NCBI GenBank assembly: GCA_001818495.1
Contig: MHKS01000005.1
Location: 250,038 to 314,037 of the forward strand
Source of the DNA: Candidatus Komeilibacteria bacterium RIFOXYD1_FULL_37_29
GTDB taxonomy: Bacteria; Patescibacteriota; Patescibacteriia; UBA1558; GWA2-36-10
Direction of reading: 5' to 3'
Length of the DNA: 64,000 nt
Program-made: the position numbers and the translations under genes
Notes under the pieces: generated by a model
Seen by the model: only the letters and a program-made list of their open reading frames with translations
Databases searched by the model: none
Told to the model about the DNA's origin: nothing
Shown: one piece after another, positions 1 to 64,000 of the stretch
Position numbering within the stretch: the stretch's first letter is position 1
Layout of the letters: the number at the start of each line of letters is the position of its first letter

Positions 1-76
1 AGCAACTATCTTTGCTGATAAAGTTTTTGCTCAAGAAGAATTTGGCATCAATGATTTAGCTGATGCTGGGATAGCC

Positions 77-3000
77 TTGGGCACCAGGTCGATTCAAGAG
101 ACCATTGCCGGAATTGTCAATGTATTTTTGGGATTTTTGGGGATACTGGCCACCTTGCTTATTTTGTACGCGGGCTATCTTTGGATGACATCTGCCGGTA
201 ATGCTGAAAAAGTAGCCAAAGCCAAATTATTAATAGCCAGTGCTGTTATTGGCTTGGTGATTATATTGTCGGCTTATGCTATTTCTAGATTTATATTGAG
301 TAGATTATATGAAGAGGCTGGACCAACTGGTCCGGGTGGTGATCCAGGACCTGGTCCGGGTGGATTACCCACTTGTGATGAGCCATTCAATTTAGAAGAT
401 CCTTTGGTCTGCTCTTTAAGTAGAGGTAGTGGACCAGTCGGCAGTGGTTTGACTATCCGCGGTTGGCATTTTGATACTGATAGTGATGGTAATCCTGGCG
501 TTGGTCGAGTAGAAATTGGTGGCGTGGTGGCTGAAGTAGTGGAGTGCGCCGGTTCAGCTATGTGGGATGATAGGCGAGTCAAGGTAAAAATTCCCGATGT
601 TTTAGATCCAGGAAATTATGAAGTTATTTTATATAATGATTTTGTACCAGGTTTAGCCAGTGTAGAAAATCCACATTTTGATTTTACGGTTCTGCCTGGA
701 GTAGCCTCTGTCAATATAGATTGTCTGGTGCCAGATGAAGAAGCTGTTTCAAACCTACCAATTAATGTTCAGATTTTAGGTAATGGTTTTACCGATACTC
801 AAGATAATGTATCTATGACCGCTTGGGTAGCGGGAGCAGAAACGCCAATTGATTTAGCTATTAATTCTTGGTCAGATTTGGAAATCAATGTGGCTGTGCC
901 AGTTGATGCTTTATCTAGTGATATAGTGGTTAGTGTGGGAGCTAGCTTTGACCAAGAATTTTTTAATGTTACTTGCGCTAATGATCCGGAGTGTTCTTCT
1001 GGCTGTTGTAGTGATAATTCTTGCGTTGATTTAGCGATTTGCCAAGGAGCTGATATCCCTGGAGCCAATGCCCCGGTCATACAATCCATATCTCCAGAAG
1101 ATGGAGAAGAAGGAAGTCTCGTTACTATTTTTGGTTATAATTTTGGTAATGACCCGGGGGCAGTTACTTTTGAAGGAGCCCCAGGAGATTTGCCATCGGT
1201 TTTAAGTGGTGGCGTTTGTATTGATGTTTGGACCAATGAATATATTGTGATGGGAGTACCAGCCGGAGCCAACGGAGTTTTAAATGTCGTAATTACTCAA
1301 GCAGCCGGGGCCGGAGGAGAAAGTAGCGATCCTTATCCTGGTTTTGATCGAAATGATATTGTCCGACCAGGTCTTTGTAGTCTTAGCACCGACGAGGGAC
1401 AATACGGCGATGTTTTAGCTATCAGTGGTATAAATTTTGCGGCGACTGACGAAGTTTATTTTGATACAGTCGTTAGTTATGATACCAATATAATTTCAGC
1501 CAACAATGCGACCGCTGAAGTGCCAAATGTAGTTGGTAATCTGGGTGTTAGTTTGCAAACAGTAGCTGATGTGGCTAGTAATTTTTTACCTTTTTCAGCC
1601 TTAGCGATTGGTGGGGGCGGACCAATTATTAGCGAGTTGTCTCCAGACAACGGACCGGTAGATTCTTATGTGACTATTATGGGTTCTAATTTTGGAGATA
1701 ACGTAGGTTTAGTTTTATTTGATCTAGACAATGACCCAGGCAATGGTAATGAAGTACCGGGTAGTTTTGATTTTCCGGTAGTTTGTGGTGATTATTGGTT
1801 TGACAATTATATTATTGTCAAAGTGCCGGCTGGTCCTTGGGTAATTGGTAATGATTATCCAATCAGAGTGCAAAGAAATCCCGACGGTGCTTTGAGTAAT
1901 GATTTTGATTTTACTATTACTGATGTTGAGCCGGGACCACAGATTTGTTCAGTCAGCCCAGACAATGGTCCAATAGGAAATTTGGTAACTATTTCGGGAG
2001 AAAATTTTGGACCAAATTTAGGTAACGTTTTATTTTATAATTCCGTACCAGCCGGAGCTATTGCTAATTGGAGCTCTAATCAGGTTTTTGGAGTAGAGAT
2101 TCCAGTCGGAGCAGTCACTGGCCCTTTGATAGTTAGAGATTCAGCCGGCAATGATAGCAACGGAGTAGCTTTTAGTGTTGGCGCTTGTAGCAATGACTTG
2201 CAATGCGGTGCGGATGTTTGTTGTCCTGGGGAAAATGGTAATTATTGTGCCGCATCCTGCGATATAGTTTTAAATGCTTGTGAATATACCTGGGAAGTTA
2301 GTACCCAAGCGGATCCTTTTGAACTTCATTATAACTATAGTTGTGTTAGTGGTCTTCAATCTCCAACTCCTTGGCCTGATGAGCATGAAGGCGTTGGTGC
2401 CGATGGATTTTTGGCTCCCCAATCATCTCTTGATGCTTTTATTGATACCAATATTTCCGCTTTATTTACTCGCAATGTGGAAGATGTAGATTTTAATACA
2501 AATAATGTAGAGGTGTGGGAGTGTGATGACGGCGCAGTATTTAATCCGGCTACTTGTACGGTTGAAATTTTTGACAATGATGGAATTTTGGAAATTATCA
2601 ATCACAATAGTGACCGAGAAGGTTTTACTTTTAATCCAGCTAATAATTTATTAGCCAATCATTGGTATCAAGTTCGTTTGGGAACATTTAATGCCGAAGT
2701 GGGGGCTGATAGCTGGACACCTGATCCAGTAAATGATGCTTGGCATTTTAAAACTAGGGACAGTGATGTAATGTGCGAGGTTTCTACAGTGGCTGTTACC
2801 CCACAGAGCCCACAGGCCAACATGTATCCTAGTCGAGAAAAGACTTTTACTGCTTCGCCTTTGGCTGATAATTGTAATATCTGCGGTGGAGATTATGATT
2901 GGCAGTGGTCTTTGGGTCCTGACCCAGCGCCGATAGCAGATTATGCTACTATTGTTGGGCCATTTATTAACATGAGTGTTAATCAGGGTTACACTAGGAT

Positions 3001-6000
3001 AGAAGGTGGTCCAATGTCCACACAGTTAGTCACTGATCCAAATCATATTACTTTAATAGCTGAGAATTCTAATTATGGAATATCCGGTGAGTCTTATCCA
3101 ATTATCTTGGCGCCAATTTTAAGAGTAGAAGATAATGTGCCATCTTGTAGTGACTCTTGTACCAATGTAGCAGTCTGGGCAGATTTTAATACAGTGTTGA
3201 GTGGACCATTAAATATAAATGATTTTGCTATCTATCAATGTCTGGATGCTGATTGTAGTGGCTGGGACATTGGTACAAATTATACTAATAATTTAGACTC
3301 TTACGAAGTGCCGGGTGATGGAGTATATCGGGTGGATATTTTGCACGATCCTTTACCAGCCAATGAAAACTATATTGTTATTATTGATGAAACAGTCACC
3401 AATGTTCATGGTTATCCATTGGGATTGGATTATACTTGGGATTTTGGTGTTAGTGATACTAATTGTAGCATCACGGGCGCAGATATTTTGCCAGATAATT
3501 ATACAGCCAACTCTTTAAGCAATATTAATTATCGGGGCTATGCTTTGGCCAATGCTGGCTCTTGCGGTACCCAAGCTATCCAATGTGAAAATTGTCTTTG
3601 GAATTGGAGCAGTAGTAATCCAGCTATCGCTACTATTTTACCAGGCGGAGCAGGAGAACGGACAGTGCCGGCTACGCCAATAGCCAATGGCAATACTAAT
3701 ATAAATTTGGAAATTGATGGTACTCTCTTGGGACTTGGCTCAGCCAACAACAGCACACCTTTGACAGTAGATGTAGCTGGAGCAGATGTAGATTTTACCG
3801 AATTATCCGTTGATAATTATTTCCCCAATTGTGGCGCTTGTACCAATTCTATTGCCGAAGTTTGGTTTAATTCCAATTTGCAATTAGCTACGGTTAATAA
3901 TAATAGCGTCAGAATTTTTGATATTACCGACGGAGTTTATGATAATTCTGGTGTAACAGTTATTGCTAATAGGCATGTGATTTTAGATCATGGGCTATTT
4001 GATTTAGGACATGATTATCGAATTGAAGTAACCGACACAGTTTTAAATAGTAGTAACGATAATATTTTAGGCGGTTGGCAATCGCCAGTGATTACTATTG
4101 AAAATGATGGTTGTCTAGCTGATGCAGCCTGGGTTGATCCAGTGGTGGCTACCGCTGGCGCCAGTGATGCTATAGCTTATCGGGCTGTCACTACGTATGA
4201 TTCTCCAACTTGCGGACCAGCGCCGGTTGATTGTGACAGCTGTACCTTTGATTGGTTAAACAACGCTTTGGGTAGTTTCAATCAAACTGATGTTCAGTAT
4301 CCTATTTTTATGACCTTGGCTAATGTCAATGATGGTGATAGTGCTGTGATGACTTTAAATGTTTGGGAAGGCGCCAACGTTTTGCCAGTCACTGACGGAA
4401 CATTAAATATAGATCTTAGTATTGATGGTGGTAATTCTTTAAATATTATAGATAGTTGGCCGGATTGTGACGGTGCTTGTGATAATTCTCAGGTGGGAGT
4501 CAGGTTTAATACAGCTATAGACGAAACTACTTTGGGCGGTCAATATTCTATCACCGATGTTACCATTGGGGCAGTAGTAACTAGTGGCTATACACTTACC
4601 GGAGGGGACAGAACTTTGATTATAGAACATTTACCTTTGGTTTTGGGTCATGATTATGCGGTGCTGGTTAGTCAGGGCATCGCCAATGTTGATGGTAATT
4701 CTTTGCCAGGGCCGTTTAGTTTTGATTTTACAGTTGGTGAGGCAGAATGTCAGATTACCTCAGTCAATGTTGAGCCGGCTAGTACTACAGCTGTAGCTAG
4801 CCAGGGCATTACTTATAATGTAGAAACTTTGGCCAATACTGTGGCTTGCGGTAATTTGCCAGTTTATTGTGATAGTTGTACTTACAGTTGGTCTGATTTA
4901 CCTGACTTGGGAGCTTTTAATAATGCTACTTTACAAAATCCAATTTTTACCACGTCTCCAGCAGTGGTTAATGGTGATATCATCACTATTGAAGCTGATG
5001 TAGTAGACCAAGGAACTTTGTTTGAAGACAGTGGACAAATAAATATAGTGATTGGTCCAGCAATAAATCCAACGGTTAACTTAATAGGATTTTTCCCGCC
5101 AGATGAAATCTTAATGTGTATCAATGCCGTCCCATATTTCGAATTTGATATTAGTAATGGTGATTTGGATAGGCAGAGTTTGATAGACCAGGCGATTTTC
5201 TTAGAGATAGATGGCACACCAGTTAGTTTTTCAGTGAGATTTTTAGAGTTAAATCCAGGCATTTTATCAGCTATTTACGAGCCAGCTAATGTTTTGGATA
5301 GGGGTACCATTTATTTTTTCGGTTTTATTAACTTAGGACAAGTCAGAGCCGAAGGTGGTGGGCCAGTGGGTGTCAATTTACCAGAACCTTTAAATAATCA
5401 TCTAGGTAATCTCGGCAGATTTTTAATGACCTTAGATGAGGAGTGTCCTATTCAGCATGTAGAAATTTATCCGGCAGCAGATTCTTTTACTTGTATAGAT
5501 AACAATGGTTGTGATGATGATGAGGGGGCTATGATCGGTAACCAGCATTTATACCAGAGTGTAGTCTATGATATTCAAAATAATATACTAGGACAAGCTC
5601 TTTCTACTTATGCTTGGTCCTCTAGTGATAATAATATAGTTGACCCAGAAAGTTTGAATGATCCGGAAATTTTAGGCACAGCTGGGGAAAATGGTATTGC
5701 CCATTTGAATTTAGAAGTTTTCCTAAATACTGATCCAGCTGATGTTTTTAATACTAATAATACAGTGGAGGTAAATACCTGTCAGAATCCTTGGCCAAAT
5801 TTGGCTACTTATCCCTGGAATGACAATACTTTGCCGGATATGAATTTCTCCACTTATTATTGTGAAGAATATGGAATACCAGGCGAAACGATTTTGCCAC
5901 ATATGGATATTCCAAATATTATAAATTCTCCAGATCCCAATGTCATTAGAGAATACATTACTACGATTGAATATCCAATGGCTTTAAATGGGGCTAGTTC

Positions 6001-9000
6001 TTATCTTGGTTCTTTGGCTTATAATGAAAAATCAAACGATGATTCTTGGGCCAAAAAGTTAGTAGCTTTATTTAAACCAGTCAGGGCTAACAGCCAAGGT
6101 AATCCGACAGTTGATATTATCGCTTTTAGAGTCATGAATAATTCAGAGCATCTTTCTATAATCGATTGGTATACCAAAAATGCTCCCAATCCAGAAGGTG
6201 GACAAACTATAACTATCAACGGTTACGAAGCCATGCAAGTCGGCGCTTCAATCTATATAGCGGCCACCAATATTGAAGGTGGAACAATTTATACCAATGT
6301 CTATATAATTGCTCATAATATTGGAGCCAATGCTACGACTTTAGAAATTTATAATCAGTTAGTTGAAAATTTCAAATTAAATGTTAATATTGGTACTACT
6401 TTGGCTGGTACCTGTAATGGTCAGACATCTTTATCGTGTTCTAGTGATTTTGACTGCCCAAATTATTGTGATAATTTTGCTGATAATAATCAGGCCGATT
6501 GTCTAGCCAGTGGCTCAAATTGGCTACCTGATAGTTGTGATGCCTCACTTCTAAAATTGCGTCGGGATACCAAGCGTCTCAGTGATTTGGTTAATATCAA
6601 TGAAGCTGTTTTAGCTTACGGAGAAATGCATAAAGCTTGTGCTAACAACAGCTTGATTTCTTGTCAAAATTCTTCCAATTGTCCGAGCGGGGCAGCTTGT
6701 GTGCCATATTATCCACCTTTAAATTCTGGAACGTATCTAAATGGATCTTCCAATACTCGCTGGCCGTCCTGGCAAGAAACTTTGTCCGGCACTTTGGGCT
6801 ATTCTTTGCCAGAAGATCCAATCAATTTATTTAATGGTTGTAATGATCCTTATAATCCTGAGACTTGTTGGGATGAACAGGCTTTGGAATTTATCTGTCC
6901 AGCCAATTCTTTGGTCTATATGTATAACATCGGGGGCATTGGACAGTCTTACTATTTGGGGGCAAAATTTGAATTTGATATGCAAAATCCTGCCCCGCCA
7001 GTTACTTTTGTTAATAATTTAAATAATCCAGTCACTATGGATTTGGATATCAATACTCCATATTGTGATGCTATTGTGTTAAATCCTCCGGGAGCTTCAG
7101 CTAGCCCCTATTGTGGTAACGGTGTGATTGATAATGATTACTGTACTGAGCCTGTTTATAATAATCAGGCCGCTTGTCTAGCCGCTGGTGCAGATTGGAT
7201 TGTCAGTGAAGAGTGTGATAACGAATTTTGGAGATTTGCTTGTTCAGAGTCTCCGCCAACTGCTAATCCAGCTATACCAACAGTCGGCAACCATGAATGG
7301 TGGAGAGAGCAGACCATTGGTTGTAATCCTCCTGGAACTATCAATAGTACCGGAGAATTGATTGAATGTACTTGGTATAGACCAAGTCCGCCAATTATTG
7401 CCTCTCAATGTGGCGGTTATTGCGGTGATGGAACTCGCCAGCCTTATTATGAAAGATGTGATGGAGGCTTACCAGCTGAACCTTATCATTGTGCTGAGGC
7501 CGGAGTAAACCCATATTGTGCCGATTGTCAGGTGCTTTGTAACAATGGCACAAATATTTATCCAGCTGCTTTATGTGGTGATGGTATTTGGTCACAACCA
7601 ACAGAACAATGTGATCCAACAGCCAACCCAAACGGTAATGCTGGTTGGGATTGTACGGATGGCGGTAACATTGGTTGTAGTAATAGTTGTCAAAGAACTT
7701 GTACAGTAGGTACTCCTTATCCAGGACTTTGTGGTGATGGTTCTTTTAATCCATTAAATGAAGAATGTGATTATTCTAACTACAGTGCACCACTACCAAT
7801 AAATTCTAGCGCCATAGCTAGTTACAGCTGTACTTTATTTTGTGAGATGAATGGTGAATTTTGTGGTGATGGTGTAGCTCAGTATGAATATCAAGAACTA
7901 TGTGATTGGAATGGAGGATCTTATACCAGTCCCACACCATTATTTTCTGATGAATTTCATCAATATGGTTGTCGGGAAAATGGTTTTTATACAGCTTTAA
8001 ATGGAGCAGACTATGGTGCTTGTACAGCTACTTTGGACGGTTGGTGCGGTGACGGTAATATTCAGGACGGTGTAACATTCCCAGATTATGGAGAAGAGTG
8101 TGATCCGGGAGCACCTTGGGATGAAATAGATCAAAACCCTCCACCACCACTGCCGGAAAATAGTAGTATCAACAATCAGTATTCTTGTGATATTGATTGT
8201 GTGGGCAGAATCGGTGGCTATTGTGGCGATAATGCGGCCAATGAACCATTTGAAATTTGTGACGGCTCAGATTATCCAACCAGGCCAATACCATTTTTCT
8301 CTGGACCAAACAATACTTATGCCTGTGATGCTGATTGTAGTGGTGGGGCAGTAGGTGGTGGCTGGTGTGGCGATGGTACCAAAAATAGCAATTATTACGA
8401 AGCCTGTGATTGGGGTATTGAGGGTGCTCAAGATGCAGACAATTATCCATGGCCCCGGGGAGCTAGCTTGAGTAATTTCTCCAGTGAAATGAATCAGTAT
8501 GTTTGTAGCTCCTGTGTAAATTTTGGTGGCTATTGCGGTAACGGTGTAGTGGATGGTGCTTGCACAGTCAATTGTACTGATTGCGATCAAAATAATAATA
8601 ATTGTCAGAGCTCAGTTGGCTGCACTGCCTTTCAGTGTACCTCCAAGAGTGGCACTTTCTTCCCTTATGAGCAGTGCGATAGCGGTTATGACCCGGCCTA
8701 TTTGGTCAATAAAAATGTCGATATTGTTTACATATTTGATACTTCTGGATCTATGAGTGGAGCGGCTGCCCAATTATGTCAATCTACTGCTACAGTAGTT
8801 AACACCTTAAATACTGAGCATCCAGATATAAATTATCGTATTACTATTTTCCCAATGGGCGATGGCGACGGTACAGATGGAGTGGGTTATGAACTGACAG
8901 CTACGGAAACTGATAATATTCAATATTTTTTTGAGTTAGAAAACGGAGAAGGTACTACAGAACCATGGTACGATGAAGTTTTCGATGCCTTGTATTCCAA

Positions 9001-10813
9001 TTGTCCGCAACTGGTCAATCCGGTTACGGGAGCCACTGTTGATCCAAAAATTAGATATCGTAGCTTATACGATGACGCTACCAACGATATTGATGACCCA
9101 GTTGATATCTATGCCGGTGATACAGTTAATGAATTTTGTCCAGCATATGATGCTACAGAGAATTGGGGTTATGATGTCAAGAGAATAGCCGAGGATTATA
9201 ATTGGCTAGAGGGTTATCATAGAATTATTGTACCGGTCAGCAATGAACACGCTGTTTGTGGAGGACAAGGGGGTGCCAGCGCCAACGAAAATTTTGTTGA
9301 GGTTGATGGAATTTATGATATTTTAGCTGAAGCAGTTAGAGCGGCTAAAATTGATCCATCTAATCCAGTCTTTATAAACCCAGTTTTATGGGGAGCTTCG
9401 GGTATTACGACCATTGGTAGCGCCATTGCTGATGCTACTGGTGGACAATTTACTAGCAATACAGCTGGCTGGGAAGTCCAAACCCTTCAAGTAATCAACT
9501 CTACTATTTGTGATGGCGTCGGCGGTGGTGCTGACGGCAATGATCCAGACGGTCATATGGATTGTGTTTTAGACGACACCTGGGTTCCAGCTGAACCGCC
9601 ACCAGCTCCACCTTGTCGTGTCGAAGGACAATCTTGTAGTTTTATTCCTTGTTGTGCTGGACCGGGACTATTTTGTAATGCTTCTCAAGTTTGTGAAGCG
9701 CCAGCTATACCGCCACCAATGATTACTAGTCCACTGACTGCTAGTGGAGCACCTAGTCAGCCATTTACTTATACTATCACCGCCACCAACAATCCCACTT
9801 CATATGGCGCGGCCAATTTACCAGCTGGTTTATCAATCAATACCACTACTGGCGTGATATCGGGCAGTACGGCTGTTTTGGGAACACGCCTAGTCACTAT
9901 CACGGCTACCAATGCTACTGCAACAGACAGCGAAACCCTCAATCTGACTATTGCCGCAGTCCCTGTTATTACTAGCCCCCTAGCTGCCACCGGAACAGCT
10001 AATCAGCCGTTTACTTATACTATTACCGCTACCAATAATCCTACTAGCTTTAACGCTGAGCCATTCTTACCTCAAGGATTATCTATAAATTTAGCCACCG
10101 GAGTAATTTCTGGTGCTACAGCGACTGTGGGGGTACACAATATTACTATTAGTGCCAGCAATAATATCGGTAGTGATTCAGAAACTTTGGTTATTACTAT
10201 TTTGGCGCCTATACCAGTTATTACTTCTCCTTTGACGGCTACTGTGCCAGTTGGCCAGGCTTTTACCTATACTATTACCGCTAGTGGTAACCCTACCAGT
10301 TTTAATGCCGTTGGTTTACCAGCCGGGCTATCTGTAAATACTACTAGTGGTGTAATATCAGGTACGCCAACCATCGCCGGAACCTACAATGTTACTATTA
10401 GCGCTACCAACGGCAGTGGCACCGGTTCAGCTACTTTGGTTTTGACTGTGACGTTAAGCGCGCCAGTCATTACTAGCGCCAATACAGCCACAGCCACACT
10501 AACCAGGTTTTTCGGTTATTTGATTACTGCTACCAACAGTCCAAGCACCTTTAATGCCGTTGGTTTACCAGCCGGACTATCTATTGATACTAATACTGGT
10601 GTAATATCAGGTATTCCGACAGCTACTGGTGTTTACAGTGTCACTATTAGTGCCACTAATGCCGCTGGTACTGGTACTAGCGTATTAACTATTACGGTTA
10701 ATAATTGTAGTGGTGCTAATCAAGCTTGTAGCGCTACTCAACTTTGTTGTTCAGGAACATCTTGTAGTGGTGGTACTTGTTCAATTGTTTCTGATCGAGA
10801 AAGCTCGTTCTAA
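77..10813 (+). CDS. Giant (3578 aa or more) multidomain cell-surface protein. N-terminal double-TM pilin/VirB2-like hairpin, a Gly/Pro linker, about 8 IPT/TIG-like repeats (…VTI.G.NFG…), Cys-rich modules, about 12 CGDG…EECD Cys-rich repeats, a vWA domain (MIDAS DIVYIFDTSGSMSG), 5 tandem Ig-like repeats of the He_PIG type, and a Cys-rich C-terminus.
   Basis: Single 10.7 kb ORF. The frame has no stop back to nt 2, so the start is either TTG at 77 or upstream of the window. Domain calls come from motif reading of the translation. Confidence 0.85.
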   Translation: MGTRSIQETIAGIVNVFLGFLGILATLLILYAGYLWMTSAGNAEKVAKAKLLIASAVIGLVIILSAYAISRFILSRLYEEAGPTGPGGDPGPGPGGLPTCDEPFNLEDPLVCSLSRGSGPVGSGLTIRGWHFDTDSDGNPGVGRVEIGGVVAEVVECAGSAMWDDRRVKVKIPDVLDPGNYEVILYNDFVPGLASVENPHFDFTVLPGVASVNIDCLVPDEEAVSNLPINVQILGNGFTDTQDNVSMTAWVAGAETPIDLAINSWSDLEINVAVPVDALSSDIVVSVGASFDQEFFNVTCANDPECSSGCCSDNSCVDLAICQGADIPGANAPVIQSISPEDGEEGSLVTIFGYNFGNDPGAVTFEGAPGDLPSVLSGGVCIDVWTNEYIVMGVPAGANGVLNVVITQAAGAGGESSDPYPGFDRNDIVRPGLCSLSTDEGQYGDVLAISGINFAATDEVYFDTVVSYDTNIISANNATAEVPNVVGNLGVSLQTVADVASNFLPFSALAIGGGGPIISELSPDNGPVDSYVTIMGSNFGDNVGLVLFDLDNDPGNGNEVPGSFDFPVVCGDYWFDNYIIVKVPAGPWVIGNDYPIRVQRNPDGALSNDFDFTITDVEPGPQICSVSPDNGPIGNLVTISGENFGPNLGNVLFYNSVPAGAIANWSSNQVFGVEIPVGAVTGPLIVRDSAGNDSNGVAFSVGACSNDLQCGADVCCPGENGNYCAASCDIVLNACEYTWEVSTQADPFELHYNYSCVSGLQSPTPWPDEHEGVGADGFLAPQSSLDAFIDTNISALFTRNVEDVDFNTNNVEVWECDDGAVFNPATCTVEIFDNDGILEIINHNSDREGFTFNPANNLLANHWYQVRLGTFNAEVGADSWTPDPVNDAWHFKTRDSDVMCEVSTVAVTPQSPQANMYPSREKTFTASPLADNCNICGGDYDWQWSLGPDPAPIADYATIVGPFINMSVNQGYTRIEGGPMSTQLVTDPNHITLIAENSNYGISGESYPIILAPILRVEDNVPSCSDSCTNVAVWADFNTVLSGPLNINDFAIYQCLDADCSGWDIGTNYTNNLDSYEVPGDGVYRVDILHDPLPANENYIVIIDETVTNVHGYPLGLDYTWDFGVSDTNCSITGADILPDNYTANSLSNINYRGYALANAGSCGTQAIQCENCLWNWSSSNPAIATILPGGAGERTVPATPIANGNTNINLEIDGTLLGLGSANNSTPLTVDVAGADVDFTELSVDNYFPNCGACTNSIAEVWFNSNLQLATVNNNSVRIFDITDGVYDNSGVTVIANRHVILDHGLFDLGHDYRIEVTDTVLNSSNDNILGGWQSPVITIENDGCLADAAWVDPVVATAGASDAIAYRAVTTYDSPTCGPAPVDCDSCTFDWLNNALGSFNQTDVQYPIFMTLANVNDGDSAVMTLNVWEGANVLPVTDGTLNIDLSIDGGNSLNIIDSWPDCDGACDNSQVGVRFNTAIDETTLGGQYSITDVTIGAVVTSGYTLTGGDRTLIIEHLPLVLGHDYAVLVSQGIANVDGNSLPGPFSFDFTVGEAECQITSVNVEPASTTAVASQGITYNVETLANTVACGNLPVYCDSCTYSWSDLPDLGAFNNATLQNPIFTTSPAVVNGDIITIEADVVDQGTLFEDSGQINIVIGPAINPTVNLIGFFPPDEILMCINAVPYFEFDISNGDLDRQSLIDQAIFLEIDGTPVSFSVRFLELNPGILSAIYEPANVLDRGTIYFFGFINLGQVRAEGGGPVGVNLPEPLNNHLGNLGRFLMTLDEECPIQHVEIYPAADSFTCIDNNGCDDDEGAMIGNQHLYQSVVYDIQNNILGQALSTYAWSSSDNNIVDPESLNDPEILGTAGENGIAHLNLEVFLNTDPADVFNTNNTVEVNTCQNPWPNLATYPWNDNTLPDMNFSTYYCEEYGIPGETILPHMDIPNIINSPDPNVIREYITTIEYPMALNGASSYLGSLAYNEKSNDDSWAKKLVALFKPVRANSQGNPTVDIIAFRVMNNSEHLSIIDWYTKNAPNPEGGQTITINGYEAMQVGASIYIAATNIEGGTIYTNVYIIAHNIGANATTLEIYNQLVENFKLNVNIGTTLAGTCNGQTSLSCSSDFDCPNYCDNFADNNQADCLASGSNWLPDSCDASLLKLRRDTKRLSDLVNINEAVLAYGEMHKACANNSLISCQNSSNCPSGAACVPYYPPLNSGTYLNGSSNTRWPSWQETLSGTLGYSLPEDPINLFNGCNDPYNPETCWDEQALEFICPANSLVYMYNIGGIGQSYYLGAKFEFDMQNPAPPVTFVNNLNNPVTMDLDINTPYCDAIVLNPPGASASPYCGNGVIDNDYCTEPVYNNQAACLAAGADWIVSEECDNEFWRFACSESPPTANPAIPTVGNHEWWREQTIGCNPPGTINSTGELIECTWYRPSPPIIASQCGGYCGDGTRQPYYERCDGGLPAEPYHCAEAGVNPYCADCQVLCNNGTNIYPAALCGDGIWSQPTEQCDPTANPNGNAGWDCTDGGNIGCSNSCQRTCTVGTPYPGLCGDGSFNPLNEECDYSNYSAPLPINSSAIASYSCTLFCEMNGEFCGDGVAQYEYQELCDWNGGSYTSPTPLFSDEFHQYGCRENGFYTALNGADYGACTATLDGWCGDGNIQDGVTFPDYGEECDPGAPWDEIDQNPPPPLPENSSINNQYSCDIDCVGRIGGYCGDNAANEPFEICDGSDYPTRPIPFFSGPNNTYACDADCSGGAVGGGWCGDGTKNSNYYEACDWGIEGAQDADNYPWPRGASLSNFSSEMNQYVCSSCVNFGGYCGNGVVDGACTVNCTDCDQNNNNCQSSVGCTAFQCTSKSGTFFPYEQCDSGYDPAYLVNKNVDIVYIFDTSGSMSGAAAQLCQSTATVVNTLNTEHPDINYRITIFPMGDGDGTDGVGYELTATETDNIQYFFELENGEGTTEPWYDEVFDALYSNCPQLVNPVTGATVDPKIRYRSLYDDATNDIDDPVDIYAGDTVNEFCPAYDATENWGYDVKRIAEDYNWLEGYHRIIVPVSNEHAVCGGQGGASANENFVEVDGIYDILAEAVRAAKIDPSNPVFINPVLWGASGITTIGSAIADATGGQFTSNTAGWEVQTLQVINSTICDGVGGGADGNDPDGHMDCVLDDTWVPAEPPPAPPCRVEGQSCSFIPCCAGPGLFCNASQVCEAPAIPPPMITSPLTASGAPSQPFTYTITATNNPTSYGAANLPAGLSINTTTGVISGSTAVLGTRLVTITATNATATDSETLNLTIAAVPVITSPLAATGTANQPFTYTITATNNPTSFNAEPFLPQGLSINLATGVISGATATVGVHNITISASNNIGSDSETLVITILAPIPVITSPLTATVPVGQAFTYTITASGNPTSFNAVGLPAGLSVNTTSGVISGTPTIAGTYNVTISATNGSGTGSATLVLTVTLSAPVITSANTATATLTRFFGYLITATNSPSTFNAVGLPAGLSIDTNTGVISGIPTATGVYSVTISATNAAGTGTSVLTITVNNCSGANQACSATQLCCSGTSCSGGTCSIVSDRESSF

Positions 10814-10834
10814 TATTAAGCTTTAATAATATTT

Positions 10835-11731
10835 ATGTTTGATGACTTAAAACAAGACAGTCCAATAAAATCAACTGCTCCCAATGGAGCGTCCAATACG
10901 AACAACTCGACAGTTCGTCAACCCCAAAGAGCGACTGGTATTGATGATATGTTTGATGATGTGGATCCGGTAGCTAGTGCAAGTAGCGGTGGACCAGTTG
11001 ATCCCAACAAACCTAGTGCTGTAAAGTCGGGTAAGATTAAGGTAGTTTCTCAAACCAACTTACCTACCAGCGCCCAGGCGGCTTCTCAGGTGGCTAGCTA
11101 TCCAGTTATACCACAGCCAGTTCGACCATCTAGCATGCCCACTATGTCACTAGATGATTCTATGGTTGTGACCGACGGAAGATCCAATGGCGTTATGAGA
11201 AAAATAATTATTACTTTTTTAGTCATTGTTCTTTTGGCCTTGGTCGGCGGGGGAGTTTATTATTTCTTTTTAAGAACTAATGGTTTGGACAATAACGCTC
11301 AGCCAAACGATAATGCCAATAATAATGTGGCTAATGAAAATAATAATCAAGTGGATGTATTTAATGAATCCGACCAAGAGCCGACAATCAATGAAGATGA
11401 ATTGGATGATGATTTTGATGGACTGAGCAATGGTTTAGAAAAGACCTATGGCACCAATCCTTTGGAAGTAGATAGTGATAATGACGGAGTTTTTGATCAA
11501 GATGAGGTCGAAACCCACAAGACTGATCCCTTAGCTGATGATAGTGATAGCGACGGACTTAGTGATTATCAGGAAATTATTATTTATAAGTCCGATCCCA
11601 ATGATCCCGATACAGATGGAGACACATTTTTAGACGGTGTGGAGGTGCTAAATGGTTATAATCCACTAGGTGCTGGTAAATTGGAAGAGGCTACTTCTAC
11701 TAGTAATTTAAATACTAACAATACTTTATAA
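10835..11731 (+). CDS. Membrane protein with a disordered N-terminus, one TM helix, an Asn-rich low-complexity region and thrombospondin type-3-like Ca-binding repeats (DxDxDGxxDxxE).
   Basis: ORF. TM segment IIITFLVIVLLALVGGGVYYFF. Repeated DSDNDGVFDQDE, DDSDSDGLSDYQE and DPDTDGDTFLDG motifs. Confidence 0.7.
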   Translation: MFDDLKQDSPIKSTAPNGASNTNNSTVRQPQRATGIDDMFDDVDPVASASSGGPVDPNKPSAVKSGKIKVVSQTNLPTSAQAASQVASYPVIPQPVRPSSMPTMSLDDSMVVTDGRSNGVMRKIIITFLVIVLLALVGGGVYYFFLRTNGLDNNAQPNDNANNNVANENNNQVDVFNESDQEPTINEDELDDDFDGLSNGLEKTYGTNPLEVDSDNDGVFDQDEVETHKTDPLADDSDSDGLSDYQEIIIYKSDPNDPDTDGDTFLDGVEVLNGYNPLGAGKLEEATSTSNLNTNNTL

Positions 11732-11735
11732 AATT

Positions 11736-12854
11736 ATGTTTAATGATCAGAATGTAAATAATCATTCGAGTGGCTTTGGTCGGGGCGATAATAACGGTTT
11801 TGGTAAAAAAAATAGCGCAGCTTTGGGCAATATTTTAGGTGTACAGAAAGAGGTGGTTAATGTCCATGCTATGCCATCCAAGTTTGTCACCACCACTCAG
11901 CGAACCGGCCATTTAACTACTGCTAGTGGAGCCAAAGGATCGGGGCGCAAATTATTATTAATTACTATTTCCTTGATTTTAGTAATCATTGTAGTAATTG
12001 GGGGAATTATGTATTTTGTTAATGGTGGAAAAGAAAAACTCAATTTTAGCCAACTATTTGGTCAAAATTTAGATTCTAATAATGTAGCCAATGAAAGTGT
12101 CAATCAGAATATAAATGACAACACAAACGACAACACCAATGAAGTAGTCAATGACAATACCAATCAGAATATAAACGACAACACCAACGACAACACCAAT
12201 GAAGTAGTCAATGACAATACCAATCAGAATATAAATGACAACACAAACGACAACACCAACGAAACTCCAAATTATCAGCCCGCTGTTGATACAGATGGAG
12301 ACGGTTTAACTACTGAAGAAGAATTGGTCTTTGGCACCAATCCGGATTTGGAGGACACCGATAAAGATGGTTATAAAGATGGACAAGAAATAACTAGTCT
12401 TTATAATCCTTTAGTACCAGCCCAAGATTTATTTTCTTCGGGCCTAGTTAAAAAATTTATTTCCTCCAATTATGGTTATACATTTTTTAGACCCAACACT
12501 TGGACAGCCAAGGTGGTCGGTACAGTTAGTAATATTATTATTTTGCCGGATTCTGAATCTGGTGAATCATTTAATATTGAAATAACGACTAATCCAGAAA
12601 ATAAAACACTTAGCCAGTTATTAGATGAAACGGGTAGTGTTTTTGTTGACGCTGAAAATTATAGTCTAGCTGGAGCACCGGCCTATCGTTCATTAGATGG
12701 CCGTAAAGTATCGGCTATCAGTAACGGTTTTTTATTCGTTATTTCTCACAATGTTAGTGGTTTAGGTGAAGTTAGTTTTGATAATATTTTTGAGATGATG
12801 TTAAAAAGTTTTACCTGGACGGAAATAGAGAGCCCCGATGTCAATGAATTATAA
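11736..12854 (+). CDS. Paralog of the preceding gene: N-terminal disordered region, a TM helix, a 3x tandem 20-aa Asn-rich repeat, TSP3-like Ca-binding repeats and a C-terminal globular domain.
   Basis: ORF with the same architecture and the same MF(D/N)D start. Contains DTDGDGLTTEE and DTDKDGYKDGQE motifs. Confidence 0.7.
   Translation: MFNDQNVNNHSSGFGRGDNNGFGKKNSAALGNILGVQKEVVNVHAMPSKFVTTTQRTGHLTTASGAKGSGRKLLLITISLILVIIVVIGGIMYFVNGGKEKLNFSQLFGQNLDSNNVANESVNQNINDNTNDNTNEVVNDNTNQNINDNTNDNTNEVVNDNTNQNINDNTNDNTNETPNYQPAVDTDGDGLTTEEELVFGTNPDLEDTDKDGYKDGQEITSLYNPLVPAQDLFSSGLVKKFISSNYGYTFFRPNTWTAKVVGTVSNIIILPDSESGESFNIEITTNPENKTLSQLLDETGSVFVDAENYSLAGAPAYRSLDGRKVSAISNGFLFVISHNVSGLGEVSFDNIFEMMLKSFTWTEIESPDVNEL
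12099..12262 (+). repeat. About 2.7 copies of a 60-bp in-frame tandem repeat encoding N(D/E)NTNQNINDNTNDNTNEVV.
   Basis: Near-identical 60-bp units visible directly in the sequence. Confidence 0.8.
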
Positions 12855-13260
12855 GTTATTAAATTTGAATAAAGCCGGTCAGGTGGCTGATTTTTCTTGG
12901 TTGGGTAATCTGGAAAAGATAGTGAGAAATAAGTTTAAATTAAAAAAACAAATATCCATTGCTCTAATTGGAGAAAGGGAAATTAAAAATTTAAATCGTT
13001 TTTATCGGAAGAAAAATAAAATTACGGATGTCCTATCTTTTGGGGTAGCCAATGATTATATTTTAGGGGAAGTATTAATCTGTACCGATCAGGCGCGTCG
13101 GCAGGCTAAAACAAAAAAACAGACTTATCGAGCTGAATTACAGCTTCTGACAATTCATGGAATTTTACATCTTTTGGGTTATGATCATGAAAAGAGTATC
13201 AAAGAGCAAGTTCGTCAGGAGACCACGGAGAACAAAATATTAGTTGATTTAAATACATAA
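12838..13260 (+). CDS. ybeY: Endoribonuclease YbeY (rRNA maturation factor).
   Basis: HGILHLLGYDHE, i.e. the H-x3-H-x5-H zinc motif, at the size typical of the family. Confidence 0.85.
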   Translation: MSMNYKLLNLNKAGQVADFSWLGNLEKIVRNKFKLKKQISIALIGEREIKNLNRFYRKKNKITDVLSFGVANDYILGEVLICTDQARRQAKTKKQTYRAELQLLTIHGILHLLGYDHEKSIKEQVRQETTENKILVDLNT

Positions 13261-13262
13261 TA

Positions 13263-13604
13263 ATGAATTGGAATTTTTATAGAAATTTTAGATTTGCTTT
13301 TCGGGGCCTTAAAAATGTTTTTTATACAGAAAAAACTTTTCGTTTGCATACCTTGATTGCTCTTTTAGTCATTGCCTATTCTTGGTATCAGGGACTGGAA
13401 AAGATTTATTGGGTAGTAGTTTTGATGATTATTGCACTGGTTATGTCTTTGGAAATTTTTAATTCAGCCATTGAGAGACTAGTAGACATGTTGGCTCCGC
13501 GTACCCACAATTTTGCCAAAGAAATCAAAGATCTTTTGGCCGCTATGGTGCTTTTGGTCTCACTTTTTGCCGCGGCCATCGGTTTTATTGTATTTCTATG
13601 GTAG
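13263..13604 (+). CDS. dgkA: Diacylglycerol/undecaprenol kinase, DgkA family.
   Basis: EIFNSAIERLVDML…KDLLAAMVL aligns with E. coli DgkA EILNSAIEAVVDRIG…KDMGSAAVL. Three TM helices. Confidence 0.8.
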   Translation: MNWNFYRNFRFAFRGLKNVFYTEKTFRLHTLIALLVIAYSWYQGLEKIYWVVVLMIIALVMSLEIFNSAIERLVDMLAPRTHNFAKEIKDLLAAMVLLVSLFAAAIGFIVFLW

Positions 13605-13650
13605 TTTATAAATAATTTGTATATTGAGAGTAAAAAAGGGTCTAATCAAT

Positions 13651-13679
13651 TTGGCAAATATAGATAATTTAGTTATAAT
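13651..13679 (+). promoter_or_regulatory. Sigma70-type promoter for ftsA: TTGGCA, 17 nt, TATAAT.
   Basis: Consensus-like -35 and -10 hexamers with a 17-nt spacer, 21 nt upstream of the ftsA ATG. Confidence 0.6.
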
Positions 13680-13699
13680 TAATAATCATAAGACATAAA

Positions 13700-14950
13700 A
13701 TGGTCAGTAACAGGGACATCATTACCGGTTTGGATATCGGCACTAACGCGATTAGGATAGTCATGGGGCAAAGAATGCCCGAGGGCCGTCTTAAGATTAT
13801 TGGTGCGGCTGACACTCCCTCGGAAGGGATTATTAGGGGTAGTATAAATTCTATCGAAGAGGCTGTTTCAGTCATATCCGAGACTATAGAAAAATGTGAA
13901 CGCATGACCGGCATGCGGATTGATAAGATTGTGGTGGGTATTTCTGGTTCACACATTAAAACTATTAGTAGTAAAGGTGTGGTAGCGGTGGCCAAGGCCA
14001 ATGAACAGGTAGAAGACTCAGATGTCGAGAGAGCTTTGGAGGTGGCAGAAAATACCACCACTTTGCCAAATTATGAGATACTACATGTTTTGCCAATTAG
14101 TTACAATTTGGATGATCAAAAGAACATTCGCGAGCCCCAAGGGATGAGTGGCGTGCGTTTGGAAGTAGAAACTCAAGTAGTGCTGGCTTTGTCTTCGCAG
14201 GTCAAAAATATGACCAAAGTTATTTATCGAACGGGAGTAGATATTGAGTTTATAGTTTTTTCTATTTTAGCTACAGCCGAAGCAGTTTTGACTGTCAAGC
14301 AAAAAGAATTGGGTGTGGCTGTAGTCAATATTGGTTCAGCCACCACTTCTTTGGCTGTTTTTGAAGAAGGCAATATTTTACACACCGCAGTTTTACCCGT
14401 TGGTGCTGGACATATCACCAACGATTTAGCGATTGGTCTGAAAACATCAGTGGAAGTAGCCGAGTCTGTCAAGATAGACCACGGTCAAGCCATTGATGAT
14501 GGAATTTCCAAAAGAGATGAAGTGGATTTACACAAATATTCCGAGGAAGAAAAGAAGGGTTCTTATGTTTATAAAAAAGACATTGTTGATATTGCTCAGG
14601 CCAGACTCGAAGAAATATTTTCTTTGGTTAAAGACGAGCTTAAAGCCATTGATCGCGATGGTAAATTGCCGGGCGGTATAATACTGACTGGTGGCGGAGC
14701 CAAGATGCCAATGATCGTTGATCTAGCTAAAGATGTTTTAGAACTGCCAGTTTTTTTGGGCATGCCAGTTGACAGCCATTTTCCCATTGATAAATTAAAC
14801 GATACAGAATATACTACAGCTCTCGGCTTGGTGCTGTGGGCCAATAAAAATATGGAAGGTGGCCGAGGTATCTTGGGTAATATATCCGCAATTTCCCAAA
14901 GTACCGATAGAATGAAACGTTGGTTCAAATCACTTTGGCCATCATCTTAA
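13700..14950 (+). CDS. ftsA: Cell division protein FtsA.
   Basis: ITGLDIGTNAIRIV N-terminus, VVNIGSATTSLAVFEEG, LTGGGAKMP: actin-like ATPase motifs of FtsA. ftsZ follows immediately. Confidence 0.9.
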   Translation: MVSNRDIITGLDIGTNAIRIVMGQRMPEGRLKIIGAADTPSEGIIRGSINSIEEAVSVISETIEKCERMTGMRIDKIVVGISGSHIKTISSKGVVAVAKANEQVEDSDVERALEVAENTTTLPNYEILHVLPISYNLDDQKNIREPQGMSGVRLEVETQVVLALSSQVKNMTKVIYRTGVDIEFIVFSILATAEAVLTVKQKELGVAVVNIGSATTSLAVFEEGNILHTAVLPVGAGHITNDLAIGLKTSVEVAESVKIDHGQAIDDGISKRDEVDLHKYSEEEKKGSYVYKKDIVDIAQARLEEIFSLVKDELKAIDRDGKLPGGIILTGGGAKMPMIVDLAKDVLELPVFLGMPVDSHFPIDKLNDTEYTTALGLVLWANKNMEGGRGILGNISAISQSTDRMKRWFKSLWPSS

Positions 14951-14977
14951 AAATTATATTTATTTAAATTTAAAATA

Positions 14978-16159
14978 ATGGTAAAAAAGAATATCAAAGA
15001 AGTTATGCCGCCGATAGAGACTTTTGCTAATATCAAAGTAATTGGTGTTGGTGGTTCTGGTGGATCAGCTGTCAATCGTATGGTTGCTTCCAAAATTAGA
15101 GGAGTTGATTTTATTGCTGTAAATACCGATGCCCAGGCTTTACATAGTTCTATTGCTCCTCGCAAAATTCATATTGGTAAAACTACCACCAAAGGATTGG
15201 GGGCTGGCATGGATCCAGATTTGGGCCTAAAGAGTGCCGAAGAAAATGAGCAGGATATCATGGAACATATTGCTGGAGCCGATATGGTGTTTATTACTTG
15301 CGGTTTGGGAGGGGGAACTGGTACTGGGGCGGCACCACTAATTGCTGATTTGGCTAGAGAAGCTGGAGCACTGACTGTCGCGGTAGTGACCAAACCATTT
15401 ACTTTTGAAGGGGTCCAAAGAAAAGCCATTGCTGAAAGAGGACTAGAAAGACTGATTGATAAAGTCGATACTATTATTACCATTCCCAATGATCGCTTAC
15501 TGCAAATTATTGATAAAAAAACTTCATTGCTTGAAGCTTTCTCTATTGTTGATGAGGTTTTAAAACAGGGTGTCCAGGGAATTTCGGAGGTCATTACTGT
15601 TCCGGGACTGGTCAATGTAGACTTTGCCGATGTCAAAGCGATTATGAGTTCAGCCGGTAGCGCTTTGATGGGCATTGGTACAGCTAGTGGTGAAAACAGA
15701 GCTCGGGATGCTGCTAAAGCTGCTATTGATAGTCCGCTTTTGGAGCTATCAATAAATGGCGCCACTGGTGTGCTATTTACTATTTCTGGTGCTAGCGATT
15801 TGACTATGTATGAGGTCAATGAAGCAGCCGAGGTGATTACTGGTAGCTGTGATCCAGAAGCAAAAATAATTTTTGGTACAGTGATTGATGAGGCCTTGGG
15901 TGATAAAGTAAAGGTAACGGTTATTGCCACCGGCTTTAAGGGCAATGATAATATGACTGTAAAGTCCAATGTTTCTTCTAGCCACAGTATGAGTCATCCG
16001 GAAAATTTTGCCAAAAAATCTGAAGAAAGAAAAATGAAGCAGGCTTTTGAAAAAGAAAGAGATGATAGAGTAGAAGAAGTAGTGGATGTGCCAAAAACTC
16101 AAAAAGAAGAAGAACTTGATATACCGGCATTTTTACGAAAAAAACTAAGGAACAGATAA
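14978..16159 (+). CDS. ftsZ: Cell division GTPase FtsZ.
   Basis: Tubulin signature GGGTGTGAAP, NTDAQAL, and a C-terminal DIPAFLR tail. Confidence 0.95.
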   Translation: MVKKNIKEVMPPIETFANIKVIGVGGSGGSAVNRMVASKIRGVDFIAVNTDAQALHSSIAPRKIHIGKTTTKGLGAGMDPDLGLKSAEENEQDIMEHIAGADMVFITCGLGGGTGTGAAPLIADLAREAGALTVAVVTKPFTFEGVQRKAIAERGLERLIDKVDTIITIPNDRLLQIIDKKTSLLEAFSIVDEVLKQGVQGISEVITVPGLVNVDFADVKAIMSSAGSALMGIGTASGENRARDAAKAAIDSPLLELSINGATGVLFTISGASDLTMYEVNEAAEVITGSCDPEAKIIFGTVIDEALGDKVKVTVIATGFKGNDNMTVKSNVSSSHSMSHPENFAKKSEERKMKQAFEKERDDRVEEVVDVPKTQKEEELDIPAFLRKKLRNR

Positions 16160-16230
16160 AATGAATCCCGTTAGAAATTCAAATTGTATTACTAATGGGA
16201 TAATATAAACAAGTATAAATTTCTAACGGG

Positions 16231-16704
16231 ATGAACTGTCCGGTTTGTGCTAATAAAGATACTAAAGTAGTAGACTCTCGTCTGGGTGGCGAGGGTTTTA
16301 GTATTCGCCGTCGTCGTTTATGTGCCAAATGTAGTTTTCGTTTTTCTACAGTGGAAAAGATGGAAATCTTGGATTTGACCGTGATCAAACGCGATGGTCG
16401 TCGGGAAAATTATAATAAAGAAAAATTAATCAGAGGTCTTAGAACATCTTTAGAAAAAAGACAGTATTTGGAGGATGATTTTTATAAATTGATCAACGAG
16501 ATTGAAAAAGATATTCAAAAAGACGCTAAAAACGAGATAACTTCTAAAAAAATTGGTGAAATAGTCATGAAGCAGCTGAAATCTTTTGATCAGGTGGCTT
16601 ATATCCGCTATGCTTCAGTTTATCGGTCTTTTAAAGATGTCCAGACATTTCAAAAAGAACTCAATCAACTACTGAGAAAAAAGAAAATCAGGCCTCGCTT
16701 GTAG
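16231..16704 (+). CDS. nrdR: Transcriptional repressor NrdR (zinc ribbon plus ATP cone).
   Basis: MNCPVCANKDTKVVDSR…RRRRLCAKCSFRFSTVEK. Confidence 0.9.
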   Translation: MNCPVCANKDTKVVDSRLGGEGFSIRRRRLCAKCSFRFSTVEKMEILDLTVIKRDGRRENYNKEKLIRGLRTSLEKRQYLEDDFYKLINEIEKDIQKDAKNEITSKKIGEIVMKQLKSFDQVAYIRYASVYRSFKDVQTFQKELNQLLRKKKIRPRL

Positions 16705-16774
16705 GCTACGGTCGAGGGAAAATAGTTATCCACTTGTGGGCTATTTTTTTTCATGTTAAGATCATATTACTTTG

Positions 16775-16905
16775 ACAATTCAATCAGGGAAGTGAGGTGT
16801 GAATCCTCTACAGTCCTAGCTACGGTAAGCTCCATGCAAGTATTATGGGGACAAGTCCGATACCTGAGATATTTGCTTTCTCCTAAGGAGAGAAGAGCTA
16901 AATTT
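16775..16905 (+). promoter_or_regulatory. Putative cobalamin (B12) riboswitch aptamer.
   Basis: CAGGGAAGTGAGGTGTGAATCC…ACAG.CC…CGGTAAG matches the conserved cobalamin-riboswitch core (AGGGAA…GGTG…GAATC…GGTAAG). The downstream gene is a DUF4430/transcobalamin-like protein. Confidence 0.55.
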
Positions 16906-16923
16906 ATTAACCAATAACTTTAA

Positions 16924-16952
16924 CTCTGCTTTTCTTAGGGCAGAGATTTTTT
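16924..16952 (+). terminator. Intrinsic terminator, the likely riboswitch expression platform.
   Basis: Hairpin CTCTGC-ttttcttagg-GCAGAG followed by a T-run. Confidence 0.55.
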
Positions 16953-17037
16953 GTATATAATTTATAATTTAAAATATTATGAACCCCGTTAGAAATTCAT
17001 AAAATATAGCGGGGGAATAAAGAGTAAATATAATATT

Positions 17038-18837
17038 ATGAAAGTTACTAAAATTTTTAACGGGGCGAAAAAAATTATTCTTATTATTTTGGCCATAATT
17101 ACTTTGGTTATTCCCAGTTTGATTTTGGCAGACAATAATACCACCATTAGTTATTTAAAAGGACAAAATCAAAATGCCTGGATTAGTCAGGCTCTTACGG
17201 CTGCTTCAGTAGAAGAAGTGGATATTTCCTATCTAGACTATCAAACTACTGACTTGATGACAGCTGCTAAAAATATTTTGGTTTTAGCCGCTGTAAAATC
17301 TCCGGAAACAGTCAAAATAAATCAGCTAGTAGAAGTTATAGTTACTAGCAAAAATAATGGCCAATTTGGTTCAGTAGATTTATTAAATGATGATTTTTGG
17401 GCTATTTTAGCTTTGGCCTCAGTCAAGCATTTAGATAATACTCAAGATGTTAAAAATTTTATTTTAGAGCACCAAAACAGCGACGGTGGTTGGAGTTGGG
17501 CCAAAAATGGCGCCTCTGATAGCAACGACACAGCCGCCGCTATTATGGCTTTACTTGATTGGGGACTTACTAGCTCATCAACCGAGATCACCAGAGCTTT
17601 GGGTTATTTAAAGAGCGTTCAAAATGATGATGGTGGTTTTGCTTATGATATAGGTAGTCTATCTGATGGAGCTTCGACCGCTTGGATTATGGCGTCTTTA
17701 AATAAAGCAGAGATTAGCGCTAGTAGTTGGCAAAAAAATAATAATAACCCCGTAGCTTTTTTAGAAAATCTTAGACAAGATGACGGGTCATTTTTGTGGA
17801 TGCCGTCTGATGACCACGGTTCTAGTATGGTCACAGCTTATGCTTTATTAGCCCTAAGTGGCCAGAGCTATCCAGTAAATTATATAGACATAGGTACAGA
17901 AGACGAAGAACCGATTTCTGGTCATAGTTTGCGGATTGAAGGGCCAGAGGGCACTATTTGTTTGGCTAGTGGCTTACAGGCCCAAACAGTTTTGGATTTA
18001 TTGGAATTGGGCGCTGAGGTCTGTGATTTTGAATATGTGCTTCAAGACAGCTCTTATGGTACTTATGTTTCGGCTATTGGTGGCTTGAGTGGTCAGGGGA
18101 TGAATGGCTGGCAATATTTTGTCGATTGGCAACCGGCTATGGTAGCGGCTCCTGATTATATTTTAGAGGGTCATCAGGGTGTCTTGTGGGCTTATGGTGG
18201 TTGGCCTTTTTATCCGGTCAGAGTAGAAATAAATAATACCCGTTTTCAAACCGGAGATACTTTGCTAGCTAGTTTCAATTATTATGATGGAGAAAAGTGG
18301 CTACCGCTTGCCAGTCAAGCTGTGATTTTTGGTAGCGATACCTATCAAACAGATAATTTGGGTAAATTTATTTTTACTTTAAACACGGACGGCATTTGGC
18401 CGCTATTTTCTCAACAGTCCGATCAGTATGTTAGAAGTAATCGGGAGTATATTATTGTTGGTAGTGGAGTGTCTAAAGTAGTGGACTTATCAGTCAAAAT
18501 AGAATCTGGTAGTGGTGGAGTAGGTGATAATACTATTGCTTTTAGTATTGATAAATCTAGCATTGATTTTGGTACCTTAAAACCCGGCCAAGCAGCTGAC
18601 ACTATTGTTTCGCTGGTTAATACCGGCAATGTGGATATTCATATTGAAGCCAGTGTCTTGGGTGATCAGCTTTTTCAAAATTTTACTAGCTTAGATCAGA
18701 ATTTATGGGAAGATTATAATATAGCTTTGTCTAGCAGTGCTTCTCGTCCAGTCAATGTCGGATTGTCTGTCCCTACTACTTTTAATACCCCTGGTCAAAA
18801 GGCCGGTCAATTGATTTTTTGGGCCACTAGTCAATAA
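17038..18837 (+). CDS. Secreted or surface transcobalamin-like cobalamin-binding protein: a prenyltransferase/terpene-cyclase-like alpha/alpha toroid repeat domain, a DUF4430-like domain and a C-terminal domain.
   Basis: Signal/TM N-terminus. Repeated DGGW/DDGGF/DDGSF prenyltransferase-like repeats. A GMNGWQYFVDW motif resembling DUF4430. Preceded by the riboswitch-like leader. Confidence 0.55.
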   Translation: MKVTKIFNGAKKIILIILAIITLVIPSLILADNNTTISYLKGQNQNAWISQALTAASVEEVDISYLDYQTTDLMTAAKNILVLAAVKSPETVKINQLVEVIVTSKNNGQFGSVDLLNDDFWAILALASVKHLDNTQDVKNFILEHQNSDGGWSWAKNGASDSNDTAAAIMALLDWGLTSSSTEITRALGYLKSVQNDDGGFAYDIGSLSDGASTAWIMASLNKAEISASSWQKNNNNPVAFLENLRQDDGSFLWMPSDDHGSSMVTAYALLALSGQSYPVNYIDIGTEDEEPISGHSLRIEGPEGTICLASGLQAQTVLDLLELGAEVCDFEYVLQDSSYGTYVSAIGGLSGQGMNGWQYFVDWQPAMVAAPDYILEGHQGVLWAYGGWPFYPVRVEINNTRFQTGDTLLASFNYYDGEKWLPLASQAVIFGSDTYQTDNLGKFIFTLNTDGIWPLFSQQSDQYVRSNREYIIVGSGVSKVVDLSVKIESGSGGVGDNTIAFSIDKSSIDFGTLKPGQAADTIVSLVNTGNVDIHIEASVLGDQLFQNFTSLDQNLWEDYNIALSSSASRPVNVGLSVPTTFNTPGQKAGQLIFWATSQ

Positions 18838-18839
18838 AT

Positions 18840-19406
18840 ATGCTAAAAATTTTCTCAGTTCTATTAGTCGTGTTGTTTGGACTACCTCTCACAGTCCAAG
18901 CCGTTGGTTTGTCTGTTTCGCCGTCTTCTCTGGATATTTTTTATCCGGATGTTTTAACACAAAAAATAAAAATACAAAATATTTCTAGTGAGCCTATAAA
19001 AATCTATGTGCGGGCTGATGATTTTTCAAAAGAGATTAGCTTAGAACCGTCGGAGTTTAATTTGTTACCCCAAGAGATTGCTCTGGTAAATATTTCAGCT
19101 GATTTTAAGCATTTATCAGCCGGTGTTAGAAAAACCAATATTTCTGTTTTGTCCCAAGCTCTAGATAAAAAGAGTTTCAATGCTATCTCTGGTATCAAGG
19201 TGCCAGTCAGTATTTATGTTACGGAAAGTTATTTCAAGTGGTCAGGACCAGCTGTCTTTGTCGTAGTGTTTTTGGGCTTGGGAGTTATTTTTATGCTTTG
19301 GTATTTATTGGTTTATATTTTCCGGCTTAAACCCAAGAAAAATAAATTAGCGGGTTTTAACTTTTTGTTACATCATAAGCGGAAAAAGTGGTATAAATGG
19401 TGGTAA
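18840..19406 (+). CDS. Hypothetical secreted protein with a C-terminal TM anchor and a basic tail.
   Basis: ORF with an N-terminal signal peptide and a C-terminal hydrophobic helix plus KK-rich tail. Translationally coupled to the upstream gene. Confidence 0.45.
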   Translation: MLKIFSVLLVVLFGLPLTVQAVGLSVSPSSLDIFYPDVLTQKIKIQNISSEPIKIYVRADDFSKEISLEPSEFNLLPQEIALVNISADFKHLSAGVRKTNISVLSQALDKKSFNAISGIKVPVSIYVTESYFKWSGPAVFVVVFLGLGVIFMLWYLLVYIFRLKPKKNKLAGFNFLLHHKRKKWYKWW

Positions 19407-19428
19407 TTTGTTATGATATTTGGAGTAG

Positions 19429-19596
19429 GGAGAGGTAGCAGATCCCGCGTAGCGGGACCCCGCTTTGCGGGGGTGGTTTAGAAATAGTAAGTTGATAATT
19501 TCATTTAGTTTTGGAGAGGTGGCAGCTCCCGCGCAGCGGGACCCCGCTTTGCGGGGGTGGTTTAGAAATAGTAAGTTGATAATTTCATTTAGTTTT
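19429..19596 (+). repeat. Tandem direct duplication (2 x 84 bp) immediately upstream of tRNA-Ser. Each unit begins with the first 8 nt of the tRNA (GGAGAGGT) and contains two GC hairpins.
   Basis: Units 19429-19512 and 19513-19596 are about 93% identical. Hairpins cccgc-gta-gcggg and ccccgc-ttt-gcgggg. Confidence 0.8.
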
Positions 19597-19686
19597 GGAG
19601 AGGTGCTAGAGTGGTTGAATAGGGTGCTCTCGAAAAGCACTAGTCCTGAAAGGGACTCGGGGGTTCAAATCCCTCCCTCTCCGCCA
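19597..19686 (+). tRNA. tRNA-Ser (anticodon CGA), class II with a long variable arm and an encoded CCA.
   Basis: Manual fold: acceptor GGAGAGG/CCTCTCC, D-stem CTA/TAG, anticodon stem GTGCT/AGCAC, loop CTCGAAA, 16-nt variable arm, T-loop TTCAAAT, discriminator G, CCA. Confidence 0.85.
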
Positions 19687-19706
19687 TCCTTCGCTAAAGC
19701 TACGGA

Positions 19707-20021
19707 ATGACTAGCCATATGTTATATTATACTTACATTTTATTAAGCTCAAAATCTCATATTTTTTATTTTGGTTCAACGAATAATTTAAAAAATAGAT
19801 TGGAGCTGCATAATAGCGGCAAGGTAACATCAACTAAATCGCATATACCTTGGAAATTAGTTTGGTATTGTGTATTTGAAACGGAAAAACAGGCAAGAGA
19901 TTTTGAGCTTTATTTAAAAACAGGGTCAGGAAAATCTTTTGCTTATAAAAGACTTATTTCCGTGGCTTTAGAGAAGGATTTCAGGGAAGGGAGAATAGGT
20001 AGTCCGAAGCGGAAGCCTTAG
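19707..20021 (+). CDS. Small standalone GIY-YIG nuclease-domain protein.
   Basis: YTYILLSSKSHIFYFGSTNNLKNRLELHNSG matches the GIY…YIG…R…H/N…E catalytic motif set. 104 aa. Confidence 0.7.
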   Translation: MTSHMLYYTYILLSSKSHIFYFGSTNNLKNRLELHNSGKVTSTKSHIPWKLVWYCVFETEKQARDFELYLKTGSGKSFAYKRLISVALEKDFREGRIGSPKRKP

Positions 20022-20033
20022 CTTTTGCGAAGG

Positions 20034-20051
20034 ATACCTCCCTCTCCGCCA
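20034..20051 (+). repeat. Direct repeat of the tRNA-Ser 3' end (17 of 18 nt identical to 19669-19686), an att-like site.
   Basis: ATACCTCCCTCTCCGCCA versus tRNA ATCCCTCCCTCTCCGCCA. It brackets the GIY-YIG gene. Confidence 0.75.
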
Positions 20052-20190
20052 GATTACCAAGTTTGAACCCAAGCAAAATAAGGGTTTTGTGCTATTGAAA
20101 AGCCGGTGTCCGAATAAGGTGCTGATTTTTTAAAATCCTTATCAAATGAGTAAATTTTTGGTAAAATAGAGTTAATAAGAATAGAATTAT

Positions 20191-22020
20191 ATGTCTAAAA
20201 AAATTGATTACGACAACTGGTCAAAAGATGAGATAATCAAGGAGATTAGGCGAATCAAAGAAACTACATACGGACTTGTGTGGCATCGCGACTTACCTGA
20301 GGAAAAAATTGATATTCTTATAAACCCAGATGCTCGGACTCCAAATGAAATGTTCCCTAACGAAATGGCGGGCAAGCCATTTCCAGTTTTGAAAGAGGCA
20401 AAAACAAAAACAATTGAGACTGATAAAAATAAGCCGACAAATATTTTGATTGAGGGTGATAATTATCATTCTCTTGCCGTTTTGAATTTTACTCATCAAG
20501 AAGCAATTGATTTGATTTACATTGATCCGCCTTACAATACTGGCCACAACGATTTTGTTTACAATGATAAAATTAAAAGCGGTTATGTTGTTAAAGATGA
20601 TCCATTTAGGCATAGTAAATGGATTTCTTTCATGGAAAAAAGGTTAAAACTCGCAAAAAATTTATTGAAATCGTCGGGTGTTATTTTTATTAGTATTGAC
20701 GACAATGAATTTGCTCCATTAAAAATGCTGTGTGACGAGATTTTTGATGAAAGTAATTTCATCTCTATGTTGTCAATTGAAAATAATCCTAAGGGACGGA
20801 AAAACTCCGATTTTATATCTATTTGTAATGATTATTGTCTTATATACGCTAAAGACAAAGGTAAAAGTTATTTTGTTGAAAATATTCCCAAACAAGCTGA
20901 CGACTTAACGATTGATGATAATGGAGACTATGTACACAATAGCGGCAAACGGGTCCTTGTTGGAGAAAATAAATTTAATCCGCTTGTAGAAGATTTTGAA
21001 TCAGCTAAGCATTATAGTGTTTATTACAATCAGACTGATAATAAAATTAAAATAGAGGTGGAAAAAAATATTCACGAGGCAAACAAAGATTTATTAAAAA
21101 ACGGATATAAAAGATACTATTCTTATTTTGGAGACAGATTTGTCTTGAATACTTATACAAAATCAAAAATCATAGAGCTTTTCGAAGATGAGGCTCTCGA
21201 ATTCAAAAATGGGAGTATATATGAAAAAAATTTCAGCACAACAATTAGACTAAAAAGTCTTGTTATCAATAAAAAATATGAGGCAGTAATAAATAATGAA
21301 AAAGCAGAATATCAAATAGATGTTAAAACGACTTCAGCGAAGACTGAATTAAAGGATATTTTCAACACTGACCAAATTCCATTTGATAACCCCAAGAATA
21401 TTGGTTTGATAAAATTATTGGTAACATTATTTGAAAATAAATCAATAACTATTTTAGATTTTTTTGCAGGATCGGGAACGACCGGGCATGCAGTCCTTGG
21501 TCAAAATAAAGAAGATGGAGGAAATCGACAATTTATTCTGTGCACGAATAATGAAAATAATATATGCACTGATATCTGCTATCCCCGTCTTGGAAAAGTT
21601 ATAAAGGGATATAAAAATTCAAGAAATGAAAAAATTGATGGTTTGGGTGGAAACCTGAGATATTTTACTGCTTATGACTTTGTAGAAGCTAAGGAAACAG
21701 ATAGAAACAAAAGAAAACTAGTAAACCAATCAACAGAAATGCTTTGCATTAAGGAAAATGCTTTTGAGCTTGTGCAAGAAGTTGAAGATTATAAAATCTT
21801 CAAGAATCATGATAAATATTTGGGAATTATTTTTCATGAAGATTCTATATCGGACTATGTCAAAGCAATAAAAAAGATAAAAGGACACTTTAATACTTAT
21901 ACATTTTCAATGACGGATGATCCTCACAAAGAGGAATTTACTGATGTTGCGGACAAAGTAACTCTTTGTGCAATTCCAGAAATGATTTTGAAAGTATATC
22001 ATGAGATTTTCAAGGAATAA
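20191..22020 (+). CDS. mod: Type III restriction-modification methyltransferase (Mod), a beta-class N6-adenine/N4-cytosine MTase.
   Basis: DPPY (IDPPYNTG) precedes the FxGxG SAM motif (FFAGSGTTGHAV). The adjacent helicase-type res gene overlaps. Confidence 0.75.
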   Translation: MSKKIDYDNWSKDEIIKEIRRIKETTYGLVWHRDLPEEKIDILINPDARTPNEMFPNEMAGKPFPVLKEAKTKTIETDKNKPTNILIEGDNYHSLAVLNFTHQEAIDLIYIDPPYNTGHNDFVYNDKIKSGYVVKDDPFRHSKWISFMEKRLKLAKNLLKSSGVIFISIDDNEFAPLKMLCDEIFDESNFISMLSIENNPKGRKNSDFISICNDYCLIYAKDKGKSYFVENIPKQADDLTIDDNGDYVHNSGKRVLVGENKFNPLVEDFESAKHYSVYYNQTDNKIKIEVEKNIHEANKDLLKNGYKRYYSYFGDRFVLNTYTKSKIIELFEDEALEFKNGSIYEKNFSTTIRLKSLVINKKYEAVINNEKAEYQIDVKTTSAKTELKDIFNTDQIPFDNPKNIGLIKLLVTLFENKSITILDFFAGSGTTGHAVLGQNKEDGGNRQFILCTNNENNICTDICYPRLGKVIKGYKNSRNEKIDGLGGNLRYFTAYDFVEAKETDRNKRKLVNQSTEMLCIKENAFELVQEVEDYKIFKNHDKYLGIIFHEDSISDYVKAIKKIKGHFNTYTFSMTDDPHKEEFTDVADKVTLCAIPEMILKVYHEIFKE

Positions 22021-24262
22021 TTATATGTCATGGATTAATTTTAAAAATTATCAAGAAACTGCAATCGATGAAATACGCGACAAGATTAATGCCCTGCTCA
22101 AAAAAGAGGGTAATAGACTTTGCGTATTCAAAGCTCCGACTGGTTCGGGGAAAACTTTAATGATGGCGGAATGGATGATGAGGTTTTGTGACCCATATTC
22201 GCGAATTGATGGGAAAACTTTTTCTTTTGTATGGATAGCAGTAAATAAATTACATGATCAAAGCCATGACAGTTTAAAAAAGTTTTATGAGCTCAAAGGA
22301 GCGGGGCTTCGTTGTTCATATTTTCACGAACTTGAGGATAGAAAAATAAAACAGAACGAGATTTTATTTTTGAATTGGGCAAGTATCAATAATGAAGACA
22401 AGATTATTGTTCGCGCGAATGAAAGAGATAATAATCTCTCAACAATAATTGATCGGACCAAAGATGCCAGTCGGACAATTATTTTGATTATCGACGAAAG
22501 CCACCATACCGCAAAAAGTAAAAATTCAAAGGCTTTAATAAAAAATATTGACCCTAAAATTACGATCGAGGTTTCTGCTACACCAGAAATTTTTGATTTT
22601 GATGAGCGGGTAACCATTGATATTGAGGATGTACGAAGCGAGGAAATGATAAAGAAAGAAATTGTAGTGAACCCTGGCTTCAAAAATTACACAGTTGATC
22701 CAAAAAAGAACGATCAAACAGCAGACGAATTAATCTTGAAGTCTGCTTTGCAAAAAAGGATTGATTTGCGAAAAAAATTAGAAAAAGATGGTTCAAATGT
22801 CAATCCCTTATTACTTATTCAATTACCGGATACAAAAAAAGGAGTTCCTGATAAAAAAGAGGAGATTGAAACACTTCTTGCTAAATTTGGCTATACAACA
22901 AAAAATGGAAAGTTGGCTGTCTATCTTTCTGAAAAAGATAACAAAATAAATCTTGCTAATATTGAGAAAAATGAAAACGAAGTGGAGGTAATGATGTTCA
23001 AGCAAGCGATTGCACTTGGTTGGGATTGTCCAAGAGCTACAATTCTTGTGCTTTTCCGTCAATGGAAAGATGAAACGATAACATTCTCAATCCAAACATT
23101 GGGAAGAATCATGCGTATGCCTGAGCAAAAACATTATAAAGATCAAGAGTTGAATATTGCTTATCTTTATACTAGTTTACAAGACATTAATACTCGTATT
23201 TTGAAAGGTGCTTCGTCGGGAATAAAATCTCTTACGAGTTATCGCAATGAGAAATATAAAAATATTGACCTAATTTCATATCACTCAAAACGATTCCGTG
23301 AGGAAACTCGTTTGTCTTCTGATTTTGTGAAAATTTTTATCGAAGCCGCTAAAAAAACAAATTTAAAAGATGTTTCGCTAAAAGTCGGGATTGTGAAAAC
23401 AACAATGATCAAAGATGGACGCGTGGAAAATGCGGATAAAGAAATAACAAAGATTGAAAGTGATACTTTTTCTATACCCAAAACAGAGACGGAGCTGCAA
23501 TATACTTTTGATATGTTTGTGCTTGATAATCTTGATCCGTTTGAACATGAAGCCCGTTCTATAAAACGCATAAACGATTCAATTTATACTTTCTTTGGCG
23601 CACGACGCAAAGAAGATGAATGGCCTAAAATACAAGCCACGATACTTTCGTATGAAAAGAATCGCCAAGCTGTAATTGATGCTATTAATCTAGCAAAAGA
23701 TTTATATAAAACCGAAGTTGGAAAAGGCAAAAAAGAACTGATACAAAATGATGAGCCGTGGAATGTGCCAGAAGCTATTAATTTTGATCCGTCATTTGTA
23801 GAGCAAAATTATAAAAAATCTATAATGCAACCATATTACGCTCGTTCTCGGGATGGAGAAAACGGACGATTGTTTGAGGACAGTGAAATTGAAAATGATT
23901 TTATTAAATACCTAGAAAAAGCACAGAAAGTTGTTTGGTGGTTCAGAAATGGGAAACAAGACGGATCATTTTTTGCTGTCCCGCACATTGAACACGGACA
24001 AGAAAAGCCGTTTTATGTTGATTTTATAGTTATGATGAAAAATGGAACTGTTGGGCTTTTTGATACAAAATCAGGATATACTGCCGAACTAGCAAAATCT
24101 CGCTCTGATGGACTTGTAAAATATATTAATGAGCAGAAAAAGAAAAAAATTACTGGCGGAATTGTGAGATACGAAAAGAAAAGTTGGCTATATTTTACTA
24201 ACAAAGAATATAAATATAATCCGAATGATATAAAGGATTGGGAATTTTTGGATTTGAATTAA
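22001..24262 (+). CDS. res: Type III restriction enzyme Res subunit (SF2 helicase plus C-terminal PD-DxK nuclease).
   Basis: Walker A FKAPTGSGKT, DExH IIDESHH, C-terminal VDFIV…GLFDTK. The real start is probably the ATG near 22025. Confidence 0.75.
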   Translation: MRFSRNNYMSWINFKNYQETAIDEIRDKINALLKKEGNRLCVFKAPTGSGKTLMMAEWMMRFCDPYSRIDGKTFSFVWIAVNKLHDQSHDSLKKFYELKGAGLRCSYFHELEDRKIKQNEILFLNWASINNEDKIIVRANERDNNLSTIIDRTKDASRTIILIIDESHHTAKSKNSKALIKNIDPKITIEVSATPEIFDFDERVTIDIEDVRSEEMIKKEIVVNPGFKNYTVDPKKNDQTADELILKSALQKRIDLRKKLEKDGSNVNPLLLIQLPDTKKGVPDKKEEIETLLAKFGYTTKNGKLAVYLSEKDNKINLANIEKNENEVEVMMFKQAIALGWDCPRATILVLFRQWKDETITFSIQTLGRIMRMPEQKHYKDQELNIAYLYTSLQDINTRILKGASSGIKSLTSYRNEKYKNIDLISYHSKRFREETRLSSDFVKIFIEAAKKTNLKDVSLKVGIVKTTMIKDGRVENADKEITKIESDTFSIPKTETELQYTFDMFVLDNLDPFEHEARSIKRINDSIYTFFGARRKEDEWPKIQATILSYEKNRQAVIDAINLAKDLYKTEVGKGKKELIQNDEPWNVPEAINFDPSFVEQNYKKSIMQPYYARSRDGENGRLFEDSEIENDFIKYLEKAQKVVWWFRNGKQDGSFFAVPHIEHGQEKPFYVDFIVMMKNGTVGLFDTKSGYTAELAKSRSDGLVKYINEQKKKKITGGIVRYEKKSWLYFTNKEYKYNPNDIKDWEFLDLN

Positions 24263-24265
24263 ATT

Positions 24266-25450
24266 ATGGCATTAGAATCAGAAAAATTGGAAGAAAAAAT
24301 AGTTGATAATTATTTTACTGATACTCTATATAGTAGTCGGGAATTTAAGGGTGGAGTAGGTAAATTTTTTACAATAGTATCTCAGGATGAAAATGATATC
24401 CCAAATGTAGTTGATGTTGAGCATTCGTATCCTATACGCAATAAAATAAAGACAACGCTGACATTTATCAAAAAAGAAAACGAAATTACAGCCATTTCCT
24501 TTAAGCGTTTTAAATATTATAAAAAAGAACATTGGGTTGAACAACCAGAAGAACAGATTACTTTTTCATACAGTCTTTTTAAAAAAATTATTGGGTATTT
24601 ACAGTTACTATCAGAATTAAATTTGTCGGCTATTAGTGAGCGAAGAATTGCTTTAGCCGATGACACATTACCGAATATTGACGATGAAACAAAAAAGAAG
24701 ATTAAAACATTGCTTTTACGCAAAGATGGGCAAAAAATTATTGAGGAATTAATAAATAGCGGAATAATTACATCAACCGATATTGTAAATATCGGGTATC
24801 GAAAAAAACAACTTGATGTTTTTGAGAAGCTCCTGACACAACCCGATTATTTTGCAACCTATATAACTGAAAGTAAAATTACAGATACTCGTCATGAGTC
24901 TGTTTGGCAACATTTCTTCCATTCTAATGATTGGATTTTTGGATATGGACTAGATTATCGCTTTCTTGGCATCCTGCAAAAAGAAGCTCATATTTCAAAT
25001 ACAGACGTCGCAGGAAAAGGGGCTGTTATAAATGATTTTCTACTCGGGTGCAATAAATTCACCGTTTTGGTTGAATTAAAAAAACACGACACACCATTAT
25101 TTGGAAAAGACAAAAACCGGTCAAACTCTTGGACACTTTCAGATGATTTAATATCTGGTCTATCTCAAATATTAGAGCAAAAAGCTAGTTGGCAGGTTTC
25201 GGCCGAGACAAATGCAAGTGGAAATTTTGACGATAAGGGTAATTTGATAAAACAAAAAACTATCGATCCAAAAAGTATCTTAGTTATCGGATCAACAAAG
25301 CAATTTGATGGTGATGATAAAGAAAATCAAATTAAAGCAAAAACCTTTGAACTTTTTAGACGAGATTCAAGAAATATAGAAATTCTTACTTATGACGAAC
25401 TGTATGAGAGAGCGAAGTTTATTGTTGAACATAAACAGAAAGACAACTAG
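24266..25450 (+). CDS. Protein with a C-terminal PD-(D/E)xK nuclease-like core, possibly Shedu/DUF4263-like. Third gene of the R-M operon.
   Basis: E…VINDFLL…VLVELKK fits an E-D-ExK arrangement. Start lies 4 nt after the res stop. Confidence 0.45.
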   Translation: MALESEKLEEKIVDNYFTDTLYSSREFKGGVGKFFTIVSQDENDIPNVVDVEHSYPIRNKIKTTLTFIKKENEITAISFKRFKYYKKEHWVEQPEEQITFSYSLFKKIIGYLQLLSELNLSAISERRIALADDTLPNIDDETKKKIKTLLLRKDGQKIIEELINSGIITSTDIVNIGYRKKQLDVFEKLLTQPDYFATYITESKITDTRHESVWQHFFHSNDWIFGYGLDYRFLGILQKEAHISNTDVAGKGAVINDFLLGCNKFTVLVELKKHDTPLFGKDKNRSNSWTLSDDLISGLSQILEQKASWQVSAETNASGNFDDKGNLIKQKTIDPKSILVIGSTKQFDGDDKENQIKAKTFELFRRDSRNIEILTYDELYERAKFIVEHKQKDN

Positions 25451-25793
25451 GTTTAAATAGAATAATCCACCTCATTTTTGCTCTTATCTGATTTTAGCTT
25501 CGGTGTCTCAAACCATTCTGGATGAACCTTGAACATAGCCCTTAATTCGCGTATACTTTTATCAATATCCTTAAATTTGAACCACTTTTTTGGTTCAAAC
25601 TTCGGGACATCGCCACCGCCACTCGATTCGCATTTTGCTTCGCAAAAAGCTCACTCGTGATCTACGGTGCTAAAGCACCTTCGACCATTCTAATTCTAGA
25701 ATCGAGTGTATTGAGCGAGCGTAGCGAGTCGAAAGGCACGCGCTATCGTGCTAGCATAAGTGTATTAAAAAATTTCTATATAGTTATTAAAAT

Positions 25794-26387
25794 ATGGATC
25801 AACAAACAATCAATACATACAACAGGATGTCACAAGAGTATGATGATGAAACAGCTGATTTTTGGGAGCGATTTCCTCGAACATTTCTTGATAAATTTAT
25901 TAAGCTATCCGGTAATAAAATACTTGATGTTGGGAGCGGACCAGGTAGAGATGGTTTGATACTTCAACAGGCCGGTAAAAATGTTGTCTGTGTGGATGCT
26001 TCTGCAGCAATGGTGAAATTGTCTTCAGACAGAGGTTTAAACTCTATAGTAGCCAGTTTCGACAATTTACCATTTGAAAATAATTCATTTGACGGCGTAT
26101 GGTCATATACTGCTCTTTTACATATTCCCAAAAAATCTATCGATACCCCTCTTCAAGAGATTTTTCGTATTATCAAACCTTCAGGTATTTTTGCTCTTGG
26201 TCTGATTGAAGGGGACACAGAAGGATACAAAGAAAGCTCTGAAGTGACTATGCCTCGTTGGTTTAGTTTCTATCAGAAAGACGAAGTTGAAAATTTATGC
26301 CAAAAGCACGGATTTGAGCTGGTTTACTTTGAGACTTTTAAACCAGGGTCCAAGCCCTATTTGAATTTTATTTTTCGAAAAATATAA
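25794..26387 (+). CDS. Class I SAM-dependent methyltransferase (small, 197 aa).
   Basis: ILDVGSGPGRDG motif I, post-I acidic residue, DGVWSYTALLH motif. Confidence 0.7.
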   Translation: MDQQTINTYNRMSQEYDDETADFWERFPRTFLDKFIKLSGNKILDVGSGPGRDGLILQQAGKNVVCVDASAAMVKLSSDRGLNSIVASFDNLPFENNSFDGVWSYTALLHIPKKSIDTPLQEIFRIIKPSGIFALGLIEGDTEGYKESSEVTMPRWFSFYQKDEVENLCQKHGFELVYFETFKPGSKPYLNFIFRKI

Positions 26388-26417
26388 TACTACTAGAACA
26401 TTTTTATCTATCTCAAT

Positions 26418-26665
26418 TTTCACTGTCTTTTCAGGCAGTTTTTTGGTATAATCAAAGCATTAATTAATAAAAATATTATGATTGACGAAGAAATAAAGCA
26501 AATTATTCAGGAAAATAAGGACACTTTGGCTAATATTGATAAAAGGATTGGTCGGATTGAGAAAAATTTTATTTGGAGTTCAATTTTTGGTTTTATAAAG
26601 ATTGTTATTATTGTAGCACCGATTGTTTTTGGTATTATTTATTTTACGCCATTTTTGAAAGATTT
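26418..26665 (+). repeat. Left copy of an approximately 248-bp direct repeat (promoter plus the 5' portion of a small membrane-protein gene).
   Basis: About 95% identical to 33401-33648. Confidence 0.85.
26444..26452 (+). promoter_or_regulatory. Extended -10 promoter element (TGgTATAAT) for the small membrane-protein gene. An identical copy lies at 33427-33435.
   Basis: TGGTATAAT 26 nt upstream of the ATG, duplicated inside the direct repeat. Confidence 0.55.
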
Positions 26666-26690
26666 AAATAAATTGGGTATTATTACATAA
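26478..26690 (+). CDS. Small coiled-coil/TM protein, a truncated paralog of 33461..33811.
   Basis: The first 60 aa are nearly identical to the 33461 copy, then the sequence diverges and ends. Confidence 0.55.
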   Translation: MIDEEIKQIIQENKDTLANIDKRIGRIEKNFIWSSIFGFIKIVIIVAPIVFGIIYFTPFLKDLNKLGIIT

Positions 26691-26707
26691 TTAAGAAATG
26701 GTAGTAT

Positions 26708-28426
26708 ATGAAAAAGTCAAAAGTCATATTAGGGATTACTGCCTTTAATCATGATTCTTCGGCGTGCTTAATTTATCAAGGTAGAGTAATTGCATTTTGT
26801 GAGGAGGAAAGATTCAATGGCATAAAACATACCGGAGATTTTCCGATAAAATCAATTTTATTTTGTTTAGAAAAAGCTGGTTTGTCATTAAATGATGTGA
26901 CTGATGTAGCTTTTTATTTTAATATTAAAAAATGTTTATTGAGTTATATAAAGAACAATAATCCACTCTATTATATTATTCATCCATCTTTATTTAAGAG
27001 GAAAAGATTTTATTATGAAATTATTTGGTTATTTAGTTTTATAAACAAAATTAATTCAATTAAAAAACTCCTTAATAATTATAAGATAAAGATTACTTAT
27101 GTAGATCATCATATGGCGCACGCTTGGTATGGGTATTTTTCTTCAAATTTTAAAAATTGCACGGTAGTTTCTAATGACAGCGTAGGCGAGAGTGTGAGTA
27201 GTTTAGCCGTAAAGATACAGAGAGAAGATAAAAAAATTATTTTTGGTAAGACATTCAGTCAAACAGACCCTCACTCTATTGGGTATTTGTATGGTGCTAT
27301 AACTGAATTTTTAGGATTCAAAAGAGGTCAAGACGAAGGAAAGGTTATGGCTATGGCGGCTTTAGGGAAAGATAAATATGTAAAATATTTTGATGACTTG
27401 ATTAGATATTTACCTAATGGGGAATTTAGAATAAGTAAGGAGTTGATTTCCTTACGTAATTTTCAGCCAAAATCACAAAGATTAAGCAATGATTTTTTAA
27501 AAAAATTTGGATATTATCGTCAACCCCAAGAACCATTTATCCAAAAGCATTATGATATTGCTTATGCAATACAAGGGGTAACGGAAAAAATTTTATATCA
27601 CCAATTAAAATATATTAATGATGATAATATAGTCATTACTGGTGGTATTGCTCAAAATAGTGTAGCCAACGGGAAACTCAACAATTTTTTTTATAAAAGA
27701 AATATATTTATTCCTCCGATTCCTAATGATGCCGGGTGTGGTATTGGCGCGGCGCTTTCTTTATATTATAAGTATTATGAAGATTTACCAGAGTTTGTGG
27801 ATACTGCGTTTTTAGGCCCAGAATTTTCTGATCATAAAATCATTAAAACATTAGAAAATAATAAAATAAATTTTAAAATTATAAAAAATCAGACGGAATT
27901 CATTATTAATGAGCTTTTGAAAAATAAGATTATCGCTATATATAGAAATGAGATGGAGTGTGGTCCTAGGGCATTAGGTAATAGGAGTATAATAGCCAAT
28001 CCAATTGATCCGGCGATGAAGAATTACATCAATGAAAAAATAAAACACCGTGAATTTTTTCAGCCATACGGCGGGTTGATTATTGATAAAAATGTTAAAG
28101 AAGTATTTGATTATAAGAATAAAAATATTTCCGGACCATATATGTCTTTTGTTTATCCAATTAAAGATAAATGGTTAAAAATGTTTCCATCTTTGGTTCA
28201 TTTTGATAAAACTTCTAGAATTCAAATAATAAAGAAGGAACAAAATTTTTTATATAGTCTCTTGGAAGAATTTTATAAAAAAACAGGTGTCCCCGTAATT
28301 ATAAATACTTCCCTTAATTTAAGAGGGCAGCCTATGGCAAGAAGCCATCAAGATGCTTTAAACACATTTTATAATTCGGGGATTCATTATATTTTATTTA
28401 ATAACAGTATTCTAGTTTCAAAATGA
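26708..28426 (+). CDS. Carbamoyltransferase, NodU/CmcH/NovN family (O-carbamoyltransferase).
   Basis: N-terminal ILGITAFNHDSSACL…CEEERFNGIKH and DHHMAHAW, the hallmarks of the NodU/CmcH family. 572 aa. Confidence 0.75.
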   Translation: MKKSKVILGITAFNHDSSACLIYQGRVIAFCEEERFNGIKHTGDFPIKSILFCLEKAGLSLNDVTDVAFYFNIKKCLLSYIKNNNPLYYIIHPSLFKRKRFYYEIIWLFSFINKINSIKKLLNNYKIKITYVDHHMAHAWYGYFSSNFKNCTVVSNDSVGESVSSLAVKIQREDKKIIFGKTFSQTDPHSIGYLYGAITEFLGFKRGQDEGKVMAMAALGKDKYVKYFDDLIRYLPNGEFRISKELISLRNFQPKSQRLSNDFLKKFGYYRQPQEPFIQKHYDIAYAIQGVTEKILYHQLKYINDDNIVITGGIAQNSVANGKLNNFFYKRNIFIPPIPNDAGCGIGAALSLYYKYYEDLPEFVDTAFLGPEFSDHKIIKTLENNKINFKIIKNQTEFIINELLKNKIIAIYRNEMECGPRALGNRSIIANPIDPAMKNYINEKIKHREFFQPYGGLIIDKNVKEVFDYKNKNISGPYMSFVYPIKDKWLKMFPSLVHFDKTSRIQIIKKEQNFLYSLLEEFYKKTGVPVIINTSLNLRGQPMARSHQDALNTFYNSGIHYILFNNSILVSK

Positions 28427-29247
28427 TTAAAGATTTTCAAAAGATAGAGTTTTTAAAATCACTTTACAGTGATAAAGACTTAATATCGTTTCGTGGCAAT
28501 TTTTTAAAAAATAATTCCAACCGTAAATTCTCATTAAGATCTTTTATTATTAAACTTTTGCCGATGCTAAAGGATAAAAAAATATTAGACATTGGTTGCG
28601 GAGACGGGTCATTCCTCAATAAATTACATACGGTATATCCTCAAAATAAATATTTTGGTTTGGATGTAGTAGATAATGCTAAATGCCATAAATTGAAATT
28701 TCTTGACTACAAAATTTATGATGGTAAATCCAGGGTTTATTATACGGAAAAATTTGATGTGATATTTTGTATGCACACTGTTTATCATATCGAAGATTTA
28801 TTCACTTTTTTTACAACGATGAAAGACTATTTAAAGCCCCATGGCATTATTATCATTACTACGAAGTCTAAATTGACTTTTCCTAAAATAGAATCAATCT
28901 TTTTAAAGATTGTCGGTAAGCTTGACTTAAAAAAATATTTAAAAATTAGCAAACACAGAGAGGAATCAAAATTTTGTTTGGAGAACGGATTAAACAGATT
29001 AAAAAAACACTTCGCTAGGCGGTCATTTAGTATAAATGAGTATGTTTTAGAAACGCAGGTTTTTGTTAATGACAAAAAAGATCTTTTGAAATATGTTTTT
29101 TCTACAAATAGATATAATATTTTGAAAGATACTTTAAACAAAAAAATTGTTGAAAAATATACAAAACTTTGGTTTGAAGAAATTGATAAAGATCAGATAT
29201 TCATTGATAAATATACGGAGGCTGTTTATTTAATAAAAAAATTATGA
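28423..29247 (+). CDS. Class I SAM-dependent methyltransferase.
   Basis: ILDIGCGDGSF motif I, D at the end of beta2, FDVIFCMHTVYH. Overlaps its neighbours and lies in the operon. Confidence 0.7.
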   Translation: MIKDFQKIEFLKSLYSDKDLISFRGNFLKNNSNRKFSLRSFIIKLLPMLKDKKILDIGCGDGSFLNKLHTVYPQNKYFGLDVVDNAKCHKLKFLDYKIYDGKSRVYYTEKFDVIFCMHTVYHIEDLFTFFTTMKDYLKPHGIIIITTKSKLTFPKIESIFLKIVGKLDLKKYLKISKHREESKFCLENGLNRLKKHFARRSFSINEYVLETQVFVNDKKDLLKYVFSTNRYNILKDTLNKKIVEKYTKLWFEEIDKDQIFIDKYTEAVYLIKKL

Positions 29248-30311
29248 AAATAGGTTATAGTTGCTGGGGATTTTTGGGTAACGGAATAAAGGATACACCG
29301 GATGGCGGGAGGAGTCACCGGTTGACTTTATTGAAAGAATTAATCCGTCAAGGAGTTGAAATAGTAATGTTGCAAAAGAATAGAGACCTCATTGAAGGCA
29401 ATCAAAGTTTTTCACGAAAGAATTTAATATTTAGTGGTGAGTTACCGGAAATAGATGCTCTATTTGTAGAATATAGATGGAAGATAGTAGGAAGGAATTA
29501 TAAGGTGAGAAAAAATAATCCAGCCTATACTCCGGATTTCGATAGACAGAGTGAATTAATTAATTTTTATAATAATAGAAATATTCCTATTATTATTTGG
29601 GATAAAGATCAGAAACTTGGTAAGAATGAAATAAAAGGCATTAAAAATTTGATTGTATTTGAACCTGCTTTAAAGCCAAGGTTTAATAGAAAAAGTTTAT
29701 TGTTTCCGATGGACAATCATAGAACAAAAATTGTCCTCAAATTGATAGGTAAGTATAAAAAAAATATTAAGAGCTCCAAGTTGTGTTACATTGGAAATCA
29801 ATATGAGAGAGATGGTAGTTTTAAAGAGTTTATTAATAAGCCAGCCAGTATGCTCGATACCAAAACACCAGTATTTGGTAATTGGAACAAATATCCAGAA
29901 AAGTATAAGCAAAATATGCAAAAATTTTCCAATGTTGAATTTAAAGGTAGGGTGCAGTTTAATAAAGTTAATAATATTTATAAAAAATCTTTTTCTACAG
30001 TTCTTATCGCGCCACGGAGATATTATATCACGGGTCATTTTACACAAAGATTATTTGAGGCAATGTGGGGCTTATGCATTCCTTTTACCCCGCAGCAATA
30101 TCATGGATGGCAGGGTTTAATAATAAAAGATTTTATAATTAGATCTGGCAAAGATTTAATAAATAAGATAAAAAAATTAGAAACAACGCCCGATTCAGAT
30201 ATAAGGAGAATGTTTGATAGACAGTTTGAGAAACTTAATTTATTTAATGCCAGTAAACAAGCCAGTATAATTATAAACGAAATCAATAATCATAATGGTA
30301 GACTCGGGTAA
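29244..30311 (+). CDS. GT-B glycosyltransferase resembling phage T4 DNA beta-glucosyltransferase (BGT), a candidate hydroxymethyl-pyrimidine DNA glycosyltransferase.
   Basis: 355 aa versus BGT at 351 aa. An MKI…N-terminus, YIGNQYERDGSFKEFI against BGT YGGSFRSGQRESKMVEFL, and FTQRLFEAMWGLCIPF against BGT ITLRVWETMASDAVMLI. The comparison is from memory and needs confirmation. Confidence 0.5.
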   Translation: MKIGYSCWGFLGNGIKDTPDGGRSHRLTLLKELIRQGVEIVMLQKNRDLIEGNQSFSRKNLIFSGELPEIDALFVEYRWKIVGRNYKVRKNNPAYTPDFDRQSELINFYNNRNIPIIIWDKDQKLGKNEIKGIKNLIVFEPALKPRFNRKSLLFPMDNHRTKIVLKLIGKYKKNIKSSKLCYIGNQYERDGSFKEFINKPASMLDTKTPVFGNWNKYPEKYKQNMQKFSNVEFKGRVQFNKVNNIYKKSFSTVLIAPRRYYITGHFTQRLFEAMWGLCIPFTPQQYHGWQGLIIKDFIIRSGKDLINKIKKLETTPDSDIRRMFDRQFEKLNLFNASKQASIIINEINNHNGRLG

Positions 30312-31074
30312 TAAAAATAAATCTTTAGAAATTGTAATTGATTCTAAACACTATATTAAAAAAAGATATTCTGATATCCAACGTTTTTTTTGTGAATTAA
30401 AATATCTTAAATATTTTAAAGATGAAGATATCAATGTTCCTTTTATATATAAATTTGATAAAATCCAAAAAACAATAATAATAGATAAAATAAAGGGGAA
30501 AATCGGCGATTCATTAAATAATAGAGACACAAAACTATGCATTGATGTGCTTGTCAAAATAATTTTTATTTTTGGTTTGGAAAAGAAAAATAATAATGAA
30601 ATTGATAGGTATATTTCAAAAGTCAGGTCAAATATAATATGGTGGTGTGAAAATAATAATTATATAGTAGAAAAAGAAAAATTAAATATTTTACTTCAAA
30701 AGTTAAGAAAAGTGTGTTATATATCTTTATTCAAAGATGCCAAACCATCTAATTGGATTTTTCAAAAAGATAAAATATACGCAATAGACTTTGATTATGT
30801 AAAAAAATCATTTTTTTTAGCAGATTTAGCACAACTTTTAAGTTATATTTCATTAAGGAAAAAAATAAGTTATATTTTCTTTGTAAATTATTATCTAAAG
30901 CAAATATTCCCAAAAATGAAGGATTATGATAAATTTTATATACCTTTTAAATTAGCGCTTGTTAATTCCAACATTGCTTCTGAACTTCACAGAGAGAATT
31001 TAGGAGCCTATGTAAAAAGGGGTTTTGCCAAACAAAACAGGTTTATTTTGAGTGAATTTAAGATAATATTATAA
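30295..31074 (+). CDS. Small protein-kinase-like fold phosphotransferase (Kdo-kinase/APH-like).
   Basis: Catalytic-loop-like FKDAKPSNWIF (D-x-K-P-x-N) and IYAIDFDY (DFG-equivalent). 259 aa. Confidence 0.5.
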   Translation: MVDSGNKNKSLEIVIDSKHYIKKRYSDIQRFFCELKYLKYFKDEDINVPFIYKFDKIQKTIIIDKIKGKIGDSLNNRDTKLCIDVLVKIIFIFGLEKKNNNEIDRYISKVRSNIIWWCENNNYIVEKEKLNILLQKLRKVCYISLFKDAKPSNWIFQKDKIYAIDFDYVKKSFFLADLAQLLSYISLRKKISYIFFVNYYLKQIFPKMKDYDKFYIPFKLALVNSNIASELHRENLGAYVKRGFAKQNRFILSEFKIIL

Positions 31075-31955
31075 TGTCAATATCAATAACCGCCAAATCA
31101 GCTAATGAAGCATTCATTAAAATAGCTGATAAATTGTATAATAATCCGGAATATGTTTCTAGTCCTCGAAGCTGGGAAACAAGGGAGTTATTAGGGGCTT
31201 TTATTGTTATCAACAATCCCTATGATCGTTTTATAAATAATGTTCATAGGAAGATTTCTTTAAAGTATCTTATTGGTGAATGGTTATGGTATGAGCGAGG
31301 ATCCAATTCTTTAAATGAAATTAATTATTATGCAAAATTTTGGAGCAGTATTTCGGATGATAAAATAACTGCCAATTCAGCTTATGGTCATAGAATTTTA
31401 GGGATCAATAAGTTCGTGATTATTAATCAATGGAAGTGGGCCAAACGGCAAATAATAAAAGATAAGGAAACAAGGAGAGCCATCATTTTTATTGGATTGC
31501 CAAGTGATATGAAAAACGAAACGAAAGATTTTCCTTGCACTATGTCACTCCAGTTTTTAATAAGAAATAATGAGTTACATTTAATTTGCAATATGAGGAG
31601 CAATGATTTAGTATTGGGTTTTACTTATGATGTAGCTACCTTTACTTTATATCAAGAAAAAATGTTGTTGGAGTTGAAAAAATATTATCCAAAATTAAAG
31701 ATAGGTAAATATTTTCATATGGTAGGCAGTTTACACGTATATAAGAAAAACTATGAGATGATAAAAAAAGTGATAAATGATCAGGACAATAATTTGAAAA
31801 TTACCATGCCTCGCATGGGTGATTTAAAAGAAATAAAAAAACTCCAGTATAACGAGAGTATTATAAGAGAAAATAAAAATAAAAAGTTTAAAAAAATTGA
31901 AGATAGATTCTGTATCTGGTGTCAGAATATTTTATTAAATAAAATTAAATACTAA
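31074..31955 (+). CDS. Thymidylate-synthase-family pyrimidine hydroxymethylase, predicted dCMP hydroxymethylase (T4 gp42-like).
   Basis: ThyA-fold motifs EWLWYERG, catalytic Cys in FPCTMSLQF and MRSNDLVLGFTYDVATF. This aligns gap-free to E. coli ThyA QRSCDVFLGLPFNIASY with Asp at the Asn177 position, which is the cytosine-specificity switch. Confidence 0.6.
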   Translation: MSISITAKSANEAFIKIADKLYNNPEYVSSPRSWETRELLGAFIVINNPYDRFINNVHRKISLKYLIGEWLWYERGSNSLNEINYYAKFWSSISDDKITANSAYGHRILGINKFVIINQWKWAKRQIIKDKETRRAIIFIGLPSDMKNETKDFPCTMSLQFLIRNNELHLICNMRSNDLVLGFTYDVATFTLYQEKMLLELKKYYPKLKIGKYFHMVGSLHVYKKNYEMIKKVINDQDNNLKITMPRMGDLKEIKKLQYNESIIRENKNKKFKKIEDRFCIWCQNILLNKIKY

Positions 31956-31956
31956 A

Positions 31957-32628
31957 ATGAAAGGCATAATTATAGACGGAGTTGTTTCTTCTGGTAAAAC
32001 GTCTATCTTAAAACATCTTCATCGTCTGATTTCAGAACAAAACCCTACTTCAACCAAGTTTTTTATTAGTGAACACTATACTGAGAGAATGTTGGAGCAT
32101 TTGAAAGATAAAGGTGAATTAGACGGTAGCCATATAAAAGCCCACGTTGATCAGTTAATCCATACTTTAGCTTCTTTTCAGTCTATGTTGGATAATTCTA
32201 AGTTTCGTGATAACCCGAAAGGAGCAGATTTGTTTGTTACTTTAGAAAGATTTATTCTAACCCATTTGTCCTCAGTGGACATAGGAGATAAATATAGTCT
32301 TGATGAAGTCAAAGCTCATTTTGAAATTTTAAACAAGCTAGGAGTAAAACAAGTAGCTTTAATAATTCCCGAATCAAGACTAAAAGAAAATATCATGTCG
32401 ACTCTGCAATATCGAAATGACGCCTGGTTGGATTATTTGTATTCTAGGGGTGGAGAAAAAGAAATTATAGAATATTATATCAATTGGCAGAATAATTTTT
32501 TAGAGTATATCAACAAATTTAAAGATATAATAGATACCTTAGTCATCGAAGTAAAAGATCAAGACTATCTTCAATATAGTAATACTATTTTTAATAGTTG
32601 TATTAAATCAGATATTCTCTCAAAATAA
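31957..32628 (+). CDS. P-loop nucleotide kinase (dNMP-kinase-like, possibly T4 gp1-like, or a 5-hm-pyrimidine kinase).
   Basis: Walker A GVVSSGKTS similar to T4 gp1 GVKRSGKDT. No Tmk DRY/TxEPGG motifs. 223 aa. Confidence 0.45.
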   Translation: MKGIIIDGVVSSGKTSILKHLHRLISEQNPTSTKFFISEHYTERMLEHLKDKGELDGSHIKAHVDQLIHTLASFQSMLDNSKFRDNPKGADLFVTLERFILTHLSSVDIGDKYSLDEVKAHFEILNKLGVKQVALIIPESRLKENIMSTLQYRNDAWLDYLYSRGGEKEIIEYYINWQNNFLEYINKFKDIIDTLVIEVKDQDYLQYSNTIFNSCIKSDILSK

Positions 32629-33114
32629 ATGTTTTTTAATTTTATGTTTTTTATACTTTACCCCGGCTAAATCAAAGAGTTTTTTAGAAACGATAAAATT
32701 ATTCGCATCTTTGTCTGATCTATCATCTTGATAGATTATATTTTTTATGCCGCTTTGGATAATAATTTTTGCACACTCATTGCAGGGGAAGAGTAAACAG
32801 TAAAGTTTTGCATTTTCGGCTGATTGATTAGTATTTAAAATGGCATTTACTTCAGCGTGAACAACATACGGATATTTTGTATTTAAGATATTTTTTTTGT
32901 TATGCCCGTAATTATTACTCCAAGAAAAATGCCCTTCCTTAATACCTCTAGGCCAACCGTTGTAGCCAACTCCTAAAACAACATTATTTTTATCAACCAC
33001 GACAGCTCCGGTTTGAGTTGATGGGTCTTTTGATCTCTGAGCTATAACTTGAGCCATTAGCATAAATGTTTCATCCCACGATAAATAGTTTTTTCTAGCT
33101 TTTATATTATCCAT
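32620..33114 (-). CDS. dCMP deaminase (deoxycytidylate deaminase, zinc-dependent).
   Basis: HAEVNAI and PCNECAKII zinc-binding motifs. 164 aa. Confidence 0.85.
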   Translation of the reverse strand: MDNIKARKNYLSWDETFMLMAQVIAQRSKDPSTQTGAVVVDKNNVVLGVGYNGWPRGIKEGHFSWSNNYGHNKKNILNTKYPYVVHAEVNAILNTNQSAENAKLYCLLFPCNECAKIIIQSGIKNIIYQDDRSDKDANNFIVSKKLFDLAGVKYKKHKIKKHLF

Positions 33115-33400
33115 TTTTGTAGGTTAGATCACTTTATAAGAATATAATACCCCATACTTATCTTAAAAGTCAAAGATTATAACTATTATTTTTATGTCGA
33201 AACTAGTCAACAAACTAAAACCGAGAAAAATTTTTGGTTGTCAGAAAGAAGCTTGAATAATATAGGCAAGAAAGAGAGTTTTATTATAATGCTCGGAGGA
33301 GATATGTGAAATATTATGAACCAAACATTTAATTCGCAATGATTACTGGTTGTTCTATATAAAAAGATAGAGCCGTTAGTGTTAGTTGACGATTTCTGTT

Positions 33401-33648
33401 TTTCACTGTCTTTTCAGGCAGTTTTTTGGTATAATCAAAGCATTAATTAATAAAAATATTATGATTGACGAAGAAATAAAGCAAATTATTCAGGAAAATA
33501 AGGAAACTTTAGCTAATATTGATAAAAGAATTGGTCGGATTGAGAAAAATTTTATTTGGAGTTCAATTTTTGGTTTTGTAAAGATTGTTATTATTTTAGG
33601 GCCGATTATTTTTGGTATTATTTATTTTACGCCATTTTTAAAAGATTT
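33401..33648 (+). repeat. Right copy of the approximately 248-bp direct repeat.
   Basis: About 95% identical to 26418-26665. Confidence 0.85.
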
Positions 33649-33811
33649 TATTCGTATTTATGAACCATTTTTCAAGAATCTACCGATTACTTTACAAAAT
33701 TTAAACAATCCTTCTTCGGACTCAAATATTCCAACTGGCGCTCAGGCTGGGTTAGAAAATTTTTGTGATCCACAAGTTCGCGAGGCCATGATCGATAGTC
33801 TTTGTAAATAA
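33461..33811 (+). CDS. Small coiled-coil/TM protein, the full-length paralog of 26478..26690.
   Basis: The ORF track gives 33386..33811. The ATG at 33461 corresponds to the start of the paralog and lies downstream of the duplicated promoter. Confidence 0.55.
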   Translation: MIDEEIKQIIQENKETLANIDKRIGRIEKNFIWSSIFGFVKIVIILGPIIFGIIYFTPFLKDFIRIYEPFFKNLPITLQNLNNPSSDSNIPTGAQAGLENFCDPQVREAMIDSLCK

Positions 33812-33817
33812 AAAATC

Positions 33818-34903
33818 ATGGAAGAATTACGCAGTAAAATAAAAACTTTATTTTTGGAGATTTCTAAATCTTTGAAAATTTTTGATTTAGAAAATAAAAA
33901 AAGTAAATTGGGAGAACTCAAAAACGAAATGACCAGACCAGACTTTTGGAATGACCAAGAACGAGCCAAAAATATTAGCTGGCAAGCCAGTGTTTTGGAG
34001 AAGGGTATCAATGACTGGCAGAATATAGCCAAGGAAGTAGCCGAGCTTAATGATTTGTCTCAAGATCAGCAGGCTGAGGAGTTATTAAAAGAATTGGAAA
34101 ATAAGTATAATATTCTTTATAATCAATTTACATCTTTGGCCGTTCAACTTTTTCTGCAAGGAAAATATGACGAGCTAGCCGCTATCATCACTGTCAATGC
34201 TGGAGCCGGAGGAGTAGATGCTCAAGACTGGGCGCAAATGATCGAAAGAATGTATTTACGACTAGCTGAGAAAAATAATTGGCAGGTCCATTTGATGTCG
34301 CGTTCAGTCGGCTCGGAAGCAGGGATTAAAAGTGTGATTTTTAAAGTCCAAGGTCCTTATGCTTATGGCTATTTAAAAAACGAAGCTGGAGTACATCGTT
34401 TGGTCCGTTTGTCGCCTTATGATGCTGATCACGCCCGGCATACTTCTTTTGCTATGTTAGAAGTTTTGCCGGAGATAATCAATCCGGAGATAGATATCAA
34501 AGAAGAAGATATCAAAGTTGATACTTTTCGGTCTTCTGGTAATGGCGGTCAGTCGGTCAATACTACTGATTCGGCTGTGCGGGTGACACATCTACCAACG
34601 GGAATTTCCGCTGGCTGTCAAAACGAGAGATCACAGATACAAAATAAAAAGCAAGCTCTCAGTCATCTCTACGCCAAATTGCAAAAATATTATGAGGCCG
34701 AGCAAGAAGACGAAAGAAAAATGATAAAGGGAGAATATACCGAAGCGGCTTGGGGCAATCAAATTCGCTCTTATGTTATTCATCCGTATAAAATGGTCAA
34801 AGACCATCGGACAAATTTTCAGTCCAAAGATCCAGACAGGGTCTTAGGTGGAGATTTAATGCCATTTATTAAGGCCAATTTGGAAAAAAATGTAGTGGCC
34901 TAA
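33818..34903 (+). CDS. prfB: Peptide chain release factor 2.
   Basis: SPxD-region, GGQ motif (SGNGGQSVNTTDSAVR). Full-length with no frameshift required. Confidence 0.85.
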   Translation: MEELRSKIKTLFLEISKSLKIFDLENKKSKLGELKNEMTRPDFWNDQERAKNISWQASVLEKGINDWQNIAKEVAELNDLSQDQQAEELLKELENKYNILYNQFTSLAVQLFLQGKYDELAAIITVNAGAGGVDAQDWAQMIERMYLRLAEKNNWQVHLMSRSVGSEAGIKSVIFKVQGPYAYGYLKNEAGVHRLVRLSPYDADHARHTSFAMLEVLPEIINPEIDIKEEDIKVDTFRSSGNGGQSVNTTDSAVRVTHLPTGISAGCQNERSQIQNKKQALSHLYAKLQKYYEAEQEDERKMIKGEYTEAAWGNQIRSYVIHPYKMVKDHRTNFQSKDPDRVLGGDLMPFIKANLEKNVVA

Positions 34904-34928
34904 ACAATTTTGTGCTATAATAGACTAT

Positions 34929-36407
34929 ATGTTTGAGCATTTGGGTCCAGCACCAGAAGTAGGAATGTATAGACCAGGACCAAAATACAAATTGTATTTG
35001 AGTCTGCTTTTTTTGGCTATCTTAGGATTTATTTTCTCGGCTGCTATTAGCCGTGGGCCCAGCTCTCGGGCTATGGAGCCGGAGATTTTATCATCCGAGG
35101 TGTTAGTTGACAGTAGTGATAAAAAAATTGTTTCTAGCGCCAAAAATTTTCCGATTTTTGATTTTGTAGTCGAGGTTGATAATGCCAATACCTCTCTTTA
35201 TAAGCTAAATATTTTAGTAGAAGGTATTTATGATTTGAATTTACTCAAAGATTTAAAGTTGTTTCATGAAAATGTCCAACTCGGTCAAATAGAGCAAATA
35301 GACAGCACTGGTAAAATATATTTTGATTTAAAAGAGTACCAGCTACCAGTGGGTCAGAATAGGTTTTCTTTATTTTTTAGCAGTGGCGATAGTCTCAAAG
35401 ACAGTCCAGTTTTAAAGTTTAGTATTCCCACCAAAGATGACATCTTTCTTATTAGCTCTGGTCAAGTTTTTAGACCACGGGCTGATTTTCCTGTTAGTAG
35501 CGGGCTCATTTCTATTTCTGATCAGGGGCAAATCATGGCTTCTAACAGTTATATTATTGATGATTTTATTGTTGATTCAGAGGTGCCTCAACCGGTTTCA
35601 TCTTTTGAGCTTAGGTCTATTGGTGAAAAAGCTGATTTAAAACAAATAATATTATCCTATCAAAATTTAAGTGACGGGGCTGATACAAAGGCAGATTTCT
35701 TTTTATCTTTAGAGGGAGCACCCATTGCTCAAGCGTCATCTCAAGATGGCCAGATTATTTTTGATATTAAAAAAGGTATACTGCTAGAAGAGTTGTCTAG
35801 AAAAATATTTGAGTTGCACACCTTTGCTTTACCAGAGGGAAGCTATCAGTTTTCTTTAGACAATGTTTCTGCTCAAGGTGTCTGGTCCGGAGCTGACATT
35901 GCACTGCCAGCGCCAATTGCTTTAAGCCAAGTGGAAGCTAGAGCCTATTTTATGCAGTTTCAAGCCAAGGAGTTGGATCAGCGATTAACAGAGGGTTGGA
36001 ATAAAATTTATAATTTACAAATTAGCGCCAGAGGGGCTAAGACACTTTATTTAAATAAATTTACTTGGAGTATTGCCCCACAAAATTTGGATATAACCGC
36101 TTTGGAAATTTGGTACAGTGGTCAGCCCTATATTGCCGATATCATCTTTGAAGACGGCCAAGTAATTGTTAAAACAGACGGTCAAGATCCTTTGCCGATT
36201 GGTCAAGAGCCAACTGAATTATTACTTTTAGCCAAGGTAGAAAATATCAAAAACAAAGCCAAAATAGAGGCCTTTATTTTACCAGATGATAGTCCACTTG
36301 ATCAGGAAAATATTTTTGGCCATATTATCTGGTCAGATGGGCAAGATTTTTATAACGGTTATAAAATGCCATATTTACCGCTTCAGCCGAGTATCTTAAA
36401 CAATTAA
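34929..36407 (+). CDS. Hypothetical membrane-anchored secreted protein (492 aa).
   Basis: ORF with an N-terminal TM helix and no recognisable motif. Confidence 0.45.
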   Translation: MFEHLGPAPEVGMYRPGPKYKLYLSLLFLAILGFIFSAAISRGPSSRAMEPEILSSEVLVDSSDKKIVSSAKNFPIFDFVVEVDNANTSLYKLNILVEGIYDLNLLKDLKLFHENVQLGQIEQIDSTGKIYFDLKEYQLPVGQNRFSLFFSSGDSLKDSPVLKFSIPTKDDIFLISSGQVFRPRADFPVSSGLISISDQGQIMASNSYIIDDFIVDSEVPQPVSSFELRSIGEKADLKQIILSYQNLSDGADTKADFFLSLEGAPIAQASSQDGQIIFDIKKGILLEELSRKIFELHTFALPEGSYQFSLDNVSAQGVWSGADIALPAPIALSQVEARAYFMQFQAKELDQRLTEGWNKIYNLQISARGAKTLYLNKFTWSIAPQNLDITALEIWYSGQPYIADIIFEDGQVIVKTDGQDPLPIGQEPTELLLLAKVENIKNKAKIEAFILPDDSPLDQENIFGHIIWSDGQDFYNGYKMPYLPLQPSILNN

Positions 36408-36432
36408 ATCCTGCCTTAGAGCAGGATTTTTT
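36407..36432 (+). terminator. Intrinsic terminator.
   Basis: AATCCTGC-cttaga-GCAGGATT followed by TTTTTT. Confidence 0.65.
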
Positions 36433-36485
36433 GACAAAGATGTTTTTCTTTGTTTAAATATAGCCAAGAAAAGTAAAAAGCGGTT

Positions 36486-37799
36486 TTGATGAGCAAAAGC
36501 AAAATATTTTTGTTGGTTAGTTTTATTTTTTTAGCTGGTAATTTTTTTTGGTTGTTATATTTTGAAGATAGGGGAAACCATAATTTTAATTATGGTTCTT
36601 TTTATAGTTTCACCGCCCAGGTAGTCAGAGTTGATAAAAAAATTAATGGTTATAATATTGTGGTCCGTCCCGAAGGACTGGCCGATTTTTTCGGTCAGAT
36701 TTTGTTGTATACGCCACTTTACCCGGAGTATTATTATGGCGATATTTTGCAAATCTCCGGCAAGATTTATCAGCCGGAAAAACTAGCTGGCGACGATGGT
36801 CAGGTTTTTGCTTATGATAAATATCTCGCCAAAGATAATATTTTTGGCACCAGCTTCCGGCCGATTTTAAAAAAAATTGGTCAGTCAAAAAATCTGACTT
36901 TTTATGTTTATCAGGCCAGGCATTATTTTTGGCAAAACCTCAATGATTATTTGAGAGAGCCAGCTTCGGCTTTGGCCAAGGCCATGTTTTTGTCTCCTCA
37001 GCGGGAAATCAGCCCAGAGCTTTGGGATGTTTTTGCCAAAGTCGGCGTCAGTCATATGATCTCTATTTCCGGTTCGCATATGGTGATTATTATTTGGTTG
37101 TTGCAGTCTTTTTTGATTGCCGTGGGGTTTAGCAGAAAATCAGCTTGGTGGTGGCTGGTGATTTTTTTGTTGTTTTATTTATATTTGATTGGTTTTATCA
37201 GTCCGGCGGTACGCTCGGCCGCCATGGCTATCATTTTATTGTCCGGGCCATTTGTGGGTCGTCAGACTGATTCAGTTTATAGTCTGTTTTTGGTGGCCGA
37301 TATTTTGGTAGCTTTAAATCCTTTTATTATTTTATATGATATTGGTTTTCAGTTGTCTTTTTTGGCGGTTTTGGGATTGGTGTATTATGCTAGATTTTTT
37401 AATAAAATTTTGATTTTTATTCCTAGTAAATTCAAATTGCGCGAAGTCTTGGCCATGACTTTGGCCTCACAAGTGTTTACTTGGCCAATTACTGTTTATA
37501 ATTTTGGTATATTTTCCATTGTGGCTCCTTTGGCCAATTTTTTGATTCTGCCACTACTTCCAGCAGTTTTAGTTTTGTCCATGGCTTTAAGTGTCTGTGG
37601 CTTTTGGCCGTTTTTAGCCGAGCTTATCTCCTGGTCATTATTTTTGCTTTTAAAAATCATTGTCTTGATCAGTCAGCTGTTATCGCAAGTGTCTTATGCT
37701 TCTGTTTATATCAAAGGTTTTGATATTTGGTCTTTGTTTTTGTCTTTATTTTTTATAGGTGTTATTACTTGGATTTTAAAGCCACGGTCTTATGAATAA
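36486..37799 (+). CDS. comEC: ComEC/Rec2 DNA-uptake channel, N-terminal part (DUF4131 OB fold plus the membrane competence domain).
   Basis: VGVSHMISISGSHMVIII competence-domain motif and many TM helices. Confidence 0.7.
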   Translation: MMSKSKIFLLVSFIFLAGNFFWLLYFEDRGNHNFNYGSFYSFTAQVVRVDKKINGYNIVVRPEGLADFFGQILLYTPLYPEYYYGDILQISGKIYQPEKLAGDDGQVFAYDKYLAKDNIFGTSFRPILKKIGQSKNLTFYVYQARHYFWQNLNDYLREPASALAKAMFLSPQREISPELWDVFAKVGVSHMISISGSHMVIIIWLLQSFLIAVGFSRKSAWWWLVIFLLFYLYLIGFISPAVRSAAMAIILLSGPFVGRQTDSVYSLFLVADILVALNPFIILYDIGFQLSFLAVLGLVYYARFFNKILIFIPSKFKLREVLAMTLASQVFTWPITVYNFGIFSIVAPLANFLILPLLPAVLVLSMALSVCGFWPFLAELISWSLFLLLKIIVLISQLLSQVSYASVYIKGFDIWSLFLSLFFIGVITWILKPRSYE

Positions 37800-38586
37800 A
37801 ATAATATTATTAATACTGGTTATTGGTGGAATTTTATTTTTTTCTTTATATTACGAAAAAAAACAACTTGAGATATATTTTTTAGATGTTGGCCAAGGCG
37901 ATGCTATTTTAATTCGTAGCCCCCAGGGACAAAATATACTGATTGATGGCGGTCCAGACAACCAATTGCTCTCCGAGCTTGGCCAAGTCCTGCCTTGGTG
38001 GGAAAGGCAAATTGATTATGTGATCGTTAGCCATTATCATGATGATCATTTGACCGGACTGATAGAATTGTTAAATAAGTACAAGATTAAAAATGTTTTA
38101 GTGACCGCTCATCAACCTGATGATTTTTTATATCAGGTTTGGGCAGATAAATTGTTAGCAAAAAATATTAAGCCAACAGTAGTTAAAGCCGGTGATAGTT
38201 TTGTTGCCTCTGATGGTCTCTCCTGGCAAGTTATTTTAGCTGACTCAGAGCATGAGGATTATAATGAGAATTCTTTGGTTATTAGACTGACTTATCATAA
38301 TAAAAGTTTTTTATTGACCGGAGATTTGGGCAAAGTCGGGGAGGATAAAATTTTATCTGCTGGCTTAGCCATTGATGCTGATTATCTCAAAGTCGGCCAT
38401 CACGGCAGCAAGTATTCTTCTTCGGCCGAGTTTTTAGAAGTAGTCAGTCCAGAGATTTGTATTATACAATCGGGAAAAGATAATAAGTTTGGTCATCCGC
38501 ATCTGGAGACACTCAAAAGATTGTCAGCGGTGGGTTGTCAGATTATGAACACCCAAGATTTGGGCACAATTAGCTTTAATTTTTAG
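37792..38586 (+). CDS. Metallo-beta-lactamase domain protein, the ComEC C-terminal nuclease domain encoded as a separate ORF.
   Basis: VSHYHDDHLTG (HxHxDH) and a later DLGKVGED…GHHGS. Overlaps the comEC stop by 8 nt. Confidence 0.7.
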   Translation: MNKIILLILVIGGILFFSLYYEKKQLEIYFLDVGQGDAILIRSPQGQNILIDGGPDNQLLSELGQVLPWWERQIDYVIVSHYHDDHLTGLIELLNKYKIKNVLVTAHQPDDFLYQVWADKLLAKNIKPTVVKAGDSFVASDGLSWQVILADSEHEDYNENSLVIRLTYHNKSFLLTGDLGKVGEDKILSAGLAIDADYLKVGHHGSKYSSSAEFLEVVSPEICIIQSGKDNKFGHPHLETLKRLSAVGCQIMNTQDLGTISFNF

Positions 38587-38821
38587 GGTTGTTATATTTA
38601 TTTTTTGGTATTATAATTTAACAAAGTCCACATATAGTATGTGGATTGTCGTACATATCAACCGATGCTTTATAAGCATCAGCAAGGAGTTTCTATTATG
38701 AAACGCTTGAATCCACTTCGTATGAAGTGGCAAGAAGGTTTAGGCGGCAACAAGATCGAGAAGAACAAGGTCGTATCTGACCCGACAGACGGCCGCTAAC
38801 CAAGAAGGTCGCCGGTTCGCA

Positions 38822-38862
38822 GGGGGTCCAAAGTGTAGTCTTTGGCCCCCTTATTTATTTTC
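38822..38862 (+). terminator. Strong intrinsic terminator.
   Basis: GGGGGTCCAAAG-tgtag-tCTTTGGCCCCC followed by a T-rich tail. Confidence 0.7.
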
Positions 38863-38879
38863 TTGATTTTTGTATAGAT

Positions 38880-39308
38880 TTGACCTATAATAAAGGCACT
38901 AAATCATTAAATTTTTGCTTTATGGCCAGTGATAAGAAAATTAAAATTTTACTCATCGAAGACGAGGAAATGCTCGCCAATATGTACGAGGTCAAGTTTA
39001 AAAACGAAGGTTTTGACTTGGAAAAAGCTTTAGATGGAGCTGAGGGTTTGGCTAAAGCCAAGGCCAATGTGCCAGATTTTATATTGTTGGATATTATTAT
39101 GCCAAAAATGGACGGCTTTTCAGTCTTGAAAGCTCTCAAAGATGATCCAGCTACCAAAAATGTGCCAGTTATTTTACTGACCAATCTTGGTCAGGAAGAA
39201 GATGTTGAAAAGGGTAAAGAATTGGGAGCAGTTGGTTATTTGGTTAAGGCCAATATTACTCCTTCCGAAGTAGTGGCCGAAGTAAAGAAAAAGCTTGGCA
39301 AAAAATAA
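38880..39308 (+). CDS. Standalone response-regulator receiver domain (CheY-like).
   Basis: KILLIEDEE…DFILLDIIMPKMDG…YLVK. The real start is probably Met at 38922. Confidence 0.8.
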   Translation: MTYNKGTKSLNFCFMASDKKIKILLIEDEEMLANMYEVKFKNEGFDLEKALDGAEGLAKAKANVPDFILLDIIMPKMDGFSVLKALKDDPATKNVPVILLTNLGQEEDVEKGKELGAVGYLVKANITPSEVVAEVKKKLGKK

Positions 39309-39381
39309 AATTTTTGTTAGTATATAGCCACCGCACCTCGCTTCGGCGGGGTGAGTTTAAATAATTAATAGTTTACGGAGT

Positions 39382-39960
39382 ATGAATTTTAAAGAGGAAA
39401 AAACATTTGTGATGATCAAGCCGGACGGTGTCCGCAAGAATCTGATTGGCGAAATTATTGCTCGTTTTGAACAACGCGATTTAAAAATAGTAGCTTTGGA
39501 AATGTTTCAGCCAACTGTTGCCCAGATTGATGAGCATTATCCCAAGGATAAGGCTTGGATCGCTCGCTTGGGTCAAAAAACTTTAAGTACTTATGAAAAA
39601 TACGGAGTTGATCCGATTAAAGAGCTGGGTACTGACAATGATTTTGAAATTGGTCAGATGGTCCGCAAGTGGTTGGTTGATTATATGACCTCTGCTCCTT
39701 TGGTTAGAATGGTGGTCCAAGGTATTCATGCGGTTGATATGGTTCGTAAAATTTGCGGTGTCACTATTCCCAATATGGCTGACATGGGTACTATTCGTGG
39801 TGATTTTTCCTCTGATTCTCCTTCAGTAGCTAATAGTGAAAAAAGAGCAGTAATGAATTTGATCCATGCGTCTGAAACTCCGCAAGAAGCTGAACACGAA
39901 ATGAAACATTGGTTTGGAAGCAGAAAGGTTATATTCAATTACGAGCGTTACCAAGATTAA
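39382..39960 (+). CDS. ndk: Nucleoside diphosphate kinase.
   Basis: TFVMIKPDGV, and His in NLIHASE. 192 aa with an insertion. Confidence 0.8.
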   Translation: MNFKEEKTFVMIKPDGVRKNLIGEIIARFEQRDLKIVALEMFQPTVAQIDEHYPKDKAWIARLGQKTLSTYEKYGVDPIKELGTDNDFEIGQMVRKWLVDYMTSAPLVRMVVQGIHAVDMVRKICGVTIPNMADMGTIRGDFSSDSPSVANSEKRAVMNLIHASETPQEAEHEMKHWFGSRKVIFNYERYQD

Positions 39961-39965
39961 AAATT

Positions 39966-39997
39966 AAAAAGAGCTAGGTTTAGCTCTTTTTTTGTTT
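39966..39997 (+). terminator. Intrinsic terminator after ndk.
   Basis: AAAGAGCTA-ggttt-AGCTCTTT followed by TTTTT. Confidence 0.65.
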
Positions 39998-40362
39998 TAG
40001 TTTGCTAGGATATTTTTCCGGTGTTATAATGGCTTTGTAGCCTCTTCTTTTAAAAATATGTAACTCTACAACAATTGCTATCGGTGTTTTATATTAGCTT
40101 AGACCTTGGTCTTATGTTTGCGAACACCACCCTTTTAAATAGGGGTTATACATATAGGAAAGAATGCTACTTAGTCAATTTTATCAGTAACCAATCAAAC
40201 ATGCTGACATGTGACTAGCAAAAAGGTGTTTTATAAGTTTTGCACTATACAAACGCCTTTTTGTTTTGGTTTAAAAAATATTTTTGTCAATAAAAAAATC
40301 CAGTTGCCCTTAGTTGCTATATAAACATTAATTAGCAGGAGCCACTGGATTAAATAATAAAA

Positions 40363-40554
40363 TTATTTTGAAGTTTGTTTTTTCTTTAATTTGTTGAGAG
40401 TCTTTAAACAAGAAGTGCAAATAGTCATTCTAGCACCACCCAATTTTTTGGATTGCAAGTTGATTTTCATGGTTCGGCGGCTGGCCATATTGGAATGGCT
40501 GCGTGAATTACCACTTACTTTCCCTCGGTTACAGATATCACATACTTTGGCCAT
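40363..40554 (-). CDS. rpmB: 50S ribosomal protein L28.
   Basis: MAKVCDICNRGKVSGNSRSHSN…. Confidence 0.85.
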   Translation of the reverse strand: MAKVCDICNRGKVSGNSRSHSNMASRRTMKINLQSKKLGGARMTICTSCLKTLNKLKKKQTSK

Positions 40555-40638
40555 ATGCTTGAATTTCTAATTAATTAAGCTATAATTATTAATACGACGT
40601 AGAATAATTTAGCATAAAAGTAACTTTTTGTCAAAGCT

Positions 40639-41268
40639 ATGTTAATATCAACTTTGTTTTCCGAGCCATCTCTATTTTTAATTGTTATATTGTCTATTAT
40701 TTATGCCTTAACGGTTCATGAGTTTTCTCATGCTCTAGCCGCCACTTATTTGGGGGATAATACAGCCAAATATAGCGGTCGGCTAAATTTAAATCCCTTA
40801 TCTCATCTGGAGATCTTTGGTACTTTGATGTTACTTTTTGCCGGCTTTGGCTGGGGTAAACCAGTGCCGGTCAATCCTTTTAATCTTCGTTTTAAACGAT
40901 GGGGGGAGGCCATAGTTTCTTTGGCTGGTCCGGTTTCAAATTTTATATCGGCGGCCATTTTTGTTGCTTTGGCTAGTTTACTGGTCAGATTTATGCCAGC
41001 TGGTAGTTTATTGTTTGATTTCTTGTTTTATTTGATTTTTATCAATTTTGTTTTAGGAGTTTTTAATCTTATTCCTATTCCGCCACTAGATGGCTCCAAG
41101 GTTCTTTTTGCCATATTGCCCGCCAATTTTGAAGGTTTTAAGCGTAGTTTTTCTGTTAATGGACCATGGGTACTGCTCGGTTTGATATTTTTGGATAATT
41201 TTGTTGGTGTCAACATTTTTGGTCATATTTTTCAGTTTTTCATAAATATAATATATTTGCTATTCTAA
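40639..41268 (+). CDS. Site-2 protease family zinc metalloprotease (peptidase M50).
   Basis: HEFSHALAA HExxH motif, NLIPIPPLDGSKV LDG motif, multiple TM helices. Confidence 0.7.
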   Translation: MLISTLFSEPSLFLIVILSIIYALTVHEFSHALAATYLGDNTAKYSGRLNLNPLSHLEIFGTLMLLFAGFGWGKPVPVNPFNLRFKRWGEAIVSLAGPVSNFISAAIFVALASLLVRFMPAGSLLFDFLFYLIFINFVLGVFNLIPIPPLDGSKVLFAILPANFEGFKRSFSVNGPWVLLGLIFLDNFVGVNIFGHIFQFFINIIYLLF

Positions 41269-41452
41269 AATTTATTCAAATCTTAGCTAAAGACCAGATT
41301 TGCCAAGATTATTTTGGCAAATTTTTATTTAAATAGTAGACAATCCTTGACTTTGTTAATTTTTTATGCTATTTTATTGGGGACTTTTCTTTGGAAACAA
41401 TGGGTTGTTTTTGGAGAAAAATTAGTCGCATTTTTATTTTTTTTAATACAAT

Positions 41453-41890
41453 ATGCCAACAGTCAATCAATTATTGAGACATCCTAGAAGAAAACAGAAA
41501 GCCAAGAGTTCTACACCGGCTTTACATACTGTTTTAAATAGCTTAAGAAGAAGAAAAAGAGAGCTTCCCGAAGGTGCTCCTTTTAAGCGTGGTGTTTGCA
41601 TTAAGGTAACTACCAGCACCCCCAAAAAACCGAACTCTGCTCTTCGTAAAATTGCTAGGGTTAGATTATCGAACGGTATGGAAGTAACTGCTTATATTCC
41701 CGGCGAAGGTCACAACTTACAAGAGCACAGCATTGTGTTAATTCGTGGTGGTAGGGTCAAAGATTTACCTGGTGTCCGTTATCATATTGTCCGTGGTGTT
41801 TATGACACCCAAGGTGTGGCTAGTAGAAAACAGGGCCGATCTTTGTATGGTACTAAAAAGGAAAAAGCTGCCAAAAAAAAAGTAAAATAA
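41453..41890 (+). CDS. rpsL: 30S ribosomal protein S12, with an approximately 18-aa insertion and a C-terminal Lys tail.
   Basis: MPTVNQL…[10 protein letters not shown]…[20 protein letters not shown]. Confidence 0.9.
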
Positions 41891-41914
41891 TATTTCAATA
41901 AACCTAATCAAATT

Positions 41915-42379
41915 ATGAGAGGAAAAAGAAGTCCCAAGAGAGATATTTTGCCAGATCCTAAATTTCAAAGGATTGACATTGCTAAGTTGATCAACAAAGT
42001 AATGACCAGAGGTAAAAAAACTACCGCCCAAAAAGTTGTTTATGAGGCCTTTGAGTATATTTCTGAGAAAACCAAACAGGATCCGATTGGTATCTATGAC
42101 GCGGCTATTAGAAATGTTTCCCCCAGTCTAGAAGTAAAAGGTAAAAGAATTGGTGGCGCCAATTATCAGGTGCCGATTGTAGTGACTGGTGAAAGAAAAC
42201 TTATTTTAGCTTACCGTTGGATTTTGGAAGCGGCGCGCAGTCGCAAAGGTTCGGCTATGTATAAAAGATTGGGTGATGAGTTGATATCAGCGTCTACCGG
42301 AGAAGGAACAGCTATGAAAAAGCGTGAAGATGTCCAGAAAATGGCTGAATCAAACAAAGCCTTTGCTCACTTTGCTTAA
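41915..42379 (+). CDS. rpsG: 30S ribosomal protein S7.
   Basis: S7 family sequence located between rpsL and fusA. Confidence 0.85.
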   Translation: MRGKRSPKRDILPDPKFQRIDIAKLINKVMTRGKKTTAQKVVYEAFEYISEKTKQDPIGIYDAAIRNVSPSLEVKGKRIGGANYQVPIVVTGERKLILAYRWILEAARSRKGSAMYKRLGDELISASTGEGTAMKKREDVQKMAESNKAFAHFA

Positions 42380-42463
42380 ATTAAAAATTTTTAAATAAAA
42401 GGCAGACATTGTCTGCATTTTATTTTTAACCCATAAACCAATCCATTAAATCAAAACAATATT

Positions 42464-44560
42464 ATGGCCAGACAACCATTGGAAAAAGTAAGAAATATCG
42501 GAATTATCGCTCACATTGATGCTGGAAAGACCACAGTCACCGAGCGTATACTTTTTTATACTGGTAAAAAACATAAGATTGGAGAAGTGCACGAAGGTAA
42601 GGCTGAAATGGACTGGATGGAGCAGGAAAAAGAGCGCGGTATTACCATTACCTCGGCCGCTACGACTTGTTTTTGGCCATTACCAGATTGGTTGGGAGGC
42701 GACAAAGCCAACGTCAATATTATTGATACTCCTGGTCACGTGGACTTTACAGTGGAAGTAGAAAGATCATTGCGTGTGCTAGATGGCGGTGTCATTGTCT
42801 TTGACGGTGTAGCTGGTGTGGAACCACAATCAGAAACTGTTTGGCGTCAAGCTGATAAATATCATGTTCCTAGACTGGCCTTTATCAACAAGATGGACAG
42901 AATGGGAGCGGATTTTTATTTTGATATGAAGACCATCTATGAGAGATTGACCAAGCACGCTCATCCAGTACAGTTACCGATTGGAGCCGCTGAAACTTTT
43001 GTTGGTATAGTCAATTTATTGGAACGGGAAGCCTGGTATTATTTGGATGAAGATGGCAAACAATATGAAAAAAGAGATATTCCAGCCGATATGAAAGATA
43101 AGGTAGAGCAGTATCGCTCTCAGCTGATTGAAGCCGTGGTAGAGCACGATGACGTCTTGATGGAAAAATATCTAGCTGGCGAAGAATTAGCTATAAATGA
43201 TATTAAAAAAGTTTTACGTAAAGCTGTTATTAGTAATAAAATAGTGCCGATATTTTGCGGCTCAGCTTTGAAAAACAAAGGAGTCCAATTCTTATTGGAT
43301 GCTATTGTTTCTTATTTGCCGTCACCACTTGATGTACCACCAATTGAAGGTACTGAGCCAAGAAATGAAGAAAATAAAATCAAAGTAAAAATTGGAGATA
43401 ATGAGCCATTTGTTGGCCTAGCTTTTAAAGTAGCTACCGATCCTTATGTCGGACGACTCACTTATGTGCGTGTTTATGCCGGTACCCTAAAATCCGGATC
43501 TTATGTCTATAATGCTAACACCGAAAAGAAAGAAAGAATCGGTCGTATTTTGAGAATGCACGCCAATGCTCGAGAAGAAGTACAGGAAATTTTTAGTGGA
43601 GATATAGTGGCTGTAGTGGGACTAAAAGATACTACCACTGGTCATTCTTTGTGTGATCCAGATCATCCAGTAGTTTTGGAAAGTATGGATTTTCCTGATC
43701 CAGTAATTTTTGTGGCTGTCGAGCCAAAGACCAAAGCTGACCAAGAAAAGATGGGTATGGCCTTAGCCAAATTGACCGAAGAAGATCCTACCTTTACTGT
43801 TAGGTCAGATGAAGAAACCAATCAAACTGTTCTTGGTGGTATGGGAGAATTACATTTGGATATCATTGTCGATCGTATGAAACGAGAGTTTTCTGTTGAG
43901 GCCAATGTCGGTGCTCCACAGGTAGCCTATAAAGAAACTATTATGGGTACGGCTGAAGCGGAAGGAAAATATATCAAACAATCCGGTGGTCGCGGTCAAT
44001 ACGGACATTGTTGGCTTCGTTTAGAGCCACAAGAACGCGGTAAGGGCTTTGAATTTATTGATGAAATTAAAGGTGGAGCTATTCCTCGAGAATATATTCC
44101 AGCTATTCAAAAAGGTGTTAAGGAAACTATGGACAATGGTATTTTGGCTGGTTATCAAATTCAGGATATCAAGGTAGCTGTCTATGATGGATCTTTCCAT
44201 GATGTTGATTCATCTGAAGCTGCTTTTAAAGTAGCTGGCTCTATGGCTTTTAAAGCTGCTTTTAGGTTGGCTAAGCCGGTTATTTTGGAGCCGATTATGA
44301 AAGTAGAAGCTGTTACTCCGGAACAATACATGGGTGATGTAATTGGTGATTTAAATTCCAAGAGAGGACAAGTATCAGAAATGAGTGATCGGGCTGGTGT
44401 CAAAGTAATTGCTGCTGAAGTGCCTTTATCAGAAATGTTTGGTTATGCTACGGCCCTTCGCTCAATGACTCAAGGCAGAGCTAGTTATAGTATGGAATTT
44501 TCCAAATATCAGGAAGTGCCTCGTAGTGTTGCTGAAGCCATCATCAGTAAAAAAGCTTAA
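42464..44560 (+). CDS. fusA: Elongation factor G.
   Basis: [22 protein letters not shown]; 698 aa. Confidence 0.95.
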
Positions 44561-44571
44561 TGATTATAATT

Positions 44572-44600
44572 TTATCCCGCCGCGTTTGACGCGGCGGGAT
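44572..44600 (+). terminator. Palindromic terminator after fusA. The same palindrome occurs inverted after tuf.
   Basis: CCCGCCGCG-tttgac-GCGGCGGG followed by a T-run. Confidence 0.65.
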
Positions 44601-44670
44601 TTTTTTAATTTTAAGAAGCGCCTCAGTGGAGACGCTTCTTTTTACAGGGAGGGAGGGGGAGCAACACAGG

Positions 44671-45114
44671 TTATTCTGTGATATCGTCGACAAGCTTGTG
44701 GTAGCCGACACTGATATGATCCTGATTTGGCAGGTTCCACCAGAAAGCCAGGCCGTAGCGGCCGACTTCGATTAGAGCTTTGTCTATGAGTTCAGGGAAC
44801 TCCATGCGCAGATACAGCTTCATTAAGCTGCGGAGTAGAAAGAGCCGATCTTCCAGCGGAGAAACAAAGTCGTTGTAGAATTCGTTGCTCTCATCTGATT
44901 TGCACGGCAGTTTTTTATGTCTCCTTTTGAGATCTTTGAGTGCCCATTCAGTTTCCTGAATCAGGCGATAGAACTTCTTGATCAGCGGGCTAGCAGTACC
45001 CACTACGACTTGATGGGGACCGATTTTTATGTTCGGCCACAACATTGATTTTTTCAAATCAACTGCCTTTACCTCTTCAATGAGTTCTAGTGCCAGATCT
45101 TTTTCTGCTGTCAA
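44671..45114 (-). CDS. Hypothetical protein on the opposite strand inside the str operon. Its GC content is clearly higher than the flanks.
   Basis: 147-aa ORF. Local GC is about 47% against about 35% in the flanks. Confidence 0.5.
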   Translation of the reverse strand: MTAEKDLALELIEEVKAVDLKKSMLWPNIKIGPHQVVVGTASPLIKKFYRLIQETEWALKDLKRRHKKLPCKSDESNEFYNDFVSPLEDRLFLLRSLMKLYLRMEFPELIDKALIEVGRYGLAFWWNLPNQDHISVGYHKLVDDITE

Positions 45115-45461
45115 AATATCCTCCTTGTGAGTGATTGTTAATTCTCTTCCAGTGAGAAGAAATGGAGGCGAAGAGCTAGGGTTTTGACCGTGGTCACCGC
45201 TAACCAGATAAATATACCGAAGTAATCAAGCTAAAGCCCAATTAAATCTGGCTAAGCTTATCTGTTTCGCTGCTCCAATTCTCCTCACTGGAAAAAGTAA
45301 TTGTAAATAACTTTTATAATGATAAATCATAGCATATATTTAAATTATTGTCAATAGTTACTGCTCTTGTTTTTGTTTGACAAAATAAAGCTTTTTGCTA
45401 TAAAATACCAACACTTTCCCCATTGAATGGGGTGCAGTAATTTACCTAAAAGCGTAATAAT

Positions 45462-45836
45462 ATGCCAAATTATAAGCAAATGGAAAGGGTGTTAGATTTA
45501 GCCGCTAAGACTGGCGATAAAGTGATTGTTTTATCAGATCATCATGATCCTTATGTTTTGATGACTATCAAGGAATATGAGGCTCTATTACACGGTCCGT
45601 CTTCAGTCAAAAATTTATCAGAAGATGAATTGCTTAGTAAAATTAACCGCGATATAGCCATTTGGAAAGCCTCCCAGGAGAGTTTAAGTGACTATAGTTT
45701 AGAGGATTTTAAGGTGGATAGCATTAGAAAAGATGAAAAAAAGCCTGAAATATCTAAGAAAAATGCCGATAAGCCTATTGTTGATAAGTCAGTTAATCCA
45801 GAGGAAGATAGGTATTATATTGAGCCAGTAGATTAA
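45462..45836 (+). CDS. Hypothetical acidic protein (124 aa).
   Basis: ORF with no recognisable motif. Confidence 0.4.
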   Translation: MPNYKQMERVLDLAAKTGDKVIVLSDHHDPYVLMTIKEYEALLHGPSSVKNLSEDELLSKINRDIAIWKASQESLSDYSLEDFKVDSIRKDEKKPEISKKNADKPIVDKSVNPEEDRYYIEPVD

Positions 45837-46031
45837 AATATTGGCTAATATTAGATAAAAGATTTGATAAATCAAAGCGGGTCCCTTAGGGGCTTGTCAA
45901 ATTTTTAAAACAGTGCTATAATCTGTTTGTTTTAAAAAAACAATATATAGATAATTAATAAATAATTTTTAAGATAGCTGGTTTACAAACCCCTGTATTT
46001 AAGGAGGGCTATCACGAAGGAGAAAAATAAA

Positions 46032-47219
46032 ATGGCAAATGTTTTCAAACGTGAAAAGCCGCACGTAAATATTGGCACCATTGGTCATGTAGACCATGGT
46101 AAAACTACTCTCACTGCAGCTATTTTAAAAGTATTATCCGCCGCCGGTGGTGTAGCTCAACAGAAGGACGTTGATCAAATTGATAATGCTCCAGAAGAAA
46201 GAGAACGTGGTATTACTATTGCTACATCTCATGTTGAGTATGAATCAGATAAGAGACACTATGCACACGTTGACTGTCCCGGTCATGCTGACTATGTCAA
46301 AAACATGATTACTGGTGCAGCTCAAATGGATGGTGCTATTTTAGTGGTATCCGCCGCTGATGGTCCAATGCCTCAAACCAGAGAACACATTCTATTAGCT
46401 CGTCAGGTTGGCGTGCCTTATATTGTTGTTTTCTTAAACAAAATGGATCAAGTAGACGATCCAGAATTGGTTGATCTAGTAGAAGAAGAAATCAGAGATT
46501 TACTTAAAAAATACGAATTCCCTGGAGACAAAACTCCAATTATTCGTGGTAGTGCTTTAAAAGCTTTGGAAAATCCAATTGGCGAATATGCCAAACCTAT
46601 TTTAGATCTTATTAAAGCCGTTGATGAATATATTCCTGAACCAAAACGTGATACTGATAAACCATTTTTGATGCCGATTGAAGACATCTTCTCAATTGAA
46701 GGTCGTGGTACTGTAGTAACCGGCCGTATTGACAGAGGTATTGTCAAACTAAACGATGAAGTAGCCTTAGTTGGTATCCATGACACTACTAAAACAGTAG
46801 TGACTGGTATTGAGATGTTTAACAAACAATTGGACGAAGGTAGAGCTGGTGATAATGCTGGACTACTTTTACGCGGTACTAAGAAAGAAGAAGTTGAGCG
46901 CGGTCAAGTTTTGGCCAAGCCAGGTTCTATTACTCCTCATACCGAATTTGAAGCTGAAACTTATGTTTTAAGCAAAGAAGAAGGTGGTCGTCATACCCCA
47001 TTTTTCAAAGGTTATAAACCACAGTTCTATATCCGTACTACAGATATTACTGGTGAAGTAGAACTTCCAGAAGGTACTGAGATGGTTATGCCAGGGGACA
47101 CCATCAATTTAAAAATTAAATTGATTGCTCCAGTCGCCCTTGAAGAGAAATCCAAGTTTGCTATCCGCGAAGGCGGACGCACTGTTGGTGCTGGTGTAGT
47201 AACCAAGATTATCAAATAA
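46032..47219 (+). CDS. tuf: Elongation factor Tu.
   Basis: [22 protein letters not shown]. Confidence 0.95.
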
Positions 47220-47227
47220 ATTTACAT

Positions 47228-47258
47228 TTACCCAGCCGCGTCAAACGCGGCTGGGTAA
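47228..47258 (+). terminator. Palindromic terminator after tuf.
   Basis: CCCAGCCGCG-tcaaac-GCGGCTGGG. Confidence 0.65.
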
Positions 47259-47300
47259 AGGGGTTTAAATAATTTAAGTAAATTAACAATTCACAATTTC

Positions 47301-47630
47301 ATGCCAGTCAAAGCTAAAGAAGATACTCAGTCAAGAATTCGTATCAAGATTAGAGCCTATGATCACAAAATCATTGATCAGTCTACCAAGACTATCATTG
47401 AGACTGTTGATCGTAGTGGAGCTAAGATTATCGGACCCATTCCGCTGCCTACCGAAAAAAAGAAATTCACGGTTCTTCGTTCAACTTTTGTTCACAAAGA
47501 TGCCCGTGATCAGTATGAAATGAGAGTTCACAAAAGACTTTTGGATATTATTGATCCTACTCCGCAAACTGTTGATGCTTTACAGAGCCTCAATTTACCA
47601 GCCGGTGTAGATTTGGAAATAAAAATGTAA
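47301..47630 (+). CDS. rpsJ: 30S ribosomal protein S10.
   Basis: [15 protein letters not shown]…. Confidence 0.9.
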
Positions 47631-47959
47631 TCATTGCTTGTTCATTGGGTAATTAAAAATTCTTTGTTTGTTTAGACAACCCCAATCCCATAATCTATCT
47701 AGATTATTTGCTTGGGAAGTGTATAGATAGATAAAGTTTTGTAAGAAGGATAAAAATAGTAAAATTGTTTAAACACTACTGCTAATCAGGCAGTAGCCAT
47801 AAAGCGAAAAAATTAGCCCGAGGCTAATAGTCGCGATTTTATCCTTAAAAGTATTTTGTCAGTATTTTTGAAGATAGAATCGCGATTTTTTTCACCTACA
47901 TAAATTTATATAAAAAAGGTGATCCCGCTCTGCGGGGTAAAAGAGTAGATTTAAATTAT

Positions 47960-48736
47960 ATGGCCAAGTTTATCTTAGGAAGAAAATTGAATATGACCCA
48001 AAAGTTTTTGGCAGACGGTCGTTTGGTCCCAGTTACAGTAGTAGAAGCTGGTCCTTGTACAGTTGTTCAAGTAAAGAGCAAAGATAAGGAAAAATACACT
48101 TCTATTCAGGTGGGATTTGCCCAAAAACCCCAGGTCAATAAACCACTGGCAGGTCATCTAAAAGGATTGGAAAATTTTAGATACTTGAAAGAATTTAGAT
48201 TAGATAATATTGAGAATTTCACCAAAGGGAAAGTTTTTGATGTTACTAGTTTTTCAGCTGGTGATAATTTGAAAATTACCGCTACATCCAAAGGAAAGGG
48301 TTTTCAAGGCGTGGTAAAAAGACACGGTTTTCACGGTTCTCCAGCTAGTCATGGTCACAAAGACCAGCTTAGAATGTCTGGTTCTGTCGGAGCAACCGAC
48401 CCAGCTAGAGTTTTTAAAGGCACTCGCATGGGTGGACGCATGGGTTCAGATACAGTGACTGTTAACAATCTGGAATTAATCGAAGTAGATGTAGCTAAAA
48501 ATTTGCTTTATATTAAAGGAGCTGTGCCCGGTTCTAGAAATGCTTTGGTAACTATTTGGTCCGATGGTGGTCAAATTGTTTTTGTAGAAAAGCCAAAGGA
48601 AGTGGTAAAAACAGAAGTTGTTAAAGAAGCAGTGGCTGCCAAACCAGCCGGAGAAGTAAAAACCGAACTAGCTGTTGAGCCAAAAGAGCTTGAAAAAAAA
48701 GCAGTCAAACAAGAAGAAAATAAGGAAGAGAAATAA
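47960..48736 (+). CDS. rplC: 50S ribosomal protein L3, with a C-terminal Lys/Glu-rich extension.
   Basis: L3 family sequence and its position in the operon. Confidence 0.9.
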   Translation: MAKFILGRKLNMTQKFLADGRLVPVTVVEAGPCTVVQVKSKDKEKYTSIQVGFAQKPQVNKPLAGHLKGLENFRYLKEFRLDNIENFTKGKVFDVTSFSAGDNLKITATSKGKGFQGVVKRHGFHGSPASHGHKDQLRMSGSVGATDPARVFKGTRMGGRMGSDTVTVNNLELIEVDVAKNLLYIKGAVPGSRNALVTIWSDGGQIVFVEKPKEVVKTEVVKEAVAAKPAGEVKTELAVEPKELEKKAVKQEENKEEK

Positions 48737-48741
48737 ATTAT

Positions 48742-49377
48742 ATGGCAGAGATTAAAGTAAAATTATATGATTTTCAGGGTAAGGAGCTAGGAGAAGAAAT
48801 TCTAGATTCCAAACTTTTTGGTGTAGCCGTTGATCCCCAGATTATCCAGGAAATAGTTGTTTCCCAAAGAAAAAATGCTCGGGAAGTATTGGCTCATACC
48901 AAAGGAAGATCAGAAGTTCGCGGTGGTGGTAAAAAACCATGGAAGCAAAAAGGAACCGGTCGGGCTCGTCATGGTTCTATCCGTTCTCCACTTTGGATTG
49001 GTGGTGGTATTACTTTTGGTCCAACTAGAGAAAGAAATTTTTCTGTCAAAGTTAATAAAAAAGTCAAAAAGAAAGCCATGGCCATGGTCTTATCTGATAA
49101 AGTAGCTAATAGTAAATTAGTTTTAGTAGAATCATACAATCTTCCAGAAGCCAAAACCAAGCTTTTACAAACTGCTTTTACAAAATTACCAAATAAGAAT
49201 AAATCAACTTTGGTAGTTACTAAGAGTGCTGAGGAAAATATTGTCCGAGCTTCAAAAAATTTACCAAAAGTGCATACTATCAATTATGGTAGTTTGAATT
49301 TGGTAGATTTGATGAAAAATGAATATTTGGTTCTTAATAAGGAATTACTTAAAAAAGTAAGCGAACATTATTTATAA
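48742..49377 (+). CDS. rplD: 50S ribosomal protein L4.
   Basis: L4 family sequence and its position in the operon. Confidence 0.9.
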   Translation: MAEIKVKLYDFQGKELGEEILDSKLFGVAVDPQIIQEIVVSQRKNAREVLAHTKGRSEVRGGGKKPWKQKGTGRARHGSIRSPLWIGGGITFGPTRERNFSVKVNKKVKKKAMAMVLSDKVANSKLVLVESYNLPEAKTKLLQTAFTKLPNKNKSTLVVTKSAEENIVRASKNLPKVHTINYGSLNLVDLMKNEYLVLNKELLKKVSEHYL

Positions 49378-49381
49378 ACAT

Positions 49382-49861
49382 ATGGGTTTGTTCAGTAAAA
49401 AAAATAAAGAAGTAGCTAAGGACACGGTTAGTCAAACCGCTAAAGATTCTGTGTCTAGTCAGGCCAGTAGCCAGCTTAAGGTAGTTGATAAAAAAGTTAA
49501 GGCTTTGAAAAACAGTCAACCCAAAAGTAAAAAAGTTACTGATAAAAAAGATGGCCATAAGTTCGGTGGACAAAATGCCCAAGCGCATCGATTTTTACTT
49601 AGACCAGTTATTTCTGAAAAGGCCACCATTAGTGTCAGCGACGGAAAATATACTTTTGAAGTATCTGGCGATTCTAATAAAGTAGCTATTAAAAAAGCGA
49701 TTGAAGAAATATATGGAGTCAGGCCAATCGGAGTAAATATTATCAACCAATGCGGTAAAAATGTTCGTTTTGGTAGAAAATTTGGACAAACCAAAAATGT
49801 TAAAAAAGCCATTGTTACTCTGAAAAAGGGTGATAGTATAAAACTATACGAGGGTATTTAA
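49382..49861 (+). CDS. rplW: 50S ribosomal protein L23, with an approximately 60-aa N-terminal Ser/Lys-rich extension.
   Basis: HRFLLRPVISEKA…IEEIYGVRP. Confidence 0.85.
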   Translation: MGLFSKKNKEVAKDTVSQTAKDSVSSQASSQLKVVDKKVKALKNSQPKSKKVTDKKDGHKFGGQNAQAHRFLLRPVISEKATISVSDGKYTFEVSGDSNKVAIKKAIEEIYGVRPIGVNIINQCGKNVRFGRKFGQTKNVKKAIVTLKKGDSIKLYEGI

Positions 49862-49872
49862 TATAGATCTAT

Positions 49873-50721
49873 ATGCCAATTAAAGTTTACAAACCAACCA
49901 CACCAGCTCGCCGTAAAACCAGCGTTTTGATAAATAAAAATTTATCTAAAAAACGTCCGGAGAAATCTTTGGTTATTATTAGAAAAGAACAAGCTGGTCG
50001 TAACAACCAAGGCCGTATTTCTGTCAGACACAAGGGTGGTGGAGAAAAAAGATATATCAGATTGATTGACTTTAAACAATCTAAATTTGATATGCCCGCT
50101 AAAGTAACAGCCGTAGAGTATGACCCAAATAGAAACGCTGATATTGCTTTAGTTGTTTATCCAGACGGTGTAAAGAGTTATATTGTTGCCGCCGAAGGAA
50201 TGGCTGTTGGTCACGAAGTATTGTCTTCCGAGAAAAAAATTGATATTAAAGTTGGCAATCGTTTAGTTTTAAAAAATATTCCTACCGGTACGATTGTTTA
50301 TAATGTAGAAATGGTTCCGGGTAAAGGCGGTCAATTGGCTCGCAGTGCTGGAAATGGTTTAGTGTTGATGGCTATTTATGATGGTAAAGCTCAACTAAAG
50401 ATGCCAAGTGGAGAAATCAGAGTTGTCCCAGAAAATTGTATGGCTTCTATTGGTATGCCTAGCAATTCTGAACACAGAAATATCCGTTATGGTAAAGCTG
50501 GCCGGAAGCGTCATATGGGTATCAGACCAACTGTTCGTGGTAAAGTTATGAACCCGGTCGATCACCCTCATGGTGGTGGAGAAGGTCATAATCCGATTGG
50601 TATGAAACATCCTAAGACCTACAAAGGTAAACCGGCTTATGGTGTCAAAACTAGAAAGAGAAATAAGAGGAGTGATCGGATGATTATCAAACGTCGTTTA
50701 TCTAGAACGGGTAGAAAATAA
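49873..50721 (+). CDS. rplB: 50S ribosomal protein L2.
   Basis: [12 protein letters not shown]. Confidence 0.95.
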
Positions 50722-50741
50722 TTGGTAAATATTTATAAATT

Positions 50742-51026
50742 ATGTCAAGAAGTTTAAAAAAAGGTCCGTTTACAGATCCAAAGTTGCTCAAAAAAGTAGC
50801 CGGTCTAAAACCAGAAAGCGGTTCAGTGATCAAAACTTGGTCACGTTCTTCAGTTATTACACCGGAGATGGTTGGTTTTACTTTTGGAGTGCATAATGGT
50901 CGGATTCATTCCAACGTTTATGTAGTGGAAAACATGGTTGGACATCGTTTGGGAGAATTTGCTCCAACCAGAAAATTTGTTGTTCACGGTGGTAAAATGG
51001 CCAAGAGTCAAACCCAGGAAAGTTAA
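50742..51026 (+). CDS. rpsS: 30S ribosomal protein S19.
   Basis: [10 protein letters not shown]…GHRLGEF. Confidence 0.9.
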
Positions 51027-51049
51027 TTTAGGTAAATTATTTATATTGT

Positions 51050-51571
51050 ATGGTTGAATCAAAAGCACAATTGAAAAATCTTCGCATCTCCTACAAGAAA
51101 GTCGGTTTGGTAGCCGGCGCTATTCGTGGTTTGGATGTCAGTGTTGCTTTGGCTAAACTTCAGATTGTTTTTAAAAAATCTTCTCCAGAAATTGAGAAAT
51201 TGCTTAAATCAGCTGTCGCCAATGCTATTGATAGATACAGTGTTAAAGAAGAGGACTTGAAGATTAAGAGCATTATAGTTAATAAAGCCATGGATCTAAA
51301 GCGTTGGAAACCAGCGGCTTTTGGTCGGGCCCATCCTTTCCGCAAGGCTTCTTGTCATGTAGCCATTATTTTGCAAACCAAAGAAGGAGTCAAAGTTGTG
51401 GCTAAAGAAAAGGTTAAAAAAGTCATAGACACGGTTGATTTGACCAAAACTGATAAGAAATTGGGTTCTCGGGTTGATAGCAAAAAAGTCAATAGTAATA
51501 TAAGCAAGAAAACAGTTAAGGAATCTACGACTGGTGCAGCCAAAGATAAATCTAAAGTAAAAAAGGGTTAA
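51050..51571 (+). CDS. rplV: 50S ribosomal protein L22, with a C-terminal Lys-rich extension.
   Basis: L22 family sequence and its position in the operon. Confidence 0.85.
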   Translation: MVESKAQLKNLRISYKKVGLVAGAIRGLDVSVALAKLQIVFKKSSPEIEKLLKSAVANAIDRYSVKEEDLKIKSIIVNKAMDLKRWKPAAFGRAHPFRKASCHVAIILQTKEGVKVVAKEKVKKVIDTVDLTKTDKKLGSRVDSKKVNSNISKKTVKESTTGAAKDKSKVKKG

Positions 51572-51575
51572 TTAT

Positions 51576-52367
51576 ATGGGAAAAAAGGTAAATCCAAGAG
51601 TATTTAGATTAGGCTTGAGTGAGAAATGGAGATCTCGCTGGTATTCTGGTAGGGATTTTTCTAAATTTTTACAACAAGATGTTTGTCTCAGAAGGGGTCT
51701 AAATCATGAATTAAAAGAAGCCGGTATTGATCGGATTGAGATTGAAAGAAATAGAGGCGAAATTATTGTCAATATTTTGGCTGCCAAACCAGGTATTATC
51801 ATCGGTCGTGGTGGTAGTGGTATTGAAGATCTAAAGAAAAAGATTAAAAGTAAATATTTAGACAAGGATATTAAGTTGAGTGTTAATATTAGAGAAGTCG
51901 CCATTCCTAATCAATCAGCCAATATCATTGTTGATGCGGTCAGAGTTGATTTGGAAAAGCGTATTCCTTTTAGACGAGTACTGAAGCAAAATGTAGATAA
52001 GGTTATGAAAGCTGGCGCTAAGGGAGTAAAGATTTTGGTTGCCGGTCGTTTAAACGGAGTAGATATTGCCCGTCGTGAAAAAATCGTCCAAGGTAAAATT
52101 CCTCTACAAACTTTAAGATCAAATATTGATTATAGTCGTGGCGTTGCTCAGACTATGTATGGAGTGATTGGTATTAAAGTGTGGGTTTATAAGGGAGAAT
52201 ATTTTACTAAAAAAGAAGAAAAAGAAGCTACCAAGAAACTGGCTCCGGTTAAAAGCGCCAAGCTATTTTCCGGCGATGATATGAAGCGAAGACCAATAGA
52301 AAAACCTAGCACCAGTCGACGTGAAACCGGCACTCGTGTTCATCCTAGAGCAAAAACCAAGAAATAA
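51576..52367 (+). CDS. rpsC: 30S ribosomal protein S3.
   Basis: MGKKVNPRVFRLG… KH domain. Confidence 0.9.
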   Translation: MGKKVNPRVFRLGLSEKWRSRWYSGRDFSKFLQQDVCLRRGLNHELKEAGIDRIEIERNRGEIIVNILAAKPGIIIGRGGSGIEDLKKKIKSKYLDKDIKLSVNIREVAIPNQSANIIVDAVRVDLEKRIPFRRVLKQNVDKVMKAGAKGVKILVAGRLNGVDIARREKIVQGKIPLQTLRSNIDYSRGVAQTMYGVIGIKVWVYKGEYFTKKEEKEATKKLAPVKSAKLFSGDDMKRRPIEKPSTSRRETGTRVHPRAKTKK

Positions 52368-52397
52368 TATTTCAAATAATTTCCACATAATAAATAT

Positions 52398-52814
52398 ATG
52401 TTAGCACCAAAGAAAGTAAAACATAGAAAATGGCATAGAGGAGATCAAATAAAAGGTAAGGCTACCCGTATGAATAGGGTGAGCTTTGGCGACTATGGTT
52501 TGAAAAGTTTACAGACCGGTTGGATTACTGCTCGTCAAATTGAATCTGCTCGTCGAGCTGTGGTTGGACATATGCAACGCGGTGGGGAAATGTTTATTCG
52601 TATTTTTCCAGATAAGCCTATTACCGCCAAAGGTAGCGAGATGCCGATGGGTAAAGGTAAAGGAGCTGTTGATCATTATGTAGCGACAGTTAAGCCAGGC
52701 ACCATTATGTTGGAAATTGGTGGAGTAGATGCAGAAACCGCTAAGCGTTCTTTACAATTAGCCGGTTACAAATTGCCAGTCAAAACAAAATTGGTCAGCA
52801 AGGAATTATTATAA
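52398..52814 (+). CDS. rplP: 50S ribosomal protein L16.
   Basis: L16 family sequence and its position in the operon. Confidence 0.9.
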   Translation: MLAPKKVKHRKWHRGDQIKGKATRMNRVSFGDYGLKSLQTGWITARQIESARRAVVGHMQRGGEMFIRIFPDKPITAKGSEMPMGKGKGAVDHYVATVKPGTIMLEIGGVDAETAKRSLQLAGYKLPVKTKLVSKELL

Positions 52815-52819
52815 AATAT

Positions 52820-53035
52820 ATGAAAATTTCAGAATTAAGAAAATTAGATATAGAAAAGCTAAACGACACATTGGCAGAATTGCGTAATAAAAATCGTGAG
52901 CTTAGGTTTTCTATTACTAATAATCAATTGAAGAATGTCAGACAGGCCCGAGTAGTTAAAAAGGAGATTGCTAAAATTTTGACAGCTTTAAATGAAAAAA
53001 GAACAGTGGCTGAAGATTTGAAACAAGAAAAATAA
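52820..53035 (+). CDS. rpmC: 50S ribosomal protein L29.
   Basis: Small and helical, located between L16 and S17. Confidence 0.8.
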   Translation: MKISELRKLDIEKLNDTLAELRNKNRELRFSITNNQLKNVRQARVVKKEIAKILTALNEKRTVAEDLKQEK

Positions 53036-53046
53036 TTTGAAATAAG

Positions 53047-53295
53047 ATGGAAAAGACATTAATAAAAAAGAAATTAGAGGGTCAGGTAGTCAGCGATAAG
53101 ATGGATAAAACCGTTGTAGTTTTGGTGACGACCATAAAAACCCACCCTAAGTATGGTAAACAATTCAAGGCATCTAAAAAATACAAAGCTCATGATGAAA
53201 AAAATGAGTATAAAGTAGGTGACCAAGTATTGCTCCAGGCCTGTCGTCCACTATCTAAAGATAAAAGATGGCGAGTAATTAAAAAAGTAAAGTAA
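53047..53295 (+). CDS. rpsQ: 30S ribosomal protein S17.
   Basis: S17 family sequence and its position in the operon. Confidence 0.85.
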
Positions 53296-53305
53296 ACATA
53301 CAGAT

Positions 53306-53677
53306 ATGATTCAACACATGTCACTATTAAAAGTCGCAGATAATTCTGGTGCAAAATTGGTAAAATGCATTAGGGTTTTAGGTGGCTATAAAAAAAGATA
53401 TGCTCGTGTTGGCGATTTGATTACGGTAGCTGTCAGAAGCGCCCAGCCTCATAGTGCTGTTAAAAAAGGTCAGGTACTACATGCGGTCATTGTCAGACAA
53501 AGAAAAGAAATTCGTAGAATCAACGGTACTTATATTCGTTTTGACGATAACGCTGTGGTCATTGTGGATAAGAAAAATAAAGAGTTAAAAGGTACTCGTA
53601 TTTTTGGGCCAGTCGCTCGCGAGCTTCGAGCCGCCGGCTATACCAAGCTTATTTCATTAGCCCCAGAAGTTTTATAA
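53306..53677 (+). CDS. rplN: 50S ribosomal protein L14.
   Basis: [17 protein letters not shown]…. Confidence 0.9.
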
Positions 53678-53681
53678 ACAT

Positions 53682-54008
53682 ATGAACATCAAGATAAAAG
53701 TAAATGATAAAGTACAAGTGCTGTCCGGCAAGGATAAGGGTAAAACTGGTAAAGTTTTACAGATTTTGCCTGGCCTAAACAAAGCAGTGGTTGAAGGTAT
53801 CAATACTATGTACAAGCACATTAAGTCACGTAAAAAAGGGGAGAAGGGCCAAAGAGTTCAATTTAATGGTCCAGTGATTGGCAGTAACTTGATGTTGGTT
53901 TGTCCAAAATGCAACAAACCTAGTCGCTTGGGAGTGAAGATTTCCGAAATGGCCAATAAAAAAACCAAAGTAAGATTTTGTAAAAAATGTAAGGAAGTAA
54001 TTGATTAG
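53682..54008 (+). CDS. rplX: 50S ribosomal protein L24, with a C-terminal CxxC…CxxC zinc-ribbon-like extension.
   Basis: KOW motif GKDKGKTGKV. C-terminal CPKCNKP…CKKCKE. Confidence 0.85.
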   Translation: MNIKIKVNDKVQVLSGKDKGKTGKVLQILPGLNKAVVEGINTMYKHIKSRKKGEKGQRVQFNGPVIGSNLMLVCPKCNKPSRLGVKISEMANKKTKVRFCKKCKEVID

Positions 54009-54040
54009 GTTTTACTAGATGTAGTTAAATATATAAAAAT

Positions 54041-54592
54041 ATGAGCAGATTAGCAGACAAATATAAAAAAGATTTAAAGCCTCAATTGGCCAAAACTTTG
54101 GGTTTAAAAAATCTAATGGCCGCTCCCAAAGTAGAAAAAGTGGTACTTAATATTGGTATTGGAAAAGCCACCCAAGACAAACAATGGATTGATTTGGCTA
54201 CTTCTATTTTAGGTCGGATTACCGGTCAAAAAGCCGTTACTACTAAATCTAGAAAATCAATTTCTAATTTTAAAGTACGTAAAGGTATGGTAGTGGGAGC
54301 CAAAGTAACCTTACGCGGTGAGAAGATGTATGATTTTTTGGATAGATTGGTCAATGTCACTATTCCACGATTGCGAGATTTTTTTGGCTTAGATCTTAAA
54401 AAGGGCTTTGACAAGCACGGAAATTATACTATTGGTTTTAAAGAACACATTGTTTTTCCGGAGATTGGTATGGACGATTTGGATAAAATACATGGGTTAG
54501 AACTCACCGTAGTTACTTCTGCTAAAAATGATCAAGATACTTTAGAATTGCTCAAGGTCTTGGGATTTCCTTTTAAAAAAAGTAAAAAATAA
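54041..54592 (+). CDS. rplE: 50S ribosomal protein L5.
   Basis: L5 family sequence and its position in the operon. Confidence 0.9.
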
Positions 54593-54609
54593 TTGTAAAA
54601 ATTCTTAAT

Positions 54610-54795
54610 ATGGCAACATCAGCACAAATTGCAAAATCAAACAGAACACCAAAGTATTCAACACGAATTACCCGTCGTTGTTGGCGATGTGGCAGACACC
54701 GTTCTTATATGAGAAGATTCGACCTTTGTCGCATTTGTTTTAGGGAGTTAGCTGATAAAGGCGAAATTCCGGGAATTAAAAAATCAAGTTGGTAA
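54610..54795 (+). CDS. rpsZ: 30S ribosomal protein S14 type Z (zinc-binding).
   Basis: 61 aa, CWRCGRH…CRICFRE. Confidence 0.9.
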
Positions 54796-54815
54796 TTAAT
54801 TATAATTAAAATATC

Positions 54816-55205
54816 ATGACAGATCCTATTGCAGACATGTTAACAAGAATAAGGAATGCCGCAGCCGTTAAAAAGGTGGAGGTAGTTTTGCCTTATTCAA
54901 AGTTAAAGTTTAATATAGCCAAGATTTTGGAAAAAGAAAGTTATATATCCAAAGTAGAAAAGATCAAGACTGGAAAGTTTGATGAACTTAAAATTGAATT
55001 GAAATACACCAGTCATGGTCCAGCCATTAGGCATATTAAGAGAATTTCTAAACCTGGTCAGAGAATTTATTCTGCTGGAAAAGAATTGCCCCGTGTTTTA
55101 AACGGCTATGGCTTGGCTATCCTTTCTACTTCCAAAGGAATTATGACTAATAAGGAAGCAAAAAGTCAGAATATAGGTGGAGAATTAGTTTGTGAAATTT
55201 GGTAA
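54816..55205 (+). CDS. rpsH: 30S ribosomal protein S8.
   Basis: MTDPIADMLTRIRNA…. Confidence 0.9.
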   Translation: MTDPIADMLTRIRNAAAVKKVEVVLPYSKLKFNIAKILEKESYISKVEKIKTGKFDELKIELKYTSHGPAIRHIKRISKPGQRIYSAGKELPRVLNGYGLAILSTSKGIMTNKEAKSQNIGGELVCEIW

Positions 55206-55214
55206 TAAAAAATT

Positions 55215-55769
55215 ATGTCAAGAGTTGGAAAAAAACCAATAGAAATACCCAAAGGCGTTGAAGTAAAAATAAACGCCGAAAAAATGGGTTATCAAGTAGG
55301 CATTAAAGGACCGAAAGGATCTTTGAATGTTGCTTTACCACAGGGAGTGGTTGTTGAACAAAAAGATAATCAGCTTGTTTTAAGTGTACAGAATTCTGAA
55401 GATGGGCATGAAAAGGCTCTCTGGGGTCTATCTAGATCATTGATCAACAATGCTGTTTTAGGAGTGACTGGTGGATTTTCTAAAGAATTAGAAATCAACG
55501 GTGTCGGTTTTAAAGTGGCTTTGCAAGGAAAGAAATTGGTATTAAATGTTGGATTTTCTCATCCAGTAGAATATGCTTTACCCGATGGTATCGTGGCGGT
55601 TGTAGAAAAAAATAACATTAAAATATCAGGTATTGATAAGCAGCTATTGGGCCAGGTCACCGCTGAAATCAGGGCTATTAAAAAACCAGAGCCATATAAA
55701 GGTAAAGGTATTAAATATATTGACGAACATATTCGCAGAAAAGCTGGTAAAGTTGTCAAAGCTGCCTAA
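55215..55769 (+). CDS. rplF: 50S ribosomal protein L6.
   Basis: L6 family sequence and its position in the operon. Confidence 0.9.
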   Translation: MSRVGKKPIEIPKGVEVKINAEKMGYQVGIKGPKGSLNVALPQGVVVEQKDNQLVLSVQNSEDGHEKALWGLSRSLINNAVLGVTGGFSKELEINGVGFKVALQGKKLVLNVGFSHPVEYALPDGIVAVVEKNNIKISGIDKQLLGQVTAEIRAIKKPEPYKGKGIKYIDEHIRRKAGKVVKAA

Positions 55770-55789
55770 GTCCATTAATATAAAATATT

Positions 55790-56146
55790 ATGAAGGATAA
55801 AAATAAAGTAAAACTAAGCAATATTATCAGACGACAGCGTCGAACCAGGGCTAAAATTAGTGGTACTGCTGTTCGGCCGAGAGTTTCTGTTTTCAAGAGT
55901 TTGATGCATACTAGCGTTCAAGCGATTGATGATGTAGCCAGAAAGACTTTGGCTGCTATGACTGATAAAACTCTTAAAGTTAAGGGTACCAAATCAGACA
56001 AAGCAGCTGCTTTGGGCGAGGAGTTTGGTAAAAAATTGAAAACTCTTAAGATTGAGGCCATCATTTTTGATAAAGGAGCTTATAAATACCACGGCCGAGT
56101 AAAAGCTTTAGCCGACGGCATTAGAAAAGCAGGTATAAATTTTTAA
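55790..56146 (+). CDS. rplR: 50S ribosomal protein L18.
   Basis: L18 family sequence and its position in the operon. Confidence 0.85.
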   Translation: MKDKNKVKLSNIIRRQRRTRAKISGTAVRPRVSVFKSLMHTSVQAIDDVARKTLAAMTDKTLKVKGTKSDKAAALGEEFGKKLKTLKIEAIIFDKGAYKYHGRVKALADGIRKAGINF

Positions 56147-56150
56147 TATT

Positions 56151-56888
56151 ATGGAAGAAAAAAATATAAAAGAAATTGAGCCTAAGGTTTTGGAACAAAG
56201 TAGCGATGATTTACAAGTCATTGATGATTTGGTCAAAACCCCCGCTGATCAAAAAGTTTTTACCAAAGTAAAGGTTAACTTTAGACGGGCTCCTATTAAG
56301 AGACGACAGTCAGATAAACCAAAAGATGATTTTGAACAAAAAGTTTTGGATTTAGCTAGAGTTACTCGTGTGATGGCCGGTGGTAAGAGAATGAAATTTA
56401 GAGCCACTATGGTTATTGGTGATAAAAAAGGTAAAGTTGGTATCGGCATTGCTAAAGGTATGGATGTTTCTATGGCTATTTCTAAAGCAGTGTCTAAAGC
56501 CAGGAAAAATTTGGTGGAAGTACCGATTATTGATGGTACAGTACCTCATCAGGTACGGATCAATGATCATTCAGCTAAACTGATGATTCGTCCAGCTCGT
56601 TCTGGTAGTGGTATCAAAGCTGGTGGTGTAATGCGTATTGTTTTTGAGTTAGCTGGAATCAAGGACGTAGTAGCCAAAATTTTGGGTACCAGTAATAAAG
56701 TAAACAACGCCAAAGCTACTGTTAAGGCTTTAAATTCTTTTATTCCTCAGGCTGTTGAAGCAGCTCGAGCTAGTAAAAAAGCGCCAGCTCAGCCAGCCAC
56801 TTATAGTGCTCATAATCAAAATAGGGGAGCTTTTGTTAGAAAAGATAAACCCACCGGTCACAAAAAAGACCGAGGAGAAAGTAAATAA
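56151..56888 (+). CDS. rpsE: 30S ribosomal protein S5, with N- and C-terminal extensions (245 aa).
   Basis: S5 core motifs RVTRVMAGGKRMKFRA…, flanked by extensions. Confidence 0.9.
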   Translation: MEEKNIKEIEPKVLEQSSDDLQVIDDLVKTPADQKVFTKVKVNFRRAPIKRRQSDKPKDDFEQKVLDLARVTRVMAGGKRMKFRATMVIGDKKGKVGIGIAKGMDVSMAISKAVSKARKNLVEVPIIDGTVPHQVRINDHSAKLMIRPARSGSGIKAGGVMRIVFELAGIKDVVAKILGTSNKVNNAKATVKALNSFIPQAVEAARASKKAPAQPATYSAHNQNRGAFVRKDKPTGHKKDRGESK

Positions 56889-56890
56889 AT

Positions 56891-57412
56891 ATGTTGAATC
56901 TACACAGTCTAAAAAAATCAAAAGGAACCAAAAGAAAGAGAGAAAGATTGGGACGCGGTAATGCTACTGGCAGTGGAAATTATTCTACTCGTGGTATGAA
57001 GGGTCAGCGCGCTCGTTCTGGCGGTAAATCTGGTTTGGCTTTACGCAGTATCAGAAGCTATCTTTTGGCTGTACCAAAAGTTAGGGGTTTTAAATCTCTA
57101 AGTATTCCTCGATCAGTTGTTAATGTGGGTGATTTGGAAAAGAATTTCTCTAGCGGTGAGAAAGTTAATATTAGAGCAATGCTTAAGGCCGGATTAATTA
57201 TGACCATTTCTGGCGGCGTTAAAGTATTGTCTTTGGGTAAAATTAGTAAAAATTTAATTGTTGAGGCCAATGCTTTTTCAGCTGAAGCTAAAGGAAAGAT
57301 TGAAGCAGCTGGTGGTAAGGCTATTGTAGTTTACGGTAGTAAGCGGGCCAAAGAATTATCGGCCAAAGCTGGTCAAAAAGATGATCAGGCCACAGCAGAA
57401 ATTAAGGCTTAA
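56891..57412 (+). CDS. rplO: 50S ribosomal protein L15. It directly follows S5; no L30 gene lies between them.
   Basis: GRGNATGSGNYSTRGMKGQ…. Confidence 0.9.
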   Translation: MLNLHSLKKSKGTKRKRERLGRGNATGSGNYSTRGMKGQRARSGGKSGLALRSIRSYLLAVPKVRGFKSLSIPRSVVNVGDLEKNFSSGEKVNIRAMLKAGLIMTISGGVKVLSLGKISKNLIVEANAFSAEAKGKIEAAGGKAIVVYGSKRAKELSAKAGQKDDQATAEIKA

Positions 57413-57429
57413 GAAATAAATAAAAATTT

Positions 57430-58707
57430 ATGTTAGCCAAACTACAACAAATTTTCAAGGCTAAGGATATTAGAAACAATATTCTCTTTGTTTTGGCTCT
57501 CTTGATAGTATTTAGAATAGCCGCTCATATTCCAGTACCAGGAGTTAATGTCATGGATTTGCAGGCATATTTTTCTGGCAATCAGGTTTTAGGATTGTTG
57601 GATTTATTTTCCGGCGGGGCCATGCAAAATTTTTCTATTGTAATGTTGGGAGTTGGTCCTTATATCACTGCTTCCATTATTTTTCAATTATTGGTCATGA
57701 TTGTCCCAAAACTAGAAGCTATGTCTAAAGAGGGAGAATACGGTCGTCAAAAAATCAATCAATATACTAGAATCGCTACTGTGCCCTTGGCCATAATCCA
57801 GGGTTACAGCTTTCTTAAACTTTTATCCAATCAGACTAATGGTCAGTTATTAGCCAATATTACTTCTATGCAACTTATTGCCACTTTACTGATAGTGACC
57901 GCCGGTACTATATTTTTGATGTGGATTGGAGAACTTATTAGCGAACGTCATATTGGAAATGGTGTATCACTTATTATCTTTGCTGGTATTGTCAGCGGTT
58001 TGCCCCAGTCAATTAGAAATACTTTTATATCAGTGGATAATACTATGGTATTAAATTTGGTAATATTTGCCGTGATTGCTTTAATTACCATTGCCGCCAT
58101 TGTGCTTATTACTGAAGGTACTAGAAATATCCCAGTTTCTTATGCTCGGCATGTGGTGGGACAGAAAAATCTGGGTGGAGTCAAAACTCATTTACCACTT
58201 CGTGTTAATCAAGCCGGAGTAATTCCAATTATCTTTGCTATTTCAGTGATTATTTTTCCACCAATGGTAGCCCAGTTTTTTATCCGTTCGCAAGTAAATT
58301 GGATTGCTGATTCTTCCCAATGGATTATTGATATTTTTGCCAATCAAACTTTTTATGCTATTTTTTATTTTTTAATGGTAGTATTTTTTACCTATTTTTA
58401 CACTTCCGTCATTTTCAAACCAACAGAAATAGCTGAAAATCTTCAAAAACAAGGAGGCTTTATTCCAGGCATTAGACCAGGTAAAAATACTTCGGATTAT
58501 TTAAATTTTACTATGAACCGAGTGGTTTTTGCTGGAGCAGTATTTTTGGGTCTCGTCGCCATATTACCGCTTATCGTTGGTCCGGTGACTGGTATTGCTA
58601 CTATCAATATTGGTGGTACTAGTCTGCTCATTACCGTAGCCGTGGTTATTGAAACAGTCAAACAAATTGATGCCCAATTAGTTATGAGAGACTACGAAGG
58701 ATTTTAA
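57430..58707 (+). CDS. secY: Preprotein translocase subunit SecY.
   Basis: 10-TM protein with SecY signature regions, located after rplO. Confidence 0.9.
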   Translation: MLAKLQQIFKAKDIRNNILFVLALLIVFRIAAHIPVPGVNVMDLQAYFSGNQVLGLLDLFSGGAMQNFSIVMLGVGPYITASIIFQLLVMIVPKLEAMSKEGEYGRQKINQYTRIATVPLAIIQGYSFLKLLSNQTNGQLLANITSMQLIATLLIVTAGTIFLMWIGELISERHIGNGVSLIIFAGIVSGLPQSIRNTFISVDNTMVLNLVIFAVIALITIAAIVLITEGTRNIPVSYARHVVGQKNLGGVKTHLPLRVNQAGVIPIIFAISVIIFPPMVAQFFIRSQVNWIADSSQWIIDIFANQTFYAIFYFLMVVFFTYFYTSVIFKPTEIAENLQKQGGFIPGIRPGKNTSDYLNFTMNRVVFAGAVFLGLVAILPLIVGPVTGIATINIGGTSLLITVAVVIETVKQIDAQLVMRDYEGF

Positions 58708-58814
58708 TTTTTACATTTATTTTTAATCAAAACCCCTTCCAAAATATCTCTGGCGGGGGTTTTGATTTTAAGTAGTTAATTTGCTATAATCTTATTGACA
58801 ATATAAGGAATAAT

Positions 58815-59465
58815 ATGGCACAACAAATGAAAAGAATAGTACTTTTAGGGCCACAAGCTTCTGGCAAAAGTACTCAATCTAAAGTCATTACGGATTTTTT
58901 AAAAATACCCCTGGTTTCAGCTAGTCATAGTTTACGTAAGATGATAGGGCGTGGTACTGTTTTGGGTAAAAAAATCAAAGAACTGATGGACCAAGGGTCC
59001 TTGGTGCCAGATGATCAGATGATCAGTTTGATTTTGGGAGAGTTGGGCAGTGAATATTGTCTGAATGGTTATTTATTAGATGGTTTTCCTAGAAATATAC
59101 GTCAAGCTCAAGTTTTGGATAGCAGTTGTGGGGTAGATAAGGTTTTTAATATTGAAATATCTGATGAAGAGGCTATTAAGCGCATGGCTGGTAGGCGGAT
59201 GTGTTCCAATGGTCATGTTTTTCATATTAAGTTTAAGCCTTCTGGCAAAGGGGATATTTGTGATATCTGTGACCAAGAGCTTTATCAGCGTGAAGATGAT
59301 AAGGAAGAAATAGTTAAAAAAAGATTGGGTATTTATCGAAGAGACACTTCCAAGTTATTGGATTATTATGATAAGCAAAATAAATTAGTCAGTTTTGATG
59401 GGGAAAAAGATATTAGTGAAGTTTCAGAGGATATTTTAAATTATTTAAAAGCCAATGTTGGATAA
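58815..59465 (+). CDS. adk: Adenylate kinase with a zinc-binding lid.
   Basis: P-loop GPQASGKSTQ, LID CSNGH…CDICD. Confidence 0.85.
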   Translation: MAQQMKRIVLLGPQASGKSTQSKVITDFLKIPLVSASHSLRKMIGRGTVLGKKIKELMDQGSLVPDDQMISLILGELGSEYCLNGYLLDGFPRNIRQAQVLDSSCGVDKVFNIEISDEEAIKRMAGRRMCSNGHVFHIKFKPSGKGDICDICDQELYQREDDKEEIVKKRLGIYRRDTSKLLDYYDKQNKLVSFDGEKDISEVSEDILNYLKANVG

Positions 59466-60201
59466 AAAAACTCCCGAGGAAATCAAAATTTTAAGAGAAG
59501 GCGGTAAAAAACTAGGTCAGATTTTGCGTCAGCTTGTTGAAGAGACAGTAGTGGGAAATACCGGTCGAAAATTAAATGACCGGGCGGAAAAATTAATCAA
59601 ACAAGCTGGTGGTGTTCCATCTTTTAAGAATTATCAAGGTTTTCCAGCGGCTTTATGTGTATCGATAAATGATGTGGTAGTGCATGGCATACCGACCGAT
59701 GAATCTTTTCAAGAAGGTGATCTAGTAGGGCTTGATTTGGGTATGCAATACAAAGGCCTTTATACCGATACAGCTATTACCGTAGGGGTTGGTCGGATCA
59801 GTTCAGCCGCTGAAAAGCTTCTTTTTGCTACTAAAAAGTCTTTAGATTTAGCCATTTCTCAACTTAAAGTCGGTGGCTATATTTCTGATATTGGTCAAAC
59901 TATTGAGCAATTTATCAAGCCTTATGGCTATGGGATAGTCAGAGATTTAGCTGGTCATGGTGTTGGTCGGCAGGTGCACGAAAATCCTAGTATCCCCAAT
60001 TATTACATTGGCCGAAATTCAGTAAAAATATTTGATGGTATGGTCATTGCTATTGAGCCAATGTTGATTATAAATAACAATTGGAGAATAAAGATCAAAA
60101 ATAATAAATGGGATGTTGTTTCTCAAGACGGCAGTTTAACCGCTCATTTTGAACATTCGGTCGCTATTACTCAGGATGGGCCAATTATTTTGACAGAATA
60201 A
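59455..60201 (+). CDS. map: Methionine aminopeptidase type I.
   Basis: Pita-bread fold metal ligands (D…D…H…E…E pattern). Located after adk. Confidence 0.85.
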   Translation: MLDKKTPEEIKILREGGKKLGQILRQLVEETVVGNTGRKLNDRAEKLIKQAGGVPSFKNYQGFPAALCVSINDVVVHGIPTDESFQEGDLVGLDLGMQYKGLYTDTAITVGVGRISSAAEKLLFATKKSLDLAISQLKVGGYISDIGQTIEQFIKPYGYGIVRDLAGHGVGRQVHENPSIPNYYIGRNSVKIFDGMVIAIEPMLIINNNWRIKIKNNKWDVVSQDGSLTAHFEHSVAITQDGPIILTE

Positions 60202-60207
60202 ATAATC

Positions 60208-60594
60208 ATGACGAAGAAAAAATTTTTAGGCATTGATTTTGGAGATAAAAGAGTCGGTTTGGCTTTGGCAGAGGACAAAGGACCGGCTCTGCCTTTTAAA
60301 GTGATTCCCAATGATTCCAAATTAGTGGCTTCTTTACAAGAGATTATCAAGCAAGAAAATATCACCGCTGTAGTGGTAGGCTTACCACATAGTTTTTCTG
60401 GCCAAGAAAATGAGCGAATGTTTTTGACTAAAAAATTTGTCGAAATATTACAGCATAATTTGAGTATAGAAGTCTATACTATTGATGAACAATTTACTTC
60501 TAAGCTTTATGAGAAAATGGGTGTGACTAAAGATTTAGACAAACATGCCGCTACCGCTATTTTAGATACTTATTTGATTAAAAATGATTTTTAA
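60208..60594 (+). CDS. ruvX: Putative pre-16S rRNA nuclease / Holliday-junction-resolvase-like protein YqgF/RuvX.
   Basis: LGIDFGDKRVGLALAE RNase-H-like N-terminus. Confidence 0.7.
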   Translation: MTKKKFLGIDFGDKRVGLALAEDKGPALPFKVIPNDSKLVASLQEIIKQENITAVVVGLPHSFSGQENERMFLTKKFVEILQHNLSIEVYTIDEQFTSKLYEKMGVTKDLDKHAATAILDTYLIKNDF

Positions 60595-61654
60595 TATTCC
60601 CAAATTTATTTTTGTTTTTATCTTGGCTCTAGTTTTATCTGGGGTCTTGGTAAAATTGGTCATGATTTTAGCGCGCCGTTTAAAGATTTTAGATTATCCC
60701 AATACTGATCGAAAGATTCATCAAAAACCCATACCGCTTTTAGGGGGCTTGGCTATCTACGGAGCTTTCTTACTAACGGTGTTTATTTTATGGCAACAGA
60801 AGCTACTACTAGATGGCCGAGTAGATTTGTCTATCATTGTCTGGTTTTTGCTAGCAGGCCTGGTTTTAATGATTAATGGCTATTTGGATGATAAATACTC
60901 CTTAGCCCCTAAAATAAGCATTGGGGGGCCTATTTTGGCCTCTCTGATAGTGATTGTCGGGGGTTTAAAGATTGCGTACATTACTAATCCGAGTGGTGGG
61001 GTATTATATCTAGATGGTTTGTTTAATTGGGATTTTATTGGGTTGGCTATTACATTTTTGTGGCTGATGGGGATTACTTATACTACCAAACTTTTAGATG
61101 GTATTGACGGCCTGACTTCCAGTATTGGACTGATTGCTAGCTTGGTTATCTTTGGCGTTAGTATGAGTTGGGATGTAGCTGGCTCAAGTACTTCTCTTTT
61201 ATCTTTAGCTTTGGCTGGTTCTATTCTTGGTTTTTTGATTTTTAATTGGCATCCCGCTAAGATATTTTTGGGAGAAGCTGGTAGTACATTTATTGGTTTT
61301 GCTCTCGGTGTTTTATCGATTATTTCTGGTTCTAAAATAGCTACAGCTCTTTTAGTTATGGGGCTACCGGTTTTGGATATTTTTTGGGTAATTATAAAAA
61401 GAATTAAGCGCGGTCAGGTTTTTTGGCATAGCGATCAGGAACACTTACATTTTCGACTGTTAAAAAGCGGGTTTTCCCAAAAACAGATTGTTTTATTTCT
61501 CAGCGCCGTTTCTTTGTCATTTGGAATAATTTCCATATTCTTTACTACTAAAATTAAAATCAGTGCTTTACTTATTGTAATAATTTTAATGATTATATTA
61601 AGTAGTTGGATAAATTATCGTTTAAGAGAACAAGATGAAAAAACAAAAATTTAA
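60584..61654 (+). CDS. Polyprenyl-phosphate sugar-1-phosphate transferase, MraY/WecA (GT4) family, WecA/TagO-like.
   Basis: DDKYS, LLDGIDGL, and HSDQEHLHFRL (compare the WecA DxxHxHH motif). About 10 TM helices. Confidence 0.65.
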   Translation: MIFNIPKFIFVFILALVLSGVLVKLVMILARRLKILDYPNTDRKIHQKPIPLLGGLAIYGAFLLTVFILWQQKLLLDGRVDLSIIVWFLLAGLVLMINGYLDDKYSLAPKISIGGPILASLIVIVGGLKIAYITNPSGGVLYLDGLFNWDFIGLAITFLWLMGITYTTKLLDGIDGLTSSIGLIASLVIFGVSMSWDVAGSSTSLLSLALAGSILGFLIFNWHPAKIFLGEAGSTFIGFALGVLSIISGSKIATALLVMGLPVLDIFWVIIKRIKRGQVFWHSDQEHLHFRLLKSGFSQKQIVLFLSAVSLSFGIISIFFTTKIKISALLIVIILMIILSSWINYRLREQDEKTKI

Positions 61655-62099
61655 ATTAGTTATCTTGATAGCCGTCTTGGGCCTATTGACTATTGCTTAT
61701 TACAGTTTTGCTTATTTTAATAATAAGCCAACGGTGACTATCAATGGCCATGTCTTTGAGGTTGATGTGGCCGAAGAGGCTGATGATATAGAAAGAGGTT
61801 TGTCTGGGCGTAAAGATTTGGCTGATGACCAGGCTATGCTTTTTATTTTTCCTAGGAAGCAGGAATTAGCTTTTTGGATGCATGGCATGAATTTTAATGT
61901 TGATCTTTTATGGATAGATGGTAATAAGGTATTAGATTATGAAAAAAATATGCCAGCTCCAGGTGATAATACAGCCATTAGAGATTTGCCTAGATTTTTT
62001 CCGTCTCAGCCAGTTGATAAGGTTTTGGAAATAAAAGCCGGGCTGATTGATTTATTGGGTATAAAAATAGGGGACTCAGTTGATATAAATATTGACTAG
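61635..62099 (+). CDS. DUF192-family protein (COG1430).
   Basis: LFIFP…WMHGMNFNVDLLWID, similar to the DUF192 signature. Confidence 0.5.
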   Translation: MKKQKFKLVILIAVLGLLTIAYYSFAYFNNKPTVTINGHVFEVDVAEEADDIERGLSGRKDLADDQAMLFIFPRKQELAFWMHGMNFNVDLLWIDGNKVLDYEKNMPAPGDNTAIRDLPRFFPSQPVDKVLEIKAGLIDLLGIKIGDSVDINID

Positions 62100-62448
62100 T
62101 GTTAATTTATCAGGTAAGAGGTTTAAATATATGACAGCAGAGCGTTGGCAGGAGATAAAATTTCATATTAAGGAAAATTTTGGCATAGAAGACGAGTATG
62201 AAGAAGATTTAGATCCGGGGTTGGCTGAAGTTATACAATTTACCGGACCGCGGGGAAAAATGTTGGCCCGTTTTGTTACTCGGCCAAAATTATTGGATAA
62301 AAAGACTAGTTTTTCCAATCGAGTTGGCTCAAATGTCAAGGTGGATTATGTTTATTCGCCTGATGAGACAGCCTCTCATGTGGAAATGTATAGTTGGTCA
62401 GAACAGAAAGATGATTGGGTAAAACTGGATTCGGAGTCTTTATTGTAA
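62092..62448 (+). CDS. Hypothetical protein.
   Basis: ORF only. Confidence 0.4.
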   Translation: MTSVNLSGKRFKYMTAERWQEIKFHIKENFGIEDEYEEDLDPGLAEVIQFTGPRGKMLARFVTRPKLLDKKTSFSNRVGSNVKVDYVYSPDETASHVEMYSWSEQKDDWVKLDSESLL

Positions 62449-62461
62449 GTATTTAATAAGT

Positions 62462-62872
62462 ATGCAACAGACAAAACGTGTTTTAATGTTGATCCTAGCT
62501 TTTGCGGGGCTTGGTTTAGTGGCTGTATTTTTTACTCATGAAGCAGCTAAGCCGAGTGAATTAGTTTCTATGGAAAATTATGTTATTCATGTCGAACCGT
62601 GGATTAGTCAAGCCCACCGCGATCAATCTCTGGCCAATATAACAGTCGTAAGAGATAATTTTTTAAATTTTAAAGGTTCTGATCATTCTATGGGGGCAAC
62701 CCATCTAGCTCTATTTTTAGCTTTTGATGCTTGGCAGAGATTTTTAATAACTGGTGATAATAATAATATAAATCAGTCCCTCAAACATTTTTCTGTAGCC
62801 AAGGATTTGTTACCGGAACTGAGAGTAGAAATAGAAAATTTGGAAAATTTATTAAGACAAAAAAATGCTTAA
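62462..62872 (+). CDS. Hypothetical secreted protein.
   Basis: ORF with an N-terminal signal peptide. Confidence 0.4.
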   Translation: MQQTKRVLMLILAFAGLGLVAVFFTHEAAKPSELVSMENYVIHVEPWISQAHRDQSLANITVVRDNFLNFKGSDHSMGATHLALFLAFDAWQRFLITGDNNNINQSLKHFSVAKDLLPELRVEIENLENLLRQKNA

Positions 62873-63590
62873 ATACTTAACAATTTTTATCAGCTCACTG
62901 TTACTGCTAGCTGGATTTTGGTCTTTATTTTATAGTCAAAAAAATATACATTATTGGTTAGTGGCCATAGCGGTGGCGGTGATTTTATTGTCTGGGCGTA
63001 TTTTATCCCGAAATAGATTTTTTCGTTTTAAGATATTGTGGCTCAATCTTATTTTTGTTTACATATCTCAGTTATTATTTCTTTTACTCTTGATTTCTGA
63101 AGAATGGCGATATCTTTTATCTCTGGTTTTGTCTTTATTATGGATGTTGATTTGGTGGCTCTTGGCCAAGTATTTTGAAAATATAGATAATATAGAAAAT
63201 AGCAATTATTTGGTAGTTAATAAGTTTTTTTATTATTTAGCTTTTTGGTTTTTAGCCACTAGTTTGTATTCCTTAGTTATTTTTATACACTTTCCCTTGC
63301 TTTATGCTTATTTGATCTGTATTGTTTTTACATTTTTTTGGTTAGTTGATATTGTCCGATATCAGGATAATTTTAGTTGGGTTAATCTAATTTTTTCCCT
63401 ATTTATTTTAAGCCAAATTTTGGTGGCAGTTTATTTATTGCCAGTTAGTTTTTATGTGGCTGGTACTATTGCAACTTTATGGTTTTTCTTTATAATAGAT
63501 AATACGGCCAATACTTTGAGGTCTTTTAAGCTATACTTAGGCCTATTTTTATTGATAACGATACTTTTATTAACTACTTCTATAATATAA
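62865..63590 (+). CDS. Hypothetical polytopic membrane protein.
   Basis: ORF with at least 6 hydrophobic helices. Confidence 0.45.
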   Translation: MLKYLTIFISSLLLLAGFWSLFYSQKNIHYWLVAIAVAVILLSGRILSRNRFFRFKILWLNLIFVYISQLLFLLLLISEEWRYLLSLVLSLLWMLIWWLLAKYFENIDNIENSNYLVVNKFFYYLAFWFLATSLYSLVIFIHFPLLYAYLICIVFTFFWLVDIVRYQDNFSWVNLIFSLFILSQILVAVYLLPVSFYVAGTIATLWFFFIIDNTANTLRSFKLYLGLFLLITILLLTTSII

Positions 63591-63655
63591 TAAAATATAC
63601 GTGCTCGGTTAGAAATTTGTGGTAATAACCGGGCTAACAATTAATTTGATACTTT

Positions 63656-64000
63656 ATGCTTGATAATAAAATTTCTAATAGGACAGAAGATAGACACAAA
63701 CATTTTGAAAGGCCCACTACACAGCGGCCACCGTCCATGTTTAACCTGACTTTATGGGCTATTTTTGTCAGTCTAGCGGCTGGTTTTGGGGGTTATTTAT
63801 TGGCCAATTATATACTGCCGAGCAGTAATACCAATTATTTTAGCGTCGATAATTTAGGTCGAAATATCAATGTTGATATTGATCAACCTATGGTAGATAT
63901 TGGTAATCAACATCAAAAAAGCATAGCGGGAGTTTATAAAAAAGTAGCTACGGCTACTAGTATTGGCCAGACTATTTTTTCCCAAGAAGATTTTTTGGGA
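63656..64000 (+). CDS. Hypothetical membrane-anchored protein, 3'-truncated by the window end.
   Basis: ATG at 63656, 115 codons without a stop to the window end, and a TM helix. Confidence 0.4.
   Translation, partial: MLDNKISNRTEDRHKHFERPTTQRPPSMFNLTLWAIFVSLAAGFGGYLLANYILPSSNTNYFSVDNLGRNINVDIDQPMVDIGNQHQKSIAGVYKKVATATSIGQTIFSQEDFLG

Follow-up and report, generated by a model that had tools for sequence, protein, structure and literature searches.

What does an operon make that joins a carbamoyltransferase, a methyltransferase and a kinase to genes for cytosine hydroxymethylation and glycosyl transfer, and does its product end up in DNA? The question is raised by a locus in a 64,000-nucleotide window of a Candidatus Komeilibacteria genome, for which the original prediction was a carbamoylated, methylated or phosphorylated sugar on DNA. 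The replicon is a CPR bacterial chromosome, not a phage.

The three tailoring genes lie exactly at the positions first given for them, and their class assignments hold. On the forward strand, a NodU/CmcH/TobZ-type O-carbamoyltransferase of 572 aa (CarbT; 26708-28426; Pfam Carbam_trans_N 1.2e-41, Carbam_trans_C 3.6e-54) is followed by a class-I SAM methyltransferase of 274 aa (28423-29247; Methyltransf_23 3.6e-16, generic BioC/UbiG-like), a GT-B glycosyltransferase of 355 aa (GT; 29244-30311), a protein-kinase-like (APH/Bud32/CotS-type) small-molecule kinase of 259 aa (30295-31074; motifs FKDAKPSNW and IDFD) and a thymidylate-synthase-fold pyrimidine hydroxymethylase of 293 aa (TS; 31074-31955; Thymidylat_synt 5e-22). 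The predicted stop/start overlaps are borne out from CarbT through TS, at 4, 4, 17 and 1 nt respectively, and a hairpin scan of the cassette found no terminator-like hairpins at gene junctions. The unit nevertheless extends further than had been proposed: 1 nt downstream of the TS gene lies a P-loop nucleotide/nucleoside kinase of 223 aa (31957-32628, forward strand), convergent with the operon is a dCMP deaminase of 164 aa on the reverse strand (32620-33114; Pfam dCMP_cyt_deam_1 2.4e-23), and 249-bp direct repeats bracket the whole (26417-26665 and 33400-33648; 96% identity by repeat search and alignment).

This 7-kb segment (26417-33648), a cassette of seven genes acquired by horizontal transfer, has a GC content of 27-30% against 36-45% in the flanks. 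The cassette also occurs in hundreds of actinomycete genomes, and the copy in Saccharibacteria is flanked by rve and IS1595 transposases. Operon tightness, low GC, direct repeats and these transposases all speak for the explanation preferred below. Additionally, 80 loci were sampled among 312 species, most of them actinomycetes, and the TS-CarbT-GT triad recurs in 75-76 of these loci (CarbT in 76, TS in 75), as neighbours in four or more phyla, which likewise counts in its favour. Orthologues of the methyltransferase are found in CPR, actinomycete and Agrobacterium clusters.

The nature of the scaffold is suggested by the TS-like enzyme. Its top PDB matches are hydroxymethylases and not thymidylate synthases (MilA 1.5e-30, T4 dCMP hydroxymethylase 1.3e-17, true TS 9e-14 or weaker), in favour of a T4-like route, although its overall similarity to MilA, a CMP hydroxymethylase, exceeds that to T4 gp42, which counts against one. 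Its residues include C155, D186 (cytosine; the position of E. coli N177) and the deoxy signature R134 and S176; in the family, R is present in 78/79 and D in 79/79, with S in 44 or G in 35. An Arg/Ser pair selects deoxy over ribo substrates (PMC5175136). Because the cytosine and 2'-deoxy specificity residues are both present, the enzyme is probably a dCMP 5-hydroxymethylase. The P-loop kinase, whose thymidylate-kinase-like fold is in keeping with such a route, may phosphorylate hm-dCMP or supply dCMP. Furthermore, the clusters of Saccharibacteria (L011), Woesebacteria (L012) and Anaerolineae (L047) likewise contain a deaminase or end in one, and its embedding in four distant lineages again counts in favour; cytosine-modified phage contigs are marked by co-occurring TS, CarbT and dCMP deaminase (PMC8670742).

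Equally central is the glycosyltransferase, which has no match in Pfam or NCBIfam and whose homologues are annotated as CgeB-like (Glyco_trans_1_2). When a profile of its family (20 members) was compared with 177,635 PDB sequences, the sole match was T4 DNA beta-glucosyltransferase (BGT), at E 8e-7, with very low identity and a likeness detectable in the C-domain only. Judged by this profile, the gene that had been called BGT-like is a real distant homologue of the T4 enzyme. The kinase matches APH (0.0035) and Bud32 (2e-6) weakly, as does its PDB profile search (Bud32, YtaA, APH), while its orthologues match APH at 4e-8; K23, D148, N153, D165 and D167 do not vary among 10 orthologues. In some relatives it is fused to the glycosyltransferase (58% identity over the kinase part of fusion protein P0010), a further point in favour. 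The tight operon, cross-phylum conservation and these fusions unite the glycosyltransferase, the hydroxymethylase and the three tailoring genes in one pathway, which probably acts on a 5-hydroxymethyl-deoxycytidine scaffold. This part of the original prediction stands; that the decorated hmC is finally destined for DNA is plausible, though short of an even chance.

We tentatively favour, as the best explanation, the logic of the T4 hydroxymethylcytosine pathway extended by three tailoring steps. Going by its specificity residues, the TS-fold enzyme would convert dCMP to 5-hydroxymethyl-dCMP; the dCMP deaminase would trim the competing dCMP/dCTP pool, and the P-loop kinase with its thymidylate-kinase-like fold would, with the help of the housekeeping NDK (39382-39960), raise hm-dCMP to the triphosphate, so that hmC could enter DNA at replication. 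The BGT-homologous enzyme would then place a hexose on the 5-CH2OH, a transfer that homology supports and whose acceptor is presumed, and the hexose would be O-carbamoylated, methylated and phosphorylated by CarbT, the SAM methyltransferase and the APH-like kinase, as their enzyme classes suggest. In the end, DNA replicated in the cell would carry a decorated glycosyl-hmC and be shielded by it from nucleases. Consistent with this, no transmembrane segment was found in any conserved cluster family, and a 41-kb phage-like contig carries a MazG/dUTPase_2-like gene, a TMPK-like kinase, a GT with all N-terminal invariant residues of the cassette family and a TS with R/S/D, followed by DnaE, RecA, Mre11-like and Rad50-like genes. 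Against it, tblastn of the GT and of the kinase versus 50,697 deposited phage genomes gave no match, and 2.9 million IMG/VR contigs held one relative of the GT. The window cassette has no dCTPase, also a point against, so that any replacement of C would be partial.

Phage T4 makes hmC with gp56 dCTPase, gp42 dCMP hydroxymethylase, gp1 dNMP kinase, cd dCMP deaminase and alpha/beta-glucosyltransferases, and the cassette shares with it a TS-fold hydroxymethylase (Asp for cytosine, Arg/Ser for deoxy), a P-loop dNMP-kinase-like enzyme, a dCMP deaminase and a BGT-homologous GT-B. It differs in lying on bacterial chromosomes (CPR, actinomycetes, others) instead of in phage, in lacking the dCTPase in the window copy, in adding three tailoring enzymes and in having DNA as a putative substrate. 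The carbamoyl mark, which had been thought new, has a published precedent: 5-carbamoyloxymethylcytosine is made by a TS homologue and a carbamoyltransferase acting as a pair (Yang et al., eLife 2021, PMC8670742), and the latter was demonstrated on 5hmC in DNA and on hm-dCTP, which lends the preferred explanation a precedent. This phage enzyme and CarbT belong to one two-domain superfamily, each with genetic links to a TS homologue and to a dCMP deaminase, but the cassette has a bacterial host and always contains a GT, so that the carbamoyl may sit on the sugar and not directly on the 5-CH2OH. Sugar transfer to 5hmC by GT-B enzymes, in clusters that include sugar-nucleotide enzymes, is likewise shared with phage DNA glycan hypermodification, including the arabinosyl-hmC of RB69 (bioRxiv 10.1101/2023.12.21.572611). 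That paper makes no mention of carbamoyl, kinase or phosphoryl decoration, and neither it nor PMC8670742 describes hmC whose sugar is carbamoylated, methylated or phosphorylated. Unlike the cassette, those systems follow MT/TET or T4-like routes and reside in phages, and a literature search found no paper describing this cassette. A further precedent is the Dpd 7-deazaguanine system, in which a mobile island of bacteria gives the host's own DNA a complex base modification, although base, chemistry and enzymes differ. Moreover, Dpd has a dedicated restriction module, whereas no nuclease partner that would make the modification a self-marker is conserved with the cluster, which counts against the preferred explanation.

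Rather unlikely, yet to be weighed in earnest, is that the cluster makes a soluble natural product, a nucleoside or nucleotide in the form of a glycosylated, carbamoylated and methylated 5-hydroxymethyl-(deoxy)cytidine. A mononucleotide would be the substrate of the GT and of the tailoring enzymes, the APH-like kinase and phosphatases would cycle phosphate for biosynthesis or self-protection, and the product would be an antimetabolite or antibiotic like mildiomycin or bacimethrin, for which hmCMP is made by a TS homologue. Several observations count for this reading and in large part against a DNA product. The closest solved relative of the TS is MilA, of mildiomycin biosynthesis, and those of CarbT (7xb6 at 9e-66, then GdmN, NovN and TobZ) are small-molecule O-carbamoyltransferases, to which it is nearer than to the validated phage 5hmC carbamoyltransferase, with 22% identity and canonical G and R where the latter has C and T. 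In actinomycetes the orthologues of the GT have a median pI of 6.2 and a net charge of -4, an acidity unusual for an enzyme that binds dsDNA, and the many invariant charged residues of the GT N-domain suit a defined small ligand. Bearers are dominated by secondary-metabolite-rich actinomycetes (Streptomyces, Kitasatospora, Micromonospora and similar genera). Relatives add variable genes, of which several fit a soluble product better than DNA: phosphatases of the His_Phos_1 and HAD types, a second APH, a sulfotransferase accompanied by genes for PAPS synthesis, a cytidylyltransferase like KdsB and an ABC-2 exporter within the Agrobacterium operon; a GalE-like epimerase and NUDIX also vary. However, that exporter is the sole case, transporters are not conserved, and a polytopic membrane protein lies within 8 kb in only 10/48 loci. 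MilA and BcmA are, like the predicted cassette enzyme, TS-fold cytosine hydroxymethylases in bacterial clusters with tailoring enzymes, but the ribo-specificity pair of MilA (Lys133/Ala176), also Lys/Ala in BcmA, is Arg/Ser in the cassette and Arg/Gly in Streptomyces, a MilB/BlsM-type N-glycosidase is absent, and the partners are other enzymes. It is not easy to see why a cluster for an exported nucleoside should include a dCMP deaminase and a TMPK-like kinase; the one sequence homologue that the GT has in the PDB glucosylates DNA, and the sister module in phage adjoins a DNA polymerase. Antibiotic clusters are, moreover, rare in tiny-genome CPR bacteria, and no paper on a matching compound was found.

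An anti-phage system acting on the nucleotide pool is improbable. Induced diversion of dCMP/dCTP into bulky hm-dC derivatives would starve or poison phage replication without marking host DNA, in a way that recalls dCTP deaminase or viperin-type defences. In the window, a Type III R-M system and Shedu immediately precede the cassette within an island linked to tRNA-Ser, and the copy in Anaerolineae borders directly on a Type IIG R-M, placements that also favour the DNA-directed pathway; mobility (direct repeats, IS elements), the cytoplasmic location of all proteins and a dC pool targeted by dCMP deaminase, NUDIX enzymes and kinases are further points for it. Yet no PADLOC model specifically matched a cassette protein, sensor/effector architecture is absent, defence genes adjoin only 2 of about 10 inspected non-actinomycete loci, Streptomyces copies sit beside WhiJ-like developmental regulators instead of defence genes, and four tailoring enzymes are superfluous for mere pool depletion.

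It is very improbable that a cell-envelope or protein glycan, or RNA, is decorated and the TS-like linkage incidental, the scenario under which the original prediction was to fail: CgeB-like GTs, NodU-type carbamoyltransferases, sulfotransferases and KdsB-like enzymes typically belong to pathways that build surface glycans, and the phage 5hmC carbamoyltransferase has weak RNA activity, but the near-constant triad across phyla cannot be incidental, signal peptides, transmembrane segments, flippase and polyprenyl-phosphate transferase are all absent from the clusters, and the core of the cluster includes genes of nucleotide metabolism (TS, TMPK-like kinase, dCMP deaminase, NUDIX).

At the cassette borders, the right repeat spans the promoter and 5' end of an intact 116-aa gene (33461-33811), and the left repeat combines a terminator-like hairpin (26422-26439) and a promoter-like box, TGgTATAAT, with the initial ~63 codons of this small membrane-protein gene. 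The resulting 70-aa ORF (26478-26690, forward strand), a truncated duplicate of its N-terminus without a Pfam match, probably serves as operon promoter and leader and nothing else.

Comparison with sequence and structure collections shows the cassette, a repeat-bounded segment at 26417-33648, to be one operon uniting a TMPK-like kinase, a dCMP deaminase, a homologue of phage T4 DNA beta-glucosyltransferase (BGT), an O-carbamoyltransferase, a SAM methyltransferase, an APH-like kinase and a predicted deoxy-type, cytosine-specific hydroxymethylase of thymidylate-synthase fold. A two-domain carbamoyltransferase (CarbT; 26708-28426, 572 aa; Pfam Carbam_trans_N 1.2e-41, Carbam_trans_C 3.6e-54) is followed by a class-I SAM methyltransferase (28423-29247, 274 aa; Pfam), a glycosyltransferase without Pfam or NCBIfam match (GT; 29244-30311, 355 aa), a kinase-fold protein with the motifs FKDAKPSNW and IDFD and weak APH and Bud32 matches (30295-31074, 259 aa), and a thymidylate-synthase-fold protein (TS; 31074-31955, 293 aa; Thymidylat_synt 5e-22). 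These consecutive genes overlap by 4, 4, 17 and 1 nt, and a hairpin scan of the sequence found no hairpin terminators at the cassette gene junctions. Also inside the repeats lie a P-loop protein (31957-32628, 223 aa) and, convergent to the operon, the dCMP deaminase (32620-33114). The original prediction had joined the tailoring genes to the glycosyltransferase and hydroxymethylase genes in a single pathway, which is strongly supported by the operon, by multi-phylum conservation and by a GT::kinase fusion; its ORF coordinates were all recovered in a six-frame ORF list, and the genes it named stand, whereas its extent has to be widened by the P-loop and deaminase genes, which it left out.

The cassette is enclosed by a 249-bp direct repeat (copies at 26417-26665 and 33400-33648, 96% identical), and GC over 26-32 kb is 27-30%, against 36-45% in the flanks. 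The left copy carries a hairpin, a promoter-like box and some 63 initial codons of a 116-aa gene, the complete version of which begins at 33461; since the 5' part of that gene is duplicated, the 70-aa ORF ahead of CarbT is best read as a duplication remnant supplying a promoter. Downstream follow genes for RF2, ComEC, an MBL-fold protein, NDK and ribosomal proteins, including S12, and proteins identical to those of the window are on record under the name Candidatus Komeilibacteria bacterium RIFOXYC1_FULL_37_11 (CPR, aquifer metagenomes). Given the RF2/ComEC/NDK/S12 flanks, these identical proteins and the lack of phage structural genes, a prophage origin of the window was rejected. When an empty version of the insertion site was sought, just contigs breaking at the repeat turned up. 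In Saccharibacteria, rve and IS1595 transposases border the cluster.

The protein collection contains over 250 members of the GT family, and 312 species genomes encode a relative, most of them from actinomycetes (Streptomyces, Kitasatospora, Micromonospora, Actinoplanes, Nonomuraea, Saccharopolyspora), with further carriers in Paceibacteria, Saccharibacteria, Woesebacteria, a Rickettsiales MAG, Amoebophilaceae, Anaerolineae, Acidimicrobiia, Solirubrobacterales and Agrobacterium. Among the best 80 GT loci, CarbT adjoins GT in 76 and TS does so in 75; the methyltransferase and the APH-like kinase are also found there. Close CPR-like relatives carry GT and kinase fused in one 592-aa protein, in the order His_Phos_1, CarbT, MTase, GT::kinase, TS, P-loop, epimerase, and a gene with a dCMP-deaminase domain follows or lies within the cluster in Saccharibacteria, Woesebacteria and Anaerolineae. 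Taken together, the shared neighbourhoods, the fusion, the recurrent deaminase and the transposase flanks establish one mobile, multi-phylum pathway.

Several lineages add genes of their own. Clusters in Streptomyces (locus L029, 11553-12341, and similar loci) include a KdsB-type CMP-Kdo synthetase (NCBIfam, 251 bits against a cut-off of 193); Streptomyces are Gram-positive and lack LPS, and an unusual activated sugar acid may therefore take part in that variant. The extended Streptomyces cluster also comprises an adenosylhomocysteinase-like NAD enzyme, and a 600-aa protein conserved in these clusters has no Pfam or PDB match. Ahead of actinomycete clusters (L007, 4379-5710, minus strand; L054, 4256-4744; and similar) stand a HATPase_c_2 anti-sigma-like protein and, in divergent orientation, an XRE-HTH/TPR regulator, which resemble WhiJ/AbaA-type developmental regulatory sets. 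In an Anaerolineae locus (L047), the deaminase-domain gene sits between MTase and GT, and after the cluster, at 11238-14636, come an FGE-sulfatase-domain protein and a Type IIG enzyme of 843 aa in which an Eco57I-like methylase is joined to a BsuBI/PstI endonuclease.

For the TS-like enzyme, the nearest solved relatives in the PDB are the CMP hydroxymethylase MilA (1.5e-30) and T4 dCMP hydroxymethylase (1.3e-17), ahead of true thymidylate synthases (9e-14 or weaker). The catalytic C155 is invariant in 79/79 cluster TS sequences, and the specificity residues are R134, S176 and D186 in the window, with Arg in 78 of the 79, Ser (44) or Gly (35) at the second position, and Asp throughout. According to the MilA structure paper, Lys133/Ala176 confer a ribo preference and Arg/Ser a deoxy preference (PMC5175136), and Asp at the position of E. 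coli TS Asn177 selects cytosine over uracil (PMC8670742, PMC5175136). Because R134/S176/D186 fit these rules, we infer a dCMP hydroxymethylase; a MilA-like route through CMP is disfavoured, the Lys133/Ala176 pair of MilA/BcmA being replaced by Arg/Ser in the window enzyme. The rank order in the PDB and the hydroxyl-dependent partner enzymes suggest that the product is hydroxymethylated rather than methylated.

In CarbT, Pfam recognizes a Kae1/ASKHA-like N domain (residues 7-350) and a YrdC-like C domain (402-569). Its solved relatives (7xb6 at 9e-66, then GdmN, NovN and TobZ, down to 2e-50) place it by similarity nearest to the small-molecule O-carbamoyltransferases of the NodU/CmcH/TobZ class. 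The motifs VDHHMAHA and ECGPRALGNRS are present; on the model of TobZ, the former is assigned as the His-rich metal site and the GPRALGxRS core of the latter as the carbamoyl-adenylate site. Orthology with the validated phage carbamoyltransferase of 5-hydroxymethylcytosine (5hmC, here hmC) was rejected at 22% identity and a pairwise E of 7e-13 (Yang et al., PMC8670742). At the positions of TobZ W408, G421 and R423 (numbering inferred), the cluster enzymes have L/V/I, G and R, and the validated phage enzyme I, C and T. The neighbourhood of CarbT shares a TS homologue and a dCMP deaminase with the phage clade, and TS, carbamoyltransferase and dCMP-deaminase domains occur together on cytosine-modified phage contigs (Yang et al., PMC8670742).

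The GT has a GT-B fold and no Pfam match at E<=0.01. Its family profile matches BGT alone in the PDB (E 8e-7, residues 154-330 against BGT 159-337), and the UDP-sugar-binding R269/E272 of BGT line up with the family-invariant R269/E272; this distant homology, confined to the C domain, suggests that GT may belong to GT63. In the unaligned N domain, an invariant WDKD (D120, D122) follows a beta-strand at a position that may be comparable to that of the catalytic base of BGT, Asp100. Foldseek against viral structures returned just generic GT-B matches and did not discriminate. The APH-like kinase has profile matches to Bud32, CotS-type YtaA and APH; its orthologues reach APH at 4e-8 and 7e-8, and the window protein itself falls under the Pfam cut-off (17.6 against 23.2 bits). 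In 10 orthologues, K23, D148, N153, D165 and D167, corresponding to the N-lobe Lys, the D-x4-N loop and the metal D(F)D, are invariant. The P-loop protein has an NMP-kinase fold with P-loop and a DRY/ERS-like motif, of thymidylate-kinase/dNK type.

Neither GT (by tblastn) nor kinase matched any of 50,697 deposited phage genomes, and two scans of IMG/VR gave a single GT relative, at 30% identity, a distribution that does not support a phage-type enzyme. The relative lies on a 41-kb, ORFan-rich, phage-like contig (L093) in the order sigma factor, dUTPase_2/MazG-like, TMPK-like P-loop, GT, TS, DnaE, RecA-like, Mre11-like and Rad50-like. All residues that are invariant in the N-terminal part of the bacterial family, DTPDGGRSHR and WDKD among them, recur in its GT; its TS carries the R/S/D signature at 38% identity, and its P-loop protein the motif IEGPHNTGKS...DRF. 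This arrangement is that of T4, which argues that the acceptor of the GT family is an hmC deoxynucleotide destined for DNA. On the same contig, two proteins in which long D/E stretches and K-rich stretches alternate over almost the whole length (8562-9245 and 16382-17365) flank the nucleotide-modification and replication module.

In the pathway proposed here, dCMP would be converted to hm-dCMP, which the P-loop kinase, together with the NDK encoded at 39382-39960, would phosphorylate as far as the triphosphate; hmC would then be incorporated into DNA, its hydroxymethyl group glycosylated, and the sugar carbamoylated, methylated and phosphorylated, the order of steps and the acceptor atoms being provisional. 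Alternatively, the carbamoyl group might be placed directly on the 5-CH2OH, as in 5-carbamoyloxymethylcytosine (5cmC), in which case GT would need another acceptor. That the product ends in DNA appears plausible rather than probable, in view of the T4-like enzyme set, the BGT homology, the phage sister module beside TS and DnaE, the dCMP deaminase that recurs as on cytosine-modified phage contigs (Yang et al.), the restriction-modification or defence neighbours in two lineages (window and Anaerolineae), and the absence of transmembrane segments from the conserved cluster families.

Against this stands a soluble natural product, which we consider possible but rather doubtful. It would accord with MilA as the nearest solved relative of TS, with the small-molecule enzymes nearest to CarbT, with the actinomycete-dominated distribution, with an ABC-2 exporter inside the operon of the Agrobacterium cluster, and with the variable tailoring genes of the relatives (His_Phos_1, HAD, a second APH, a sulfotransferase with CysNC, a GalE-like epimerase, a KdsB-like enzyme and MutT-like NUDIX enzymes). 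The acidity of actinomycete GT orthologues (median pI 6.2) was also counted for it; actinomycete CarbT is basic, as are all the CPR proteins, and charge is ambiguous as a proxy for DNA binding. Defence directed at the nucleotide pool is improbable, and PADLOC 2023 assigned the genes to no known system, returning a generic methyltransferase match (mad2) and nothing for CarbT, GT, kinase or TS. An envelope glycan or RNA as the target is highly improbable, and a small share of the probability is assigned to none of these readings.

Among known systems, the T-even hmC/glucosyl pathway comes nearest, together with the phage pair of TS and carbamoyltransferase that makes 5cmC (PMC8670742); with the latter, a carbamoylated hmC is already on record, against the original prediction, which knew of no such DNA hypermodification. 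Sequence places the cassette outside the phage 5hmC-carbamoyltransferase clade, specificity residues outside the MilA/BcmA ribo clade, and the lack of a matching model outside known defence systems. Carbamoyl, kinase or phosphoryl decoration is not mentioned in a phage DNA-glycan preprint (bioRxiv 10.1101/2023.12.21.572611), and literature searches returned nothing specific to the cassette's gene combination. We regard the cassette as a mobile counterpart of the T4-type pathway that is carried by bacteria and extended by tailoring steps. In its widest form, a proposal that we advance only tentatively, some 300 species of free-living and episymbiotic bacteria (CPR, Streptomyces, Kitasatospora, Micromonospora, Agrobacterium) would swap part of their own chromosomal cytosine for glycosylated 5hmC with an O-carbamoylated, methylated and/or phosphorylated sugar, through a mobile cassette that descends from the T-even pathway or gave rise to it. 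If true, this would, to our knowledge, be without precedent, no glycosylated base having been described before in the DNA of bacterial cells, nor any tailored DNA glycan.

A product in DNA would make complex, sugar-type base hypermodification a mobile trait of cellular genomes rather than a phage speciality, carried by industrially important actinomycetes and poorly understood CPR bacteria. It would bear on restriction and defence biology, sequencing artefacts, the genetic tractability of strains, and enzymes for hmC mapping, whose supply matters because 5hmC carbamoylation blocks APOBEC3A deamination. A soluble product would instead define a widespread, uncharacterised family of deoxycytidine-derived metabolites, and either outcome gives a testable functional context to ~8 uncharacterised protein families. 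As carriers are cultivable (Kitasatospora setae KM-6054, with the cluster at about 3,633,800-3,641,800 of AP010968.1; many Streptomyces, among them S. tanashiensis JCM 4086; Micromonospora sp. WMMD729; A. tumefaciens, GCA_009498535.1), the question is directly testable by nucleoside LC-MS.

The surroundings of the cassette in the window hold further features. Rfam, run over the region, matched only a tRNA-Ser(CGA) at 19597-19686, directly upstream of which lie two tandem 84-nt repeats (19429-19596, 96% identical), each beginning GGAGAGGT, the tRNA's own first 8 nt, and holding a GC-rich hairpin, CCCGCG...CGGGACCCCGC...GCGGGG. Right after the tRNA, and abutting the cassette, a defence island (19707-25450) that is not conserved with the cassette in other genomes comprises a 104-aa GIY-YIG protein, overlapping Type III restriction-modification Mod (20191-22020, 609 aa) and Res (22001-24262, 753 aa) genes, and a Shedu SduA nuclease (24266-25450; PADLOC 1.7e-154). 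After a 343-bp gap comes an orphan class-I SAM methyltransferase (25794-26387, 197 aa), not taken as part of the cassette because it falls beyond the 249-bp repeats and is no conserved companion of the cluster. The RF2-like gene (33818-34903) is a single 361-aa ORF in the window and in L003/L095; in the ANAN16 scaffold of the same population (L002/L094), gene calling splits it into 259 and 108 aa, a difference that might reflect strain variation or a frameshift. At the beginning of the window, a single ORF of 3,578 aa with a TTG start takes up the first 10.7 kb (77-10813).

Follow-up and report, generated by a model that had tools for sequence, protein, structure and literature searches.

To our knowledge, only phage DNA has so far been shown to carry cytosine hypermodification of the kind discussed here. 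In the hmC pathway of the T-even phages the work is divided between T4 gp42, the dNMP kinase gp1, the deaminase Cd and the alpha- and beta-glucosyltransferases. A precedent for phage-type DNA hypermodification in bacterial genomic islands is provided by the Dpd 7-deazaguanine islands, where the base is inserted post-replicatively by transglycosylation. Another phage modification, 5-carbamoyloxymethyl-C, has as its published signature a D177 thymidylate-synthase homologue paired with a carbamoyltransferase (Yang et al., eLife 2021, PMC8670742). The glycosylated 5-hydroxycytosine pathway of RB69, DLP3 and RL38JI also uses a thymidylate-synthase homologue, with a dNMP kinase, DNA glycosyltransferases and NDP-sugar genes; at ThyA position 169 its enzymes carry Asn, and their product, formed with a flavin, is 5-hydroxy-dCMP (Lee et al., NAR 2026, PMC13326640). 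Finally, MilA and BcmA are the CMP hydroxymethylases of the mildiomycin and bacimethrin pathways, and they are bacterial, chromosomal and encoded in clusters of tailoring enzymes.

How does the present locus compare? It lies in a 64-kb window (the whole stretch of DNA that was analysed) and consists of seven genes (26708-33114, ORF coordinates). The reading preferred here, with a probability of about 0.48, is that this horizontally acquired cassette builds a hypermodified 5-hydroxymethyl-deoxycytidine (hm-dC), as a cell-borne and elaborated form of phage-type cytosine hypermodification that most likely acts on DNA, although the product is unproven. Its support includes an active-site signature identical to that of T4 gp42, a kinase fold and kinase fusions, a GT-B enzyme structurally near the T4 glucosyltransferases (BGT and AGT) and the replication-module context of phage relatives. 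The parts of this reading are not equally secure. Formation of hm-dC nucleotides by the cassette, with derivatisation of their hydroxymethyl-cytosine moiety, is highly probable. For the cell's own DNA as the final substrate the odds are close to a coin toss. If the reading is right, the product is the cell-encoded equivalent of phage glucosyl-hmC or 5-carbamoyloxymethyl-C, though more elaborate, and the cassette sits in a defence island where the modification would plausibly shield DNA from nucleases. The features are as follows.

19597..19686, +, tRNA-Ser (cga), left edge of the low-GC variable island (ARAGORN)
20191..22020, +, type III R-M methyltransferase (Mod), neighbour outside the cassette (PADLOC MTase_III, 1.9e-76)
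22001..24262, +, type III restriction helicase/endonuclease (Res), neighbour (PADLOC REase_III, 4.7e-20; PHROG DNA helicase)
24266..25450, +, Shedu SduA (DUF4263) defence nuclease, neighbour (PADLOC SduA, 1.7e-154)
26417..26665, +, left copy of the 249-nt direct repeat (repeat search and alignment)
26708..28426, +, O-carbamoyltransferase of the NodU/TobZ/NovN family, carbamoyl phosphate and ATP dependent (Pfam, PHROG, PDB)
28423..29247, +, class I SAM-dependent methyltransferase (Pfam Methyltransf_23/31/11)
29244..30311, +, GT-B glycosyltransferase of a small CgeB-like family, 355 aa
30295..31074, +, protein-kinase-fold (APH/Bud32/LPS-kinase-like) small-molecule kinase (weak Pfam/NCBIfam)
31074..31955, +, predicted dCMP 5-hydroxymethylase of the thymidylate-synthase superfamily, 293 aa (PDB matches, residue signature)
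31957..32628, +, P-loop kinase with a thymidylate-kinase-like fold, 223 aa (fold)
32620..33114, -, dCMP deaminase, convergent, 164 aa (Pfam dCMP_cyt_deam_1, phrog_174)
33400..33648, +, right copy of the 249-nt direct repeat (repeat search and alignment)
39382..39960, +, housekeeping nucleoside-diphosphate kinase (Ndk), context only (Pfam NDK, 7.7e-36)

The first-pass annotation described a toolkit of four genes. Its four ORFs (glycosyltransferase, hydroxymethylase, P-loop kinase and deaminase) do exist at the positions and on the strands listed, but the operon is larger. The kinase-fold ORF between the glycosyltransferase and the thymidylate-synthase homologue had been overlooked, as had the two co-oriented, overlapping upstream genes for the carbamoyltransferase and the methyltransferase. 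All seven ORFs are intact and closely coupled. Their junctions overlap or abut (28423/28426, 29244/29247, 30295/30311, 31074/31074 and 31955/31957), and the P-loop kinase and deaminase genes share 9 nt at their 3' ends. Translational coupling is plausible because the gene ends overlap or abut, judging by coordinates alone.

Also missed at first was that the cassette is a 7-kb low-GC insertion between direct repeats of 249 nt each (96% identity, spacing 6983). The left copy contains a terminator-like hairpin and a promoter-like region, and also the opening ~62 codons of a small membrane-protein gene that is cut short there (ORF 26478-26690). The right copy begins the intact version of this gene (ORF 33386-33811), upstream of prfB. 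Between 20 and 34 kb of the window GC drops from about 0.39 to 0.32-0.27, and the island is linked to tRNA-Ser. It contains the type III R-M system that had been noted beside the cassette, with Mod and Res upstream and then the Shedu nuclease. The locus is on a genuine chromosome. The earlier description of the genes as apparently host-encoded rather than phage-encoded is right as to location, but the cassette is horizontally acquired.

The first enzyme, shared with the T-even pathway, is the hydroxymethylase. It matches Pfam Thymidylat_synt (5e-22), and its sequence matches in the PDB are MilA (1.5e-30, 109 bits), T4 gp42 (1.3e-17) and thymidylate synthases (1e-13 and weaker). The Asp initially noticed at the equivalent of E. 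coli ThyA Asn177 is present, and so are all the other residues that mark T4-type dCMP hydroxymethylases: R D C T S D D at ThyA positions 126/143/146/147/167/169/177, with identity to T4 gp42 extending to positions 165, 168 and 173. The same signature is found in 120 of the 124 rows of an alignment of the 120 homologues listed plus four references, window enzyme and T4 gp42 included. Mutagenesis and biochemistry link these positions to the choice of cytosine over uracil, deoxy over ribo, hydroxymethyl over methyl and hydroxymethyl over hydroxy (PMC5175136, PMC8670742, PMC13326640). Asp169, present in the window enzyme and in each of the 84 cassette homologues, predicts hydroxymethyl chemistry, unlike the Asn169 of the RB69-type enzymes. 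In MilA and BcmA a Lys133/Ala176 pair selects ribo-CMP, whereas the window enzyme has the deoxy-specific Arg/Ser pair (Arg126/Ser167), as do most homologues. A MilB-type N-glycosidase is absent from the window cassette.

The next two enzymes would also have T-even counterparts in function. The convergent dCMP deaminase was correctly recognised (dCMP_cyt_deam_1, 2.4e-23; phrog_174, 6.7e-39; HAE and PCxxC motifs visible in the translation), and its gene adjoins the cassette in six CPR loci (L003/L004, L005, L012, L013 and L092) in varying positions and orientations. The P-loop kinase had been called a candidate hm-dCMP kinase with a gp1-like Walker A. The candidacy stands, as a nucleotide-kinase-fold protein accompanies the hydroxymethylase both in the present genome and in further CPR genomes. 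The likeness to gp1 does not: the Walker A is generic, no solved kinase, gp1 included, was found to resemble the protein in sequence, and the fold is thymidylate-kinase/YorR-like. Phage-like contigs of ~50 kb encode fusions of a thymidylate-kinase-like domain with close relatives of the hydroxymethylase (about 45% identity). One point that does not help is that homology between the CPR and actinobacterial P-loop kinases is not demonstrable beyond the P-loop.

The resemblance of the 355-aa protein to T4 BGT proved to be one of fold. Its GT-B structure model is confident, and BGT and AGT rank within the top 8 of 48,164 chains, which makes it structurally as close to them as to anything else. In sequence it is unlike GT63 and GT72 and belongs to a distinct CgeB-like family (motifs DTPDGGRSHR, WDKDQK, GNQYERD and TQRLFEA). 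It probably acts on the 5-hydroxymethyl group of cytosine, although it is only 23-30% identical to its phage relatives.

The three remaining enzymes would tailor the product. The carbamoyltransferase (Carbam_trans_N, 1.2e-41; Carbam_trans_C, 3.6e-54; phrog_1601, 1.7e-112) matches 7xb6 (9e-66), GdmN, NovN and TobZ in the PDB, and is found at most 10 kb from the glycosyltransferase in 82 of the 89 loci carrying the latter. The methyltransferase, a putative tailoring step, is kept beside these two in CPR, Rickettsiales, Amoebophilaceae and Anaerolineae loci, and actinobacterial loci have an analogous one. The protein-kinase-fold kinase has a D-A-K-P-S-N catalytic loop and a DFD motif, with weak matches to APH (Pfam, 0.0035) and Bud32 (NCBIfam, 2e-6; also weak in the PDB). 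Its actinobacterial counterparts match APH, and natural glycosyltransferase-kinase fusions occur (e.g., P0006, 51% identity). Carbamoylation, methylation and a second kinase in one cassette suggest a product more elaborate than glucosyl-hmC.

These parts suggest a pathway. Conversion of dCMP to 5-hm-dCMP by the thymidylate-synthase homologue, with methylene-tetrahydrofolate and water, is strongly supported by sequence. The P-loop kinase, on the evidence of its fold and the fusions, would convert hm-dCMP to hm-dCDP, and the cell's Ndk would make hm-dCTP. The deaminase would trim the dCMP pool and feed dTMP synthesis, as in T-even phages. Perhaps hmC then enters DNA at replication and the GT-B enzyme places a sugar on its 5-CH2OH. 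The sugar, or some hmC directly, might finally be O-carbamoylated, O-methylated and phosphorylated, the carbamoyl group going to the 5-CH2OH itself or to a hydroxyl of the sugar attached to hmC, and the phosphate to a hydroxyl of the sugar or base adduct.

The logic and first enzyme are those of the T-even pathway, but the cassette is cell-borne, lacks a gp56-type dCTPase and adds the carbamoyl, methyl and phosphate steps. With the 5-carbamoyloxymethyl-C system it shares a NodU/TobZ-family carbamoyltransferase, a D177/T147 thymidylate-synthase homologue and a dCMP deaminase. However, the carbamoyltransferase is only 24-30% identical to the phage ones, no MazG-type gene is present in the window cassette and the host is cellular. 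Carbamoylation may fall on the sugar because the hydroxyl in question is also used, in competition or beforehand, by the glycosyltransferase. Unlike Dpd, the cassette would have to work via the dNTP pool.

The cassette is not peculiar to the present genome. Its core (hydroxymethylase, glycosyltransferase, carbamoyltransferase, methyltransferase and kinases) recurs with shuffled gene order in CPR, Rickettsiales, Bdellovibrionales and hundreds of Actinobacteria, and relatives of its glycosyltransferase occur in 312 species genomes. Phage relatives are scarce: there were four distant ones of the glycosyltransferase in 2.9 million viral contigs, with no carbamoyltransferase, methyltransferase or APH-like gene on those four, and none among 50,697 sequenced phages. 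The four retain the invariant N-domain residues, and on these contigs the glycosyltransferase gene is followed by those for the hydroxymethylase and DNA polymerase III alpha, in that order; primase, RecA and NDP-sugar genes lie near. On the phage-like contig L095 a carbamoyltransferase and a hydroxymethylase-kinase fusion precede Pol III alpha, so that pairs of either transferase with a hydroxymethylase stand directly upstream of this polymerase. Related phage loci also encode a nucleotidyltransferase or UDP-Galp mutase. No paper describing the cassette was found in the literature, nor, in what was searched, a report of modified DNA in any cassette host.

What if the product never enters DNA? 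Decorated with sugar, carbamoyl, methyl and phosphate groups, a free 5-hydroxymethyl-(deoxy)cytidine nucleoside or nucleotide would serve as an anti-phage nucleotide analogue, or as an antibiotic or agrocin-like toxin directed at neighbours or hosts. This is unlikely, yet a serious rival. The closest solved relative of the hydroxymethylase, MilA, is an antibiotic-pathway enzyme, and the carbamoyltransferase has its relatives in NovN, GdmN and TobZ. Carbamoyl, methyl and phosphate groups (sulfate in some loci) are typical of nucleoside and sugar natural products, and such transferases, together with phosphatases and APH-type kinases, are classically associated with tailoring and self-protection. 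The large Streptomyces versions resemble biosynthetic clusters, carrying two APH kinases along with sugar-nucleotide, phosphatase and regulatory genes; epimerase, cytidylyltransferase, NUDIX, HAD, His-phosphatase and GerE/HATPase genes are present, and their hydroxymethylases have Gly at 167, where CMP-specific MilA has Ala. An Agrobacterium version ends in an ABC-2 exporter amid opine-type transport genes. Full C replacement is also left unexplained, because the cassette has no conserved association with a dCTPase/MazG, a dedicated polymerase or a modification-dependent partner. Nevertheless, the Arg126/Ser167 pair is deoxy-specific, and a natural product made at the monophosphate level would not readily call for an NMP-kinase-fold enzyme or a dCMP deaminase. 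The exporter is seen in one lineage only, and the cassettes of CPR bacteria are free of regulators, transporters and resistance genes. Phage members of the family lie within replication modules and the window cassette in a defence island. No PLSDB plasmid has a glycosyltransferase relative, which disfavours a link to agrocin 434 if the plasmid of strain K84 is included there.

Modification of DNA by the cassette could also serve something other than the bacterial genome. If the cassette were a module of a phage, satellite or integrative element trapped in the chromosome, modifying the element's own DNA or decaying, this would account for the repeat-flanked insertion and for the only clear DNA context in the family being that of phages. 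Some actinobacterial copies also have mobilisation or phage-like genes near them: NikA/MobC in Kitasatospora setae, and Amidase_2 and WhiB in Nonomuraea. This is improbable, as no integrase, capsid, tail or replication gene occurs within or beside the window cassette, the ORFs are not decayed, and glycosyltransferase relatives number 312 cellular species against four distant ones in viral contigs. Still less credible, to the point of being very improbable, is that the thymidylate-synthase homologue, kinase and deaminase are simply the cell's ThyA, Tmk and dCMP deaminase, serving dTMP synthesis beside unrelated genes that tailor cell-surface glycans. Public annotation does label homologues 'thymidylate synthase' and one kinase homologue 'thymidylate kinase', and small CPR genomes could place such genes anywhere. 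However, a dUMP-methylating ThyA could not have Asp177, Asp143 and Thr147 (PMC8670742, PMC13326640), and the NCBIfam thymidylate-synthase score is 62.7 bits against a cut-off of 327. Moreover, linkage between the homologue and the glycosyltransferase holds in 84 of 89 loci from different phyla, whose gene order is shuffled, and the unit here is an insertion, absent from the ancestral site.

The first-pass annotation described four linked open reading frames (ORFs) as a T4-like toolkit for making and glucosylating 5-hydroxymethylcytosine (hmC). All four lie exactly where it placed them. However, the list was incomplete. An ORF of 259 aa was missed between the glycosyltransferase and hydroxymethylase genes, overlapping the former by 17 nt, and two further genes lie upstream in the same orientation, overlapping head to tail. 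The family matches and the overlapping upstream genes make the unit a seven-gene, operon-like block at 26708-33114. In the list that follows, the first and last lines are features outside this block.

19597-19686, tRNA-Ser(cga), just before the start of a low-GC stretch
26708-28426, NodU/TobZ-type O-carbamoyltransferase (Carbam_trans_N 1e-41, Carbam_trans_C 4e-54, phrog_1601 2e-112; Pfam/PHROG)
28423-29247, class I SAM methyltransferase (Pfam, NCBIfam and PHROG scans)
29244-30311, glycosyltransferase, 355 aa
30295-31074, APH/Bud32-type kinase, a weak match (D-A-K-P-S-N and DFD motifs visible in the sequence)
31074-31955, thymidylate-synthase-fold protein, 293 aa (Pfam PF00303, 5e-22)
31957-32628, P-loop kinase, 223 aa
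32620-33114, minus strand, dCMP deaminase (PF00383, 2.4e-23)
39382-39960, Ndk, candidate enzyme for hm-dCDP to hm-dCTP

In the Pfam, NCBIfam and PHROG scans, neither the glycosyltransferase nor the P-loop protein itself matched a family. The deaminase keeps the zinc-deaminase motifs HAE and PCxxC ('VHAEVNA' and 'PCNECAK' in the translation), which with its family match bears out the earlier label of a dCMP deaminase, here of the ComEB/Cd type. A promoter scan is uninformative in such AT-rich DNA (52 sites vs 49 expected).

Every sequence criterion available marks the thymidylate-synthase homologue as a dCMP hydroxymethylase. Among all PDB chains it matches the CMP hydroxymethylase MilA best (1.5e-30), followed by T4 dCMP hydroxymethylase (1.3e-17) and thymidylate synthases (1e-13 and weaker). 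When it is aligned with Escherichia coli ThyA, MilA and T4 gp42, its residues at ThyA positions 126, 143, 146, 147, 165, 167, 168, 169, 173 and 177 are R, D, C, T, M, S, N, D, G and D, identical to T4 gp42. Catalytic Cys146, Glu58, Tyr94, Arg166, His207 and Tyr209 are conserved (6/6). The Asp reported earlier at the equivalent of Asn177 is present, both here and in 83 of 84 cassette homologues; this change switches the substrate from uracil to cytosine (PMC8670742; PMC5175136). Replacement of Leu143 by Asp or Glu correlates with a hydroxymethyl rather than a methyl product, the acidic residue being associated with water access (PMC13326640), and the window enzyme has Asp143. In MilA a Lys133/Ala176 pair confers ribo-CMP preference and Arg/Ser confers deoxy specificity (A176S/K133R mutagenesis; PMC5175136). 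The window enzyme has the 2'-deoxy pair, Arg126 and Ser167. The signature RDCTSDD is found in 120 of 124 alignment rows, a count that includes the window protein and T4 gp42; the rows comprise 120 listed homologues from a 5.8-billion-protein database plus E. coli ThyA, MilA, T4 gp42 and the window protein.

Other members of the family can be set aside. MilA/BcmA-type CMP specificity is ruled out for the window enzyme by Arg/Ser in place of Lys133/Ala176. Also ruled out is a 5-hydroxy-dCMP synthase of the RB69 gp48 type: the newly found flavin-dependent enzymes of this kind are marked by Asp169 to Asn (PMC13326640), and the residue is Asp, not Asn, in the window protein and in 84/84 homologues. 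As for canonical ThyA, the window protein has Asp, Thr and Asp where ThyA has Asn177, His147 and Leu143, and its best NCBIfam score is 62.7 bits vs a cut-off of 327. On these residues and scores a housekeeping ThyA is effectively excluded. It is extremely improbable that this enzyme, the P-loop kinase and the deaminase are the cell's housekeeping set for dTMP synthesis.

The next enzyme, the P-loop kinase, had been called gp1-like and a candidate hm-dCMP kinase. The first description is wrong as a family statement. T4 gp1 is neither similar in sequence nor the closest structural relative, and a sequence search of all PDB chains gave only spurious matches to de-novo TIM barrels. The second description survives as a reasonable functional inference. 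The protein has the features of the thymidylate-kinase-like NMP-kinase fold (Walker A, a five-stranded central sheet, ER/DR after strand 3 and a lid arginine), and an AlphaFold model built on the homologue alignment is confident (pLDDT 89). One clue to function comes from hydroxymethylase homologues, ~45% identical to the window enzyme, that are fused to a thymidylate-kinase-like domain (PF02223) on phage-like contigs of ~50 kb. These T4-signature fusions of ~500 aa (P0205, P0209, P0217, P0244) provide independent support for the hm-dCMP kinase role. On L095 (8215-14256), a 52-kb phage-like contig (JGI 3300035502), the fusion is flanked by genes for a carbamoyltransferase on one side and DNA polymerase III alpha on the other, and a primase is also encoded.

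Only 31 homologues of the P-loop kinase are detectable, all on CPR-like metagenome contigs and several together with the glycosyltransferase. One 52%-identical homologue in Candidatus Buchananbacteria (L006 10001-10651) occurs where there is no cassette, with genes for a UvrD-like helicase and an unknown protein of 200 aa upstream of it, and so the kinase family is not strictly cassette-bound. Actinobacterial cassettes encode a 167-aa P-loop protein, which hhalign aligns with the 223-aa CPR kinase over the P-loop only; the two count as analogues, not as demonstrated orthologues. The second kinase, of the protein-kinase fold, is found fused to the glycosyltransferase in nature (metagenomic P0006, P0010 and P0014, 592-618 aa).

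The glycosyltransferase belongs to a small and sharply defined family, with 791 clusters (50% identity, E<=1e-3) among 1.84 billion representatives. Its invariant motifs are G-Y-S-x-W-G-F-L, D-T-P-D-G-G-R-S-H-R, W-D-K-D-Q-K, G-N-Q-Y-E-R-D and T-Q-R-L-F-E, and more distant members carry Pfam Glyco_trans_1_2 (PF13524), a CgeB-like domain. A phmmer search of the PDB found no glycosyltransferase, so structure prediction was needed. It gives a GT-B fold of two Rossmann domains that is superimposable on T4 DNA beta-glucosyltransferase (BGT). The earlier GT-B assignment is thus right. The likeness to BGT noted from the sequence is real at the level of the fold, but it is not specific and does not extend to GT63 sequence membership. 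The enzyme may transfer a sugar to 5-hmC in duplex DNA, a role that the gene order in four viral contigs (below) supports indirectly. The carbamoyltransferase combines Carbam_trans_N and Carbam_trans_C and is co-located with a D177 thymidylate-synthase homologue, the combination expected of a 5hmC O-carbamoyltransferase (the MetaGPA enzyme). Its nearest phage counterparts are 24-30% identical.

The window is genuine chromosome, with genes for FtsA, FtsZ, NrdR, YbeY, RF2, ComEC, Ndk, EF-G, EF-Tu and ribosomal proteins flanking the region. GC content drops in two steps, from ~0.38-0.42 to 0.32-0.34 (20-26 kb) and then to 0.27-0.30 over the cassette. The low-GC stretch behind the tRNA-Ser gene is ~13.5 kb long (19597-33400 with the tRNA gene) and encodes, in order, type III Mod and Res, the Shedu nuclease SduA and a SAM methyltransferase that stands alone (25794-26387), followed by the cassette. 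It is a classic tRNA-linked variable or defence island of a CPR genome. On either side of the cassette lies one copy of a 249-nt direct repeat (26417-26665 and 33400-33648, 96% identical), which spans a terminator-like hairpin, a region resembling a promoter and the first ~62 codons of a gene for a small membrane protein. This gene is truncated on the left (26478-26690) and intact on the right (33386/33461-33811), where it precedes prfB. This would be the footprint expected of Campbell-type integration of a circular DNA of ~7 kb through homologous recombination. Could the block be a module that serves a mobile element? That reading has to be set beside this scar and beside the absence of any integrase or phage structural gene at the cassette, and it is improbable. 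The left part of the window (77-10813) is occupied by a giant ORF of 3578 aa, a surface protein of the giant kind typical of CPR: its N-terminal domain is T4SS-pilin-like, and it has Ig-like repeats (He_PIG/Big_5). Two TSP3-repeat proteins are encoded after it.

Comparative genomics provides the strongest evidence. With each species represented by one genome, a scan finds relatives of the glycosyltransferase in 312 genomes. Actinobacteria (Streptomyces, Kitasatospora, Micromonospora and others) make up the majority; the remaining carriers include Paceibacterota, Saccharibacteria, Woesebacteria, Rickettsiales, Amoebophilaceae, Bdellovibrionales, Anaerolineae and Solirubrobacterales. A thymidylate-synthase homologue lies within 10 kb of the glycosyltransferase in 84 of 89 fetched loci, with both Asp143 and Asp177 in 83 of the 84, and a carbamoyltransferase is present in 82 of the 89. 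The six genes for carbamoyltransferase, methyltransferase, glycosyltransferase, APH-like kinase, hydroxymethylase and P-loop kinase recur in shuffled order in CPR loci (L005, L012, L013) and in Rickettsiales (L014), and a Bdellovibrionales version (L016) lacks the carbamoyltransferase and methyltransferase. The deaminase gene adjoins the cassette in the window and in loci L003/L004, L005, L012, L013 and L092. Its position and orientation differ among them, which argues that the linkage is functional.

Actinobacterial cassettes are ordered epimerase, hydroxymethylase, carbamoyltransferase, glycosyltransferase, 167-aa P-loop protein, methyltransferase and APH kinase, and some add a His-phosphatase, a second APH, NUDIX, cytidylyltransferase and HAD. 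A large version (L001/L002, Streptomyces nigrescens CP114202.1, and ~35 other Streptomyces loci) also encodes HAD, an unknown protein of 623 aa, two APH kinases, a His-phosphatase, an epimerase, an AdoHcy-hydrolase-like NAD enzyme, NUDIX and a cytidylyltransferase. The hydroxymethylase of this version, with Gly instead of the Ala of MilA at ThyA position 167, may accept ribonucleotides. Agrobacterium tumefaciens has a version of the cassette (L091, QSNR01000020.1, 8322-17223) with genes for an ABC ATPase and two ABC-2 membrane proteins directly behind it, in a neighbourhood of opine-type uptake genes. No other locus has an exporter, a hint that the product is secreted in this case. Nothing supports a link to the agrocin-434 plasmid of strain K84, as the glycosyltransferase has no match in PLSDB, an absence that carries weight only if PLSDB includes that plasmid.

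Relatives in phages are rare. The glycosyltransferase family occurs in only 4 of 2.9 million IMG/VR contigs, at 23-30% identity, and tblastn finds it in none of 50,697 sequenced phages (INPHARED) and in no PLSDB plasmid. Therefore, the cassette is not cargo of a known phage or plasmid. All four viral contigs (L007-L010) have the order glycosyltransferase, D177 hydroxymethylase, DNA polymerase III alpha, with primase, RecA and a tail protein nearby, and their glycosyltransferases keep the invariant N-domain residues of the family. Additional genes encode a sugar-1-phosphate nucleotidyltransferase, a small P-loop kinase and a UDG-superfamily protein (L010), a UDP-galactopyranose mutase and a radical SAM enzyme (L008) and a second GT-like protein (L009). 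Phage clusters for glycosyl-hypermodification of DNA are normally laid out in this way (PMC13326640), and the four are probably uncharacterised glycosyl-hmC phages. Considered with the fusion contig L095, they show that the same phage group puts either a glycosyltransferase or a carbamoyltransferase beside the hydroxymethylase. The bacterial cassette combines the two options.

How might the enzymes work together? Going by its sequence, the hydroxymethylase would convert dCMP to 5-hm-dCMP, with CH2-THF and water as co-substrates. The P-loop kinase, to judge from its fold and the fusions, would convert hm-dCMP to hm-dCDP. Ndk could then supply hm-dCTP, hmC would be incorporated into DNA and its 5-CH2OH group would be glycosylated after incorporation. 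The sugar, or some hmC directly, might be O-carbamoylated, O-methylated and phosphorylated by the carbamoyltransferase, methyltransferase and protein-kinase-fold kinase. By analogy with T4, the deaminase would drain dCMP toward dUMP and dTMP. CPR bacteria rely on nucleotide salvage. If dCMP is the point of entry for deoxycytidine nucleotides, the hydroxymethylase and deaminase could perhaps divert much of the pool without a dCTPase.

What, then, is the target? That cell DNA carries the decorated hmC has a probability of a little under one half (about 0.48). The stronger version is doubtful, namely that genomic cytosine is partly or wholly replaced, via the dNTP pool, by glycosylated hmC that is further carbamoylated, methylated or phosphorylated, and this in the present Komeilibacteria lineage, other CPR bacteria, intracellular or predatory bacteria and hundreds of actinomycetes. 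The other destination to consider is a soluble nucleotide or nucleoside, which is rather unlikely. The tailoring set does look like that of natural products, and the solved relatives of the carbamoyltransferase are NovN, GdmN and TobZ (best PDB match 7xb6). The large Streptomyces loci resemble biosynthetic gene clusters, and their Gly167 is reminiscent of the MilA Ala. The Agrobacterium cassette precedes an ABC-2 exporter, although this is not conserved elsewhere, and in the loci compared the cassette has no consistent companion in the form of a dCTPase, polymerase or nuclease. These observations leave the DNA target unsettled. Other observations speak against a soluble product. The window hydroxymethylase carries the deoxy-specific signature, and linked to the cassette are a deaminase and an enzyme of the nucleotide-kinase fold. 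Furthermore, CPR cassettes are free of transporter, regulator and resistance genes, the cassette is set in a defence island and its phage relatives lie within replication modules.

In the usual view, hmC hypermodification is a phage trick for counter-defence. The first-step enzymology and the idea of glycosyl- and carbamoyl-hmC are already known from phages. A description of the cassette, its glycosyltransferase family, its kinase family or any bacterial version was not found in the searchable literature, and public annotation of the proteins reads 'hypothetical', 'thymidylate synthase' or 'glycosyltransferase family protein'. What emerges is a conserved, mobile cassette in which a phage-type first enzyme is joined by a glycosyltransferase, a carbamoyltransferase, a methyltransferase and two kinases. 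CPR bacteria, obligate symbionts or predators and many actinomycetes of the Streptomyces type carry it on their chromosomes. The analysis also delimits a new, small family of GT-B enzymes linked to hmC and an unannotated family of thymidylate-kinase-fold kinases. Either cells rewrite their own DNA chemistry or there is a widespread, unrecognised class of deoxycytidine-derived natural products. If cell DNA is the target, a new category would be added to the chemistry of cellular genomes, affecting restriction, sequencing, cloning and phage-host biology. A cellular chromosome would also have its bases hypermodified pre-replicatively for the first time, through a mobile cassette of six to seven genes that unites the glycosyl-hmC and carbamoyl-hmC strategies of phages. 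Both readings are directly testable because cultivable actinomycetes, including Kitasatospora setae KM-6054 (AP010968.1, at about 3.63 Mb) and S. nigrescens (at about 7.07 Mb of CP114202.1), carry the cassette.

Some loci have additional genes of their own. A sulfotransferase gene lies between the APH-like kinase and hydroxymethylase genes in the CPR loci L004 (4946-6106), L013 (11818-12960) and L092 (11819-12961), and weaker homologues occur in five actinobacterial loci, implying a sulfated variant of the cassette product. A protein of ~450 aa is encoded divergently upstream of the cassette in K. setae (L093 4379-5710) and S. nigrescens (L002 1850-3241). It has the precomputed Pfam label SP15_N, our own scan giving no more than weak TPR matches, and may be a dedicated regulator.
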